Part shown: piece by piece, positions 1 through 64,000 of the stretch
How positions within the stretch are numbered: position 1 is the first letter of the stretch
Layout: each line of letters starts with the position of its first letter
NCBI RefSeq assembly: GCF_025526975.1
Contig: NW_026515704.1
Coordinates: forward strand, 62,001 to 126,000
From: Fimicolochytrium jonesii
Lineage: Eukaryota
Length of the DNA stretch: 64,000 nt
Direction: 5' to 3'
Notes under the pieces: model-generated
Seen by the model: the letters and a program-made list of their open reading frames with translations, nothing else
The model's database searches: none
Told to the model about the DNA's origin: nothing
Made by a program: the position numbers and the translations under genes

Positions 1-2390
1 GCTCCGATGCGGCTTACCCCGGCGCTCGCCTAAGCTTCTTGTGGACTTGCACCGCGACCATCGGCGATTGTCCTACTGACATTACGCAGTCGACTGCTGA
101 CCACATCTACGTCAATCCGGGCACATTCAAGGCCGGCTCGACTTACAATATTACCGTCACTGTCTCCGAGACAAACCCGTCTGCCTCGGTCAGCAAGAGC
201 ACGGTTATTACGGTCAGCGACGAGGCAAAGTTTGGATGCTGGTTGTTTTACGACGCTACCAATACTCCTCGTAACGCCATAACCAGGAACTCCGTCGTCG
301 GCTTCTTCGTCAACTGCTTCGGAGTTGAGGCCGCTGAGAAGGCTTCCGCAACCTACACCTGGACCATCGACGACCCCGATGTTAACCTCCAGGCGGCTGG
401 CGTGTTCGCCGCCGGTGGCCAGAACCAGCCCTACATCTACCTCAACCCCGGCATCTTGAGCAGCGGTGGAGACTACAACTTCACCGTGACGGCAACGACC
501 AACACAGGCAAAACGGCTTCGGACAGCGACCAGATCTCTGTTTTGGGTGCTCCGTCCGGTGGACGCACGAACTGCAACCCGAGTTCTGGAACCGCCTTCG
601 TGGACGAGTTCAGTATCTCCGCTCCCGGATGGGTGTCCAGCGCTGGTGATGACTCATCCCTCACCTACCTTTTCGTTATCGTCGATGCTGCTGGTTCCGA
701 GTATCCCTTGGGCACTAGTTCGTCGGTCAGCACCATCCTTACCTCTATCCCGGCTATTGGAGACAACCTCATCGTTCGCGTGTACGTCACAGACGAGTTC
801 GGCTCACAGACCATTAGCAACTTGCCTGGCATCACCGCCGGCCAGATCAGCGACGTCCAGATCGACAATGCCGTGGCCAGTCAGGCTCTCGCTGTCACGG
901 CCGCTTTGGCGAGCGGTGATATCTCGGCGCTTTTGGCTGCAAGTTTCGCGAGCGCTGCTTTGGTTGGTCAGTCCAACGCGGCTGGTTACGCCGACGATGC
1001 CGCGGAAAAGCGAGCGGCAGAAAGGCAGACGGTGGTTGTCGACGCTATGGTTAGTTTCGCTGCGAGCGCCAAGACCGCCGACGCTTGTACTCAAGGTGCC
1101 AAAGCCTTGTTGAGGAACGACATCTCTATTATGTCAACGTAAGTACTTTCACAGTTCACAGTTCTAGTTTCTTCTTCGTCTTGTAAGAGACTTCATACTC
1201 ACCCCACCCCTACGCTCTTATTATTCTATAGTACAGCGCAAGCGAGCGCTCTCGGGGCTTTGGGTACCTTCGCTGCCAACTTGTTGGCCGACACATCTCC
1301 GACCGCTAAGCCGTTGGACCGCGGCGTCGTTGGTTCGACCTGCAACACCCTCGGCAACATCTTCCCTAGGTTTTCCTCCAGCCGCAACACCCTCCGCAGA
1401 CGTGCGGACACCCCCAGCTCCGGCGCGATCACCTACCCACCCAAATTCGGCGCAACGGCTCTCCCCGACGACACCGTACAAACCTCAGCCCTGGCCGCGG
1501 TCCACCAAAGCGGCGCGGCAATGGTTAAAGGCCAAAGCTGTGACACCGCCAGCGTCCCTATCACCGTCTCGGGCGCGACCTCGCTCGCCTCCAATGTGGT
1601 CCCGCTGTTCCTCAACGGCAGCGCCACGGCCATCGGGTACAAGAACGCCCGCGTGATTCACCCGCTCATCGGTCCAGAGGTATCCAACAACGATCAGTCC
1701 AAAATCGACGAGCAGCCCGCGGCATCCCGCTCGTCCTTCCGAGGGTGCATCTCGTCCACCTCCGTCGTTATCCCCTCCCTGCACGGTGCGGTCGCGTCGC
1801 AGAACTACAGCAGTCAGGTTCTTTCCGTTTCCTACGCGCGTCCATCCGAGATCATCTACAACGGCCTGGGCGGCGTCAACATCGACATCTGGATCCCCGA
1901 AGAAACGTCCGCGTACACGTCCCAGACAACCAAACCCGAATGTCGCGTGTGGAATGGAAGTGCGTTCAGTGCGGCGGGATGCAAGACGCTCGAGAGCACG
2001 GTCGAGACGGTGGTAGCGACCGGCCAGGAGGTCAACCTCGTCCACTGCAACTGCGCGTTCAGGCCCCCGGGTGCTTTGCGCCGTCGGGCATTCTCGGACG
2101 CTACGGCCAACGGGTTCACCAGCGCCGACTTTGCGATTAGCCGGGTTGCAGCCGACGTTATCGCGCCTCCCGGCGGTACCACCACTGTCACAACTTCCAC
2201 CGGCGAACCCACGAGTACGCCTACGGGTCCCCCTGGCGGCCCGGGCACTGGTAGCAGCTCCAAGTTGTCCGGCGGTGCGATTGCGGGTATCGCGGTCGGT
2301 TCCGTTGTCGGAGCGGCGGTTATTGCGGTCGCTGGTGTGTTGATCGTCAGAGCCCGCCGACCTCGTCAACCGCAAGTCACCGCAGTTTAA
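1..2390 (+). CDS. REJ/PKD-like domain + GPS(GAIN)-like motif single-pass membrane protein, 5' end outside window; intron 1139..1231
   Basis: ORFs 39..1142 and 1260..2390 join in frame through GTAAGT(1139)..TAG(1231). REJ-like segment APSGG...NPSSGTAFVDEFSISAPGW...LTYLF; GPS-like C-x2-W...GC...CNC...DFAI; hydrophobic helix GAIAGIAVGSVVGAAVIAVAGVLIV followed by RARR. Confidence 0.7.
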
Positions 2391-3140
2391 GAAAAGGAGA
2401 TATCGACAAGCAGAAGATGATAGAACACACATACGACATCCTTCTACCTTCGACATACTTTTCGATCATACCAACAACGTATAGTAATGTTTTCTAATGT
2501 GCACACAACAACCTCAGCATATTGCGAAGCGGCGAGGTCTATAGGGAGCCTCGACCGCTTTGGCACTGGGGCGTAAATCAACGGGGGAAATGGGGAGAGA
2601 GGTGTTGTTTTTGTTGAGCAAAACTTTGGTATAAGGACCGAAAGAAAACTATAATATGATACCCTAAAACTATATGTTGTGCATATGTTGCGATCCATCC
2701 CCCTGGGACCATCTATTCTGGCGGACTTTACATCCGTCGGATGGGTTTGTTTATACCTCGACGCTGTACCTAGAACCTCTCACATCTTATGGAGCGCACA
2801 CCATATACAATCTTGGTAGGGCTCTGGCCTGGGGACACCACCGGTGGACATCACGAAGTGGTGTCGAAACCTGAATTGGGAAACGCGAACTCAAATGCGA
2901 AATAGATGAATGATATTAATACAAAAGGCTCTATGTAAAGCAACACGCCGTGTCTCGAGATATGCAGAGTTCTAATCGGCACAACATTGTGAGGGATGAT
3001 ATATGCTCTATGGAAAGGTGTATGTATAGCTACGAGCATACGCCGTTCTATCGACGAGTCTAAACGGGACGGGACCGCAGAGGTTACTCCGCTCGACCGG
3101 CTTCAACGGGCGACGCCGATGTTTTCTAAACGGTGGGCGT

Positions 3141-5613
3141 TTAGAACATGAGGCTGGCGACAAGGGCGGAGACACCGGCAACAGCGGCAACCGAGGCACG
3201 GACGGCACCGGCGGCGCTGGCGGTGTTGACGCGCGAGTCACGGTTCTTGACGGGCGTCTGGGGAGTAGGCACGGTGTCGGCGTCAGTCCACTTTGGCGGT
3301 GTGTTGGGGTTGGTAGCCCTGATGTTGACGAGACCAGAGCGCTCGACAACGGCACCCTTGTTGTCCGTCGCAAAGAGCATCCAGTTACCGGGGGGCGCGA
3401 TGCTAGGGGTGGCGGGAAGCTGGACAAGGAGCTTTTGCTTGCCGTACTTCAGGATCTGCAGCTCAATGTGACGCTGGTCGAGGTTGACGGTGTGTGTCAT
3501 CGAGGCCTGGCGAATGATGCTGACGGAAACGATGGTCTCGGCGATCGCGTCAACGAAGGGAACCTCGATCTGTTGACCGTATGTCGCTTGGGCAGTAGGG
3601 AAAGGCAGGACAAGCTTGGGGGGGTTGGCAATGAACTTGTATGGCGGGTAGTAGATGTCTGCAAAGAAACATGGAGATGCGGTAAGTGAGAAACGGCAAT
3701 GACTTTGGAGTTTGACGGATGTAGCGTAAACGAACACCTACCCAAAGACATGTCATCGGGACGGTTGTTGGCAAAGTCGTCTCCGTTCTGCGCATCACCT
3801 CCTCCAGTGACGACGGTACCGTCAGAACGAAGCAAAGCAATGTTGTGGTAGTGACGACCAGTGGGAGCGGCAGCGCCAACCTTCCATCGGTTGGTGGGGT
3901 CCGAGGGCGGGTAGGTCGGGTCAAAGATGACGACCTCTTTGACACCCTTGCTAGCCTGGGGCTGACCGTACACACCACCTTGGTGTCCAAGTCCAGAGCC
4001 GGAGACGATGGCGACGGTTCCATCGGGCAAGTTGACGGCGGCGGGCTGCGAACGGGCAATGGGCATGTCTTCCTGGGTAAATTGAACATTTGTGGTCAAG
4101 GTAGCACCCTTGTCTTCCAATGTGGTCCAGTGGCAAACTTTGACGGGAGTGCAGTTGGGGCAGTTGGACCAGGCGTCCTTGCCGTTGTTGGCACGGGGAG
4201 TCGGATTGCCATCGGCGGCGGTGCCGTTGACACCACCGCAAATCCAGGACTCCATGCGGTAGTTGTCGCGGTAGGACATCATGGGGACAAAGTTGGTACC
4301 TGCGAATGGGAAAGACAGGGGAAGCTGACCGTTGGCCTTCGTCAAGTCCAAGGCGGCGTGAGGCGTTTCGAGGCCGGTGTCGGGGTCAACGATGGCGGAT
4401 TCGGAGTGTGCGAAAACCCAGACCTTGCCGGAGCTGGGCAGCACGTATGCGATGGGGTACATGTTGATGGGGAAGTACTTTCCGAGGAGTGCGATGGGCT
4501 TGGAAGGTCCCATCGGACCGCTGATAGGACTCCACTTCTCGAACGTGGGAGAGTCTGCAAGGGTATCGGTGGCGTTGAAGAAGTAGTGCTGACCTCCAAT
4601 CAACATGATTTCCTCGTTTGGCAGCGCAAGCAGAGAAGGGTACCAACGACCCCAGTATGTGTAGGATGATCCCCCAACAGCGTTGGGTTGCATGTCTGGA
4701 GGACGGTACATGGAGGCGACATAGGTCAGTTCCGGTTCGGTTTTTGCCGCAGTCGACGGGTTGAATACACGAATGTCCGAGCGTCCGTTGGAAGTGTAGC
4801 TCTTGTTGTTGAATTGCTTGTACCAGAATTCGTCACCTGGGTGGATGTGAGTGGATCGCAATTGTTAGTTAGTAAATCAAACATTGCGCCTCCGGTTCGC
4901 TCGGGTTCCCATCGCAATCAAGTCGCTCCCTCTCTCAAGACCTACCTCCAGCAACGAGATAAGATCCATTTGCCAGCTGAGCGTGCCCAGAGCAGAAAGC
5001 ATAACCGTGCAATTGGCCGAATTTGTCGTCCTCAAAGTTGCGGTTGATGTATTTGGGTTGGAGCGTCGTAAAGTCGAATTCCGCGGCATCGGTGAACCAG
5101 GGTTGTCCGACAAAGTTGGGGTTTCCGTTGAACCACTGGTTAAGAGGGGCGGACTGCATACGCGCAATTTGGTCGCCAGTCCATCCGGACGCCGGGGCGG
5201 TGTCGAACATGTGGAGACGTTCACTACAAGGAAAACCAAATCAGCATTCCCTGAATTATCACTGGTGACTTTGAGAGAATGTTGTGTGTACGAACCCCAT
5301 GTACATCTTATCGTCATAGTGGTACAAGGCATGGATTGGAACTACACCAGCGTTTGGTGTCCTGTATGTGGTCAAGCATTTAGAATTTGCGTGGGAAAAT
5401 GGGGGATGAATGGGTCGTCCTCGCCCTCCGTCCTCTCTCTCGGATCGTATCCGCTCTGGCAACGAGAGAGGTAACAAGAAACAAGTTGAACCAGGTGAAT
5501 ACGTACAGGGTCTTCCATTTTCCGGCGAGGATAGGGTCGGCGGGGGCAGCGGCCTGCTGGGCGGCGACGGTGGACCCCAGGACAAGCGCAGCGGAACACA
5601 CGGCGAGGAGCAT
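3141..5613 (-). CDS. Secreted, probably GPI-anchored copper radical oxidase (glyoxal/galactose oxidase family, CAZy AA5), multi-exon
   Basis: Signal peptide MLLAVCSAALVLG; motifs FCSG (Cys), RWYPS, MYP (Tyr), RHYHN (Tyr-His), THTVNLDQR (His, C-terminal domain); hydrophobic C-terminal tail. First intron 5506..5362 restores frame. Confidence 0.9.
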
Positions 5614-6263
5614 GTTGGCGTGAGGGTTGGTGAGAGTAGGTCAAGGGGTTCTGCTCTGCTCTGTTCTGCTCTCGGCTGCCAATGGGCCGTGGGGAAACCA
5701 GGGGAGTTTATGAACGAAAAACGCCTGCGGTGGCAAAATGCGATTCCCCAGCTTGGCCGCTTGGCTGTTCCACCCGATCTCCTGTCTCTCTCTCTCCTTT
5801 TGCAGCCTCTTTTGCGGCTCCCTCACAGCCCACCCAATGCCGCCCATCTCGCGCAAAGCAGCGACCGAGGAGGAGCCTTGTGAATTCACCGGGTGGGTGC
5901 CACGAGAAAAACACATGGCTACTGATAAAAACGCGAAAACTTGTTGCTGTATTCCTGTCCAGCCACAACTGGCATCCGATTGACAGCAGCGCGCCACGTC
6001 ACCCCTGTCGAACCATTGATGCGCCCCTGTCGAAACAGTAAGGTCACCTTGCTTTCCTATCGCGCTGATTCCACAGGGATTTGCGAGAGCAATGGGTATG
6101 TCACATCGGTAGAATTTCTACGACACCGATATCTTAGATCCTCCAACAACAAATTCCTGGCATCGGTCTGCGTGTGTGTTCTCGCACATTGCACATTGGA
6201 TCTATCGGCGTCCGTGCCCGCGTGTGGGTATTACAGAACCTGCGTGTTGCGAATGCCTCTTCA

Positions 6264-7095
6264 CTAGCGGTATGTTTCCCCACAACGCGTGCGTTCGAAC
6301 GCATAGGGGTCGACGTTGTCTGGCTTTGTTATGAATCCGCATGTCATGCATTCCGCTGAATGGTTCCGAAGCAGCGAACACGATCGCAATGTATCATTCT
6401 GCTTCTGCGGTCCAAGTTTCATCGTTCCGGCGCAGATGGCCCGTTTGCCTAGCTCCTCCGTGGTTGGACTGGTAGTCTCATGCAGAAACGCATCAAGTAA
6501 CATGTCTTTCTTCATGAATTCGGCTTGATGGATGATCTCATCCTGGCCCATTTGAATGGCCGTTGACCCGTCGTAAGTACTTACGCGGCCCCCCTTGTCA
6601 AAAAGTGAAAGACATTAGGGGAAGACGATGATTATTTGACGTATGCAAGAGTATCACATCGATTGCGCAATGTGGGCGTAGATCCCGGGCTGTGACATGC
6701 CGGTCGTTACTTTCGCCAGTTTGCGCAATAGGCTGATATCGAGCGTTACGTCCTTGAACATGCCGATGCACAGCGATCTCGCAGCGGCGTTTTTGAGAAG
6801 GCGGTTACGATGCGACTCATAAATGCGGGAGGAAGCAAAGACAGGATACCGCGTCAATGCCGGCTACACACGCCTGGCTTTCTTTCAGAGTGTCCACTTC
6901 TTGCTGAAATTGGTGTACAGTAGAGACCCTCGTGTCCATGAAATGTTTGGTGTATGCTCCCGGGCGGAGGCAATTCTCGTTCCCAAGGCATTGGATTGAC
7001 CTGTAGAATGGGCATGGAGGGTGGAAAGTCTTGTATACTTCACCGTGACCCGTTGGTTCACGGGCGAGTTCTCGTTCCTGTGTTTCGCTTTCCAA
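6264..7095 (-). CDS. Possible hypothetical protein or decayed gene (several exon-like ORF pieces)
   Basis: Consecutive protein-like minus-strand ORFs 6817..7095, 6654..6857 and 6264..6551; no recognisable motif. Confidence 0.25.
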
Positions 7096-7395
7096 AGTGG
7101 AGAGCTTCGAGTCAATGAGGGTGAATCGCTCGGTAGACTACCGTCCTGTGTCCCTGCCTCAGATTGTTTTTGGACATATTCGTGAAGTTTGGATTGGTGC
7201 GCCTGGGAAGACAGGTATGCCCACTGGGAATCGCGGAACGTCGCACGTCGGAGTCGGAAAAGCACAGAAATGCACACGCCCACCTTTAATTCGATGAATA
7301 TGAGCTCGCTCTACTACGATTTCACTCGATGGAGAACTACGCTACCTACGCAACATCGCTGAAAGGGATCTAGAACTACATTGGCCGTCTATGAA

Positions 7396-8735
7396 CTAAG
7401 GACTTGGTTCATCTGGGTTATATTTCCGAAACAGCTCCGCCACGGGTGCTTTTCCAGGTCTCATGGCTTCCTCGCCGAGATGGCGTAGCATTTGCGCTTT
7501 CTCAGACTCGTATCTACGGTGCAGAAAGTTGACGGCAAATGGATGTGCGAGCTGGACAGCTACCATCAGCGCCGCGAAGGAGACTTCCGCGCCGATAGTC
7601 AGCAATAGAGTGTTGAACAAGGACGGGTCTGCTAGTATATCCTGTTCGTAGACGTTCCCCAAAACGTTCCCCAATCCCAACTTGATCGCGAACAGTGCTA
7701 AATCTCCAGCCGACCCCGCTACGTCGCCCAGTTTCTTAGCGTACTTGTTGAGATAAGAGGCTAGATAAAGTCCGGAATGGGCGGCAAGCCCCGCGAGTTG
7801 ATGCTCCCATGACTTCTTGGGTGTACTGGCTATCATGCTTGCGTGACAGACTCCCGCCGCTCCGAAATCATATTTCTCGCACCCTCCTGCACCCGCTGCG
7901 CTGCTCGAGTCAGCCTATTGGCCCGCGAGCGGTGGAGGCTAAAGAGCCGCTCTTCATGTACCGGACTGAAGGGAGTCAGCATCCAGTCCTTCAGTAGGGT
8001 AGAATCCCGGTCTGCGAGATCACGGCAGATGTATGCCATGGCAGTCCGGCACAGATTCTGGCGAGCGCGGGCTAGATCTTGCTCTGGCAATAACTTCCCC
8101 GGCCATAAATCGTACCAAGATCTGCGATACACCTGTTCCAATGTCTCGAAGACTTGCGAAACTGGGAATTGCTCTTCCACTATGAGACGTAGGAGAACGT
8201 GTTTGTCGATGTGGAAATTGTGCACGGCGTTGCGCAGGCGTGAATGCAGAAAATGCTGTCGGTGCCAATCGGAAATGACACGCAATCTGGGTAACAATTC
8301 TGCATCACCCGGCGGATAATACGCACGCAGAATATTCCTCTCCAACCGACTCTTCGCGCCCGGTATCCTCATCAACCGGCGATGGTAGGTCGACAACGCT
8401 CCGATCGTCGACGGCAGCACGCCTCCTATCAGAAAGATCTCCAGCCAGATCTCCGCGGGGAGCAGCTCGGTTGGTTTCAGGCGTTTGGCTTTGGGTGGTG
8501 CTGTTTCGTCGTCGTGGTCGGTTTCCGTATCTGAGATTGAGCGTTTGCGCTTCTTGACTCCACCGGCACTGATGGCATTGTCGTTGCTGTTGGCGAGATC
8601 GGTATTTTGGGTATCGGCGCTAGTAATCATAGCGGTTTCGTGTTCGGTGCGAGGCATGTTTTCGTCGAATGGGATCAGATTCATGTCGAATCGTGCACGG
8701 ACAGTACACGCGGAGTTCCCGGGCACCACCGCCAT
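7396..8735 (-). CDS. F-box-like protein with degenerate ankyrin-like C-terminus; two exons, intron 7830..7882
   Basis: LLPAEIWLEIF F-box-like motif after basic NLS-like stretches (KKRKR, PPKAKRLK). A 53-nt GTGCGA..ATAG intron joins ORF 7833..8735 to ORF 7396..7836 in frame. ALMVAVQLAHPFAVNFL resembles an ankyrin repeat. Confidence 0.55.
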
Positions 8736-9879
8736 TTTATCTTGTCGCTGCCTCCTCTTTGGCCGCCTTCCGGTTCCAAAGAGTGGCCTTATTTGGTGGG
8801 TACGTAGTGAAAGCCACGTTTATACCATTTTCAGCAACTGCAGGTTCCAACGCGTAAGGATTGAACGCGTAGGATTGTACCGTACAGTAATGTGCTGTCG
8901 GACAACTGTACTTTTCGCAGCCAGACAACAATGCACGATAGATATGTGATGTACAGCAAAGGTGGGACATGGTGTCTCTTCTGCCCCTATAAAGTTCCAG
9001 CATTGACTGGCCGGGCTGCCAATACTGGATTCCAAGCTCAAAACCGGACATGCAAGCGAGCACCGGGTCCCTCGTCGCAAACCGTAAAGCATGTTTTTCT
9101 CCCTTCACTTCAAAAATCGTGTTTTCTAGGAAATGGGGAGACCCCAAACCCAACACCAGTCAAAAATTAGCCTCCCACCCGCCCTTGTGGGGCGGGTGAA
9201 CCAAGCCCCATCGAACGGTTGTGCGATGCCGATGGGCCTCAGTCCGGCCCTGAGGTTTATGAGCACTCGGAGCCGTGAGCGTGTAAGTATGACTTTCAAC
9301 GGGGAAGCGCGGGGGCCTTGGATCTTTTATGGACGAAGTGGGGAAGCTTGGGAAATCCGTGGAACTGGATGGGCGACGAGCGGCGAACAATTAGTGGGGA
9401 AGTCACAGTCCCTCGCGAGCCCTCCGCGCTCCAAATCTTCACAAAGTAGGGCAAGCGCCCAAGTGTGATGTTACTCTAGGCGCCGCTTGCGGAGGCCGCC
9501 TTTGGTCAGCAGATGCATATCGATACACTGGATGATCGTGTGGTCTGGAGACCAGGTGGACAAGCGGAGTGGAACTAGATTGTTTCACGACAAACGGCCC
9601 TCTCCACACTTGGCGAGATTTGCACTCTTCTATTTTCATGAAACCCCGAAAAGGGGTGAATATGGTCGCGGGTACGTTACTTCCTGCACATCTCGGTACA
9701 AAGACAGATGTCAGGATCGATGGCGCTCTGTGGAGGTAGGCAGCCTCCCGAACTCTACACCCGTACAATCTTGGCGGCTACGAAAGGGTCGTATCGTCCA
9801 CACATCAACCGCCAACACTTAACGCCACGGATAACATTACGATAGTGTTCGACGGCGCCGCTCTGAGTAGTCGCGGCTA

Positions 9880-10575
9880 GTGGTGAGACCTCAAGCTTGG
9901 GTCGGCGGGTTGGCAGTACAACACTCGACACTTCCGCCCACAACGATCTTCACTGCTTCCGAATCGCCTCCACTGATTCGATTGGAAAAACTGCTCTGCA
10001 AAATCATGCGCCGACGAGGTTCCCGCTACGGCCTCCCACCGACCAACCGCTCCCTAAAATACGCCCTCGTGCCCTTCCAAGACCTCAAAGGCTGCATAGG
10101 CGAGATCAACCTCCCCGACAGCCCGGTCGCCCTGTCGCTCAAGAAACAGGCCCGCTGGAAATGGGCGGACAACTGCCAACCCGACCCTGCTTGGCTGCTT
10201 GACAGAGACCGTCTCCTCTGGTACAAGGCGTACACTGTTTTCAATACCCGCGTCGTTGATTACCCGAAGACCATCAAAGCGGAGTTGCGTCGGAGCGGGG
10301 ACAAACTGATTTGTGTCGAGTGTGTCGGTCAGGCGCGCAATGCTCCCAAACGTCGACAGTCCACCGACGTGAAGGAGATTACTTGTGATAAGCGTCATGA
10401 GGCATACTCTGCGAATCAATGCTGTGGGTGCACGCTATGTTCATTCAAACCTCGTAACAAGGCGCTCAAGAAGGTGAAGGGACGGCGGAAACATAGCAGG
10501 CAGGCATTGGCGGACGAAATGCTTCTGTACGATGGCATTTTGTACGATGAAGCAGTGGGTTTCCCGTCGATGTAA
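9880..10575 (+). CDS. Intronless basic, Cys-containing hypothetical protein
   Basis: 231-codon ORF with protein-like composition, CVEC and CCGCTLC clusters and a basic C-terminus; true start uncertain (first ATG at about 10006). Confidence 0.4.
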   Translation: MVRPQAWVGGLAVQHSTLPPTTIFTASESPPLIRLEKLLCKIMRRRGSRYGLPPTNRSLKYALVPFQDLKGCIGEINLPDSPVALSLKKQARWKWADNCQPDPAWLLDRDRLLWYKAYTVFNTRVVDYPKTIKAELRRSGDKLICVECVGQARNAPKRRQSTDVKEITCDKRHEAYSANQCCGCTLCSFKPRNKALKKVKGRRKHSRQALADEMLLYDGILYDEAVGFPSM

Positions 10576-11376
10576 TAGTGGGGCGTTTTTGGTCGAAATC
10601 CGAAAGATCTGGCTTTGCTTTTATTCAAAATCGCCCAAATGTATAAGCCTGAACAGGATTCGCCGCACAAGACGGAAAAGGAAAGACGCTGGCTGCCTTT
10701 GTGCGCAGTCCAGTCTGCTTCCGTCGGACGAAAACATAACGACAGCGAAATCAGTTCCGAGTCTGCGCGGCAAAATTCAAGCTAGTCAATCAGCGTTCGT
10801 TACCCGATGGCGGCTCACTTGTCGTTGTAGTGGGTTTTCAAATCTTTGCACCATGCAGTCAATGCCGAATCTGCTGTTTCCCGTCATGAGGTGCTGCCGC
10901 TGTCAACGGGATCGTGAACCGGGCTAAAAAGCATCGGAACGGTCTTCCGCATACGGACTCTCATGCACCCTGGCCGTCGGCTACTGTCAGCTAGCGCTTG
11001 TCGCATCGTTCTGACTGATTTACAAGCGCATGCGCGTCGTGTCGGATATGGCGTGTCGCACCCCGCATCTTAGCTCTCGAGAGGCGTGATGCAAGCTTGG
11101 CTATTCCCACGCCCAGGCCCATGATCTGGCTCCTAGCCTTTCACAGCCGAGAGTCATTTGGCCCATTCAGCACAAGCGCCTCAGTAGTCATAGCCATGTC
11201 TGTATGGCTTTCACCGGTCCGATTTCGGTACATGAGAATCCGCTGATGGGCTCTCGTATTGTCAGAATCTAGCCGGTGATAGCGCGTCGTCGAGTGGTCG
11301 GGTCGGCGAGCCGGCTTCAATAGCGACGCGAATCCCCCATCGCACTCCAGGCTGATTGAACCACGCTCTGGCTAGC

Positions 11377-11823
11377 TCAGCCGCGCCCTTTTTGTCGCTT
11401 CGAGCCACGGTGGGTTGAGCCGAACCCCTCGGCCTCCAACAAATCCTTCGCACAGTTGTTGATACATTTGAACCTCGCAGCGCCCAATTTCACACCACCG
11501 TACCATCTCGTCACAACTACCATCGCATTCTTCACCTCTAGCGCTTTCATCAGATGCAGCAGCCGGGCACCCGCCGCCGTCTCCCCGTCATCATCACACC
11601 CTTCTTTGATGTTCCCGTCGGCTTCCACGACGCGATAAGCGGAGCTGTTGTGTGTGGCGCGTCTGATGCGCTTGTTCGTTAGCAGGGCTCCGAGTATTAG
11701 TGAGACTTGCGAAGGCTGCGTGATGCGGGCGACGTGGGCGACAAAGACGCTTTTGCGGTCAACGAGCGGGGTGGCGGAGTGAATGATCGACGGGCAGTTT
11801 GGGGGAAGGGTCATCGAGAACAT
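11377..11823 (-). CDS. IMPACT/YIH1-family (UPF0029) domain protein
   Basis: Motifs DRKSVFVAH, ATHN-x2-AYR, DDDGETAAGARLLHL, VVVTRWYGGVKLG-x2-RFKCI. Start uncertain; upstream exons possible. Confidence 0.9.
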   Translation of the reverse strand: MFSMTLPPNCPSIIHSATPLVDRKSVFVAHVARITQPSQVSLILGALLTNKRIRRATHNSSAYRVVEADGNIKEGCDDDGETAAGARLLHLMKALEVKNAMVVVTRWYGGVKLGAARFKCINNCAKDLLEAEGFGSTHRGSKRQKGRG

Positions 11824-14113
11824 CGATGGGCCTGTTTCTTCGGAATTTGTGGTATCGGTCGTCGGTGTTGCAGCGTTCCTGACAATATGAACGTTGGAAT
11901 CGAAATACATATGAGGTGGGGCTTTTCTGGTCGCTGTCGCCCTCACACCTCATTCTTGAGAAGGCTCGAGTCGTGCGTGTGCTCGCTCATCTCCGCATAC
12001 TTCTCCGTTGGGTGAAGTGATGCCTGTCCGCAAATAATCTTGCACTGTGCCACTGCACTTTCGACCATATCGCTCCTGTCCCGTGAACCGGCTATCTTGA
12101 CGGTACATCATGAGTTGCACATACCTTTCTTCCTTCTTCTCCGGCCTGCTAGCGGAGGCCATAGTACGCCGTACCCAGCGGACATTCGAGTCACTCCTCC
12201 TCCCAAAAGCCAAACAGAAGGGGTGCATTCGAGCAAAGAGCGTCTGCAAGAGCAGCGGCCTACTCATTCTTGCAAGCATAGCCGGCCAGTCCTCCAGGTG
12301 AGTGGCCCCCCTCGAGAATGGGTCGATGTCCTTCCCACTTGCCAGATGTCTCGACGCCTGAACTTCCGTCGCAAGGAACCCCACACTCCATATACTGTAC
12401 AACCAACTTTCAGACTCGAAGCCACGTTCTGACAGAAACCGACACTTTCCTCCACTCGTCACACCCGAGGTTGCATACGGACAATGCAACGCAGGCGCTA
12501 AGTATATCTAAAAGCTTTCACAAGTCGTCGTATGGGGACTGCAACGTACCTTGCAATACAGCTTCAATCAATAGCAACAACAGCAACATCGAGAAGAACA
12601 ACACAAGTCAGTTTACATGTTCTCCGTTATGCACTTTATATCCTCTGAATCTCCGGCATCTAATCCATTTCATCTAAAAGCGGTATGTTACATGCCAGCA
12701 GGATGTCATGCTTGTCCGCTGCAGTGCGGGCTTGAGGGTACTCTACTGTGTTAGGCCAAAAAAAGTCGACAGTACACTCTACTAGGTGGTGGCGCTCTGA
12801 GCATGAGCGGCTTGCGTATCTATTGGTACGCGGAGTGGATGGTGACCCCAGTTGGCGAGGATCTCGAAGCGATCCCCGTCTCAAAGATGCCAATGCTTCA
12901 GTCTTTAATAGGTGAATCCGCCGACCGAATAAGCATATGTTTGTGACCACCGTGACGGGTCTTCTTGGGACGCTGATACCAGCGGAAGGCGAAATTGAGA
13001 AGCGGCCCTGGGTACGGATCTCGCTCGGGATGCAAACAAGTAGTTCACATCACGAGAAGGGTGCGGATGATATAACATGGTGGGGTGGCGTAAGGCCTCC
13101 GATTCACGTTGTTGGGCGTCAATGCAGCGATCAAGGTTGCGAATCTCCCTCTCGGGTGGAGAACAGGGAGTCGGATAGGGTGTACATTCATGGACATGGC
13201 ACGCGGACTCGTCTCGCTTTGGGATTGCCTGATCACTCGAGAGGTTTTCGTTCGCCAGAACGTTTTGGATCCTTTCGCTTGCGACGGCCATTGCTTTCGG
13301 TGTGCGACGATGTCTTGCTCGGGTTCCGCTTGGAGCACAGCGAGACCCCTGCACTCGGGCCTTCCCCTCGGGCCCTTACGCGTCGTCGCTGTCCTTCGAC
13401 TTGGAGTACATCCATATTGCAAGCTCAACAGCAATCTTTGACTAAGCCCTCTTTCCTAAGCCCCAAAATCGCCCCTCCTCTCCACCACCAACGACCACCA
13501 ATGCTGTGCGTCTCGCCGAAGTTCCCTGCTCTTCCGCTTCCTCGTTTCCTTTCTGTCAACTGTCCTCTCACGCCTGCACTTATCGCTGCAGCCGGGGAAC
13601 TTGCGCCATGGCTGGTCTGCGTGGAAGCAAGCGCTCACGACAGCGTACAGGAGCGAGTCGCGGTGTTGGCGACCGTGGATGTGGGACAGGTTTGAGGCGG
13701 CGCGGGTGTCGCGGGTGCAGTCGGGGTCCATCGCAGACGGGTATAGTATGTGACGATGGAGGATCGTTTGGGTGTTGCTTCTGGCGTCGTGTCCCAGGGC
13801 TATGAGGTGGGAGGGCGGAACCAAAGACTTTGAGAACATATGCGCTATTGAGATTCTCCAGCCCTGGCGCACGGCAGACGGCCAGACTACCGCCAGAGAG
13901 GTGCGCGCGCGATGGAGGCTTCTCCTCCTCACAATGCCTGAAGCCTTGGCGGCCTCAGCCTCTGCCGCTGTGGACAAGCGAGCATATTGACAGTTTCATA
14001 GAAGAGCATTTTGACAGGACCCGAAGGTCGGTCAGCGAGCAAACCTACCTATTCGAGAACTACGCAGTTATGCTTAGCCCAACTTCAAAACTCGGGCAAT
14101 CCGAGACCCATCC

Positions 14114-14123
14114 AAAACAAAAA
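14114..14123 (-). terminator. RNA polymerase III oligo-T terminator of tRNA-Arg
   Basis: TTTTTGTTTT immediately 3' of the tRNA on the minus strand. Confidence 0.8.
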
Positions 14124-14196
14124 CGATTCTACCAGGAGTCGAACCTGGAATCTCCTGTTCCGTAGACAGGCGCCTTGACCATTGGGCCATAGAACC
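14124..14196 (-). tRNA. tRNA-Arg (anticodon ACG), intronless
   Basis: Reverse complement GGTTCTA TG GCCCAATGGTCAAGGC G CCTGT CTACGGA ACAGG AGATT CCAGG TTCGACT CCTGG TAGAATC G folds as a cloverleaf. Confidence 0.97.
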
Positions 14197-15856
14197 GTTC
14201 GATATCCGCATGTTTTGTTGTAAATACATTCACTAAAAATGCAAATGTGTAAGAAAAGGTGGTCAAATTTGGCCTGGCGCCGCTCGGAGGTGTGAAAAAT
14301 CCATGTGTCACGTGACGTTCGCGTGGGCAATTTGGGAAGCTCCCCGTCAAGAGACTTCCGGTGTGGATCGTGATGAGCGACCGGTCTTAGTGTCGGAGAG
14401 TTTTTCGACGACATATCGACCAAGACGTTGCAGGATTGGGTGTAGTACGGCAAAATGAACGAAAACCCCTTCAGCACAGGACGTCAAAGAGACGACGGAT
14501 GGAGGTGGAGATACGACGCGATGGAGGATGTCTGCAATTTCGGACTAGACCCTCTATTGTAGCGGGCTGTTGAACATCTCCAGGAAGAAAACTAGGGTAG
14601 CCCTCCTAGCTATCGGTGTGAATAAACGAATGTGGTCGGGAAAGCCGGGCTCTTGCACCCCATATGGCGAAACTGATATTTTCTATGCTCGATCCATGCG
14701 AACTCTCCCAACCTCATGCCCAACGCATCCAACTCGTTCTGCGTCGCGGCCTTCTCATGTCCTGCGACCCGCCGGCCAGGAATAGTAACCCATGACTACC
14801 CTGCAGCTTGCATCGGTCAAGATTCCCGCAGAGCTCCCCTTTTGCTGCCCAGAAGCCTAACCGTTGGTCTGCAGTGTCCAACACGATCGTGGCCATCTTG
14901 AACCCCGACCGGTGCTGCGCCACTGACAGCGTTTTGACAACTTCTGGACGGTTCGCAGGTCTCACGAACCCCATTGGTCCTCAACCGACCAAGACAAAAG
15001 CCTTCTGCATTCTGTCCTCCGAACGGTTGCATTCCCGGCCCTATACCCATAAAAATGTATGAGAGCTTCCCCATCAGTGCGTAACAGGAAGAGACGGCCA
15101 AGTTGGCAAAACCGACAGGGGAGGTTTATTCGCCTGGGGATCGTCACTAGAGAGGTCATTTCCCCAAAACCCAAAGGGGGGACTGATACCCTCTCTACCA
15201 GAACATCATGCATCCGATGCGCGATCTCCTATTCCCACATGCGTTCGCCGCAAGAGAGGACCATAGAACCGCGACCGTTTACAGTTGTGAAGACGGGGGC
15301 CACACTTGCACATGGCGGGCTGGTTGGTGTCTGTCCCGCACGCTGTGCCCCTCTACAGGGCTTGTCGGACGCGGACCGCTGGTCACTACGGTGCTCCGAC
15401 CCACCTTCTGTGACCCTGATGGATGGGAGTGGTGCGTGGATTGCCGCAGCGCTGGGAGATCTGAATCCCGGAGTGTCACCCCGACCCATCTACCCGCCTA
15501 GATTCGGGAGGCGTACATCGGATGAGAAAAGATGGCCCGGAGACGGTAAAATCTCCGAATTTCGCGCCCGCTCAACATGTCCCCCGTTGCGAAGAAAACC
15601 CCGGCCCACAATGTTCACGTTTCACGTACGTAGAGATATGGTTTTTGCTCTGAGAAAGCGTAAAGCATTATGTACAAGGACGTAAGGAAAGGGGAAAGGG
15701 GAGACGAAAAAGCAAAGCTCGTTTGTACAGATGCAAAGAATGTGCGGGGGAATATATAACGTAAAGAAGACCCGAAAGGAGGAAGAGATGGGATGAAACG
15801 GGGAAGAGTTCAAAGTGTGCTTTGTGGTAAGAGTTCAGTATTCGTTAGAGAGCAAT

Positions 15857-17092
15857 CTACCACCCATAAGGCAACTCGCCGCCATTATTCCTCCTCGCGG
15901 CCTTCTCGAGCTCGTAGCACTGTTCGATGGCCCTGCGGGTGTAACCGGAGCTCTGGCCGGGGGCGCAGGCGATGGAGATGCATTGCTTGAGGGTGGCCGA
16001 GTGGGTGGAGTAGAAGTGGGATTTGGCGGAGGAGCATTTGTCGGAGTAGGAGTAGTCTTTGTTATTGCCGCCGTAGGAGGAGGGGGAGGTGTACGAGTAG
16101 TCGTCTTTTTTGTAGTCGTCCTTCTTGTAGTCGTCCTTTTTGTAGTAGTCGTCCTTTTTGTTGTAGTCGTCCTTCTTGTAGTAGTCGTCCTTTTTGTAGT
16201 CGTCCTTCTTGTAATCGTCCTTCTTGTAATCATCCTTTTTGTAACCCCAACCCTCCTTCTTGTAATCATCCTTCTTCCAGTCCTCCTTCTTGTAGTTATC
16301 CCCCTTCTTATAATCGTCCCCCCCACTCCACGGCGTATAGGGCGCGGCCGCAAACGACCCATAGTACTTCTTCCCCTCCTTCTTGTACTCCTCCTTCTTG
16401 TACTCCCCCTTCTCGGGCTGCTGCTTGGACATATCCACGATGCGGATGGACCGCGCAAGCACGGGGTTCTCGAACGCGGCGGTGGCGACGGGGTTCTTGA
16501 AGATGCGAGTTGCGCGGACGCAGTCCTGGGCGGTGTAGAAGAACAGTTTCACGTTGTCGTTGCCTCCGTATGAGGAGCCCGCGACGGAGTCGATGGAGGC
16601 CTTGATGACGCCGGCTTGGAGTTTGGGGTCCGGGTTGTCCTCGATGTTGAAGCAGCCTTGCATGTTGATGTTGCCGTCGCCGAGGGTTTGCACGGGCTTG
16701 GAGGTGTACGAGGACGATGCGCCGTAGGAGTCTTTTGCGGGCGCGAGCGTGATGGTTGCGGTGGGGCCTTTGCTGTACGAGCCTCCGTAGGAGTTCTCTT
16801 TGCCGTAGGAGTTCTCCTTACCGTATGAGTTCTCCTTACCGTAGGAGTTCTCCTTGCCATAGGAATTCTCCCTGCCATATGAATTCTCCTTCCCGTACGA
16901 GTTCTCCTTGCCGTAGCCGGAGCCCTCGTACTTCTTCACGTCGTAGTTCTGTTTGTAGCCGTCGTCCTTCTTCCAGTCGTCCCCGCCGTAGGGCTTGGAT
17001 CCGTAGTCGGAGCTGGGGGGGTTGTAGGAAGGTGCGGCGAGGGCGGTGCCGGCGAGGGCGAGGCCGAGGAGGGCGAGGGTGGTTGTGTGCAT
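15857..17092 (-). CDS. Secreted Tyr/Lys/Asp-rich tandem-repeat protein (411 aa)
   Basis: Signal peptide MHTTTLALLGLALAGTALA; 7 x YG(K/R)ENS; many KKDDY-like pentamers; 4-Cys C-terminal domain; repeat units vary mainly at synonymous sites, supporting coding status. Confidence 0.9.
   Translation of the reverse strand: MHTTTLALLGLALAGTALAAPSYNPPSSDYGSKPYGGDDWKKDDGYKQNYDVKKYEGSGYGKENSYGKENSYGRENSYGKENSYGKENSYGKENSYGKENSYGGSYSKGPTATITLAPAKDSYGASSSYTSKPVQTLGDGNINMQGCFNIEDNPDPKLQAGVIKASIDSVAGSSYGGNDNVKLFFYTAQDCVRATRIFKNPVATAAFENPVLARSIRIVDMSKQQPEKGEYKKEEYKKEGKKYYGSFAAAPYTPWSGGDDYKKGDNYKKEDWKKDDYKKEGWGYKKDDYKKDDYKKDDYKKDDYYKKDDYNKKDDYYKKDDYKKDDYKKDDYSYTSPSSYGGNNKDYSYSDKCSSAKSHFYSTHSATLKQCISIACAPGQSSGYTRRAIEQCYELEKAARRNNGGELPYGW
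16095..16320 (-). repeat. Coding tandem repeat, 15-18 nt units (KKDDY/KKDDYY)
   Basis: Repeated gtagtcgtccttctt-like units on the + strand. Confidence 0.9.
16790..16915 (-). repeat. Coding tandem repeat, 7 x 18 nt (YGKENS)
   Basis: Directly visible 18-nt periodicity. Confidence 0.95.
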
Positions 17093-18205
17093 TATTGGGT
17101 GTTGCTTAGGGGATGGTATTAGGAGATAGTATTAGGGATTGATGTGATGATGGGTTGCTGGATGTAGAAGCTGCTGGATGCTGTTGCTGTTGAGCGGTGG
17201 TAGTTGGGTGGGTGATGAGAGGAGGGGATGGAGGACTACCCTGCCTGCTTTTATATCCCGAGGATCAGCATCTGGGTCGCTCAAGGCCTGGACCCTCCCT
17301 CGCTGCTGCTGCTCGCGGCAGGTCCAGTGTCCCACAGCATGAGGTTGGTTGCTCCCATGCACGCAAAGTTGCGAACTTTGTGCGAAGGAACGAACCCCTT
17401 CGGAGCCTCGCTGCGGTGAACATTCAGCCACGTCTACTGTATTACCCCAGGTGCCCGCGGGTATCGAACACTACTTTTTTTGCGCTCCTGCTGCGCTTGA
17501 TGTACAGTGTGTAGATGTAGCGAACGGAGGGTGGGTTCCCTCCGGGCGACGGGGGGTTGACCGTTTTTCGTGCGGCAGACCGTTTGCCGGCCTCAACAAC
17601 ACAGCCCGAGTTTCCGTCCTTCCCAGCGAGTGCAGCATTTTGCGCGATGCAACACCCAGCAGGCCAAGACGCGTGGGGGATAGTTCTTCGCGTTCGGCGG
17701 GGAGGCTTCCCTCTGAGCGTGTTCTCCAGTCGATCCCTGAATCTGCCTGCGGTCGACGATCTCCAACGGCGCGCCGTCAAGAGGGCTTGGGCTTCTGGAC
17801 CGCGTTGACCGCAACTGGGACGATCTGCACAGCCCTCCGTTTATAATATCGAAGTTATATTCACAGGCCACGTGACGGATGCTTACGTGAGCATCAAACG
17901 CGCTCCCTCCGCCCCCCTGCTCTCTCTCTCACATCAGTGCGGGTGGAAGTGAGAAGTCGCCGGGTTCTCACTCAACAGACATGCAAATTTCTCTCGCCAG
18001 AATGTTTCAGGTGGGCGCCCGGCTATGGGGCAGAACCCCAAAGCAGGGCAGCTGCCCATGTTGTTTCCGGCAGCTTCTCGAGATCGTGGAGGCTCTCATC
18101 TCCAACACACAAGGGCCGTGCGTCGACGAACAGTTCGTGTTTCCCAACACCTGCAACCCATCCCTTCCTCTGAACGAACACCGGGACACATACAGTCCAC
18201 CCACG

Positions 18206-20446
18206 ATGTCGTCGCCGCCACGCCCGCTCCCGCACGACATCCTCCTGCACCTCTTCTCCTACATGTACCGCACGCCGCCGCACCACCCCGCGACCCTCGA
18301 CACGTGTCGGCGAGTGTGCCGCGGGTGGAGGGCGGCGGTTGACTGGGTGTGGGAGAGACCTCTGCGGGGGGTGCGCGATGGGTGGGGGCGTGTGACGGGG
18401 AGGGAGGGGGTGTTTGATTTGGGGTGTACGGGTGCGAGGGGGGTGGCGGTGGGCGTGGGGGGTGGGGAGGCGGAGGGGGATTTTGTTGTGAGGCTGGTGA
18501 GTTACATATGCGCGCAAGGCGAGCTGCGTCGGCTACCACCTACTTGCTGGTGGTCTCGGATACTTTACCGCTGGTTCTTCCACATGGGGTATAGATGATG
18601 GCTAACCCCTCGCTGTCTTGTAGATGCTCCACCCCACCCAACACGGCGGCGCCCTCCTCAGCTACCACACCCGCACCTCCACCACACCGTCCGACTCCCA
18701 TGTCGTCTTCCTCGACGGCAGCTCGGGCCTCGAGTCCCTCCAAGCCGCGCTACGCCGCATGGGCCGAATCCGGACCGACGACCGGCGTCTTCGAGAACGA
18801 TGGATGGGCGATAATACTCCGGGACGGTTGATGAGCAGCGCGGACTGGATGGCTGCGCACACACCCGAGGGAGACGGCAAGGAAACGGTAGAGGAGGATG
18901 AAGACATCCCATTCGATGTACCCGACACCGACAGCGACGCGACGTTGATGGCAGCCGAGTCAGACGCGGAGGACGACGCGGAAAACACGCTGTTCTTCCA
19001 CGGCGCCGAGGTCGTTTCGCAATGTCTCGCGCTCCGGGCTTCAGAGATCGCCGAGCTGGTTCCCGCCGTCCCCAACACACAGCGGGGGGGAATACACCAG
19101 CATTGTGTTCGGGGGTATACCCTCCCGACGACCGGTGGGGATGATGCATTGACGACGGGGGGAGGAGGGGTGGCCAGGGAGTGGTGGGAATGCGCGGGTG
19201 AGGATGCGGTTGGGTGGAGACATGATGTGGGGGTGTGGGGTAGGGAGGGGAGGTACGTGGGCGCCGTGGGCGCTGCGAGCGAGGACGAAACCCGGGAGGG
19301 CGGTGAGCGGGATTGGTATACCCGACTACGAGCGGGTCACTCTGTGCCCGGGCCGTCGTCGTGCGCTCCCGCCGAGGATGGACATCCAGCTGTTTCGCCG
19401 TACGCCATGGCGGGTCTGATCATCGGCAGCGATGCGGGACTGCAGGCCCTGTCCCGGTTCCTGATCCCACGATCGGACGACCGGACGGCGCCGCGGTACC
19501 TTTTCGCAGTGGTAAGCCCCCATATCCGCTCTCCATGTTTTGGCGTCTCGCGTCTTGTATATGAATCTCATCCATGTGTTTCCAGCTTCCGCCGTTACCC
19601 TCCCTCGTCCCGCCGTTACCGGATCTCGCACCAAGCTCGGTTCACCTTCACCGGCGAGGAAGTCTCCCGGCCGTCTCTCCACCGGGATCCGACGAATCCG
19701 CGCCGACTGACAAAAGCACACAGACTAGCTCCACCCCCCGCGCCTCCACCCCCGGGCAAACCACCGCACAAGGCCCCACACCCATCACCCCCCCTTCGCA
19801 GCCGTGCACCGCCCATAAAGAGAACCCCTACGCCCACTTCACCGCCACGTTCTACATCCTCCCCGACACACCCACCCTCTGCGCCCACACCTCCTCCACC
19901 GACCCCGCCACCCGCCCTCTTGTGGAGGCCGACATCGCGCAGCATATGATCGTCTCGGAACCCTCGGCCGACTTGACCGCGCCTGTACGCACCACACGCA
20001 CGGTGGGGACGCAAACCCCGCCCCCTCCCACGGGTGTATGTCGCGGCACGCAAACCTCCACAGCAGAATCCGATGACGGTGACGGTGACGATCTCGTGCA
20101 AAAGCGGACACGCCACCTCGTCGATACCATAACGCGTATTCTGGCCGCGCGGGACTCGCACAGCCGTCAAACGCACGACCAGGGCGTGTTGTTGCCGCCG
20201 CCCGTGTACATCCTCCTCCCGTCGGCGTGCGCCGCCTTCCACGCGGTCCTCACGGGGCGTGCGCACAGGCGCATTTCGCCGCGGTATCGAGGGTATGCGT
20301 TGTTGGCGCTCGCCCACGACGGCGAGGCGTTTGGCGTGGATGTGGCGGGCAAGGGGGGGAGGGTGGGTGCGGCGGGGGTGGTGTATGGGGGGGTGCGCGG
20401 GGTGGATGGGAATGGGGGGAGGGTGAGGGTTGTGGGCGGGGTGTGA
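18206..20446 (+). CDS. F-box domain protein; exons 18206..18496, 18624..19511, 19586..20446
   Basis: N-terminal LPHDILLHLFSYM...LDTCRRVCRGWR F-box pattern; GTGAGT..TAG and GTAAGC..CAG introns are both phase 0 and keep frame. Confidence 0.75.
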
Positions 20447-21265
20447 TGTGGAGGGCGTTGATGGTGCCCCCTTATGCGCCTATTATGCGACAAGGTGTTT
20501 TGTTTGGAGGTTGACGGTGGGGGATCACGTTGAGGAGGGTTAGTTAGATAGTTCGATAGGCAGGAACATGAGAGAGTAGGATATTTGCAGTATTTGTTTC
20601 TGTGATGGAAAATTGACGGGGGTTGGTTGACACTTTTTGATGCTTCTGAAAGGGAGAAAAGGAAGGCCAGTTGAACAGAGTGAGTCAGAATCACGTGCAG
20701 TCACGCTCCCTGCGCACGTCGGGTTTAATCCGCGTGAGAGTGAGAGTGAGAGTGACTCCCCTTTTGCGAGAGAAAGAAGAGCGCGCGCGATTGATTTAGA
20801 CATCTTGAGAATGTTTCCATCGGTTGTTTGATTAGAGTTCATGAGGGATGTTGGATTCATAGTAGTGCCACTCAACCACTACCACCTACCACTACTACTC
20901 CTACTACTACTACTACTCACTCCCTCATCAGCGCCTACGCAGGGAAAGTGCGCTTGTCGTTTTCGCTCTCTCGCAGGTGGGACGGACTCTTATTACACTC
21001 ACGCACACAAGCGGCTGGCCACCCCCCCCCGAGTGCTCGCTCCCCTATCGGCATACCTCCATATCCGTGCGCTACCGGAAGTGTCACTGACAGTCAGACA
21101 GTCCCTCGCCCGCCCCGCCCGCCCGCAGCTGAGCTTAGTAGTAGAGAGCGCTGGCCGCTTTTCTCTCAAGCAACTCGGCACTGCATACATACTTTGGGAA
21201 CTCACCCACCACCACTCCTCCAAAGAAACGACGACACTTATACCCCACCCACAACCAACACAACT

Positions 21266-24200
21266 ATGCCCTTCTGGAACCGCTCAAAGTCTCGCTCAAA
21301 GAGCAAGAAGCGCAACAGGGCCACCACTCCGCCTCCTGACAGCTACAGGCACGCCGAGCACCTCATGCCCCCGCCCAGGAGCTTCTTTGGACTGGGTTCG
21401 AGGAAGGGGACTCCGTCGCCGTCGAGCAGTCCGTCCAGAGGGAGTGGGAGTGCGAATAGTTATAGTGCGGACGCGGATAGGGGGAGGCAAGGGAGGAATG
21501 ATCATTCTAGGTAAGGCCCCGCGAATGAAGCGTTCCGAGCGAGTTCCAAGCGGAGCAAGGAGGAATGCTCGAGGGACCGGGCTGTAGGCCCAGGAACGCT
21601 TGAGAGTTGGTTCGTCTTGACTGATCCATCTCCCTCGCTTCTTAGACAAGGCTACGGCAAACCCCTCCCACGCCCCTCCCTCGAAAACCTCTCCTCCACC
21701 ACCACCACCACCACCGACTCCTGGGACGCCCTCTTCAACCTCTCCTCCCGCCCCTCCACCCCCACCGTCCCTTCCACAACGACAAAAAACACAACAGACG
21801 TAGTCGTCGTCACATCCACCGGCCCCATGTACATCATCAGCTGCGATCGGTATAATACCGTGCAGTGGTTGTTGGAGGAGACGGCAAAGAAGCTGCCGAA
21901 GGATCATGCCGAGTTGGTGGAGATTAGGGCGCCGGATGGGAGGAGGGCCGGGGTGGGGGAGAAGGTGCTTGATGTTTGTGGGGCGAATAAGGTAATTTTG
22001 AGGGAGTTCCGACCGGAGCGAGGAGAAGGGGAGCCGTGAGCGAAGCGAGCGATGGTGGCCTTTGTGACTTCGCTCGCTACGCTACTGCCCGCCCACCGCA
22101 GCCCAACATCCTCGTCGCGATCGTTTGCGCCCAACGTCATACCTCGTCTTTGCAAAAGCTTGCGCTTACGACATACGTACTCACACCCTCACCCTCTCCC
22201 GTAGATTCTGGTGGCAACAGTAGCAACCCCCGATTACACAGGTCGCGCCTCGCTCGACTCACCCTCCGGTTACATCCGTAACAAACGCGAAAGCGTCGCC
22301 CTCGACTACCTCACCTCCCGCGCCGGCGGCAGCGACCGCTCCACAACTGCCCTAACCGAACGCCGCATTTCCGTTGGCAACGAAGGCGACGAAGCCCGCA
22401 GATTCACAAGCACCGGCCGGCTGAAAGAGCGACGGGGTAGTAACAGTAACACACACCCTGATCATCACAGATTGTCAACTTCCTCACGGACCCTCTTCGA
22501 AGACTCCCCACCACCCCTCCCACCACCATCTACCTCCCGCCGCCGCCCCAGCCTCCTCCCAGACTCCCCCGACGACCGCCCCGTCTCGCCCTTACGCCGT
22601 GACCTCCCTTCCCGCACTAGCCGCGACCTCCACCTCCTGTCCTCAACCACAACCGACGACTACATCAACAGCAGCAGAAGCAGCTCCGACACCTCCCGCG
22701 GCCGTCGAAGCCGCGACGACCGGCGGGATACGTACGGAAGCGGGACGGGGAGTGAGTATATGCCATCCAGACTTAGCAGCGACGTTTCCCGCCGGACGAG
22801 CCGGGGCGAGCCCACTGACCTATCAGATCCATACCGCTCCTCGGTGGTCTCGTCACGGCAGAGTAGGGAAGAGCTGCTCTCATCGTCGTCGGGTAGGAAT
22901 AGTGGGGATCTAGGTATGACCGCGAGACCGACACGCACGGCGTCACGCATGTCCGGCCTGGACAGCGTGATGGAGGATTTGGCGAAGATGGTGGACGTCG
23001 ACGGAAACCCGTGGGATGCCACTCTCCCTCGTCCTACCACCTCTACGTCTGCGTCAAATGAGGGGATGTTGGGTGATGGGATGGTCCAGGAACCGACCCA
23101 CACGACGACATCGAAGAGTAAACGAACGTCACCACTAGCCATCAACATCTCCCGCACCGGCACACCCGTACCGCCAACACACCGAAGTAGTGTGGATAGG
23201 AAGTTGACGGAAGTGTTGAATGAGATTGGGATGGAGGTGGATGATGCTTTGGGTGTGCTCTCCCCGACGGCGGTGGACGCGCCGCCTTCGACGCCTGTGG
23301 ATCCGGACGATATGGAAATGGATGAAAGCCCGAAGAAACGAGCCGCGAGGAATAAACGCCTGACGAGGATTTCCAGGGCTAGTGCGTTGGATATATATAC
23401 CGCTTTGGGTACGTCACAACGCATCGTATAACATATCGTTTCTATTGTCTGCGGGTGGACTCACAAGTATTTTGTTCTTCCCGTCCTGCAGAACAACAAT
23501 TACAAGACGAATCATCCGCAACGGACCAACCCTCCAACCAGCAGTTGAAAACCCCAGACGCGGAAACGGCCGCCGCCCGTCGCGTGAGCAGGATCTCGCG
23601 CGCGTCGGCTTTGGAGGTTATCAGCAGCATCCACGCATCGGATCACGAGTCCGACTCCGACTCTGACACCCCGCAGGAGCCGGACGATGTCGAGGATGCG
23701 ATGATCTCACCCGCTCCGCCGGCGAATACGACTGTGAATGGGAATACTGCAGCGGCCGCCGCGTTGCCGCCAAAGGAAGATATCCGCATCCTCCTCCGCG
23801 GCCCGCCGAAGAAGGCGCAGGGGCCGGGAAGGCGGCCGAGGAGGGCTAGCCGCTCTTACCCCTCCCCCTCGTCCAATCCCCCGCCACAACAACAACAACA
23901 GCCGACATTACACCATCACAGCTCGACCAGCTCGTTGGATGCGATTCTACCGACGCCGGCGCCGACGCCGCCCGTTGGGGAGGGTGGGGAGGAGAGAGGG
24001 AGAGGGGTGGTTGTTGTGCTTGCGCCTGTTGTTCCGGCGGCGGTTAGGGAGGACGGGTGTGAGCACGGTATGGCCAAGGGGAAGGAGAGGAAAGTGGGGC
24101 AGGAGGTGGATAAGACGCCCGCTGCTGAGATGCCCGTGGGAGAGAAGGACGGCGAGGAGCGGATCGGGATCACGCCTGCCGCAGAGAAGGAAGCGGATGA

Positions 24201-26262
24201 GACCGTCACCGACACGCTGGCAGCAACGGATGCGAGCCCAACCCCCGCCAGCGATCCACACCCTGCCACCGCAACGCAGACCAGCATACCTCCTCCACCG
24301 CCCCCACCACCCATCATGCAAGTCGAACCCGTCGCCTCGGTCCCGCCCCCGCCTCCACCGCCGCCTCCCCCGGTCATGCAGTTCACTGGAGGAGCTCCAC
24401 CACCACCCCCACCACCGCCCCCGCCTGTGATGGGTGGGGGACCGCCGCCTCCGCCGCCGCCCCCGCCTGTGATGGGTGGGGGACCGCCGCCTCCACCTCC
24501 TCCGCCACCTGTTATGGGTGGTGGACCGCCGCCTCCACCTCCTCCGCCACCTGTTATGGGTGGTGGACCACCGCCTCCACCACCACCCCCTCCTATGGGA
24601 GGGCCCGGAGGCCCTCCACCTCCACCGCCCCCTCCACCCATGGGAGGTCCACCCCCGCCACCCCCACCACCCGGCAGCCTCCCTCCCGCCCCAGCCGCGC
24701 CAGCACCAGCCCCGGCAGCCCCGGGCGACAGCTCCGCCTTCCTGGCCGAGCTCCGGGACCCCAACCGCCGCAAAAAGCTCCGCAAAGTGGCACACACGCC
24801 CGCCGCGCGCCCTTCCTCAACCCCTACGGCCGCAACAACCGAAGCCAACGAGGAAAAAGAGAAAGAAGCCCGTAAACTCCAGGAAGAGTCTGAACGGCAG
24901 GAGTTGTTCATCGAGCTGCTCGGGTACATGGAAGCGCCGAACGGCAACATCGAAGAGCTCTGCGACAAAGCCAAGACGCAGACGAACCTCGTCCGGAGTT
25001 TCGCGTTCACGCTCATGCGCAAGGGGTGGGTGGTCGGGTACCGCGTCACGGACAACTTACCGGAGGTTGCCGAGAAGGGGAAGAAGGCGACGCCCCGGGT
25101 GCCGGTGAAGGTGTGGCTTGGCCGGGAGGTGATGACGTGTATTGAGCTTGCGGACCTGACTGAGGCGGAGTTGATGGCCAAACTGGGCAAGACCACCCCC
25201 AACGACTCGGACGACCCCGCGGCCGACGCGAAGGTCATCGTCAAACGCAAAGGCGAGGTCGGCCGGATCTACATGTACCGCCTGGACGAAAAGAGCAAAC
25301 AGCATGTGGTGGATGAGATTGCGCTTGTGGCGACCAAGACGTTCCCGAAGCGAACGAAGCCGTTCGATGACCCCGAACCGCCGCAGGACGCGAGCTTGGA
25401 GAATCGGAATAGGTGGGAGAAGTGGAATGAGAAGAAACTGGCGTATTTTCAGAGTGATTGGCCGCAGTTTGAGTTGATCTATAATAAGTTGGTGAGTGTT
25501 TTTTTTTTGGCTTCATTTTCGTTTGAGGTGGTGATTGATGAGGGGGTGGGATGTCGATTTTCTGATTTTTCTGTGATCTCGCGCGGGCAGATGGCCACCT
25601 CACTGATAGTGCAAAGCACGCACCACCAACTCCAACAAACGCTCTCCGAGATGCGCGCCATGGGCGAAGCCATGCACACCACCTTCAGCGGCTTCACGGT
25701 TCCGCAACTCCGCCGCGTCGTCGAGTCGATCCCGGGGCGGATCAAAGACATTGCCAAGAAGCTGCAGAAGCAGACGGGGATCATCATCCGCGACGAGAGT
25801 CTGAAGCTCACGCCCGAGTTCCTGAAGCTCATGAACATGAACACGAATGCTGCCGGGAAGAAGACCAGCCCGGATTTGAAAGCGGTCGTGCACAACGCCG
25901 ATGTGCCGGTGGCGGTCCCGTTACCCCCCGCGGTAGCTGTCGCGGCCGCCGCGGAGACCCAAGTCGCCCACGCTGCAGAAGCTTCCACGCCACCGGAGTC
26001 CATCACCACCCCGGTCTCACCCACTACAGTCACCGCCTCACCCGCCCCCGTCCCACGCATCAACTCCTCCCCCGCCGTCGTGACACCGACCTCACCGACG
26101 ACACCGCCCCCGACCCCGTTGACGGAGCCCACGCTTGGCGCCGGCGGGAGCATGATCACCCTCGGCGGGGTGCCGTTCGATGTGCTCCTGCCGCTGCTGA
26201 AGAAGAGCTTCAATGCCAAGGAGTTGAAGGAGGAGAAGTTGGCGAGGAGGTTGACCATGTAG
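21266..26262 (+). CDS. Large polyproline + WH2-like putative actin regulator; exons 21266..21510, 21646..21991, 22205..23408, 23492..25491, 25591..26262
   Basis: Four GT-AG introns join the ORFs in frame. FH1-like (MGGGPPPPPPPPPV)n tract followed by SAFLAELRDPNRRKKLRKV (WH2-like helix + LRKV). Confidence 0.75.
24430..24600 (+). repeat. Coding tandem repeat, about 4 x 42 nt (MGGGP9V)
   Basis: Units start at 24430, 24472, 24514 and 24556. Confidence 0.9.
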
Positions 26263-26839
26263 GGGGGGTTTGTACACACACAATGGGGGGATCGAGTGTA
26301 GATAGCCCTGCGAGCATTTGTAGATGTAGCATCTTGTCATCCCACCTGTAGGTGTACTTATACTCCCACCCCCCCTATTCTTCTGCGCCCCGTTTCCGCA
26401 TACAGCCACCCCATCACCAACCCCTGCAATGTACACGATCGATGCCGCTTTAGGTTTACTTGCAACTTTTTGTGCTGTTTTTTTTTTCAGTTTGTCGCCT
26501 AACCTTTTGGTGTATATACAGAAAAAGATATATGGGGATCCGGGGGACTGTTCCCCGTAATTGTTTACATTCCCGAGATCGAAAAAGTTGTGGGGGGGAT
26601 TTGAAAATACCAACAAGCACACATTTGTGAGCTGAGAAGGGATTTGAGTGTAGCCCGCCCACGAGTCGAGTTGGGGATCGCCTCGGTGCAGATATGCACT
26701 GTTGGGGGTTTTTTTGGTACCGTTTCTGCCATTCCTCCTGTCGCCTGTGGCAGCTGATTGAAATCGTGCAGACTCGTCGGGACGATGTTGTTGTTCGACG
26801 ACGCACTTCTCGTTTTCGGGGCGAGGACATATGTCCATG

Positions 26840-28774
26840 TTACCCGCCGCGCACCCTCTTGCCCGCGTCCCCATCCCTGCAACCGTCCTTCTTCGCCTGC
26901 TTTCCCGTCAGCACCATCGCATCGCCCATCCTCACCATTCCCCCTTTCCTTCCCCTCCTAAACCCGCTCGCGGGCCACACAAACGCCCTCGCCTCCGCGA
27001 TCGCCTCCATCACGTCCGGGCGGCCGCGATCACAGGGAAGCACGAGCCGCTCCTCCGGGTCCGTGAGCTTTGCGGCGCACATGTCCGCGCGGCGGAGATC
27101 CGCGACCTGCCTTGCGGAGCCGGCGGCGTGGGCGAGGAACCACAGGACGACGTGGCGGCGGACGGGGGTGTAGAAGGTTTGCGGGTGGGCGGCGACGAAC
27201 TTGACGAGGTTGTAGAGGTGTTGGTGGGTGTGTCGGGGGCGGGACGGGGCGCCGGGGTTCGGGGTTTGGTACTGCAACCGCCAAAAACCATCAGAAAAAA
27301 CCCACGGGTCAGATAACCACGGACGGACCTTGAGCAGGGCGCGGTGCGGGTGGAAGTGGTGGCACAGCGCGACGGCGGCGTCGAGGGCCAGCCGATGCAG
27401 GTCGTGGGAGTTCAACGCGGGCGGGGGTGCCCTGGGCGCGGTCTTCTGCAGCGCGGCCCACCCGGGCGGGGGGCCGTGCGCGCCGTCCCAGCCCCGCGCA
27501 AGCTGCTGTTCACGGTTGCGGTGCTCGTGCATGGCGCGGTTGTACTCGGCTTTGAGCTTCTCCTGCTTGGCGTACTGCGGCGGCCCGCGGCGGATCGCGT
27601 GGCTGATCGCTTTGGCGTCTTCGGTGAGGAAGGCGTCTGCGTCGGTTTTCATGATCCCCGTGCGGGGTTTGGGCGAGGGGGAGACGGTGAGCGGTTGGGG
27701 CGCGAGGCGGTACGCGAAGAGCTTGACGATCGGTGTGGGATCCGCGGGGGTGGCGGGCTCTGGGTCGTTTCCCCATCCGCCGTCGTCACCCGTGTCGGGA
27801 GCCGTGCCGAGGGTGAAAGTAGACGAGGGTGGGTTGGCGATGCCGTGGGCTGGGGTTGTGTTGGTCGCGGCGGGCGTCTCACGCGCCGCTCGGGCGTTCG
27901 CTTCCGCAAACCCAAAGTCGTCATCCAGCGTCCCCCACACGTCGTCGCACGCACACACCCTATCCGCATCCGCATTGGCCTTGATCGTCTGCCTCTCCCT
28001 CTCTTTCTTCACCGGATCCACTGCATCCTTCTTCTTCCTTCCTTCCATCGGCGCGGCTACATCCATGCCAACGCCCAGGATACGGTCCTGACCTGGGTAC
28101 GTATCCTCCCCATCGGCGCCGCGGCTGCGGATAGAGAAGTAGTCTCTGACGACGGCCAGGAAGCTGAGGCACCTGAACAGATCAGCGACGCGGACGTCCA
28201 GAGGGAGGAACACAAACAGGTAGTAGAATCGATTGGCGGTCAGCGCGCGTTTGATGGTCTCGAGGATGGGTGGGGTCATGACCGCTTGGATCTCGGGGTC
28301 AAGGAGTGTGACGACGTACGCGGGCGCCTTTGGAGAGTCGTGGTCGGCCGTGCTGCTTTTGCCGCGAGGACTTTCCTCGGACGCGGTCATCGCGATGCGC
28401 CACCTGCCGCCGGCAAGGGTGGAGAAGTAGGGGATGCGGCTAAGGAGGGAATGACGGACGCCGAGCCGGTGCCCTTGGATGTCGAAGTAGACCATTTCGG
28501 GGTCTTCGGGGTCTTCGGGGTCTGTGGTCGCTCTGTTAAGCTCTGTGTCTTTGGAAGTGGAGTTCGGGATGGTTGTGTCCATGGGCGTGTGCTCGGTGTC
28601 GGGAGCGTTCTTTGCTGCGGCGTCAGCGGTGGTTGCTCTGTTAAGCTCTGTGTCGTTAGAAGTGGGTGTGGGGAGATTGGTATCCATCGGTGTGTACCCC
28701 GTGTCGGAAACGTTCTGTGCTGCAGCGTCAGCGGGCGGGGTGTTGCCGCTATTATCGGGCTGCAAGGATGACAT
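26840..28774 (-). CDS. Intronless 644-aa protein with BTB/POZ-like segment and N-terminal 35-aa duplication
   Basis: Long ATG-initiated ORF; MVYFDIQGHRLGVRHSLLSRIPYFSTL resembles a BTB/POZ N-terminus. Confidence 0.65.
   Translation of the reverse strand: MSSLQPDNSGNTPPADAAAQNVSDTGYTPMDTNLPTPTSNDTELNRATTADAAAKNAPDTEHTPMDTTIPNSTSKDTELNRATTDPEDPEDPEMVYFDIQGHRLGVRHSLLSRIPYFSTLAGGRWRIAMTASEESPRGKSSTADHDSPKAPAYVVTLLDPEIQAVMTPPILETIKRALTANRFYYLFVFLPLDVRVADLFRCLSFLAVVRDYFSIRSRGADGEDTYPGQDRILGVGMDVAAPMEGRKKKDAVDPVKKERERQTIKANADADRVCACDDVWGTLDDDFGFAEANARAARETPAATNTTPAHGIANPPSSTFTLGTAPDTGDDGGWGNDPEPATPADPTPIVKLFAYRLAPQPLTVSPSPKPRTGIMKTDADAFLTEDAKAISHAIRRGPPQYAKQEKLKAEYNRAMHEHRNREQQLARGWDGAHGPPPGWAALQKTAPRAPPPALNSHDLHRLALDAAVALCHHFHPHRALLKVRPWLSDPWVFSDGFWRLQYQTPNPGAPSRPRHTHQHLYNLVKFVAAHPQTFYTPVRRHVVLWFLAHAAGSARQVADLRRADMCAAKLTDPEERLVLPCDRGRPDVMEAIAEARAFVWPASGFRRGRKGGMVRMGDAMVLTGKQAKKDGCRDGDAGKRVRGG
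28523..28732. repeat. Tandem duplication, 2 x 105 nt
   Basis: gtggt(c/t)gctctgttaagctctgtgtc recurs at 28524 and 28629; encodes ADAAA..TELNRATT twice. Confidence 0.9.
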
Positions 28775-29412
28775 CTTTCAATGATATCTGAGCCTTGTCC
28801 AGGCACCGAGAGTAGTAAGTCTGTGTGCTTGCGAGCGAGCCTTGTCCAGATCCAGGCACCGAATCAATAGCTGTGTCTGCTTTGCGAGTGAAACCGGTGT
28901 GAGATAAGGCCGACTAGCAACAAACCGCAAAGGCAGGAAGTTTGAGGGCCCATTTAATCGCTTTTTGTATCGATTGCTGCGGGTTCGACAGCTAAATTCC
29001 GTATGGTGGGGAAGTCTGCGCTTATGCTAAGCCCGTCTGTCATGCCACGTACGCAGGATATCATCTGTGGAGACGGAGCGGGGGTGAAACCCTTAGGACA
29101 CCACGAAATGACATAAATTCGACAGCGCGCCAAAGACGCTGTCAAGGGTTTTGACAGCGCGCCTATCTGTGACGTAAATCCAGCGCCAAAACGTCATTTG
29201 GGGCAAGCGGAATATCCGACGGGACAGGAACAAAAAGATTGCACGAGGGAGCATCGGTAATAATGAGTGGGGCGGCATGACCCCACGGTTCGCTTTGCGG
29301 CGATACGGAATATAAGTCTCTCAGGGAGTAAAAGAACGGCCTCTTCAACTGAAGTCCGCTCCGAAAGCATCAACCTGTGCAACACAACGAAGAACTCGAA
29401 AGTCCCCAAAAC

Positions 29413-30683
29413 ATGCCCGCAAAACTCGAATCCGTCATCGCCCCCTCCCGCGACGAATCCGGCGTCCCAAAATCGCTCCCCAAAACCCAACGAGTCGCCA
29501 TCGCCACCTCGCACGGCGCCGGCGTCGAGCTCAAATCCGACCATCCCGTGCCTACCCCCGGCCCCAACGACGTTCTCGTGCACATCATTCGCACAGGTGT
29601 CTGCCACACGGACCTGCACGCGCTCGATGGGGACTGGGAGGTCAAAAGCAAACTGCCTGTGATTGCGGGGCATGAGGGTGCGGGTGTGGTTGTGAAGGTT
29701 GGGGAGAATGTGGATTTCTTGCAGGAGGGTGACCGTGTAGGGGTGAAGTGGTTGCAGAGCACGTGTGGGCAGTGTGAGTTTTGTTTGGATGGGAAGGAGA
29801 CGGTTTGTTCCAACCAGCAGCGTACGGGATTCAGCTGCGATGGAACGTTTCAGGAGTATGCTGGTGAGTACCGCTTTTTGGGTTCATGTCGGTGGATAAC
29901 GTATTGAGGAATGCATCTTCCAACGCTAATCGTGTTTTTTCTACCCGTCGCAGTTGCAAGCGCCGCCCACGTCATTCCCATTCCCGAAGGTTTGAGCAAC
30001 GATCAAGCAGCTCCCATCCTCTGCGCTGGCGTGACAGTCTACAAAGGCTTGAAGGAGACAGAAGTGAAGCCTGGACAGTGGGTGGTGGTATCTGGCGCGG
30101 GAGGAGGGTTGGGACATCTGGCCGTTCAATACGCTCGCGCCATGTAAGTCACATCAGACAAGTACCAGGGGAATGTTTGACTGGCACGCCAACTGACATC
30201 TTATCGGTCGCCAGGGGAATGCGGGTAATCGCCATCGACCACCCCTCCAAAGAATCCTTCTGCTCCAAACTCAAAGCCGAAGCATTCGTCCCCTTCACCC
30301 TCAAACCCGACGAACTCACCCAAAAGATCAAATCCATCACCAACGGCGGTGCCCACGGTGCCCTCCTCGCCGTCGCCTCACCTGAGCCATACGCCACTGC
30401 CCTCACCTACCTCCGCTCGTGGGGCACACTCGTCACGCTGGGTCTCCCGAAACGCGGGTCGCAGATCCCTGTTGATATCTTTGACACGGTGATGCGGCGG
30501 TTGACGGTGCGGGGAAGCATTGTGGGGGATAGGAAGGATGCGCGGGAGGCGATGGAGTTTGCGGCGAGGGGGGATGTGAAGGTGGAGGTGGAGGTTGTGG
30601 GGTGGGAGAACTTGAAGGAGGTATTGGGGAAGATGAAGGAGGGAAAGTTGCAGGGCAGGGTGGTTTTGGATACGAGCAAATGA
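29413..30683 (+). CDS. ADH: Zinc-dependent alcohol dehydrogenase; exons 29413..29863, 29954..30143, 30215..30683
   Basis: [14 protein letters not shown], structural Zn C-x2-C-x2-C-x7-[25 protein letters not shown]; introns restore frame. Confidence 0.95.
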
Positions 30684-31028
30684 GATGGGGTCGGGTCGGG
30701 TGCGTGTGGTTGTGAACAGTACTGCTTCCGCTTCATCAGGCGGCATATGATGAAGGAGGAATCCATGCAGTTATATCATCTTTCACATTAAGCTCTTATA
30801 TTCGTGTGTTGCTATCTTAGCTAGGGGCATGACTACAACGGCCTCTGGGCACTTATATCGGCCGCCGATAACTCTACGGGCGATCGCCTTCAGGCCGTAT
30901 TGCACGTTCATGATTGGGGTATACTACATACTTCATTCGTCGACAATCCAGTTGCCTGAGTATTTGAGGGATGTATGTTTCTGGCACACATGCTACAGAG
31001 GTGGGTAGATAGCGATAGAGGGGATACA

Positions 31029-31271
31029 CTACAACGGCTTCTGGGCCGTCTTCTCGCCAGCCGCCGGTTTCGACACATCACCCGCCGGCAGCTCCAGATC
31101 AATCGGCGGCGGCTGATTGGTCATATACGCGGTCTTCTCATACACCGTCCGGCCTTCTTTGTAGTCCATGGCGACACTCGCATCCATCCGCTGGTCGACG
31201 TTGCGGGCGTAGGTGGTGCAGCTGCAGATGCAGTTGTAGCATTTGCTGAAGCAGCCTTCGTCGGCTAGCAT
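31029..31271 (-). CDS. Small 80-aa protein with N-terminal Cys cluster
   Basis: ATG in ACCATG context; MLADEGCFSKCYNCICSC...; codon usage like neighbouring genes. Confidence 0.55.
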   Translation of the reverse strand: MLADEGCFSKCYNCICSCTTYARNVDQRMDASVAMDYKEGRTVYEKTAYMTNQPPPIDLELPAGDVSKPAAGEKTAQKPL

Positions 31272-32927
31272 GGTGTTGTGGTGGTGGGCGGGTTTGAGTG
31301 TGGTGAGGAGCTGATCAGAGCGATGGGGCACTCAGATCTCTGATGAATCGATGCCGGGATGGAAGGACTGACTGGGTGAGATGGGACACAGCTTTTCTTT
31401 TTGGCTTTCGTAGGACGGGCGGCTCTGATGGGACGCCGACTCGTCTCATTTAACCGTTGATTCAGCAGCCGAGACCCCTCTCCCCCAACCCGTTTTATAC
31501 AGCATTGCGGCGGCAACGTAGAGACAGTAGACATTGCAGGCGTCGTCCCATCTCATTGCGGAGTGGCAGTGGGGACTTTGCGTTTTCATTACAGTATGCC
31601 GGCAATTTGTGTCACATGAGGTGATGAGGGCACACCGACGCGTACGTACTGTACATGTAAGGCTACATAGAGAAAAGTCGCGACTACGAGGGCCGAAGAG
31701 GAAGCACGAGATGTTCCCAAACCATCATCAACGGCCCTGTACCACAATGCGGACAATCTTTCGTACCATCAGGAGCGCTACGATCCGGCAACATTATCTT
31801 CATCATCGAAGGTCTGGACTCTGGATGGACAACGTGCTAGCCCTGGCGTCCCGGTCTGAGGGGACAAATCGACATATCGTTGACAGCAAGCGGGAGTCTC
31901 TGTGCAGGTACAGGTAGGGTTCTGTGCTGTTCGAGACTACTTCCTGTGCCCAACGAACATAAAGCACAGCAGTGCAAAGGAACAAAACTCACCGGATGTT
32001 ACCGAGCAGCAAGTACTGTGTAGAATGGCGTCAAGTTTACCTTCACCACCGCCTCCAGCACCGAACCCTCCTCCACCAACGCGGCCGCAGCCGCAGCCGC
32101 AGCCGAGAGTTTGCTTCAGGAAAGACGTTGCATTCAGTGATTTGCTTTCAATTTGATACTCCGCAAACTCCGTTCAAACTTTTCTGTTGATCTGAGTCTT
32201 TTGCGTCTTGGAACCATGTCAACTACTAGGAGGTTCGTGAACTTAAGCGAAGAGGAGAGCGATAGGGTGCGGAAGGATGTTGTGGCGATGTTACTGTTTG
32301 CGCAAGGAAGTACGTCGGGATCGAAAGCGTGACGATTGCGTTCCATCAAAGCGGACTCCTTTGCCATGTTGGCATCACAAAAGCCCACCGGCGATTAGCG
32401 GACGACCAGTTGCCACATGCGCTATGTGATGCGGCGGGAATGGAACATGGCGACAGTGCTCCCGGTACTGGATTCCTGCATGAACGCATATTTCATCAGG
32501 CGTATTCACTGCTCTCATTGACCTTTTCTGGAGTATGACGCAACACGTCCCAACTCCCACCCGCGATCTTCTGGCAGATTCAACCTCCAGGAAGCCGCCA
32601 TGGTTCATCCCAGCGTTGGAATTAGACAATGCGGATCCCGCCATGGCCCATCCCAGCATAGTCCATCAAGCAATGTGGGTCTCGCCATGGACCGTCCTAG
32701 CGTTGCTGATCCCGCCGCGGCCCATCAAGTCACCGCACGTCCTTCCCTGCTGCGAACTTGCATCGAAAAATGTTCCGCTCGAATGAACCTGCTTACACTC
32801 AGCGGGTTCGAGCTGAGACCTGACAGTCTGGTTTCTTGCAGGCACGGGAAAATGTACTGGTAGACTCCGGAGGCTGGCTGCATGCCCTGGCCTCATCCCT
32901 TCCGATGTCCGGGATCTGCACAGAGAA

Positions 32928-33490
32928 TTAGGTAGCAGAGAAGAGAGAACGGCCCTTGCGGAGCTTCTCCGCGTCAGCGGTGAGGGAGAGGACGGCCTTG
33001 GAGGCGGCGGCATAATCCTTCCGCATCTTCTCCACAAACGCCTTCTCGGTCCGGGACGGCTTCCGTTTCTGCGGGGAACTTGGGCGGGGATGTGGGGTGC
33101 GGTGGCGGCGGCCAAGTTGGACCAATTCACGCCAGCGAAGAGGGGATGTTGGCTAATCTTGGAGGGAACGGTAAATATCAAGAACCTACGGGGTCGGGCA
33201 GCTTACTTCTCGGGGTCGGTGAGCCGTTTCTCCCGGCTGCAGATATGACCCTAGGCCATGACGTCCCACTCCTCCCAGTACTGCGCCAGTGCTTCCTTCA
33301 CGTGGAGCGAGGCCTTGTCCATCGTCTCATCGCATACAGTACATCCTGCCATCCCTATTATACTTGACGATCAAGACCTGATGACTGCCAGCCCTGGTGG
33401 ATGATGAGGGTTATATCAACCTTGCCAAAGGCACCCTGGCCGAGGAGCTTGTAGAGGGTGAAGTCGTCGAGGGAGAGACGACCATGGGGC
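32928..33490 (-). pseudogene. AGC-family Ser/Thr kinase pseudogene with large internal deletion
   Basis: Manual translation gives LSLDDFTLYKLLGQGAFGKV (subdomain I) at about 33418-33478, then VLIVKYNRDG, frameshift/stops, and within about 300 nt the AGC tail HPLFAGVNWSNL...APHIP; no HRD/DFG/APE core. Confidence 0.8.
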
Positions 33491-33837
33491 ACGGATTTGG
33501 GGAGGGGGTCGTAGACTTGGGAGAGGGAGGGTGCGAGGGCGTCGGGGTGGAGGGCCCGGGAGGCGACGGAGGCGACGGGCGCGTTCCACCCCAGGGCGGA
33601 GCTCCCACAGGAAGGCGAGGAGGAGGTCTAAGAGACCGTGCTCCGTTTGACCGCTATATAATATAGCCAAGCTCAGGACCTCACCAGCAGAACCACGATA
33701 TCCAACTCAAATATGTCACCAGACGAAAACCTGTTGGCTGATCAGAGTTCAAGCGATACAAAAAGCGGAAAGTCCTAGTTGAGGCAGCTCGTAAGGGAAA
33801 GGAAACCGAGCGTCCTACATATTCTACGTCCACCCTT

Positions 33838-34197
33838 TTGACGCTCCCTTTTATCACAGATGCCGCAGGCAAGCAAGTTCAACCACCATGGGCAGCAGCA
33901 ATAAACGCGAAACTCGACAATCTTCCCCTCAGATTGCATAATTCGAAATGTCTCACCATGGAAGCTGTTTTGCGACCACTAGGAGTGGAGGACGCTAGAG
34001 GCCCCAATCCTGTCGACGCCGTTCCTCCCGCCCCCGCCGCTGGAGCCCAACCAATGTTTCCCCGCACGCTTAGGGACGCGAAGCAGCTCAGCGCCGCCCG
34101 CCTGAACGCATTGGAACAGTTTTATAACAAGGTTTTCCCTGGAGCTACTATCGGTGATCGACGCGACGAGTTTCTTCTTTGGATTGGTTGTTCATAA
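33838..34197 (+). CDS. Small protein resembling the fungal Mug135-like C-terminal domain; 5' end unclear
   Basis: RLHNS...LRPL...FPRTL-x5-LS-x3-LNALEQFY...RR-x2-F-x2-WIG pattern; no clear ATG for the full ORF. Confidence 0.55.
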   Translation: MTLPFITDAAGKQVQPPWAAAINAKLDNLPLRLHNSKCLTMEAVLRPLGVEDARGPNPVDAVPPAPAAGAQPMFPRTLRDAKQLSAARLNALEQFYNKVFPGATIGDRRDEFLLWIGCS

Positions 34198-34577
34198 TGA
34201 GACGTATGGATTCCAAACTTCGGCAACTTGAAGCCTGACTGACATACCAACCGAAGTACCATGACAAGCTACTAGTGCTAGTGGGTCTTGACGGCTATGT
34301 CGAGGAGAATTGCTGGAGTTACTGGCAGGAATTCAAAGAACTGCAGCCTGCCCCTCTAGTATTCTGTCATAAATGGATGTTGATTTAGTAGTGCGATGGA
34401 CCCCATCCAAAAAGGACACAAATGTCCCGTGTGGATCGAATAAATGACAAACATTTACCCTCACAAATTGTCAATATTTACCGTACCAAATTGGTCAGAC
34501 CCCTTCTAGACGGGGTCAAACATTGTACAGACCAATTTGGGTTATCCTTCATCCAGGTCAGAAGAAGCGCTTGAAAA

Positions 34578-35053
34578 TGCATGACTGCACGAGTGATGCC
34601 GAACAGACAGCCGACTTCATCCATTCCAAATACGCCTATCAGCGGACAAAGGTCTCATTCGGAAAGGATGGATGCACCGCCGACGTTAATGTTCAGGAGG
34701 ATCTCTACACCTTCCAGGTAGACAAGCGTGTGCCTCGCCTCGGGTATGTTCATGTTTTCCATCATGCTCAACCATTTCATAGTCTGATGATGGTCGTTGG
34801 GGTGGTAATAACGGGTCGACGCTCACCGCCAGTATCCTCGCCAATCGTCACAACCTGTCATGGGAGACCAAGGATGGTGTACAGACCGCCAACTACTTTG
34901 GCTCCGTGACGCAGTCGTCGACGATACTTCTCGGCACGGACGATGAGCATCGCGACGTCTACGTTCCGTTCGGCGCCATGCTTCCCATGGTTCATCCCAA
35001 TGACCTTGTCCTGGGCGGGTGGGACATTAACAGCGCAACGCTGGCGGAGGCTA
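34578..35053 (+). pseudogene. INO1: myo-inositol-1-phosphate synthase N-terminal fragment, frameshifted and truncated
   Basis: SKYAYQRTKV...YTFQVDKRVPRLG, short intron, LMMV[1-nt deletion][42 protein letters not shown]...[16 protein letters not shown]; similarity ends abruptly at about 35053. Confidence 0.9.
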
Positions 35054-35778
35054 AGCTATCATTTGCCGTTTTTTGATAGCATCTAAATATGTGGAACGCG
35101 ACCAAATCCTTTGGATCGACTCAGGTTTAATCCGGCCCGTCTGATTCACATCACCGATGGTCGGTCACCTGCACGAAGAGGGACCTGAGCACTACCCTGA
35201 GCTCGCAGTGATTTCTGCTGCTCACCCCGTCCGGCCAGTCTTCCCAACTGCTCGCCCTGACCTCTTCCCCTAAAAGAGCCCACCCGCACTTAGTCGAAGT
35301 TTGTGGTCGCTGACAGTCCATAGAGCGAAGGTCCGACCATCTGAGCAAATCAAGAATTCAAAGAAGCCCAACCTTCATCTTTTCGATCTCCAGCCCTACG
35401 GCGACTGTGGCATGTCGCTGGTGTCAGCCGCAAACCCCCTTGTCGACTTGCCTGTTCGGTCCGCAAGGACGTGAACGTTTTCAGTTGCACAGCAACGCAC
35501 GCCTTCTCTTCGCCCGTCAGTGATTTAGACACAGCGTGTGCCCATGAAACCACGCCGTTTCCGACGAACAGTACCTGTGGACTGACGAAAGTTGTCCCCA
35601 GAGCTTTCACCGAGAGCGGCGGGAGAGACACAGCAACTCAAAGTTGCCCCTGTGGTGTTCTTGTATTTGCCGCCAAGCACCTAGTCATTCCCAATACTCC
35701 ACATCGCAAATCCTCTCTGTTCCGAGGTACTCGACAAACGATTGTACGCGTCGCGCCTCCATTACATTGGCAAATCCT

Positions 35779-37080
35779 CTACGTGCACATATACACATCG
35801 TCGCAGGGCAACTGTATGTCTGATAACATCGAAGAGCCCCTCCTAAGCATCGTGCAGTCATGGTGAATATTTAGGGTACCGTTGGCTTGTTTCAGGTGCG
35901 GAGAAACGGGATCTGTTGCTTTGAATCGACTTGCACAGCGTAGTGTATGACTGCATGGTTGACTGGCACCTTCCAAAGAATGCAAGGATATGGAATTCCT
36001 ATGCGTGGAGTACGTGACATCGTATGCACATAACTTGATATTGACATTCAAAATCGCTGTTTCCAGAGAAGCGACATACTCGTCAAGATCCAGTATAACG
36101 CTCGCATACGCCAGCGCAGATAATTCCGACATTGCTTGCCAAACGCTCATAAGCTCTTCTGCGACGAGTCCATGGAGGAGAAACGGCGCGATTTGGAAAA
36201 AGACTTTGAGATCTCGGCCAATGAGGCTCCCGACGTACTTCACAATCTCATTTCCCCGCAGAGACATCACGAATCCAGCATAGGAAGCGTTATCGATCCG
36301 GACCACCAAAGTGCCTTTTTGCTCATCATTCAGCGTTGGGATTGTACCCCTCATAAGCCATTTTAGCGTTCCCAGAAGGGTGGTATGCAACACCTCGACC
36401 GGAGTATCCATATGAGCGTTGAACGCATCAAGTTGAAAGAGTGGATTCATCATTCGTTGGTATCCCCCCAAAGAGGCACAGAAATCGTTCAAATCTTTAC
36501 TGGTGCGTCCTTCCATAGATGCAAAAGCCCGGATCCGCTCAATGAACGGCGCCGCGAAGGTACTTTTTCCCCTAACAGAGTTTGAGATTTCGCTAAATCC
36601 GCCTTTGCAGTTACACCACACCGTCGTAGCTGGCCTTCTAATTCCTGCCGCGTCACCTGCCAGTGTCGAAGATTTCCAATTTGCAGGTAGTCATGCAACT
36701 GATCAACTATCTCAATCTTTCCCGTCACATCACAGACCCTGCAAAACCTTACCCACGCTTGACGTCGATCATCGAACACAGCTCGTTCGCCATTGGATTA
36801 TCAGCTTCCATACAGAAAACAACCCCGCCGGCAAGCACCGGCTCCATCATTGTTGCATCAAAAGCATCTATGCCTTGCTCAACGCCGCTGACTATGTCGT
36901 TCACAATGGCGCCTCCCGTTTCCAATGGCGCCGTCCGGTTACTGGTGACGAGAAAGTGGACGTTGTAGTCTCGGGATCCCTGTTTGAAAGGTAAGCCCGC
37001 TAGCTGACAGCACCAATTGAAATGACAGTTCCACTTCTTGGATCGGTTCCCCGATGCGTCGTCACAGTTTAGGATGTTTG
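35779..37080 (-). mobile_element. Decayed fungal DNA-transposon transposase (Plavaka/CMC-EnSpm-like)
   Basis: Manual translation: CDDASGNRSKKWNCH, LAGLP...YNVHFLVTSN, ADNPM, stop/frameshift, FCRVC, then HMDTPVEVLHTTLLG and LIGRDLK; motifs recalled as typical of this fungal transposase group. Superfamily call needs an HMM check. Confidence 0.75.
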
Positions 37081-37610
37081 GTTTGCTACATCAGATCCCG
37101 CTGATATCAGCCCAACGACCGAGCCCTCAGTAATACCGCTCGGTCTAGCGACGCTATACATCCAGTCTCGGGGTCCCATGACGCCATCGCTTCAGTCCCC
37201 AGTGGATTCAAGAGGGTTGATAGGCGAAGTGTTGAATTTCCAACCCATCGCCGTGCGATGACGCAGTCCTCTGAGTCGATTCACGTTGCGTCACCAAACT
37301 GAGCGCCCCTGACTAAATGAAGGAGCGACTGCCTATCCTCCTTGCCCGTCCACTTTGGAGAACGTGCGCTGTGTTGCTTGTCGTGGTCGTAGGTGGAAAA
37401 AGGTCTCCGGCTGTTTGGAAGGAAGAAGTTTGTCATCGCGTCGCTCGCTGCAACTTCCAACTTCCCCAAAGAAGCTGCAAGATCTAGACAGCCACACAGG
37501 CATCTTCCCACTACAGCACATACATTTACGTGCTATCGCACTACTGTCTCATACCCATATACCAGTCAAGCAACCTCCCTCCTCTTTCCTGCTCGCATTA
37601 TCTCCCTAAA

Positions 37611-40600
37611 ATGTTCACTTTCGAAGGCGACTTCAAGTCTCGTCGCAATATCAACCTGGGCGGGCGAAAGAAGGACCTGGAGGATAAGAAGGAACTACTC
37701 AGGAGGGCTCAGGCGGAGAGGAAGGAGAGGGAAAGGGAGAGGGCAAAGGAAAGGGCCGCGATTGATGTTCAGGTAAAATTCGAGGAGGGGGGCACTAGCG
37801 GGAGCGAACGAACGTGGTGTCTGTGGCCAGCGGAGGAAGGTTTGGGGCGGCGAGCGGCGCGAGGAGAGAGCGGGCGATAGCGAGCCCAACTGGTCCGTGT
37901 TCCCCACGAAGCGAGGCGCAGGAATGCTTGAGGGCTCCGAGCGAAGCGAGGCCGAGCCCTATTGGGCCGTAGACCCAGGAATGTTTGAGCCTGCTTTTCG
38001 GATCACACACCAGCCCAACACCGCTGTAGCGAGCGGAGCGAGCAGGATATTCTCCAACCATCGTGCCAACCATCGCATCGCTTCAGTCCACCAATCTCTC
38101 TTATCATTTTACAGGCCTTCTGGCGCGGCCGAAAACACATGAAGCGGTTCTACGCGTCAATCCGGGAGCAATGGGACACCGAGATCAAGTCTGCAGCAGC
38201 ATCAACATCGAACGCAATACCACCAGCGAAGGTTTCCTCGCTTGTTCGCCGCTTTCTGTTCTTCTATAGCCCTTTGATGATGGATAGGGTGCGGTTGGTG
38301 GAGTTGCTTTGTCCGTTGTTGTTGAGAGGAGGATCAGGGACATCACTGCGGAATGTGATTGCGCCGTTTCCGAGTATGGATGCGAAAGAGTGGCAGTACA
38401 TACTGGTGAAACTCTGCCGGGTGTGTCTTGCCAACCTCTTCTTCAACGACGGGTGGGTGAACGTACTGTCCTTCTCAGTCTTCGGCTACTTACCATGACT
38501 TCCAACACCGCAGAGTAAGCACAACGGACTCAAAGCAACCAAGCAACATCATACTGCTTCTGGAAGCGATCCTGAACCGAGACGCATCTGCGGCGGTTGC
38601 GACATACACCCCCGGCTGGGACTATGTACAGGAGCTGTTCTTTGTGATAGGAGATGACATGTTTGCCAAGATAAGAGCGTACATCAGCAGCCATGTGAGT
38701 TGAGTAGGGCGGCGTGTTACGGGCGTAGTGTGTCCCTGCCATCCATTCCAAAAGCTAAAGCAAATCCCCGGCTCGCGACTCCCACCAGACAATCGACCAG
38801 CGCGATCTCCCCAGCACATCCCACCTAATGGCCCTCACAACCCTGCCCCTAACCCTCCTCGAATCTCTCCCTACTCCGTCCCCCCGCCGCGACCACATCA
38901 TCGCCCTCGTCATCACTCACATCCTCACCATCGAGTACCTGCCCAACCGCATCAGCATCGACGCCCTGCAGGCCTTCTCGCAGAAATTGCGGTTTAGCGC
39001 GATTGTGGACACGTTGAATAATGGGGGAGAGGTGTATGAGCGGGTCGAGAGGGAGAGGGCGACGGGTGAGGGGGATATGTTTGCGGCGTTGTTGGGGAAT
39101 GTGTTGGCGTTTGGACAGCAGGCGGTGGGGAAGATGGGTGACGAGGCATTGGTAAGAGTTCTCGTTGGGCGTTCTCTGTCACCTCAACATCAAGTGATTC
39201 ACACATCCGATCTCAAAACCTTCAGTCAACGTACATATCCGTGCTCAGCAACCTCCTCGAGCGCCTTCCATCAAACTACCTCAACGCCCTCAACCCATCT
39301 ACCACCAACAACGCAGCCGCGCACATCCCCGACGATGACGACGACATGGATATCGACCCGGCACCCTCATCGTCAAGCAAGTCACCCTCCACGGCAACGA
39401 TTCACCCGCAACTGCGCAAATGGTTGTTGCTGCTCACCAAGCCGGCTCTGTTGGACGCGATCGTTAAGGCGTTACCGGATTCCACGTCCTCCTTGCCATC
39501 AAATCCGGGGTCGGTGGCGATATCAGAGACCGTTGCGACCTTCTTATTGTCGCTGGTGACGGCGTGGACGGCGGCCAAGACGGAGATCGCCACCATCTTG
39601 CTGTACCGCCTCGAATCCGGTAACGCGTTCCTGCGCAGGCTATGGACGTGTGTGGTCAACGGCCCGTTGTGGGCGGCTCTCAAGCGGAACGGGAGGAACG
39701 CGGTGGGGGTACTCGCTGACGAAAAGTATGCGGGCCAATGGGCGATCCTGATCCTGTTTTGCGAGTTCTTTGTCCGCGTGTTCACGACACTCGGCGATGA
39801 CGAGCTGGTGGGCGCCAAACCACCTGTTGCGGTGGACGTGCTGATTGAGCTCTCCGGCGTGTTGAAGAACGTCGTGTTTGATATGTACTGGAACGATTCT
39901 GCGCCCGGATTCCAAAGGGGAGGTTCGGCCCGGTTCCTTCAGCCGGAGTTTGCAGTCGAGCTTTTCACCCGAGTGTTACGGCAGATCCACGCGCGCGACT
40001 CCCGACGTTCTTTCTGCCCAAAAGACCACTGGCTGCTCGCCTCCCTCCCCGTCGACGAATCCACGTTCCTCGACCTCGCGCTTCAACACGACCACAAATC
40101 TGAACCCCACGACGCAAGCGATAACCACCACCTCACCAGCCCGACATCCCGTCAACCCGCCATCTCCCCGCTTTTCCCCACCCCATCCGCAACCCTCAAA
40201 CAAAGTAAAGTCATACAGTGTAGGAATGTTTTAACCCACATCCCTTTCGTGATCCCCTTCGCCATCCGCGTCAACATCTTCCGTACCTGGATCGCCGACG
40301 ACCGCAAATCCCAGCGGCTCGACGAAAACTGGATGCGCCCCGCGGCACGCGCCACCATCCGCCGCGGTAGCGTCTTCGAGGACGGGTACACGCACCTCAA
40401 CGCTCTCGGGTCACAGCTCAAACGGCGCGTCGCAATCACGTTTGTGAGCGAGCAGGGGCTGGTCGAAGCCGGGATAGACGGCGGCGGCGTGTTCAAGGAA
40501 TTCCTCACCTCCCTCTCGGCGCAAGCCTTCGACATCAACTACGGCCTGTTCCAAGCTACACCGGATAACCTGCTATACCCGTCCCCACACTCATACGCCG

Positions 40601-41673
40601 CGCAAGAGACACAATTACACCATCTCGAGTTCCTGGGCCGGATCATGGGAAAGGCATTGTACGAAGGCGTCCTCGTAAACGCGGCATTCGCAAACTTCTT
40701 CCTCGCCAAATGGCTCGGCCAGCGCAGCTACGTCGACGATCTACCTTCCCTGGACCCGGAGATGTATGCCGGCCTCATGTTCCTCAAACACTACACGGGG
40801 GATGTGGAACGCGATCTTGGGCTGACTTTCTCATTGGATAAGGATGAGTTTGGGAACATGCGCACGGTGAACTTGATACCCGATGGGAGCAACGTCGCTG
40901 TGACGAGGGAGAATCGGATCCAGTATATTTATCTGGTCGCGAACTATAAGCTGAATGTGCAGATCCAGAGGCAGTGTGCCGCCTTCTTTAGTGGGTTGAC
41001 GGATCTGATCCATCCGGGATGGTTGAGGGTTTTCAATCAGGTAAAGGCTGTTCCTCCTCTCTCCTTCCCCTTCCTTTCTCATCCTCCGCTCTTCTGATTG
41101 TTCAACTCACACCCCCCGCCCAACAGCAAGAACTCCAATCCCTCCTCGGCGGCACCACGCACCCGATCTCGATCCCGGACTTGCAGGCCCACACCACCTA
41201 CGCCGGCGGCTACACCGCGCAACACCGCACCATCGAACTCTTCTGGTCCGTCGTCTCCAACGAGTTCAGCGAGGAGGAGAAACGCGGCCTCGTCAAGTTC
41301 GTCACGAGCTGCGAACGCCCGCCGTTGATGGGGTTTGGGGAACTCAGGCCCGGGTTCTGTGTGCGCTGCGCGGGGGAGGATGTCGGGCGGTTGCGTGAGT
41401 CATCTTTGATTTGGAAGGACGGGGATGCATGTGATTCGGGGAACTGAATGGCCTTTTTTTTTGGGGGATCAGCGACGGCGTCGACGTGTGTGAATCTGCT
41501 CAAACTCCCGCCGTACACGGATATCGAGACGATGCGCACGTAAGTGCCACCCGCCACGTTGCTGGTTCCCCCCACCCGCCATACGTTTACTGACGTTTTT
41601 GCGCATCTGGATATTCTGTTTTAGGAAACTGCGGTACGCCATTAACGCCGGGGCTGGGTTTGAGTTATCGTGA
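37611..41673 (+). CDS. HUL5: HECT E3 ubiquitin ligase, UBE3C/HUL5 type, multi-exon
   Basis: N-terminal FEGDFKSRRNINLGG, IQ motif (VQAFWRG across intron 37773..38114), EAGIDGGGVFKEF, FVTSCERPPLMGF, catalytic ASTCVNLLKLP, C-terminal GAGFELS. Confidence 0.93.
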
Positions 41674-42113
41674 GGAGTCGAACGCGACAAAACATGGCGT
41701 GGGGGATTTCGGTCTCTGTTCGATTATATCTTTTTTTTGGTGTACGTGGGAAAAGAGTGATGTAGTTAGGGAGGCAATTGGTAGCATATATGTGACTGTG
41801 GATTTGTCTTTCGTTTTTTGAGGATGGATGCGGGCGGATGGGAATGTTTTGATACGCTCGCTTTGCAGAGAATATGGTCGACGTTAGATACCCATCGTTT
41901 TCGCATTGGGCGCACGTCTGGCCATCAAATGGTTATTCACTGCACATATATGCTGTGCTTATGGTACATTCCTTGATGATGCAAATGAAAATCACACCAT
42001 TGGCTCCCATGGCGTGACAACCCGTGGATATCCATCCCCAACAAACCCGACATCGCATATATCCGTCATCCACCATCCCATCCACTATCCCATCCCCACC
42101 GCATCAGACCTCC

Positions 42114-45045
42114 TCAAACCCACCCCCCGACATCAACGCCCAAAAGCAGATTATCAATGATCCTCGTGTTCCCAATCTTGACCGCGCCAGAGAGGATCGC
42201 ACTCGATGATGTCACCTCCTCTTTCGTGGCCTCCACTTTCCTTGCTGTACCCTCAGCGGACTTCGTTTTCGATTTGCTGCTGGTTCCGTTTTGTTGGGCG
42301 GTGGCGGTGGTGTCCGTGACGGATGCAGGTGCAGGTGTAACGACCGGATGTTGCCCATCCGTCCCCGCCTCCGCCTTCGCCGCTGGCGAAGAAGACTCGG
42401 ACGCAGCAGCAGCAGCCGGCTCAATCCAGTCAACCTCTCTCAACGAGTACGGATCCGCCAGACTCAAATACTCCAACACCACTTTCGGCGCCCCCTTCTC
42501 TTTCTCCGCCAGGGCGTCCTCAATCACCTTTTTCGCAGCGCCGATAACTTCCTCCCTGCTCACTCCCCGCTCGCGTTGTGTCTCATACACACCCTGCGCA
42601 GCCAGGAGAGCTTTATACAGCAGGGGTGCTTTTGCCCGTTCCGCGGTGGATAGGTACCTATTCCGCGAGCTCATCGCCAACCCATCACTTTCCCTGACAG
42701 TGGGGACCACGACGATTTTCAACGGGACGAGAAGGTCACGGACCATAGTCTTAACCACAGCGCACTGTTGGGCGTCCTTTTGTCCAAAGTACGCGTGGGT
42801 GGGTTGGACGGCGTTGAACAGTTTGGTAACGACCGTCGCGACGCCGCGGAAGAAATGAGGCCGGATGGCGCCTTCCATTTGGTGGGAGAGGCCGAGGACT
42901 GTTACGAATGTTCCTTGTTGTTGCGTGACGTCGAGCGTGATACCCGCGGGGTACATTTCGTCCACGGTGGGTGCAAAGACGACGTCGGTGGTGGCTGCTT
43001 CGCCGAGGAGTTCGAGATCGGTGGGGAGGGTGCGGGGGTATTTGGCGAGGTCTTCGGTGGGTGCGAATTGGGCCGGGTTGACGAAGATGGAGGTGACGAC
43101 GACGTCGCATTCGGAGGCGGCGCGGTGGGTGAGGTTGATGTGGCCGGAGTGGAGGGCGCCCATTGTTGGAACGAAACCGACGGTGAGGCCCTGGCGCGCC
43201 CATTGGGTGCGGAGGGTGCGGTATTCTGCAAGGGTGTGGATGACGAGTGGGTTTTGTCGGGCTGTTCCGTGTGTGACGGAATCGGTTGACAATCCTTCGG
43301 TGGTGGGGTCGGAGCTGGGGGTGGAATCCCGGCCGGCGACGGAGGCGAATGAGCGGGTTTGCGGACGGTTCGGGTTGTTCAAAGACGGCTTGATGGAAGT
43401 GCTTGTGCGCGGAGTATTTCCTACTCCCGCGATGCCGCTCGGTGGTAACGCCGGGTTTGTACCGTCCACCAGATTGACGTGCTCTGTAGAGTGGGTTGGT
43501 TTTGGGGGTGCGGCCGCAATCGTCGACGTTGCGCTAGGCTCCTCTTCCCTTGGAATCAAGTGCCCCAGCATCGGTTTACGTAGATAGGTATGAAGAACCT
43601 CCTCCGCGGGTGTCAAATGGACCCCCAAAGCTTCCAGCGTCTCGGCGCCCTCGCCAACCACGTTATCAAACTTGAGCAGCCTGACCTGGTCTCGAGTCAG
43701 CGTGAAGAGGTTCAGGGGCAGTTTCTCAAACACCATCCCCTGGACATTGCCCACGAACCAGGGCACAGAAACGACGGGTCGCCACATGTTGGCCTGCTGC
43801 AGCATGAGTTTCATCATGTCGGCGTATGTGTACACGTTGGGCCCCCCTGCTTCGATTGTTTTGCCGATGGGTTTGGGGGAGAGGACTGATGCCGCGATCC
43901 CTTTGGCTAGGTCTTCCACGTAGACAGGTTGGAATCGTGTCTCTCCTCCTCCAAAGACTGGTACCACCGGTAGGATCGTCGCCAGCTTTGCGAATCTCTG
44001 TAAACAAAAGGATTCAATCAGCAGCGTTTTCTAATGACATACGTTCGATGATTGGTTGGTTGGAAAACTAAAGGATGCCCTGCTCACTCCCCGCGCGACG
44101 AGGACATTGGACAGGATGGGCTATGGGCCAGTGTGGTGCTCGCTTCGCTCGCTGGGCACGCTAAGAGCCGTGATTAGGGGCATTGCGCCTTTGGCGCATG
44201 GAACTCGCTCCGCTCTCGTTCCCTCTGGTAGACTTCACGGTCTCCCAGACCGAACCAATCCTGCACCTCGCATCGCTCCTTGCAGACAACCACCCTCGCT
44301 CGCTTCACTCGCGTCTGCAACCTGCAATCCCTTTGCCCGCCGCAGCCAACTACCATCGCTCGGTCCGCTCGCGGCTCGCTGACAATCGGACTCACATTGA
44401 AGAAATCATCGTCGGGCCCAAAAACAATACTGGGCCGAATAATCGTCACCTCATCCCTCAACACACTCCTCACCGCATCCTCGCCCCTCCCTTTGCTCCT
44501 CGCATACGGAATGTCACTCTCCGGATCCGCTCCAATCGCGCTCACATGCACCAACCTCGCCCCAACCTCCTTGGCCACCTTCGCCACACTCCTAGGCCCA
44601 TGTTCATGAACACTGTCGAAGGTGTATTTCGGGTGTTGCTCGTGCATGATCCCAACGAGGTTGACGATCCCCGTGGCGTCGGCGCAGGCTTTGGCGAGGG
44701 AGGCTGGGTCGGTGATGTCGGCGTGGCAGGGGGGGAGGACGCGGGAGAGGAGGGAGGGTGGGGATGTGGGGGGGAGGAAGGAGGCTAGGTCGGATTGTTT
44801 GGTGGTTAGGAGGGGTGGGGATTTGGGGTTTATGCGACGGGAGGCGAGCTGGACGCGGACGGTGGGTGAGGCAGAGAGGATGGCGCGTGCGACTGATCTT
44901 CCGATGAAGCTGTGGAAGAAAGGGGACGAATGAGGATGTGCATGGGTACAGTTGCAATAGGCTTGAACTGCGGGACGTACCCCTGGCCGCCAAGGATGAC
45001 GACCTTGCCGCCCCCGACCGCAGCCGCGGCGTGAGCTTGGGACAT
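42114..45045 (-). CDS. Fusion protein (820 aa): NDUFA9-family SDR + linker + pantoate-beta-alanine ligase (PanC/PAN6); exons 45045..44981, 44909..44396, 43997..42114
   Basis: SDR: GGQGFIG, VNLVGI, HVSAIG, YARSK, IRPSIVFG, QPVYVEDLA. PanC: GFVPTMGALHSGH, SIFVNPAQF, RPHFFRGV, FGQKDAQQ, GLAMSSRN, RIIDN. The SDR C-terminal part and the whole PanC lie in one uninterrupted ORF. Confidence 0.88.
44075..44395 (-). repeat. Intron-resident dispersed repeat, homologous to 63379..63628
   Basis: Shared blocks in the same order: gcgacgagga, tggacagga, cgctaagagc.gtg.t.agggg.attgcgcc.ttggcgca.ggaactcgctccgctc, gtctcccagacc, cctgcacctcg, tcgctc.ttgcag, gcggctcgc. Confidence 0.9.
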
Positions 45046-45815
45046 TTGATCTATGGTTGCGAAGGTGGACGAACTGAAGCGGGCGTCAGCCAGAGAGAGA
45101 TGCAGCAAAGGGTAGGTGTAACGAGTACAGTATGCTATGGACCACGGGAGGCCGCTGCCAGGGGAGTGTTTGTTTGCGAATGCTGTCCCACTGGGGTTGT
45201 TGGCCGTGGTGATCTTCCGCGGGCGTGGGAAAGTGGAAAGCTTTGGTCTGGGAGCAGGTCTCGATCGGGAGGATCCCCTCAGCCCTGTGTCAACCCTAAC
45301 ACGGACAGTTGTTGCTCATGCACATGCGCAACGCATCTACTATACAGTATCTCATCAACTCCAACAGGCGGCATGATGAGAGGGGCATGGGCGCCTATAG
45401 ACCGTTCGTACCAAATAACGCCGATGCTTCCTTCATTTAGCACAAGCTCACTTGCATACGTTAGGAGGAATAGGAAGTTGGCATCGAAAGATTGGAAGGT
45501 ATGGGGTCTGATGAACGATTTGCATGGAACGAACAGATGCTGCCAACATAGCCTCAACATTCGGATTCTGATGACCCCGGCCATCCGTCTCGATGTGGAT
45601 ATGTGGATTCAAAGGATCGAAACGTGCGCCGTGCATGCAGGCCGTACAATCAGCAGGAGGACGGGAAGATGCCCGAGAAAGGCAGGGGGTGACTGACAGC
45701 AACCGACAGCAACATCCAGCGTGACTCAATCGCGCGCGTTGCGCTTCGAAAAACGTCGGTTGCTTCTCAATCACCACTCCCGTCGTCACTTGATTCCCTG
45801 TCCCAAGTTGCAGAC

Positions 45816-46515
45816 ATGGTACGTACCTGAACCACCCTTCCTAAAGAGACAGTTGTTACTTCGTCGGTTGGGTGGGACACAGAGCGGCTTGAGGTTCACT
45901 CGTCGACATGGTCACCTTTGTCGCGGAGAGTTCATGTTGGAGGACGAAGGAACAGGAAGGCCTGCTAGCTGAGAACAGATAGAGCTCCGAGGGACCCGGA
46001 GATAAGGGCGGTGGCAGCAGGCTATCCTCCTGTCTATCGATTTTGGGAGGATGAGAAGGGTCCTGGGTGACGACAAGTGATCTGGTCCGACTACCACTCC
46101 CTGACATCGGAGTCCTGACCATCGTTTCCTCCTTCCGTCAGTCCGCCGCCTACAAACAAGCCAGCAAGATAATCCCCCTCTTTGACCGGGTACTCATCCA
46201 GCGGATCAAGGCTCCCGAGGTAAGCCTCAACTTCCCTTGCCCTGTCACCCCACACTCCCACTAACCCCCTCCACCCCCCAGCGCACCGCCTCAGGCCTCT
46301 TCATCCCCGAACAGGCCCGCTCAACCCTCAACGAAGGCGTAGTCGTCGCCGTCGGCCCCGGCGCGCCATCAAAGGACGGTAGCAGCCTGCGCGCGATGAG
46401 CGTCAAGCAAGGGGAGCGGGTGCTGTTGCCGCCGTACGGGGGGAACACGGTTAAGATTGCGGAGCAGGAGTTCTTTTTGTACAAGGAGGACGAGATTTTG
46501 GGCAAGTTGGAGTAG
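45816..46515 (+). CDS. HSP10: Mitochondrial co-chaperonin HSP10; exons 45816..45818 (ATG only), 46142..46219, 46282..46515
   Basis: PLFDRVLIQR, TASGLFIPE, GVVVAVGPG, VLLPPYGG, EILGKL; ATG|GTACGT first exon gives MSAAYKQ in frame. Confidence 0.93.
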
Positions 46516-47092
46516 ATGTGAGGGATGTGGGGGATGTGGGATGGAGGCATGGAAAGGATATAGCGGTACGCAGATTAACGTAGGGCAAGGGATAGGCAGT
46601 CCGCCTGTAGGATCAGAGATGAGAGATGTGCTGCGTGTGCTTCCAAATAGCAGGCACTCTTCGCCGGTCATTCCGCTAGACACAGCGCTCATTGCTGGCA
46701 TAAGATCGGACGACTCGGATGGTCATACATAAACCATTTTGAACCCGGCTTCCCTTCGATGTTGCAATAGCACTAGGATCACGTGAGACGCGTGACTACG
46801 AGGCTTTTATTATCGCACGTCGCTCCATTTTCGGCGCTGCTTTTCTTCCCAGCTCTAAGTCGTTTACTCCACCACCCATCTCAGCGAAGAACCTACAGCG
46901 ACACTTCTTCAGCTTCTCAGGCCCGTGCGTCCATCAAACCAAATCAGAACTGAGGAAGTCACTCTAGGTTCATCGCCGTCGACATCCACCGTCCGACACC
47001 CCGCCCACCGCGAAGCAGCGGGGGTTCAAATCCTCTCGGTAAGTCTCTCCCTTCCTCCCGAAAGTCCATGGAAAAACAACATCCGTGACAGC

Positions 47093-47175
47093 GGCGCAAG
47101 ATGACTGCTTTGCCGCCCCAGGCGGAACCCATAGTGTCGAGAGCATAAGCGTTATTTCTGACTTGTCTGATGCCT
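47093..47175 (+). ncRNA. Box C/D snoRNA, snR67/U31-like (LSU rRNA 2'-O-methylation guide)
   Basis: Box C AAGATGA 47098, guide TGCCGCCCCAG 47111-47121 complementary to conserved LSU CUGGGGCGGCA, D' CGGA, box D CTGA 47167, flanking stem CCGTGACA/TGTCACGG. Confidence 0.8.
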
Positions 47176-47378
47176 TGTCACGGAGAGATGGTTTTTCTCT
47201 TTTCACACCGACTTGGAACCACTACGTTGAGGATGTGTCACTTACCCTTACGTACCCTTCTCCAGCCTTCACGTTTCTTTAGGTTACGGTCTCAAAACTC
47301 TCGGAAAGCGAACGAAGTCTCATCAAGCAGGTAAGCCTTCCCACCACCCACTCCCACGGCCCGGTAGAACAGCAAACC

Positions 47379-47474
47379 GATCTAGGATGAGACCCTTCAT
47401 GCACCACGCTTAGGACATCCCCGGATGTCGAGGCTGAGAAAACTGAAAACATACCATAGAAACTTTCTGAGATT
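47379..47474 (+). ncRNA. Box C/D snoRNA, snR40/U32-like (SSU rRNA 2'-O-methylation guide)
   Basis: Box C AGGATGA 47384, guide CATGCACCAC 47398-47407 complementary to conserved SSU GUGGUGCAUG, D' CTTA, internal hairpin GACATCC/GGATGTC, C' AGGCTGA, box D CTGA 47467, outer 12-bp stem 47363-47374/47477-47488. Confidence 0.78.
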
Positions 47475-48279
47475 ATTGTTGTTCTACCCGTTTGGAGGGA
47501 AGGATTGTGAAGTGTGAGAGTTGGTTTCGCTCACTCTTGCTGTTCCTTCGAATATAGGTTGATCCAATGAAAGGCGTTATGGAAACGGACTCGGGTGGAG
47601 ATTTGGGTAAGAGTAGCCGTTTGGGATTGGATGTCGTGGGGGATGGTGGTGTGGGGGGACGGGAGCTATGGGGCGGTGGCAAGGCGAGGGGATGTGAAGA
47701 CGGGTTTTTTTGCATGTTGTTTATGTCATTTGAAGTATAATATATGCATCTACCCGCAAACAATGCTTCTTGCCTGTACATGATTCTGCATGCCCCATGT
47801 ATCTATTTTATGTGCATCATGCGCCCCAGCTTCCCAAGTGACGCTTCCTGAGGGACATGTGGTGGCAGAAAGTAGCCCCCCTCGAAACGAGGTTGTGATG
47901 GTCATATTTGAGTAAGGTTTTCATGCCCCGTTTCCTTTCCTTGGCCATTGACCCACGCGAAGAAAAGGCGCTTAATAACAATTTAGCATCGCCACATGCG
48001 CTGTGGAGAGAAGGTTGAGGAGAAGTATAAACTGTGTACAGTATGTACATAGGAGGTGTCGGGCGCCGGTGAAGGGAAAACGTCCAAATGCAAATGCGCG
48101 CGTCCGATAATTGCCCTTGCTATTTGAAAGTTGCTGAGCGCGCCCCGCTTTCCTCCAAAATCCCACCCCTCACCAATTGACATTCCCCACCCTCCATCCG
48201 CACAGCAACACTCCCAGCACAGAGCGCTGTACCCAACCATCCCTCAAACTCCCTAACTTATATCCCCGAAACAGAAACA

Positions 48280-51200
48280 ATGTCAGACAGCGAAGACGAC
48301 GTCCCCCTCCTCGCGCGTCGCAGCGCAAACAAACCCACCACCACCACCTCCGACTCCCATCCACAATCACCCGCCAAACCCGTGAAAGACGAACCCGCCG
48401 CCGCCGCCGCCGCGCACGATGATGAATCGGAGTCGGAGATTCCGTTGGCGCAGCGGAAGAGGGCTTTGAGTGGTGGTGGTATGTCGCGAGAGAAGCTAAT
48501 GGGGGGTTCGGAGTCGGTGATTGATCTGGGGTTGGTTTTAGGGGCGAAAACGACGACAGCGAAGAGGGGGAAGAAGGTGGTTGAGTCGGACAGTGATTCT
48601 GATGTGCCTTTGGTGAGACTGCCGACGATTTCCAACGTTCAATTCAGCGTGGTGCTTTTACTCATTGCTGTGCTGTGTTCGTGTTCATAGGCGAAGCGGT
48701 TAAAGAAGGAACCGGCGGCGAAAGCGAAGACGAATGGGACGGCGAAGGTGAGACGTTCTTTTTCCGAGTTGCCTTGATATCTTGAACTTTAGAAACTGAC
48801 TCCTTTTTTTCCAACGATGAAGACAACGTCCCGAAAACGCACAAAAGCCGACGTGGACTCCGACACCAGCGACGCAGCGACTCCCGAAAAGAAACCGCGG
48901 AAAAGCAGCGCAAGCACCAAAAAGAAGGCGTCCAAAATCGACACATCCATAACACCCGTCGTCGTCAAAGAGGGCACGGCCGGCGATCCAGCGGCGACAG
49001 GCGCAGCAAAGAAAAAGGCAGGAAAGAAAGGGGCCGCAACGAAGGATGAAGAAGATGCGCCGGCTGCAGAGGAGGAGGATGATTTCAGCTGGCTGGACAA
49101 CATGAGCGCGGATAACAGCATCAAGTGGAAATCGCTGCAGCATAATGGCCCGCTGTTTCCGCCGCCGTATGAGCCGCATGGGGTGCAGATGAAATATGAT
49201 GGTGAGCGGGGTGGTTCACTGGCCTCTGTGGGTGGGTGGGTGGGTGATGCGCGAAGTGCTGACGCAGGCGGTTCGACAGGCCAACCGGTGGAGTTATCGC
49301 CGGATTCGGAAGAAGTCGCGACGTTCTATGCGGGCGTTATGGGCACGGATTGGGACCGGAATCCAAAGTTTCGGCAGAACTTTTTCAAAGACTTTCTGGC
49401 GATTTTGGCAAAGGATAAGAAGGTAAACCCAACAGATGGGATCTTGTGCACCTGGATTCGTGGTCAAGTTTCTCACCGCGATCTCTACCAAACAGAAACC
49501 GCCAATCAAGAAGATTGAAAAGTGTGATTTCTCTCCGCTTGCCGAATATCTAGCACAGGAGAAGGAACGGAAGAAGAATATGAGCAAAGAGGAGAAACAG
49601 GTGCGCGGTTGGAATCTCATCAAATGATAGTTGCCACGACTTGCCATCAGAGATAGTCGGAACTGACGCAGATGCATCCTCGCCATCCAGAAAATCAAAG
49701 AAGAAAAAGCCGCCTTAGACGAAAAATACGGTATCGCCTACGTCGACTCCCACAAAGAGAAAGTCGGCAACTACCGTATCGAGCCCCCTGGCCTCTTCCG
49801 CGGGCGCGGCGAGCACCCCAAAACCGGATCCCTCAAAACGCGCGTCCTCCCCGAGCAGGTCACCATCAACATCGGCGAGGACGCCAAAGTCCCCGACCCG
49901 CCCGCCGGCCACAAGTGGGGCAAAGTGATCCATGACCCGACGGTGACGTGGCTGGCGACGTGGAAGGAGAATGTGAATGATAATACAAAGTATGTTTTCT
50001 TGTCGGTGAATTCGAGGTTTAAGGTTGTGAGTGATCGCGCGAAGTTTGACAAAGCGAGGGAGCTTAAGGTTCGTGTTTTGCGCCCTGTGTTCTGTTGCAT
50101 TTGCGTCTCGCTTGGCCCTCCCCTTGCTGACTTGCAGTTTTATGATCTTTCAGAAAAAAGTGCACGAAATCCGCAAAGACTACATGCGCGAAATGAAAGA
50201 CAAAGAAATGGGCAACCGCCAGCGCGCAACCGCCATGTACCTCATCGACCAATTCGCCCTGCGAGCGGGCAACGAAAAAGGCGAAGACGAGGCCGACACC
50301 GTCGGTTGCTGCTCATTGCGATACGAGCACGTTATCCTGGAACCGCCTAACAAGATCCATCTGGATTTCTTGGGCAAGGACTCGATTCGCTTCTCGAAGT
50401 GTCTGACGGTGGAGGAGGATGTGTTTAAGAATATCAAGATTTTTAAGAAACCGCCGAAGAAGGAGGGGGATGATTTGTTTGATCGGTTGACTGTAAGTCT
50501 GGGGGCTATCTGCCAATCCCTATCATTACCTTGGCGATTAACCCTCTCCATAACGCGTTCTCTCTCCAGACGGCCTCGCTCAACAAACACCTCACAAAAT
50601 ACATGCCGGGCCTCACCGCCAAAGTTTTCCGCACCCACAACGCCTCGGCAACCTTCCAACTCAAACTCAACGAGCTGACCCCCGCCGACGGCACGATCTC
50701 CCAAAAACTCTACGCCTTCACCGAAGCCAACCGCCTCGTCGCCGTCCTCTGCAACCACCAAAAAGGCGTCGCGAAGAATTTCGGAGAAGCGATGGCGCGC
50801 TCGCAGAATGCCGTCCTTGGGGTCAAATACGAGCGGTCGTTAGTCAAAGCCCAGCTTCTTGACCTCCTAGACGCGAAATCGAAGAAGAAACGGCCGGAGC
50901 TGAGCGAAGCCGAGGAAGGGGTCACGCCCGAATTCATCAAGACGTACCTGGCAGCGAAAGAGGAAAAGGAGAAAGTGAAGCTGGAGAAGATGAAGGCGGA
51001 GAACAAGGAGGTGAAGGTGAAGAAGGAAGCGCCCGCGCCGACCGTGGAGCGGCTGGAGAAGATGCTGGTGAAGTTGAATGAGCAGGTGGAGGCGAAGGAG
51101 GAGATTGTGCGGAGAAAAGTACGTTGCATTCCATATCTCCCTCCCCGCTCCCTAAACATACATATTCACCGAAATGTATTCATCGTATTCAACAGGACAT

Positions 51201-51454
51201 GACGAAAGACACAGCCCTGGGAACTTCCAAAACCAACTACCTGGACCCGCGGATAACCTTCGCCTGGTGCTCCAAGCACGGCGTCCCCGTCGCGAAGGTG
51301 CTTCCGCAGGGGCTGAGGGTGAAGTTTAAGTGGGCGGAGGCGTATATTAAGAAGCATGGGGCTGATTGGGTATGTGTTGAAACGTTCGTTGGGAGCTTGG
51401 GGTCACTTTTCTGATTTTGAATGGCGGGTTTCTTTTCTTTGACAGCAATTTTGA
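48280..51454 (+). CDS. TOP1: DNA topoisomerase I (type IB), multi-exon
   Basis: [64 protein letters not shown], catalytic [11 protein letters not shown]; last micro-exon CAA TTT TGA at 51446..51454. Confidence 0.97.
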
Positions 51455-52326
51455 AAACAAGCAACCGCAGCCCCATCAATCTACCATGTGGGCCTAGCTC
51501 CCATATCGCAAACGATCCACCTTTGAAAAACATTACATCCCCCCCCCGGTCACCTTACGTTCTCCAGTGTAGAAGTGGTGTGGGGTGAGGACAACATCGC
51601 GCTCCTTTGTTCCCTACACTCTATTTCTATCTGGCTACCTTGGTTCGGGGGGGAATGAACTCTACACAATTTTCTCCGTATGACTGGTTGTGTATTGTAA
51701 TAAAGACATGGGACGGACCGGGGGGAGACATCCTCGCTATACCCGAATGGAAATTCATATTCTTTCAAAAATTCCTACAAAAAAAAAGTAAGAGAAATTT
51801 GTTCAGATCGCTACTCTTTTGACACGGAATTGCCAGAATGGCCTTCGTCTCGGCGGCCTCGCGCAGCCCGTGGTTTGACAGCAACTGACACTATTTACGT
51901 GTCGCGCGTCTGCTTCTGTCCTTACTCAATGGGCTAAATAACAGCCTAGATGGCCCGACATCCCTTTCGCAATTGCGATCCTTTTGGCGAAGAATCTACC
52001 CAGTACAAGCTGTGCGAGAGCAATGTCCGCATCCACACATTTTATTTAACTTCTGGTCAGTCCTTACCCTGCCTCCTCGTCAACCTACCTTGCTTCGTCC
52101 GTTGCAAAAGTCGAAAAACTCGTCCCGGTTCCTGGCGACAACAAGAACCTACATGTGAACCTACAATAGAAAGCAGAAAAAGCGCGCCACTATGATCTTC
52201 ATAAATCGCTCACAGCATGTTCGGGTGTCCCGCTGGAATCTGCTCGCGGTTTATCTCGCTTGGTGTACATTGGCGTGCGGGCACATCGCATCAGCAAGCG
52301 ACACTAACTCTCGCGGAATCGGCACC

Positions 52327-53059
52327 ATGACCACCATGCAATACCTCGCGACCGAGCCGTGTGCCGGTCCAAGCCATCCGTCCTGGGAGGCCGCACGGCT
52401 CCGATTAGTCCAAGCGGCAAAAGGTGGAGTTTGCGTATGTTTCTGGGGAAACCCGGGGAGCTTTCCGTCCCGATCTGACCACGACTTCACATTCCCGCAG
52501 TCGCCACAAGCGATGTCACTCAGATCAAGCTCAACCGGTTGATACGGTGTGACCCATCTGCGGAGCGCCAACTGGAGCTACGTGAACTTGGTACGTGAAT
52601 CGGGAGGAAGAGAGCCCGTTCTATCGCAATGCCCCCCCAATGTTGACTCCGCTGGCATTTATTTCCGAACGATTAGCGTCGGGGTACATTGGAAACACAC
52701 GAAGAGCCCGGCAGGCCCTCTGCCACTACCAGGACTCTGTGGTTTCGGTGGAGAGCCTGCAAGCCGAATTGCAAGATCTGGTCACACGGGGTAAGTGTGT
52801 TCTCGTCTTTGCTTTGTTTTTCATCAAATTGGCAGGAAAAAGGCGCGGTGCAAACTAGAATGCCCTTGCCTTCACCACAGTCGACGCGGTGGAGGACTAT
52901 GAGGAAAAGATCCTGCAGCTGTTGGAAGAAGCACGGCAAGATCCGCAGTGCTCCCAGTGGGCGGGGCGCAACAGTGTGTACGAAGGGGCTGCGGGATTGG
53001 CATCTGTCGCTGACGCTGGAGACATCGTTCTGCCGGATCCAGAAGCCATCGTGGCGTGA
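52327..53059 (+). CDS. Possible small spliced hypothetical protein
   Basis: Exon-like pieces bounded by splice signals (GTAAGT at about 52791, CACAG at 52880) with helical protein-like translation; no known motif. Confidence 0.35.
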
Positions 53060-53804
53060 ATTGCGATGTCATCGTCATGCTCACACAATTTTCCGTATGC
53101 GCTGTCTACAAACTCCCGAGTCACCTAATTACATATTATTTATTTGCGAAAATGTAAAATGAAATGTTCGTTACATGAAGCAATTGGTGTGTGCGCGCAG
53201 TGATCAAGCCGCCTGGAAGCATAGTCACCACTCTGGGTCTCAAGTCCTAGCAAGCCAACACCCCCCCACAACTGCTGTGCAAGTTCCTTCCTTTCACACT
53301 GGAATGACCACCAGGGCAAGGGAATCAGGCTTCGAGGCTTCAAGGGCTTTCCAAGCTGTAGATATTGTAAGCGCCCCACACTATCGCTTGAAAAAAAAAC
53401 TCCCAAAGTATCAATTGACGGGAGTATGTTAGCATCTTTGAAAAGCTGAAATTGCAACCAGAAGATTCTTGGTCGCTCGCTGCGGTTCCTCCACTTCGCC
53501 AATCGGAATTGGACGTGTACGGATGACATAAGCACCGGACGACGCGTTTTCGAACGACGCCCCGTTGACTGGAATATCCTGAACGGGGCGGGAGCCGAAG
53601 TCGCTCCATAAACCGGCGGGCGGGGATGCTGCTATGGCGTACAAAGCCCTGCGATAATTCATAAGGGTTCCTATCCCCATCCCTTTTGCATATCCCCGAC
53701 CGCAGCGGGCACAGAGCACAGAGTCCGCTAAAAGCGCCGGAGGACTCTGTCTGCTTTGCCAGCCATAGAACATACGCACATCAGGGGGCCACACACACAC
53801 ACTT

Positions 53805-56220
53805 TCACACCCGCCTCGCAACAGCTCCTACCTCCCCCAACCACCTCCCGGCCGCCTGCTCGTCCCCCGCACACTCCGCCAACGCCCGCACGCCCCAGCT
53901 CAGATCCCACCCCTTTTCCGCCAACCGGTCCGCGGCGTACCGCCGCAGCTGCACGGCGGGGTCTGTGACGATGCTGCAGAGGAAGTAGAGGGGGTGCGGG
54001 GGTGGGGTTGGGAGGTGGAGGGGTGGTAGAGGGGACGAGGGGGGAATGGGCGGGGGTGTGGTGGGAGGGGGGTGGATGAAGGCGTGGGGGAGGAGGGAGA
54101 GGGCTGTGAGGGCTGCTGTTGTTGGGTCGAGCGGGTGGGAGGTTGCTGTAGCGCAGTACTGTGGAAACCAACATCAAAAGAAACAGATAGATAGATATCA
54201 GCAAGGCAATGTCATCAATGGGTATGAGATGATACGACCCACAGAACGTACATGATTCCGACAAAGCGCACGTCCACACCCCTCGACCATCTGCCGATGC
54301 AGAACCTGCACCAGCTTCTGCGCAAATCTCTGATGTTGCGGGTCGTGCCGGGGTGACCAGAAGGTTCCGTAGCAGGTTGAGCACAGGCCGGCGGCGCGGG
54401 CGGTGGGTTTGGTGGAGAGGGGGTTGGAGCAGGATGTGTTTGTGCAGAGGGGGGGTGGTGGGGGAAGGGAAGCGAGAGATTGGGATGTGAGGTGGACGTG
54501 GAATTTTGCGTGGGTTTGGATGTCCTGATGTGGGAGATTAGAGTGGGGATGAAGAGTTATGAGGGTGTAAATGGTGGGAGAGACGAATGGTGTGAGACGT
54601 TTACGTTACCTTCATCTGCACAGCGGCCTTACACTTTGCACAAACGATCGTTCGTGCTCCACACTCGCTCTCATGGCTCGACATCCCGCCCAACAACAGA
54701 TCCTTCGGCAAAAAGCTCGGCGGGCCAGCGGGCAGTAACAAATGGCAGAACCTGCACACGTGCAGCCGATCAGGACACCGTTCACCTCTATGCGTCGCCA
54801 CGTCCGGTAAAAACAACTCCTTGCCGCACGTGCATGTCATGGGGGTGTGTATCCTGCTCATGTGTTTGTCGCGCGCCCCGGAGGAGATGGTGCCGATGAA
54901 GGGGCAGAAACCGCAGTGCCAGTGGTCGGCGGCTTGGGATTTAAGGAGAGTGGTGTGGCAGTGGGGGCAGGTGGTGTTGTTGCGGAGGCAGAAGGCGAGG
55001 TGCATGGGGAGGGTTTGGGAAGGTATGTGGGCGCCGCAGTTGGTGCAGCGGGTTGTGCCGGGTGGTGGTTCGGTTGTTGGCTCAGGCGGAGGGGGGACGG
55101 GCTCGTCGGTGGTCTTGGCGGAGAGGTCGTCGACTCGGACGTGTAATTGGAACTCGGACGTTGGGGAGACGCCCAGCACGCCGATATGCAGGATCGGCGC
55201 CTGAGTCGGATCCGGCACCTCTAATGAGACGACGGAGCGGCCGACGTCGACGTTGTAAGCTGAGTGATCCATTATGGAAGGTTTCTCCAAGGTTGTGGAC
55301 AGAAACACGTCCGCGTCGCCGTGGTGTGGGTCTACTTCGATGGTATATGTCGATGGGGAAGGTGTTGTCGGGATCTGGAAGTATATGTACTCGTCGGCTT
55401 TTACTGAATATGGGGACAATGAGGACGCGGTCCGCCCTTCTGCGTCCCAGGAGAGTTGGATTGGTCCGCCGCCGCCGCCACCAGCTTGTTGCGGGGTGAA
55501 CTTTTTGCGTACCGCCGCTTCTGCCAAGCCGATGTCGAGAGGTTCGATGTCTACCACGACATCCTGATCGAGGATGAGACAGCCTGGGATCGTCTCTTTG
55601 ACGACATGCACCGGCTTCCCATTCTTCGAATTCATACCGGACATCCCATCCCGATCCTCTTCATCGCTGCTATCATCATCATCATCATCGACGACATCCT
55701 TCGACTCTGCCCTCAACTCTGCAACCAGAAACCGATGCTCATGCGCCTGCCGCGTCGACCTATGGATCTCGGTGATAGCCAGAATCTGCCCCTGCGTCAG
55801 CGTCGCGTAGTTCCTGCGCAGATGCGATTCGAGGGTGGATCTGATATCGGCAATCTCCAGATAATCCGCATCCAGCGGTGCCAGTTTCGCGTACGTGCCG
55901 CACGGGAGTGTGACTGTCGTCAACCGAACGTCCAGCGCCTTATTATCATCGTTATCGGTGGGCGGAAGGTTCAGCAACCCAAGTGATTCCGCTAGTGGTT
56001 TTCCGAGCTGTATCGTGCCTTCGTCGGCTGTAAACTCGCGGACTGTGGCATAGACTTTGAGACTGGTGTGCGGGCTGACGAGTTGGAAGGTGAGCGGGTG
56101 GGCATGGCGGTCGTCGTTGCCGACGAGGGAATGGAGGAGGTCGGCGGGGAGGTTGACTCGGTCGCCGGTAAGGGTTTCGACTGTTTGAGCTCGGAGGAGC
56201 CGCGTCCAGGGGGAAGTCAT
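53805..56220 (-). CDS. UFD1-domain protein with TRAF-type Zn-finger repeats and C-terminal UBA-like domain
   Basis: GDRVNLP...PLTFQL...VREFTADEG, LESHLRRNYATLTQG, repeated C-x2-C...H-x3-C units; last exon ends LAEKGWDLSWGVRALAECAGDEQAAGRWL...TGA at 53805. Confidence 0.85.
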
Positions 56221-57098
56221 CTTGGTGTGGGATCTTTCGTTTGAATTGCTGGCGGCGGTGTTCCAATGTCCGCTGAGCTATCTAGCGTGAATGGGGAGCA
56301 AAGTCTCAACCCGCGCATATATAAATATGCCGACGGACCCGACGACACTGCCTGTGACTTCCAGAACCTTCCCTCCCCTGTGCGCCTGAGTGCTGTATTG
56401 GTCAGGTAGTGCCGAGTGAGGATTAGAAATGCAAACGCATTGGGGTCCCTCGAGCGACGCGCAAGCCCTGAGACTGTTGAGGTGTGGCTTCGGACGGGCA
56501 GACGGCGCAGCGGCCACTCTCGCCTGCTGCACTCCACTACGCACAACGAACAACGAACAACGCAATAGACTGGAAAGAACCGCACATACTGGCACTGTCC
56601 ATGCGGCAAGAGGAACTGGTCACCGACTCAGGAAGCAGCTTGTGCGCCCAACGAACAGTGTCGTTGGTCTCTCCCAAAACTCAGTCAGACCACACAACTC
56701 CGCCCCGAAAACTGAGCGGGGTTTGAAATGTGCATTGGCGACACTACTCTTCTACCTGCGAAATGCATAGGAGTCGGTCAGGACCGCTGCTGGGCGATAT
56801 GAGTGGGACTACGAATGTGAGTTGCGCATTTGGAAGTAGGGGGAAAGGCTTTGCGTATGGGCGCAGGCTTTTTCGGGCTGGAACGCTACAGCACAGCACA
56901 CGCTCATTCTCTCCCGTTTTGAATTCTGGAAATCGACTTATATGGGGCTACTTGTTCCCAGAATTTCTCGGCCAAGTGAGTACAGCATCCCTCCATGGGG
57001 GGACTCAGGAGTATGTCGGTTTGCTCTCTCGACTGTGAGCCCCACACATCAAAACATAACCTCACACCTCCCTCCTCTCCAACTTCAGCCTCAGCCAA

Positions 57099-57798
57099 AT
57101 GTACACTCGCCCACGAGCCGCCCTCACCTCCCACGCTACATTCCTGCACTCGTTCGCCAACCGCCTGCTCCACTCGCGCTTCTGGAAAGCGTTCTATATC
57201 GCCATGCTGGTCATGAGCGTGACTTGCCTCGTCTGGGCTTATTATGTGCCATGTCCGGGGGCTTGGTTTTATGTGTTGGAGGTGTGCGTCAATGGTGCGA
57301 TGTTGGTTGAGGTGGGAGTACGGTTTTGTGCACTTGGGAAGGTAAGCGATGGGCGCGAGCGAAGGCCCATCTACGTAGTTCAATCTCCTTGGGCATCCCT
57401 TCAACCATCCAACCCTCTAACCAACCTTGGCTTTGTTTCATTTTCGCCTCGCTTCGATTTAGCACTTCTGGACAAGCCCCTGGAACCTGCTCGACCTGGC
57501 CCTCACGCCGATTTGCCTAGTAACCCTCTTCCTCCTCCTCCTAACCCCCTGCTCGCCGTCACGTACCGACGAGATGGAATTCGAAGACATCCTCCTCGTC
57601 GTCCGCAACGGCGTCGTACTGGCGCGGTTGCTGTGGGTGCTGGGAAAGAACAGGGAGCGGGTGCTTGGGGGTGGGGTGAGGAATATCGATTTGGGTGGGG
57701 TTGGGGATCTGGATCTGATGGGGGATGTGTTGCCGGGGGGGAAGGGGTTGCCGATGTGGGATAGTGCGGCGTGGGAGGGGGGGGATGAGTTGTTTTGA
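57099..57798 (+). CDS. 192-aa four-helix ion-transport (voltage-sensor-like S1-S4 only) membrane protein; exons 57099..57341, 57463..57798
   Basis: Phase-0 intron GTAAGC..TTTAG; S2 E-x9-E-x3-R, S3 FWTSPWNLLD, S4-like DILLVVRNGVVLARLL; no pore helices. Confidence 0.7.
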
Positions 57799-58115
57799 GA
57801 CGACTGAGGGGATCGTAATGGGACTGAATGGGGGGAGGATATTTATCATATTATAGACATATTATCTGAGACTCAAATCCCGCATTATACATACATATTT
57901 TCTCATGCTTGGCACAAACGGATTGGGATGGGGACCGGTAACATTGCCTTTGTACTGTAGAAAATGCTCCAGTCCACACGCGCAATGCCGTCAGTGAGTC
58001 ACGGTGAGTCACGCGGGTGCTGTCAGAGGGGGTCACCAGAGCGCTTTTCCGCTTCAACTTGCGCACTCCCCCTTCAAGCACAACAAACGTACTACCCAAG
58101 AACTACGTAGTAACC

Positions 58116-59551
58116 ATGACCGGCGTAAAACGCTCCGTCCGTCTCCTCTCCGGCGCAACATCTACCATCTCCCCCTCCCCATCCGCGACGGGAGTTAAGC
58201 CGCTACGCACAGCATCCAGGTCTGGGTCCATCTCTCACCCGTCTTATGCATCTTCAAAAAACTTACCTCCCGCGCATGTTGCTCTCTACGTCTTATCTAG
58301 CTTGCTGGTATGTGCGCCGATAAGGAAGCCGAGTGACGGTGGAGCGGATTTCAAGGTGTTGATGGTTAAGAGGTGTGTGTGGTCCTTGGGTGGAGGGGGT
58401 GGAGGATAGACTGGCGCTTTTGCTGGTTCCGCCTATTCGAATCCATTTCCGCGGAGGACCTGATATTTGGGGGTCTCTCTTTTCCCTTTTCCATTGAGGG
58501 TATTTGAAGACAGGCGCGAGGATCGTTCGGGTCTATGCACGCGTACCCTGGTAAGTTGAGGAGCGCACCTTCTTGCAGATGTGTCAACCGTCTTCAAGTG
58601 AGCTGGATCTCACGGTGCTCTTCTCCCTCCAGGCGGGGTCGTAGATTCCTGCGATAGCGACGCCAAATGGGAACAGCTCACAGGCCGCACATTAGCCAAC
58701 CAACGGTAACGTCCCTACATCATCCACTCCTACCAAACACCTACCAACCCCCTCTCCCCAAGCATTCCACCCGACACCCTCCCCCTCCGCCTCGCCGCCC
58801 TCCGCGAAACCTTCGAAGAAACCGGCCTCTTCCTCACCCACCCACCCCTCCCCCTCCCCCCACAAACATCAACCCACTGGCGCCACCTCATTCACACCTC
58901 CGGGCACGAATTCCACACCCTCTGCACATCCCTGTCTGCGGCCCCACGCGTCAACGCACTTGTATTGTGGGCAAACTGGATCACGCCTGTTGCGCAGAAG
59001 GCGAGGTTTGATACGTTTTTTTATTTGACTGTTTTGGATTCGGCGGAGGGACACGATGTCAGCGCGGATGGGACCGAGTGTACCGAGGCAAGGTGGTGGA
59101 CCCCACGGGAAGCGTTGGAGGCTTATCAGCGGGGAGGTACGTACGTCCATGTGCATGTGCATGTGTATCCCATCCATCTCCCTCCTTTTGTATGCTACCC
59201 CCCTTCTCACCCAGGCAACGTTCAATTTCTCTTTCAGAAATCTCCCTAATCGTCCCGCAATACCTAACCCTCCTCGAACTCTCCCACCTGCACCTCTCCG
59301 ATCTGCGGTCCTACATCTCCGGTGAAACACGCCGCACGGCACAGCAACTCGCGCCCATATGTCCTGAACCGCTCTCGAGTGCCGACGGGTTGCTGACGAT
59401 GGCGATGCCGGGCGATTGGGAGTACCCGGGATGTTCGAGCGAGGGGTCCGACGGGAAGCCGCTGAATCGGGTAAAAATCAGAGTGGAGGGGGGCCGGTTT
59501 GTGGAGATTCGGCATGTCTGTAACGGTGGGGAGCGGGGGTCGAAGTTGTGA
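58116..59551 (+). CDS. Nudix hydrolase, NUDT19-like (putative acyl-CoA diphosphatase), multi-exon
   Basis: KVLMVKR, AYPGGVVD, AALRETFEETGL, WANWITP-x5-RFDTFFY, PQYLTL. Confidence 0.85.
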
Positions 59552-59839
59552 TTCGATGTGGGAGGTGGGTGATGTACGGACAGCTCCCCCTCTCGACGCT
59601 TTTGTTATAGACTTTACAGTAGAGCCACAAGCGTAGACACCTGTTCTGCATTCGTGATAACTCACTCCTCGTGACACTGCCGTGAAGCTGGGGAGATATG
59701 CACACCACACAGGTACCTCGTAGTGTGTAGATGTATTATATGGATGCTGTACATGTAAATGATCTTGTCGTATTGTTTATCGTCTATGCGTTAGTCCCCC
59801 AAACCCGCTACGATGCCGAATCATGTGGGGATTTGGGTT

Positions 59840-62800
59840 TCACCGCCGACCATCAACAACCCTATGCTGCACACCCCCGCACGAAAAGAAAAAAAAAAAC
59901 CATCATCAGATCCCCCACACACACACAAAAAAAAGGGGGGAAACCCTCAAGCCGGTCAAAAACACCCACCTGCAACACACACCCGTCCCCGGCGCCCGTC
60001 GAGAACACCCACCGTCCATCCACAGACACCGCCACGCGCCCGACGGGGCCCGCGTGCACCGTGTACGTATACGCCGGTGCCTGTATCATACGCACATCCC
60101 CGCGTCAGCTCATGCGGATATGTGAGGGTGTCTGAGTTGATGAACACGTACCCCCTCGGCACAGGCCGGATACCGCAACAGCAGCACATCCCCGCGCGTC
60201 GTGCCCATGACCACGACCTTGTCGGGGTCGGGTGCCGGTGAGGGGGGCGTGCCGCGGGCCGTGCATACCACCTTCACGCCACAACGCGTAAAAACAAATA
60301 TCAGTTTCCAGAGGGGAACGGGGCGCTGGGGCAGACAGACTCACATCGCGTAACCCCAGCACACACCCTTTGCTCGCAAACAAGTCCGCGCGCGCCTCGG
60401 CCGAGTCCAGCACGCCTCGGAGCTGGATCTTCCAGTCGTCGGGCGTGGTGGGGTTGGTGGGGGCGGCGGGAGAGGAGAGCGCTGTTTCCCCCGACACGTA
60501 CACGCCTTTTGTCGCCCACGAGAGCGGACATGTGGCGGAGGCCCAGTCGACTTCGGCGAAGGGCGTCGGCGGCGGCGGCGGGTGCGTTGCCATCGTCCCT
60601 TCCCAAAATTCCCACCCCACCCCACGTCAGCATCAAACACCTATTGTTTCAAAAAAAAAATAAAAGGTTGTTTCGGGGGCACTCACAAAACATGATCTCG
60701 CTATTCCCACTATTGCTCTGCAACCGTTTCGAGTCCACACTCCAGTCCAGCGCCGACACGAAATTCGAGTGCCCGCGGCAACACATCACGCGCTGGTACC
60801 CGCTCCCGTCGGCGCCGGCGACGCTGTACACGTCGATGATGGCTTCCTGGGTGGCCGCGGCGAAGAGGCGCCCGTCGGGCGAGTAGGAGACCGCGTGGAT
60901 GGTGTCGCGGCGTTGGGTGATGATGAAGAGGGTGGAGGTTAGCGTCGGGGTTAGGATGAAGATCTGCGCGGGGAGAGCCGGGGGGTTAGGTCGGGATTTC
61001 GGAGATGGGGCATTGGTTTTTTACGTACGGTGCCTTGGTCGGACCCGACGGCGATCTGGCGGGCGGAGGGGTCGTAGGTGCAGGAGCGGAGGGGCATTTT
61101 GAGGTTGCAGCTTGTTATCTGGGCGGGTCCACGTACACCAGCTGATCAGCCACCGGAAGGTAAGAGGTAATGAGAAACGCCAAAACGAACCTGTTTCCGC
61201 TCCTCGACAGCCCACTGCCGGATGAACCCATCATTCCCGCACGTCAGCAGAAGCCGCGGGTTGGTCGGGTGTGGGGCGAGACCCCATACGCCGGGATTCG
61301 TTTGCGATGCGTGCGACTTTTTTTTGTTCATTTTTGGGTAGTAGTTGCAACTTAATCAGCCAACCGCCCGTCACCACCTCTTAAATCCGTCCAAACTGTG
61401 TGAGAGACACCCAATATGAACTGTTACCTCAGACAGCAAACTCTTATTCAGCGTCCCCTCCTCTCCAATCTCCACAACCCATAAGCTCCCATCCCCACAC
61501 CCAACCCTCACACCCGCCCCCGTCCTCTTCTTCTCCCCCCCACCCCTCCCGAGCCCCTTCGATCCCGTCTCCAAAGGCGTCAACCCCAACGCCCGGCTCG
61601 CCCGCCGTTTCATCGCCTCGCCCCAGCCATACCACACCCCGCCCAAGCCGCCGGCGTCGACGGCGCGGACGGGGGAGTCGAGGGTGAGGGTGGAGATGGG
61701 CGTGAGGACATCGTTGAAGAGGAGGAGGGTGTGGTCGGAGCCGCCGGTGAGGAGGGTCAGGGTGGGGTGGAGGAGGGGTGTGAGGGTTAGGGTTTGGCCC
61801 TGCGTGGGTGGGGGAGGGGGGCGGGGGGGGGGGGGGGGGGTCAGTAAGCCGACAAAATGGGAATGGGGGGGGGGGGGGAACATTGGTTTTCTCTGTCGTA
61901 CCTTGTGGACCGCCCGAGAATGGCTCTCGATCCGATCACCTTTCCAAAACACCACGTCCCCGTTCGCGGTTCCGACCGCAAGCACCCTCTGCCCCTTCGC
62001 GAGCGTGAACGCCGCGCACAGGACCGTCAACGCAGCAGTCGCGGCACCGTGATGTTGCTCCCCGTCCCTGGCCCACCCGGCCGGTCTAGACGTCAACGTC
62101 AGGGTCTGCGACAACAGCGGCGCGTCGATCGTCCAGAAGGAGAGATGCCGCAGCCCGCCGACGATGAACTCCCGCCGCGACCAGGGGTTGAGCGTGAGGG
62201 AAAACACGGGGGCGGGGATCACGGCGCGGGCGGCGGGGGCGCGGTGCTCTGCGGCCGACCCGGCGGCGGCGGCGGAATGGGTTCCCGGGGCAAGTTTCCG
62301 CCACTCGTACACGAGCACCTCCGCCTCATCCTCCCTGTTCCCCGCAATCACCAGCGTGGTCCCGTCCTTTGCAAACGTCATGGCGGACACGCTGTGGATG
62401 GGCTCCGGCAGGACAGCGGTCGCCAGCACTGTCAACTGCAGCTCGCTGTCCGGCTGGTCAGACCCCACCCGAGGGTCTTTCCCGCTGAAGCTCGTCCCCA
62501 ATGGCGTGCCTGGCTCGGGCGACACGGCCCTCTGCCCGACCGATATCGACATTCTCGTCATTTTGCGCCCCGATGACGGACCGTGATGGCCGGGGGTTTC
62601 GACAGCCCATACTTTGACGACCGGCGCCGGGCCCAGCTCGGCTGACGCGCCGATCCCGCCGTCGGGGTGGATGCATATGGCAGTTATGGCTTTTACGTGG
62701 TGCCGGAAGTAGGAGGGGTGTGGGCTTGCATCCGCGGCGATAGGTGGCTGGGATACGTCTGGGGTTTCTGGGATCGGTGCGGTGCGACTTGGTGACCCGG

Positions 62801-64000
62801 CAGCAGCTGTTATGACTAGATGGTTCCCGGCGGGGTGGACGGTTACCAGCCCTCGCGGGTGAGATGGTGGGTACAGATGATGGATGTTGGATCTTTGCGC
62901 TTCCGACGAGTAGCCTGTCGGATGGGAATCAAACATGAGCTGGATGTGACGGGTGTCGCAAACCTGCATGTGCTGTTTGACCTCACTTACCATAAATGTG
63001 CGCTAGTTGCAGAGAACTTGATGGGAGGGTGGTGTTGATGGAGTTGGCGTAGGTGGAGGGTACCTCTATGTGTTTTAAAAACGCTAGATTCGACTGATAG
63101 GGTGCTGGAATGAGCGGTTGTTCTTCCCGAATTCGCATCTCCAGGAGTCCTCCCTTCCGCTACGACTGGAAACGGCCGGCATGAAATCAACTACTCGCCT
63201 GCTCTCTAAACTCATCCAACCATGCTTGCTCATTCATCGCAAACGGAATCTCATTCTCCAGCGCTAACCCCAAAAAGAAACATTTTCTTTAGTGTCAATG
63301 TTTCCGTCAGACCCATCAAGCCATCAACCCATCGACATCCATCAACCATGATCCGTCAACTAACTATCCACATACAACATCCTGTTCGCTCCGCTCGCGA
63401 CGAGGATGCTGGGATGCGGTGGACAGGACCGCACTCGCTAAGAGCGGTGGTCAGGGGTATTGCGCCGTTGGCGCAAGGAACTCGCTCCGCTCGCGCTCGC
63501 TTCGCTCGCAAGGCTTTCGCTTTGGTCGATCTAGCAGTCTCCCAGACCAAACCCAACCCTGCACCTCGCCGTCGCTCGTTGCAGTTCAACACCCCCGGCT
63601 CGCTCTCGGTCGCGGCTCGCCTACTCACCAAGCAAATCCTCATCCCCACCGCCATCCGTCCTCTCCCCATCCTCGTCGACATCCCCACTACTACCGCCTC
63701 GAACCCTCGTGGTCGACTTGACCGACGAGGTAGAAGACTTTGCGGACCCCTTTTTGCCTACATGCGTTTTGCCAAGGTCGTGAAGTGACGGGGCGGTGCG
63801 ACGGCGGGCGCGGATGCGGGCGGGCCAGCAGGGGCAGGAGCCGGTCATCCCTTTGTGGACGGTGGAGGGAGGGGATGGATAGTATGCAAATAGGTTGTGC
63901 CTGGGGCGTAGTCGGTTGTCGCTTCCCGAGGGCCCGCGGACGTTCGCTTCGAAGTGCGGAGGTGGGCAGGAAGGAGCAGAACGCGTCGCTTGATGACACA
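59840..64000 (-). CDS. EML/EMAP-like WD40 microtubule-associated protein, multi-exon; 5' end probably at or beyond window edge
   Basis: RSNIHHL, YFRHH...ICIHPDG...ASAELG, VWGLAPHP...LTCGNDG, GHSNFVSALDWSVDSKRLQSNSG, DWASATCPLSW, HAGPVGRV...STGAGDGCVLQ. Confidence 0.8.
63379..63628 (-). repeat. Intron-resident dispersed repeat, homologous to 44075..44395
   Basis: Same ordered blocks as the copy at 44 kb; begins just inside a GTGAGT donor at 63628. Confidence 0.9.

What the first reader, a model, noticed from the sequence alone, without database searches (positions are those of the whole stretch)
42114..45045. In-frame fusion of an NDUFA9-family SDR to pantothenate synthetase (PanC)
Seen: one 820-codon gene; the SDR C-terminal part, a linker of roughly 100 aa and a complete PanC share a single stop-free exon. 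The SDR keeps GxxGxxG, a basic SRR after beta-2 (suggesting NADPH) and Ser plus YxxxK. Known: PanC ligates pantoate and beta-alanine, pantoate is made by NADPH-dependent ketopantoate reduction, and NDUFA9 is the NADPH-binding SDR subunit of complex I. Inference: either this SDR is a non-canonical ketopantoate reductase feeding PanC (a Rosetta-stone link), or the fusion couples a complex-I-related protein to CoA/phosphopantetheine supply. I know of no described fusion of this kind.
Basis: partly seen in the sequence, partly recalled or inferred. Interest (0 to 1): 0.9.

Follow-up and report, generated by a model that had tools for sequence, protein, structure and literature searches.

The report
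Chytrid two-in-one mitochondrial precursor gene
In this soil chytrid fungus the vitamin B5-making enzyme PanC is encoded in one unbroken reading frame behind an NDUFA9-like reductase, a pairing also annotated in Spizellomyces punctatus, and the joint protein is likely cut in two inside mitochondria rather than working as a new two-step vitamin enzyme.

Summary
Observation confirmed: three exons give 820 codons; the SDR end, a 108-aa linker and an intact PanC share one stop-free exon. Residues 1-332 equal a public 'partial' Fimicolochytrium jonesii SDR. The same fusion is annotated in Spizellomyces punctatus (658 aa), in the other family of Spizellomycetales; no further fused protein was listed. 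The SDR is a fungal paralog of alphaproteobacterial type, probably not the canonical complex I subunit. In both fusions the linker holds the longest internal acid-free run, ending in RS[F/Y], like the proven internal MPP site of yeast Arg5,6 and like the presequences of unfused chytrid PanCs. Best reading (0.55): a composite mitochondrial precursor cut by MPP. The ketopantoate-reductase idea has little support: no panB/panC beside 80 bacterial orthologs, no SDR beside 80 panC loci. Weak points: no RNA data; the linker is stop-free by chance 5-15% of the time; it has an internal Met; and no clear N-terminal presequence follows the annotated start.

The parts
44981..45045 (-). Exon 1 (annotated ATG at 45045; first Rossmann strand of the SDR)
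   Evidence: residues 1-332 identical to P0138
44910..44980 (-). Intron 1, 71 nt, GT-AG
44396..44909 (-). Exon 2, SDR core with R46, S145 and Y157-x-x-x-K161
43998..44395 (-). Intron 2, 398 nt, GT-AG, holding a dispersed repeat (72% over 182 nt to 63436-63617)
42114..43997 (-). Exon 3: one stop-free frame from SDR residue 194 through the linker and PanC to the stop codon
43581..43997 (-). C-terminal part of the NDUFA9-like SDR (residues 194-332); lacks the NKRxH tail found in many unfused orthologs
43257..43580 (-). Linker, residues 333-440 (108 aa), with an in-frame Met at residue 336 (43571-43569)
43329..43463 (-). Acid-free 45-aa stretch (residues 372-416) containing R408-S-F410 (43355-43347): predicted internal presequence remnant and MPP site
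   Evidence: motif type from PMC8734313 passages
42117..43256 (-). Pantothenate synthetase domain (residues 441-820) with HxGH, NPxQF, GQKD and SSRN motifs
42216..42425 (-). 70-aa low-complexity insertion in the PanC C-terminal domain, absent from the 11 other aligned chytrid PanCs
45046..45315 (-). Open in-frame stretch upstream of the annotated ATG, Arg-rich, with an R-F-S motif and a CTG at 45282: possible unannotated N-terminal presequence (unresolved; alternatively an upstream exon at 45584/45560-45535 spliced in)
   Evidence: candidate only

Best explanation
The gene encodes an NDUFA9-like reductase and pantothenate synthetase in one reading frame, and the product is likely a composite mitochondrial precursor that the matrix processing peptidase (MPP) would cut at the RS[F/Y] site in the linker, releasing two proteins that probably work independently. 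Shown: one frame, two intact domains, the same pair in S. punctatus, an acid-free linker run with the motif in both, and presequence-like N-termini on unfused chytrid PanCs. Inferred: the fusion arose when the SDR gene lost its tail and stop and ran into the neighbouring PanC gene, whose old targeting sequence became the linker. It probably predates the split of the two Spizellomycetales families, with later loss or fission of the SDR half in Geranomyces, Powellomyces and Thoreauomyces. Import, cleavage (predicted halves of about 43.6 and 43.7 kDa from an 87 kDa precursor) and the role of the freed SDR are untested.
For: Same fusion in S. punctatus P0001, in the other family of the order. In P0001 the longest D/E-free run of the whole protein (327-364, 38 aa) spans the linker and holds RSY; in the window the longest run after the N-terminus (372-416, 45 aa) is in the linker and holds RSF. 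Linker shuffles give RS[FY] in 0.9% (window) and 7.5% (P0001) of 50,000 trials; R-x-F/Y is absent from both folded domains and the PanC insert in the window, and occurs once in P0001's domains (motif chosen after inspection). The experimentally mapped internal MPP site of yeast Arg5,6 is RSY (PMC8734313, passages). Of 10 unfused chytrid PanC models examined, 8 have N-terminal extensions with at most 1 acidic residue, and 6 match an R-x-[FYL] cleavage pattern. P0001 has a classic N-terminal presequence and no Met in its linker. Both fusions lack the NKRxH tail present in 16 of the 22 unfused SDRs checked, as expected if the SDR end was joined to PanC's leader. The two halves have different distributions and no bacterial linkage, which fits a passenger pairing.
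Against: At the annotated ATG the window's protein has only a 12-aa Ala/Gly leader without Arg or Lys, whereas PMC8734313 reports that internal MPP cleavage needs a strong N-terminal presequence. Upstream extensions are possible but unproven. The acid-free run itself is only marginal against linker shuffles (6%), and the first 40 linker residues are acidic. The presequence call is a hand-made heuristic: TargetP and MitoFates were not available. Met336 could start PanC separately. Only two fused sequences were seen, and database 'fusions' of chytrid PanC with unrelated downstream genes are common (P0023, P0024, P0027, P0028, P0035, P0228, P0229), so P0001 on its own could be a merged model. In the quick PanC tree the two fused PanCs are not sisters (no branch separating them reaches 95).
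Confidence: 0.55

Rival explanations
1. Two tandem genes whose frames merely run together in this species: PanC is made mainly from its own transcript starting near Met336, and the SDR ends by alternative splicing or carries the tail as rare read-through.
For: Met336 lies three codons after the SDR end and would give PanC a 105-aa leader, similar in length to unfused chytrid PanCs (up to 122 aa). The linker is stop-free by chance in 5-15% of trials. A GTAAAC donor-like site sits at 43579, and 2 of its 7 possible acceptors would end the SDR early. The public annotation stops the SDR at residue 332.
Against: None of the 11 candidate introns in the linker has a branch-site motif, and the linker has no AT-rich terminator-like patch (at most 57% AT in 30 nt). 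A PanC promoter would have to lie inside SDR coding sequence. The leader from Met336 starts acidic, unlike most unfused chytrid PanC leaders. The S. punctatus linker has no Met.
Confidence: 0.2
2. A real fusion that stays uncut: the SDR tethers PanC to the inner membrane or complex I, or the two simply tolerate being linked.
For: The frame is continuous and the pair is kept in two families. The window's start lacks the strong presequence reported to be needed for internal cleavage. NDUFA9 binds complex I at the membrane (PMC8762328, passages).
Against: An RS[F/Y] motif in an acid-free run is kept in both linkers although their lengths (26 and 108 aa) and other residues differ.
Confidence: 0.15
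3. One reading: the SDR is a non-canonical NADPH-dependent ketopantoate reductase that feeds pantoate to PanC.
For: PanC is often fused to true ketopantoate reductases (PanE/ApbA and DUF2520 domains in many rows). The SDR keeps Ser, YxxxK and the basic residue after strand 2 in 88-89 of 89 rows, so it may be catalytic. A PanE/ApbA-family gene lies tail-to-tail with the SDR in 3 of 80 bacterial loci. Toxoplasma makes pantoate in the mitochondrion with a KPHMT-KPR fusion (10.1101/2021.10.04.462976, passages).
Against: No ApbA/PanE hit in the SDR. 0 of 80 bacterial SDR loci hold panB or panC, and 0 of 80 panC loci (34 of them at least 6 kb long) hold the SDR, while PanB-region queries hit up to 34 of those panC loci as a positive control. 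The conserved neighbours are bacA/uppP, an RNase D-like exonuclease, lpt genes, rpoN, a GST and queG. No SDR hit among the 120 listed is named from Geranomyces, Powellomyces, Thoreauomyces, Batrachochytrium, Synchytrium or any ascomycete, though PanC hits are named from all of these. NDUFA9 has no shown catalytic activity.
Confidence: 0.07
4. Assembly or sequencing error that removed a stop codon or joined two loci.
For: No reads could be laid on the region.
Against: The window has no N. The same junction order occurs in an independent genome (P0001). Linker GC3 (0.65) resembles the coding parts (0.62-0.72).
Confidence: 0.03

Closest known systems
Mitochondrial composite (tandem) precursors cut internally by MPP: S. 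cerevisiae Arg5,6 and Atp25; S. pombe Rsm22-Cox11, Etp1 and SPAC22A12.08c; rice RPS14 fusion (PMC8734313: first of 7 parts plus passages; PMC5063612: passages)
   Same: One ORF with two complete domains joined by a presequence-like linker with an R-2-type motif (RSY in Arg5,6 and in S. punctatus; RSF here).
   Different: A new partner pair. Cleavage is not shown. No strong N-terminal presequence at the window's annotated start. Seen only in Spizellomycetales, not across fungi.
Spizellomyces punctatus 'pantoate-beta-alanine ligase' XP_016607058.1 / KNC99018.1 (P0001)
   Same: Same SDR + PanC order, same SDR end point, RS[F/Y] in the linker; 62% identity to exon 3.
   Different: 658 aa, 26-aa linker without Met, clear N-terminal presequence, no 70-aa PanC insert. 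Its exon structure could not be seen here.
NDUFA9 (39-kDa complex I subunit) and its alphaproteobacterial homologs ('complex I NDUFA9 subunit family protein'; PDB chain 9g83_P)
   Same: Same atypical SDR family, Rossmann motif and basic residue after strand 2; Atlas hits at 0.98-0.99 by features and TM 0.85-0.87; 167 bits to 9g83_P.
   Different: Scores far lower against fungal NUEM/NDUFA9 chains (49-61 bits) than against the bacterial chain. It forms its own fungal clade (SH-aLRT 100 in a quick tree without canonical NDUFA9). That 9G83 is an alphaproteobacterial respiratory supercomplex is recalled, not from a call.
PanC fusions with PanB, PanE/ApbA, DUF2520, Cmk and HPPK; Toxoplasma KPHMT-KPR
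   Same: PanC is a frequent fusion partner.
   Different: Those partners are pathway or cofactor enzymes with their own Pfam families; the partner here is an NDUFA9-type SDR without any pan-gene linkage.
Coq11-Coq10 fusions in five fungal genomes (PMC6056717, passages)
   Same: An atypical mitochondrial SDR related to NDUFA9 fused to another mitochondrial protein in a narrow fungal group.
   Different: A different partner; this SDR was not compared with Coq11 sequences here.

Membership tests
Pantothenate synthetase (PanC) | PF02569 and TIGR00018 above curated cut-offs | tested here: met
   325 bits vs 20.7; 302 bits vs 212.75
Pantothenate synthetase (PanC) | HxGH, NPxQF, G[EQ]KD and SSRN motifs (motif roles recalled) | tested here: met
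   All present; key positions shared by 48-49 of 49 aligned rows
Pantothenate synthetase (PanC) | ATP-dependent ligation of pantoate and beta-alanine | not testable with these tools
   needs an assay or panC complementation
NDUFA9-like atypical SDR family | Full-length similarity and fold of NDUFA9-like SDRs; GxxGxxG, basic residue after strand 2, Ser, YxxxK | tested here: met
Canonical fungal complex I subunit NDUFA9/NUEM | Closer to solved fungal NUEM chains than to bacterial homologs | tested here: not met
   167 bits (9g83_P) vs 60.6, 55.9, 55.7 and 49.2 bits for 7zm7_E, 7b0n_P, 6gcs_E and 9iho_P; plant and mammalian chains 95-123 bits
Canonical fungal complex I subunit NDUFA9/NUEM | Is the only NDUFA9 gene of the genome and sits in complex I | not testable with these tools
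MPP-cut composite mitochondrial precursor | Two complete proteins in one ORF | tested here: met
   DNA level; second species P0001
MPP-cut composite mitochondrial precursor | Internal MTS-like segment with an R-2-type motif at the junction | tested here: met
   heuristic only (acid-free run plus RS[F/Y] in both linkers); TargetP and MitoFates not available
MPP-cut composite mitochondrial precursor | Strong N-terminal presequence | tested here: inconclusive
   present in P0001; absent at the window's annotated ATG, with candidate upstream extensions
MPP-cut composite mitochondrial precursor | Import and cleavage into two mature proteins | not testable with these tools
   needs an import assay, purified MPP or N-terminomics
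Ketopantoate reductase (PanE/ApbA or DUF2520 type) | PF02558/PF08546 or PF10727/PF10728 domains | tested here: not met
   only Epimerase, RmlD, NAD_binding_10 and 3Beta_HSD hits at E up to 0.01; no such family among P0138's precomputed domains
Ketopantoate reductase (non-canonical) | Genomic linkage of homologs with pan genes | tested here: not met
   0 of 80 with panB/panC; 3 of 80 with a convergent ApbA-family gene; 0 of 80 panC loci with the SDR
Ketopantoate reductase (non-canonical) | NADPH-dependent reduction of ketopantoate | not testable with these tools
   needs an assay

The most novel reading that the evidence does not exclude
The fusion is kept because the halves cooperate: the orphan alphaproteobacterial-type NDUFA9 paralog of fungi is a catalytically active reductase, either a hidden ketopantoate reductase or a complex-I-associated NADPH sensor, that ties mitochondrial pantothenate/CoA supply to respiration. 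That would give the first enzymatic function for an NDUFA9-family protein.
Probability: 0.12. Interest if true: 0.85.

Novelty: new member of a known kind. Interest (0 to 1): 0.45.

Why it matters
MPP-cut tandem precursors are known from only a handful of genes. This would add a natural example from early-diverging fungi in which the fusion's origin can be read from the sequence: the upstream gene's tail is lost, the downstream gene's presequence is kept as the linker, and sister genera have the stand-alone form. It also points to mitochondrial pantothenate synthesis in chytrids and draws attention to an uncharacterised second NDUFA9-type SDR, with an intact Ser/Tyr/Lys set, in chytrids, zoopagomycetes, AM fungi and basidiomycetes. 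In practice it corrects annotations: the F. jonesii SDR is 'partial' because its frame continues into PanC, and SDR-only proteins of Tieghemiomyces and Dimargaris carry the name 'pantoate-beta-alanine ligase', probably by transfer from the fusion.

Tried and rejected
No whole genome is held, so separate NDUFA9 and PAN5/PanE genes could not be sought. No RNA holder was listed; this says nothing on expression. The metagenome scan with the junction region returned 80 loci matching PanC, none starting before query residue 186, so none reached the SDR part. The first GTDB scan with a single fungal SDR found nothing; the alignment-based scan gave 80 bacterial loci. The search of 1.84 billion 50% representatives with P0001 gave 30,702 hits; none of the 150 listed covers both domain cores, but P0001 itself was not listed, so fused forms can hide in clusters. 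The SDR-PanC complex prediction gave no verdict, so binding of the halves is open. A mixed SDR+PanC alignment (A3) misaligned the halves and was dropped. Five guesses at a separately annotated PanC of this genome were not in the collection. Cryptic introns in the linker: 11 candidates, none with a branch motif. Upstream start: 69 one-intron models and 8 in-frame near-cognate codons were listed; none can be chosen without RNA. Rfam found nothing in 41500-46500 at E up to 0.1. Both trees are quick IQ-TREE runs with SH-aLRT only, midpoint-drawn, on selected rows (41 SDRs, 23 PanCs), and do not fix the order of events. Paper searches for the fusion returned 0 or four papers not about it, judged from the search listing only; one search returned 0, and searches were seen as listings. 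The original Coq11 paper was not held. Supplements were not read; fusion catalogues in supplements or subscription journals could list the S. punctatus gene.
Full report
Observation. The gene lies on the minus strand. Exons 45045-44981, 44909-44396 and 43997-42114, split by GT-AG introns of 71 and 398 nt, give 820 codons without an internal stop. Exon 3 alone carries SDR residues 194-332, a 108-residue linker and the whole PanC (PF02569 E 3.5e-97; TIGR00018 302 bits over a cut-off of 212.75). A public protein, P0138, named Fimicolochytrium jonesii 'NAD(P)-binding protein, partial', is identical to residues 1-332 and stops where SDR similarity ends. This matches the splice model and places the window in a chytrid of the Spizellomycetales. 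The open linker is not strong evidence by itself: shuffled linkers are stop-free in 5-15% of 20,000 trials. None of 11 candidate cryptic introns in it has a branch motif, and it has no AT-rich patch. No genome and no RNA run were available.

Distribution. Three homolog searches each listed their best 120 hits (of 294, 7185 and 2260). In each, exactly one protein had both SDR and PanC families: Spizellomyces punctatus P0001, 658 aa. It belongs to Spizellomycetaceae and the window's species to Powellomycetaceae. The SDR of Phlyctochytrium arcticum (P0132) is also 'partial' and ends at the same motif, so it may continue into PanC; this is untested. NCBI files that species in Chytridiales, but it groups with the two fused SDRs and Quaeritorhiza in the tree (SH-aLRT 92). 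Geranomyces (five models), Powellomyces and Thoreauomyces have PanC without an SDR in front, and no SDR from them was among the 120 listed. Quaeritorhiza has both as separate models on different contigs. None of the 150 best representatives among 1.84 billion covered both domains, but P0001 itself was hidden in a cluster there, so this is weak. One caution: seven chytrid PanC models are joined to unrelated downstream proteins and look like annotation merges. P0001 gains its weight from the window, where no intron is needed at the junction. An earlier AI note from this scan (e1-7220101) reports the fusion in S. punctatus and Gaertneriomyces with the same interpretation.

What the SDR is. It belongs to the NDUFA9-like family, but to its bacterial type. 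It scores 167 bits against PDB chain 9g83_P, 95-123 against plant and mammalian NDUFA9, and 49-61 against fungal NUEM chains. All ten clusters shown in each Atlas list are bacterial, most named complex I NDUFA9 subunit family or NADH dehydrogenase and most often Pseudomonadota. Orthologs in chytrids, Zoopagomycota, Glomeromycotina and Basidiomycota form one clade apart from the bacterial rows (SH-aLRT 100, quick tree of 41 chosen rows, no canonical NDUFA9 included). R46, S145 and K161 are invariant in 89 of 89 rows and Y157 in 88, so NADPH binding is likely and catalysis is possible. NDUFA9 itself binds NADPH with no catalytic activity shown (PMC8762328, passages). That these fungi also keep a canonical NDUFA9 is recalled and could not be tested.

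The ketopantoate-reductase idea. PanC does fuse with real reductases (PanE and DUF2520 rows), so the idea is reasonable. But the SDR has no such domain. In 80 bacterial loci around its orthologs (947 kb) there is no panB or panC; an ApbA-family gene lies tail-to-tail in 3 of 80. In 80 panC loci (429 kb) there is no SDR, while PanB-region queries hit up to 34 of them. The conserved neighbours are bacA/uppP (53 of 80), an ABC ATPase (50), lpt genes and an RNase D-like gene (45 each), a GST (33) and rpoN (30). Many fungi with PanC gave no hit for this SDR. I give the idea 0.07.

The linker. In P0001 the 26-residue linker has five Arg, no acidic residue, no Met, and an RSY motif seven residues before PanC; it lies in the longest acid-free run of the protein. 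In the window, residues 372-416 form the longest acid-free run after the N-terminus and contain RSF. R-x-F/Y occurs nowhere in the window's two folded domains or in the 70-residue PanC insert; RS[FY] arises in 0.9% and 7.5% of linker shuffles (the motif was picked after looking). The run length alone is marginal (6%). Unfused chytrid PanCs mostly start with Arg/Ser-rich, acid-poor leaders: 8 of 10 have at most one acidic residue, and 6 of 10 match an R-x-[FYL] pattern. Both fusions lack the NKRxH tail found in 16 of 22 unfused SDRs checked. In yeast Arg5,6 the internal MPP site is RSY within an MTS-like segment, and similar junctions are reported for Atp25, Rsm22-Cox11, Etp1 and rice RPS14 (PMC8734313, first part and passages). 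PMC5063612 notes that such tandems can arise by chance in-frame fusion of two mitochondrial precursor genes (passages).

Mechanism. Most likely an SDR gene lying upstream of a mitochondrial PanC gene lost its tail and stop. PanC's presequence became the linker, with Met336 possibly its old start. The joint precursor is imported and cut by MPP into halves of about 43.6 and 43.7 kDa that work separately (0.55). Import, cleavage and history are inferred. The main difficulty is the N-terminus. P0001 has a classic presequence, but the window's annotated start gives only a 12-residue Ala/Gly leader, and internal cleavage is reported to need a strong presequence. The frame is open for 90 codons upstream, Arg-rich, with an R-F-S motif and a CTG at 45282, and a short upstream exon could also splice in; several unfused orthologs also lack a leader. 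The rivals are separate PanC transcription from Met336 (0.2), an uncut tether (0.15), ketopantoate reductase (0.07) and assembly error (0.03). Whether the halves bind each other is open.

Novelty. Four literature searches did not find the fusion described (open-access library only, supplements unread). It is present, unremarked, in public annotation. It is best filed as a likely new member of the MPP-cut composite precursors, with cleavage untested. Interest 0.45; the cooperative-enzyme reading has probability about 0.12 and would merit 0.85.

Noticed in passing
window 43998-44395 and 63436-63617 (weak extra match 22031-22058): Intron 2 holds a dispersed repeat rich in TCGCT motifs, 72% identical over 182 nt to a second copy at 63.4-63.6 kb; probably a small mobile element; no Rfam match in 41500-46500.
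   Followed up: partly
window 45816-46515 (+): An Hsp10/Cpn10 gene (Pfam E 3.4e-20) is head-to-head with the SDR-PanC gene about 770 nt away, which suggests a shared promoter with a mitochondrial chaperonin.
   Followed up: partly
window 42216-42425 (-): 70-aa low-complexity insertion in the PanC C-terminal domain, absent from the 11 other chytrid PanCs aligned; the SDR also has a Pro/Ser-rich loop insertion near residues 48-80.
   Followed up: partly
P0003 (Tieghemiomyces) and P0135 (Dimargaris): SDR-only proteins are named 'pantoate-beta-alanine ligase' in NCBI, probably by name transfer from the S. punctatus fusion.
   Followed up: no
P0023, P0229, P0483, P0484: In the Siphonaria and Entophlyctis luteolus models PanC is joined to an AAA-ATPase named 26S proteasome subunit 4, and related long models share the cluster; likely a merge of neighbouring genes.
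   Followed up: no
L081:7017-7931, L082:6986-7900, L085:6997-7866 (- strand): A PanE/ApbA-family gene lies tail-to-tail with the NDUFA9-like SDR in three Kiloniellales/Rhodospirillales genomes.
   Followed up: partly
window about 37500-41670 (+) and 48200-51400 (+): Flanking genes: a HECT ubiquitin ligase convergent with the fusion gene, and DNA topoisomerase I.
   Followed up: partly
P0043, P0052, P0047, P0064, P0073, P0077, P0079: Presequence-like leaders also occur on PanC models of Mortierellaceae, Lipomyces and several agaricomycetes, often before a second Met, which hints at dual targeting of fungal PanC.
   Followed up: no

What the first reader, a model, noticed from the sequence alone, without database searches (positions are those of the whole stretch)
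43998..63628. Two introns in unrelated genes are homologous over most of their length: introner-like or intron-targeting element
Seen: intron 43998..44395 of the SDR-PanC gene and the intron starting at donor 63628 in the EML-like gene share colinear blocks over about 250-320 nt, in the same orientation relative to transcription, with similarity reaching to within about 10-15 nt of the GTGAGT donors. They contain a hairpin TGCGCC-NT-TGGCGCA. Known: introners create many sequence-similar introns. Inference: an intron-generating element or a structured RNA family resident in introns.
Basis: partly seen in the sequence, partly recalled or inferred. Interest (0 to 1): 0.75.

Follow-up and report, generated by a model that had tools for sequence, protein, structure and literature searches.

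The report
Hairpin repeat inside old chytrid introns
Two long introns of a chytrid fungus carry related 240-300-base stretches of predicted hairpins just after the splice donor; one of the two introns is ancient, so the repeat did not create it and is likely a small mobile element that settles in existing introns.

Summary
The similarity is real. The SDR intron (43998-44395, -) and the EML intron (donor 63628, acceptor probably 63264, -) share about 240 colinear nt, 173 of 213 aligned bases identical; score 177 against at most 50 in 200 shuffles. The introner reading fails: the last 81 and 117 nt are unrelated, no TSD or TIR is seen, and the SDR intron position (FFN|RF, phase 0) is occupied in 62 of 80 orthologous loci from other fungi, by 46-110-nt introns. 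The EML position could not be tested. The host is a chytrid (Fimicolochytrium jonesii protein 100% identical), for which a published screen lists 0 introner families. The shared DNA is an array of hairpins capped by GAGCG[A/G]AGCGAG, a predicted DNA mini-hairpin. A profile finds three further fragments in the window, all in sense introns, none between genes. Best reading (0.55): a non-autonomous, strand-specific hairpin element inserted just behind donors of pre-existing introns, probably moved as single-stranded DNA by an unidentified enzyme. No genome, reads, outside relative or transposase was found.

The parts
43998..44395 (-). Host intron 2 of the NDUFA9-like SDR gene, 398 nt, phase 0 at FFN|RF; ancestral fungal position
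   Evidence: junction; 62 of 80 orthologous loci carry an intron here
44075..44379 (-). Hairpin element, SDR copy (intron nt 17-321), five capped-hairpin motifs
44318..44376 (-). Decayed tandem duplicate of the first ~60-nt module, only in the SDR copy
   Evidence: score 48, 0 of 1000 shuffles
44184..44198 (-).
   Evidence: sequence
44075..44107 (-). Last stem-loop of the element, SDR copy; two pairs differ on both sides from the EML copy
63264..63628 (-). Host intron of the EML-like gene, 365 nt if the inferred acceptor is right; age untested
63375..63620 (-). Hairpin element, EML copy (intron nt 9-254), three motifs plus a 10-bp outer stem
63461..63475 (-).
   Evidence: sequence
37773..38114 (+). 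342-nt first intron of a HECT ligase gene with three motifs and a fragment matching the element's last stem-loop (38006-38049)
   Evidence: E 0.004
21992..22204 (+). 213-nt intron with modules matching the element's first and last parts, plus one inverted module
   Evidence: 31 nt at 90% to EML; E 0.028
21511..21645 (+). 135-nt intron with a weak fragment, sharing blocks with the 37773 intron
   Evidence: E 0.074

Best explanation
The shared DNA is likely a non-autonomous mobile element made of strand-specific hairpins, which sits 8-16 bases behind the splice donor and likely inserted into introns that already existed. Shown: the SDR intron is ancestral; removing the element leaves about 94 nt (SDR) and about 120 nt (EML), near the 78-nt median of 44 ordinary introns here; all five copies or fragments are intronic and sense. 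Inferred: each GAGCG[A/G]AGCGAG unit folds in single-stranded DNA as a GNA-triloop mini-hairpin on tandem G.A pairs, which the opposite strand cannot form; the element is copied in trans by an unidentified single-strand (HUH/rolling-circle type) enzyme, and module duplication and shuffling give the mosaic fragments, as in bacterial REP/BIME arrays. The position behind the donor on the non-template strand would come from targeting of transcribed DNA or donor-like words, from selection against insertions that disturb the branch point and acceptor, or both. The copies are spliced out with the host intron and are probably neutral.
For: Ancestral position: 62 of 80 loci with a GT-AG intron at the same junction, 46 distinct introns, 46-110 nt; 6 without (5 GC-rich bacterial-type, 1 unbroken fungal-like ORF), 12 undetermined. 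Unrelated 3' ends. Profile built from the two introns finds 3 more hits at E<=1 in the window, all in sense introns, while introns are 9.3% of the window; 0 hits in 291 kb of other fungal loci. Motif with <=1 mismatch: 13 of 13 hits in four sense introns (motif chosen after seeing them). In 233 distinct viral contexts the motif behaves as a hairpin cap: 215 are preceded by the C that pairs with its last G, and the next pair out is Watson-Crick in 169 of 215 (shuffles mean 85, max 106), with all four pair types. GCGNAGC mini-hairpins are very stable in DNA and occur at single-strand origins and N4 promoters (PMC13037366, passages).
Against: No mobilising gene: 37 window ORFs scanned, no transposase family. 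No defined termini, TSD, TIR or Helitron ends. No relative outside this window. Whole introns and cores fold no better than shuffles under standard models (z +0.40 and -1.75; cores z -0.15 to +0.92). Paired motifs in viral contigs are about 190 against 43 for a broken-hairpin control, only about fourfold; viral contexts are partly related to each other. With 2 mismatches 3 of 17 intronic hits are antisense and 8 lie outside genes. Only 1 of 5 host introns was tested for age, and no chytrid orthologue was among the loci. The RNA melting figure I saw is for the four-base-loop variant, not the triloop.
Confidence: 0.55

Rival explanations
1. An intron-encoded structured RNA family (snoRNA-like or stable lariat RNA) that has been duplicated into other introns; sense orientation reflects function.
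For: Strict sense, intronic location; two double changes keep the last stem and a 10-bp outer stem closes a multibranch fold in the EML copy; this genome seems to host other RNAs in long introns (box C/D-like pairs at 45819-47557, read from sequence).
Against: No Rfam match at E<=1; folding not better than shuffles; the SDR outer stem has two mismatches, the SDR copy a decayed duplication and the other copies are fragments; orthologous introns of other fungi are 46-110 nt and lack it; no shared box C/D or ACA seen in the alignment.
Confidence: 0.2
2. An ordinary decayed MITE or Helitron-derived repeat that inserts without preference; intronic sense copies are what selection and a small sample leave.
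For: Only two long copies and three weak fragments in one window; a terminal hairpin is a Helitron feature (PMC3627910, passages); antisense copies would add pyrimidine-rich cryptic acceptors (inference).
Against: 0 of 5 hits in about 24.7 kb outside gene spans against about 6 kb of intron; no TIR or TSD.
Confidence: 0.15
3. An old introner or introner-like element whose 3' ends have decayed; the SDR copy re-created or replaced an intron at an ancestral site.
For: Similarity begins 8-16 nt from both donors, both GTGAGT; sense orientation; fungal introners also lack TSD and TIR (PMC9860276 section 8).
Against: Ancestral SDR position in 62 of 80 loci; 3' 81 and 117 nt unrelated while the core is 81% identical; 0 introner families listed for this species (PMC12130899 supplement 7).
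Confidence: 0.1

Closest known systems
Introners / fungal introner-like elements (PMC9860276, PMC12130899)
   Same: Sequence-similar introns in unrelated genes, sense orientation, no TSD or TIR as in ascomycete families.
   Different: Similarity does not reach the 3' boundaries; the tested intron position is ancestral; such secondary insertions are what the introner pipeline filters out.
Bacterial REP/BIME arrays with RAYT transposase (PMC2817692)
   Same: Short imperfect palindromes arranged in mosaic, duplicated and shuffled modules in non-coding DNA; pairing kept by complementary changes. A works-like comparison only.
   Different: Eukaryotic and intronic; modules nearly all in one orientation, not alternating; no GTAG head and no RAYT gene found; no sequence match in prokaryote genomes.
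Non-autonomous Helitron / Helitron2 elements (PMC3627910)
   Same: Subterminal hairpin, no TSD, strand-specific insertion next to a short motif.
   Different: No conserved 5'-TC or CTRR-3' ends and no 8-15-bp asymmetric inverted repeats found (longest inverted word 5-6 nt); internal array of capped hairpins.
GCGNAGC mini-hairpins at single-strand origins and N4 promoters (PMC13037366)
   Same: Same core motif, GAA and GGA loops, one strand only; same capped hairpin recurs in viral contigs.
   Different: Match is limited to the 12-30-nt motif; no homology of the rest of the element.

Membership tests
Introner | Similarity extends to within about 10 nt of both splice boundaries in both introns | tested here: not met
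   3' 81 and 117 nt unrelated; criterion from PMC9860276 section 15
Introner | Intron position is new, absent from orthologues | tested here: not met
   SDR position present in 62 of 80 orthologous loci; EML position not testable
Introner | At least four similar introns per genome | not testable with these tools
   No genome held; published screen lists 0 families for the species
MITE (TIR DNA transposon) | Terminal inverted repeats | tested here: not met
   Longest inverted word between ends 5-7 nt
MITE (TIR DNA transposon) | Target-site duplication | tested here: inconclusive
   Only 4-6-nt chance-level words; element ends are not sharply defined and copies are about 19% diverged
SINE | tRNA/5S/7SL-derived head | tested here: not met
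   No Rfam match in either intron; A and B boxes not scanned separately
Helitron / Helitron2 | 3' subterminal hairpin | tested here: met
   Last stem-loop in both copies
Helitron / Helitron2 | Conserved termini (5'-TC, CTRR-3') or asymmetric inverted repeats | tested here: not met
   Ends printed and compared; none shared
REP/BIME | Palindromic modules in alternating orientation | tested here: not met
   13 of 13 close motif hits on the sense strand; inverted modules only at 2 mismatches
REP/BIME | Cognate HUH (RAYT) transposase in the genome | not testable with these tools
   None among 37 window ORFs; rest of genome not held
Intronic snoRNA | Rfam family match or conserved C/D or H/ACA boxes | tested here: not met
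Intronic snoRNA | Discrete stable RNA | not testable with these tools
   No run could be listed

The most novel reading that the evidence does not exclude
A eukaryotic single-stranded-DNA parasite built from mini-hairpins that recognises splice donors, or the displaced non-template strand just behind them, and inserts there in sense orientation, using existing introns as a safe harbour. Such an element is one step from an introner and could explain introner families of unknown mechanism.
Probability: 0.2. Interest if true: 0.75.

Novelty: new variant of a known kind. Interest (0 to 1): 0.45.

Why it matters
Repeats inside introns are common, and this one does not create the intron that could be tested. 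What is unusual is the combination: only in introns, only sense, right behind the donor, and built from DNA-type mini-hairpins. If that holds genome-wide it points to a donor- or transcription-directed insertion route that introner screens discard by design; about 72% of introner families have no assigned mechanism (PMC12130899 section 6). If it does not hold, it is an ordinary decayed repeat.

Tried and rejected
Whole genome not held. Sequencing runs: none was listed, no RNA holder listed. Rfam: nothing in either intron. Exact-pattern scans for the element: viral contigs 0, 0, 0, metagenome contigs 0, prokaryote genomes 0, 0. An 18-base pattern gave 9 viral loci, 8 in small 2.9-3.5-kb contigs, matching only over 15-22 nt: not homology. 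Translated-element searches for mis-annotated copies: none at E<=10 among 299 candidates; 2 hits, both tandem-repeat proteins, rejected; Atlas best 0.81, uninformative. Folding as RNA or DNA gave no signal over shuffles; these models probably do not credit the triloop cap. G-T pairs in one EML stem are two CG-to-TG changes, so I did not count them as evidence for RNA. Weak motif traces in introns 57342-57462 and 4837-4945 were not counted. My recollection that Parmales introners carry the same motif could not be tested: the motif has 0 hits in the 12 supplementary files searched, 2 files were not searched. Earlier scan notes: nothing for this genome or sequence, nothing relevant by words. Literature searches listed no description of this element; the library lacks most subscription papers and I did not see Repbase or Dfam.

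Full report
Observation. Both introns lie on the minus strand and begin GTGAGT. Apart from tandem repeats, theirs is the strongest dispersed repeat in the window (E 8e-21). Local alignment scores 177 against a mean of 29 and a maximum of 50 in 200 dinucleotide shuffles; the opposite orientation scores at chance. The core is SDR intron nt 80-317 against EML intron nt 12-248, 173 of 213 aligned bases identical, 18 transitions and 22 transversions. SDR nt 20-78 is a decayed duplicate of the following module, so similarity begins at nt 17 in SDR and nt 9 in EML. The 3' 81 and 117 nt are unrelated (108 of 500 shuffles score as well).

Host and gene models. The genes are chytrid. P0129, named Fimicolochytrium jonesii by its source, is 100% identical to the translated SDR exons on both sides of the intron and reads FFN-RFA without a break, which confirms the 398-nt intron. 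The second gene matches EML propeller families below their curated cut-offs. Its acceptor is inferred at 63264, in frame with the downstream SLQLAHIYG exon if a further 39-nt GC-AG intron is allowed; other in-frame acceptors lie at 63105-63003. No genome and no reads were available.

Did the element make the introns? I built an alignment from the part of the SDR protein downstream of the junction, so that the scan would not favour intron-less genes, and scanned metagenome contigs: 95 confirmed relatives, the best 80 returned. Of the 80, 62 have a GT-AG intron at exactly the same phase-0 junction (46 distinct sequences, 46-110 nt, median 54.5), 6 have none and 12 are undetermined. Five of the six are GC-rich and match bacterial-type proteins; the sixth is one unbroken fungal-like ORF, probably a transcript. 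The intron-bearing loci match basidiomycete or unnamed fungal-like proteins best, and one matches Ambispora (Glomeromycota); none is a chytrid. The position is therefore much older than this repeat. The EML position lies in a poorly conserved N-terminus and was not tested. The introner survey PMC12130899 lists 0 families for this species and for the other Spizellomycetales rows I looked up (supplement file 7). Its predecessor requires similarity at both boundaries and treats interior similarity as secondary insertion (PMC9860276 section 15). No TSD or TIR was found.

Is it an ordinary dispersed repeat? I called 52 introns by hand (5,950 nt, 9.3% of the window, median 85 nt). A profile of the two copies finds 5 hits at E<=1: the two seeds and fragments at 38006-38049, 22088-22120 and 21508-21552, each in a longer-than-usual intron and on the sense strand, and 0 hits in 291 kb of the fungal orthologue loci. 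Three of three new hits falling in 9.3% of the window has a chance of roughly 1 in 1,000 (my arithmetic), though each hit is weak. The motif GAGCG[A/G]AGCGAG with at most one mismatch occurs 13 times, all in four sense introns, none in about 24.7 kb outside gene spans; the motif was chosen after seeing these introns. At two mismatches the picture blurs: 40 hits, 17 intronic, 3 of them antisense, 8 outside genes. Subtracting the element leaves about 94 and 120 nt, close to the 78-nt median of 44 ordinary introns, with the insert 8-16 nt behind the donor.

Anatomy. Standard folding shows no excess stability (z +0.40 and -1.75 for the introns; cores at chance as DNA or RNA). The motif, however, is symmetric: a GNA triloop closed by two pairs, then tandem G.A, then a further stem. 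Independent data support this. Paired copies occur in about 190 viral stretches (estimate) against 43 for a permuted control, whose hits all have lengths divisible by three and look like coding repeats. In 233 distinct contexts from the 120 fetched loci, 215 have the predicted closing C and 169 of 215 a Watson-Crick pair one step further out (shuffle maximum 106); related viruses inflate these counts. GCGNAGC mini-hairpins melt at 76.5 C as DNA, a related RNA at 39 C, and they occur at phage single-strand origins and N4 promoters (PMC13037366, passages). Beyond the motif nothing in the viral loci resembles the element.

Mechanism. Shown: secondary presence in one ancient intron, mosaic modules, sense and donor-proximal placement in this window. 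Inferred: single-strand DNA hairpins as cis signals, movement in trans by an HUH or rolling-circle enzyme, and placement by targeting or by selection against insertions near the branch point. No enzyme was found. It works like a REP/BIME array (PMC2817692, passages) or a non-autonomous Helitron (PMC3627910, passages) but fails membership tests for both. I give this 0.55, a functional intron RNA 0.2, an untargeted repeat 0.15 and an introner 0.1.

What I read. PMC9860276: passages and sections 8 and 15. PMC12130899: passages, section 6, and searches of supplements (files 13 and 14 not searched; they may hold introner sequences that bear on the Parmales comparison). PMC13037366, PMC2817692, PMC3627910: passages only. 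Eight searches listed no account of this element. That tandem G.A pairs stabilise such stems, and that HUH enzymes act on single-strand hairpins in general, is recalled knowledge.

Verdict. A real repeat family in chytrid introns, not an introner at the site that could be tested. Its strand, position and DNA mini-hairpin build make it worth a genome-wide count, which would settle whether it is a donor-seeking element or ordinary debris.

Noticed in passing
window 42114-45028 (-): The NDUFA9-like SDR and pantoate-beta-alanine ligase lie in one open frame; Spizellomyces P0001 has the same fusion, and SDR proteins of Dimargaris, Tieghemiomyces and Sorochytrium are labelled as the ligase, which hints at a wider fusion or read-through. 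The database model P0129 covers only the SDR part.
   Followed up: partly
window 45819-46141, 47039-47282, 47331-47557 (+): Three long introns without the hairpin motif carry box C-like (RGATGA) and box D (CTGA) words; 46860-47700 may be a non-coding snoRNA host gene and the first Hsp10 intron may hold a snoRNA. No Rfam match.
   Followed up: no
window 9132-9290 (-): Divergent U1 snRNA (40 bits, below the gathering score) whose 5' end reads ACUUACAC rather than ACUUACCU.
   Followed up: no
window 63162-63200 (-), approximate: The EML gene model needs a 39-nt GC-AG intron, shorter than any other intron called here (minimum 57 nt).
   Followed up: partly
L010-L129: The capped hairpin GAGCG[A/G]AGCGAG recurs in pairs and arrays in very different viral contigs (giant-virus bins, contig termini, small circular genomes, phages), almost always on one strand per locus, with covarying stems.
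   Followed up: partly
window 57342-57462 (+) and 4837-4945 (-): Slightly long introns with faint traces of the motif near the donor; possibly very old copies.
   Followed up: partly
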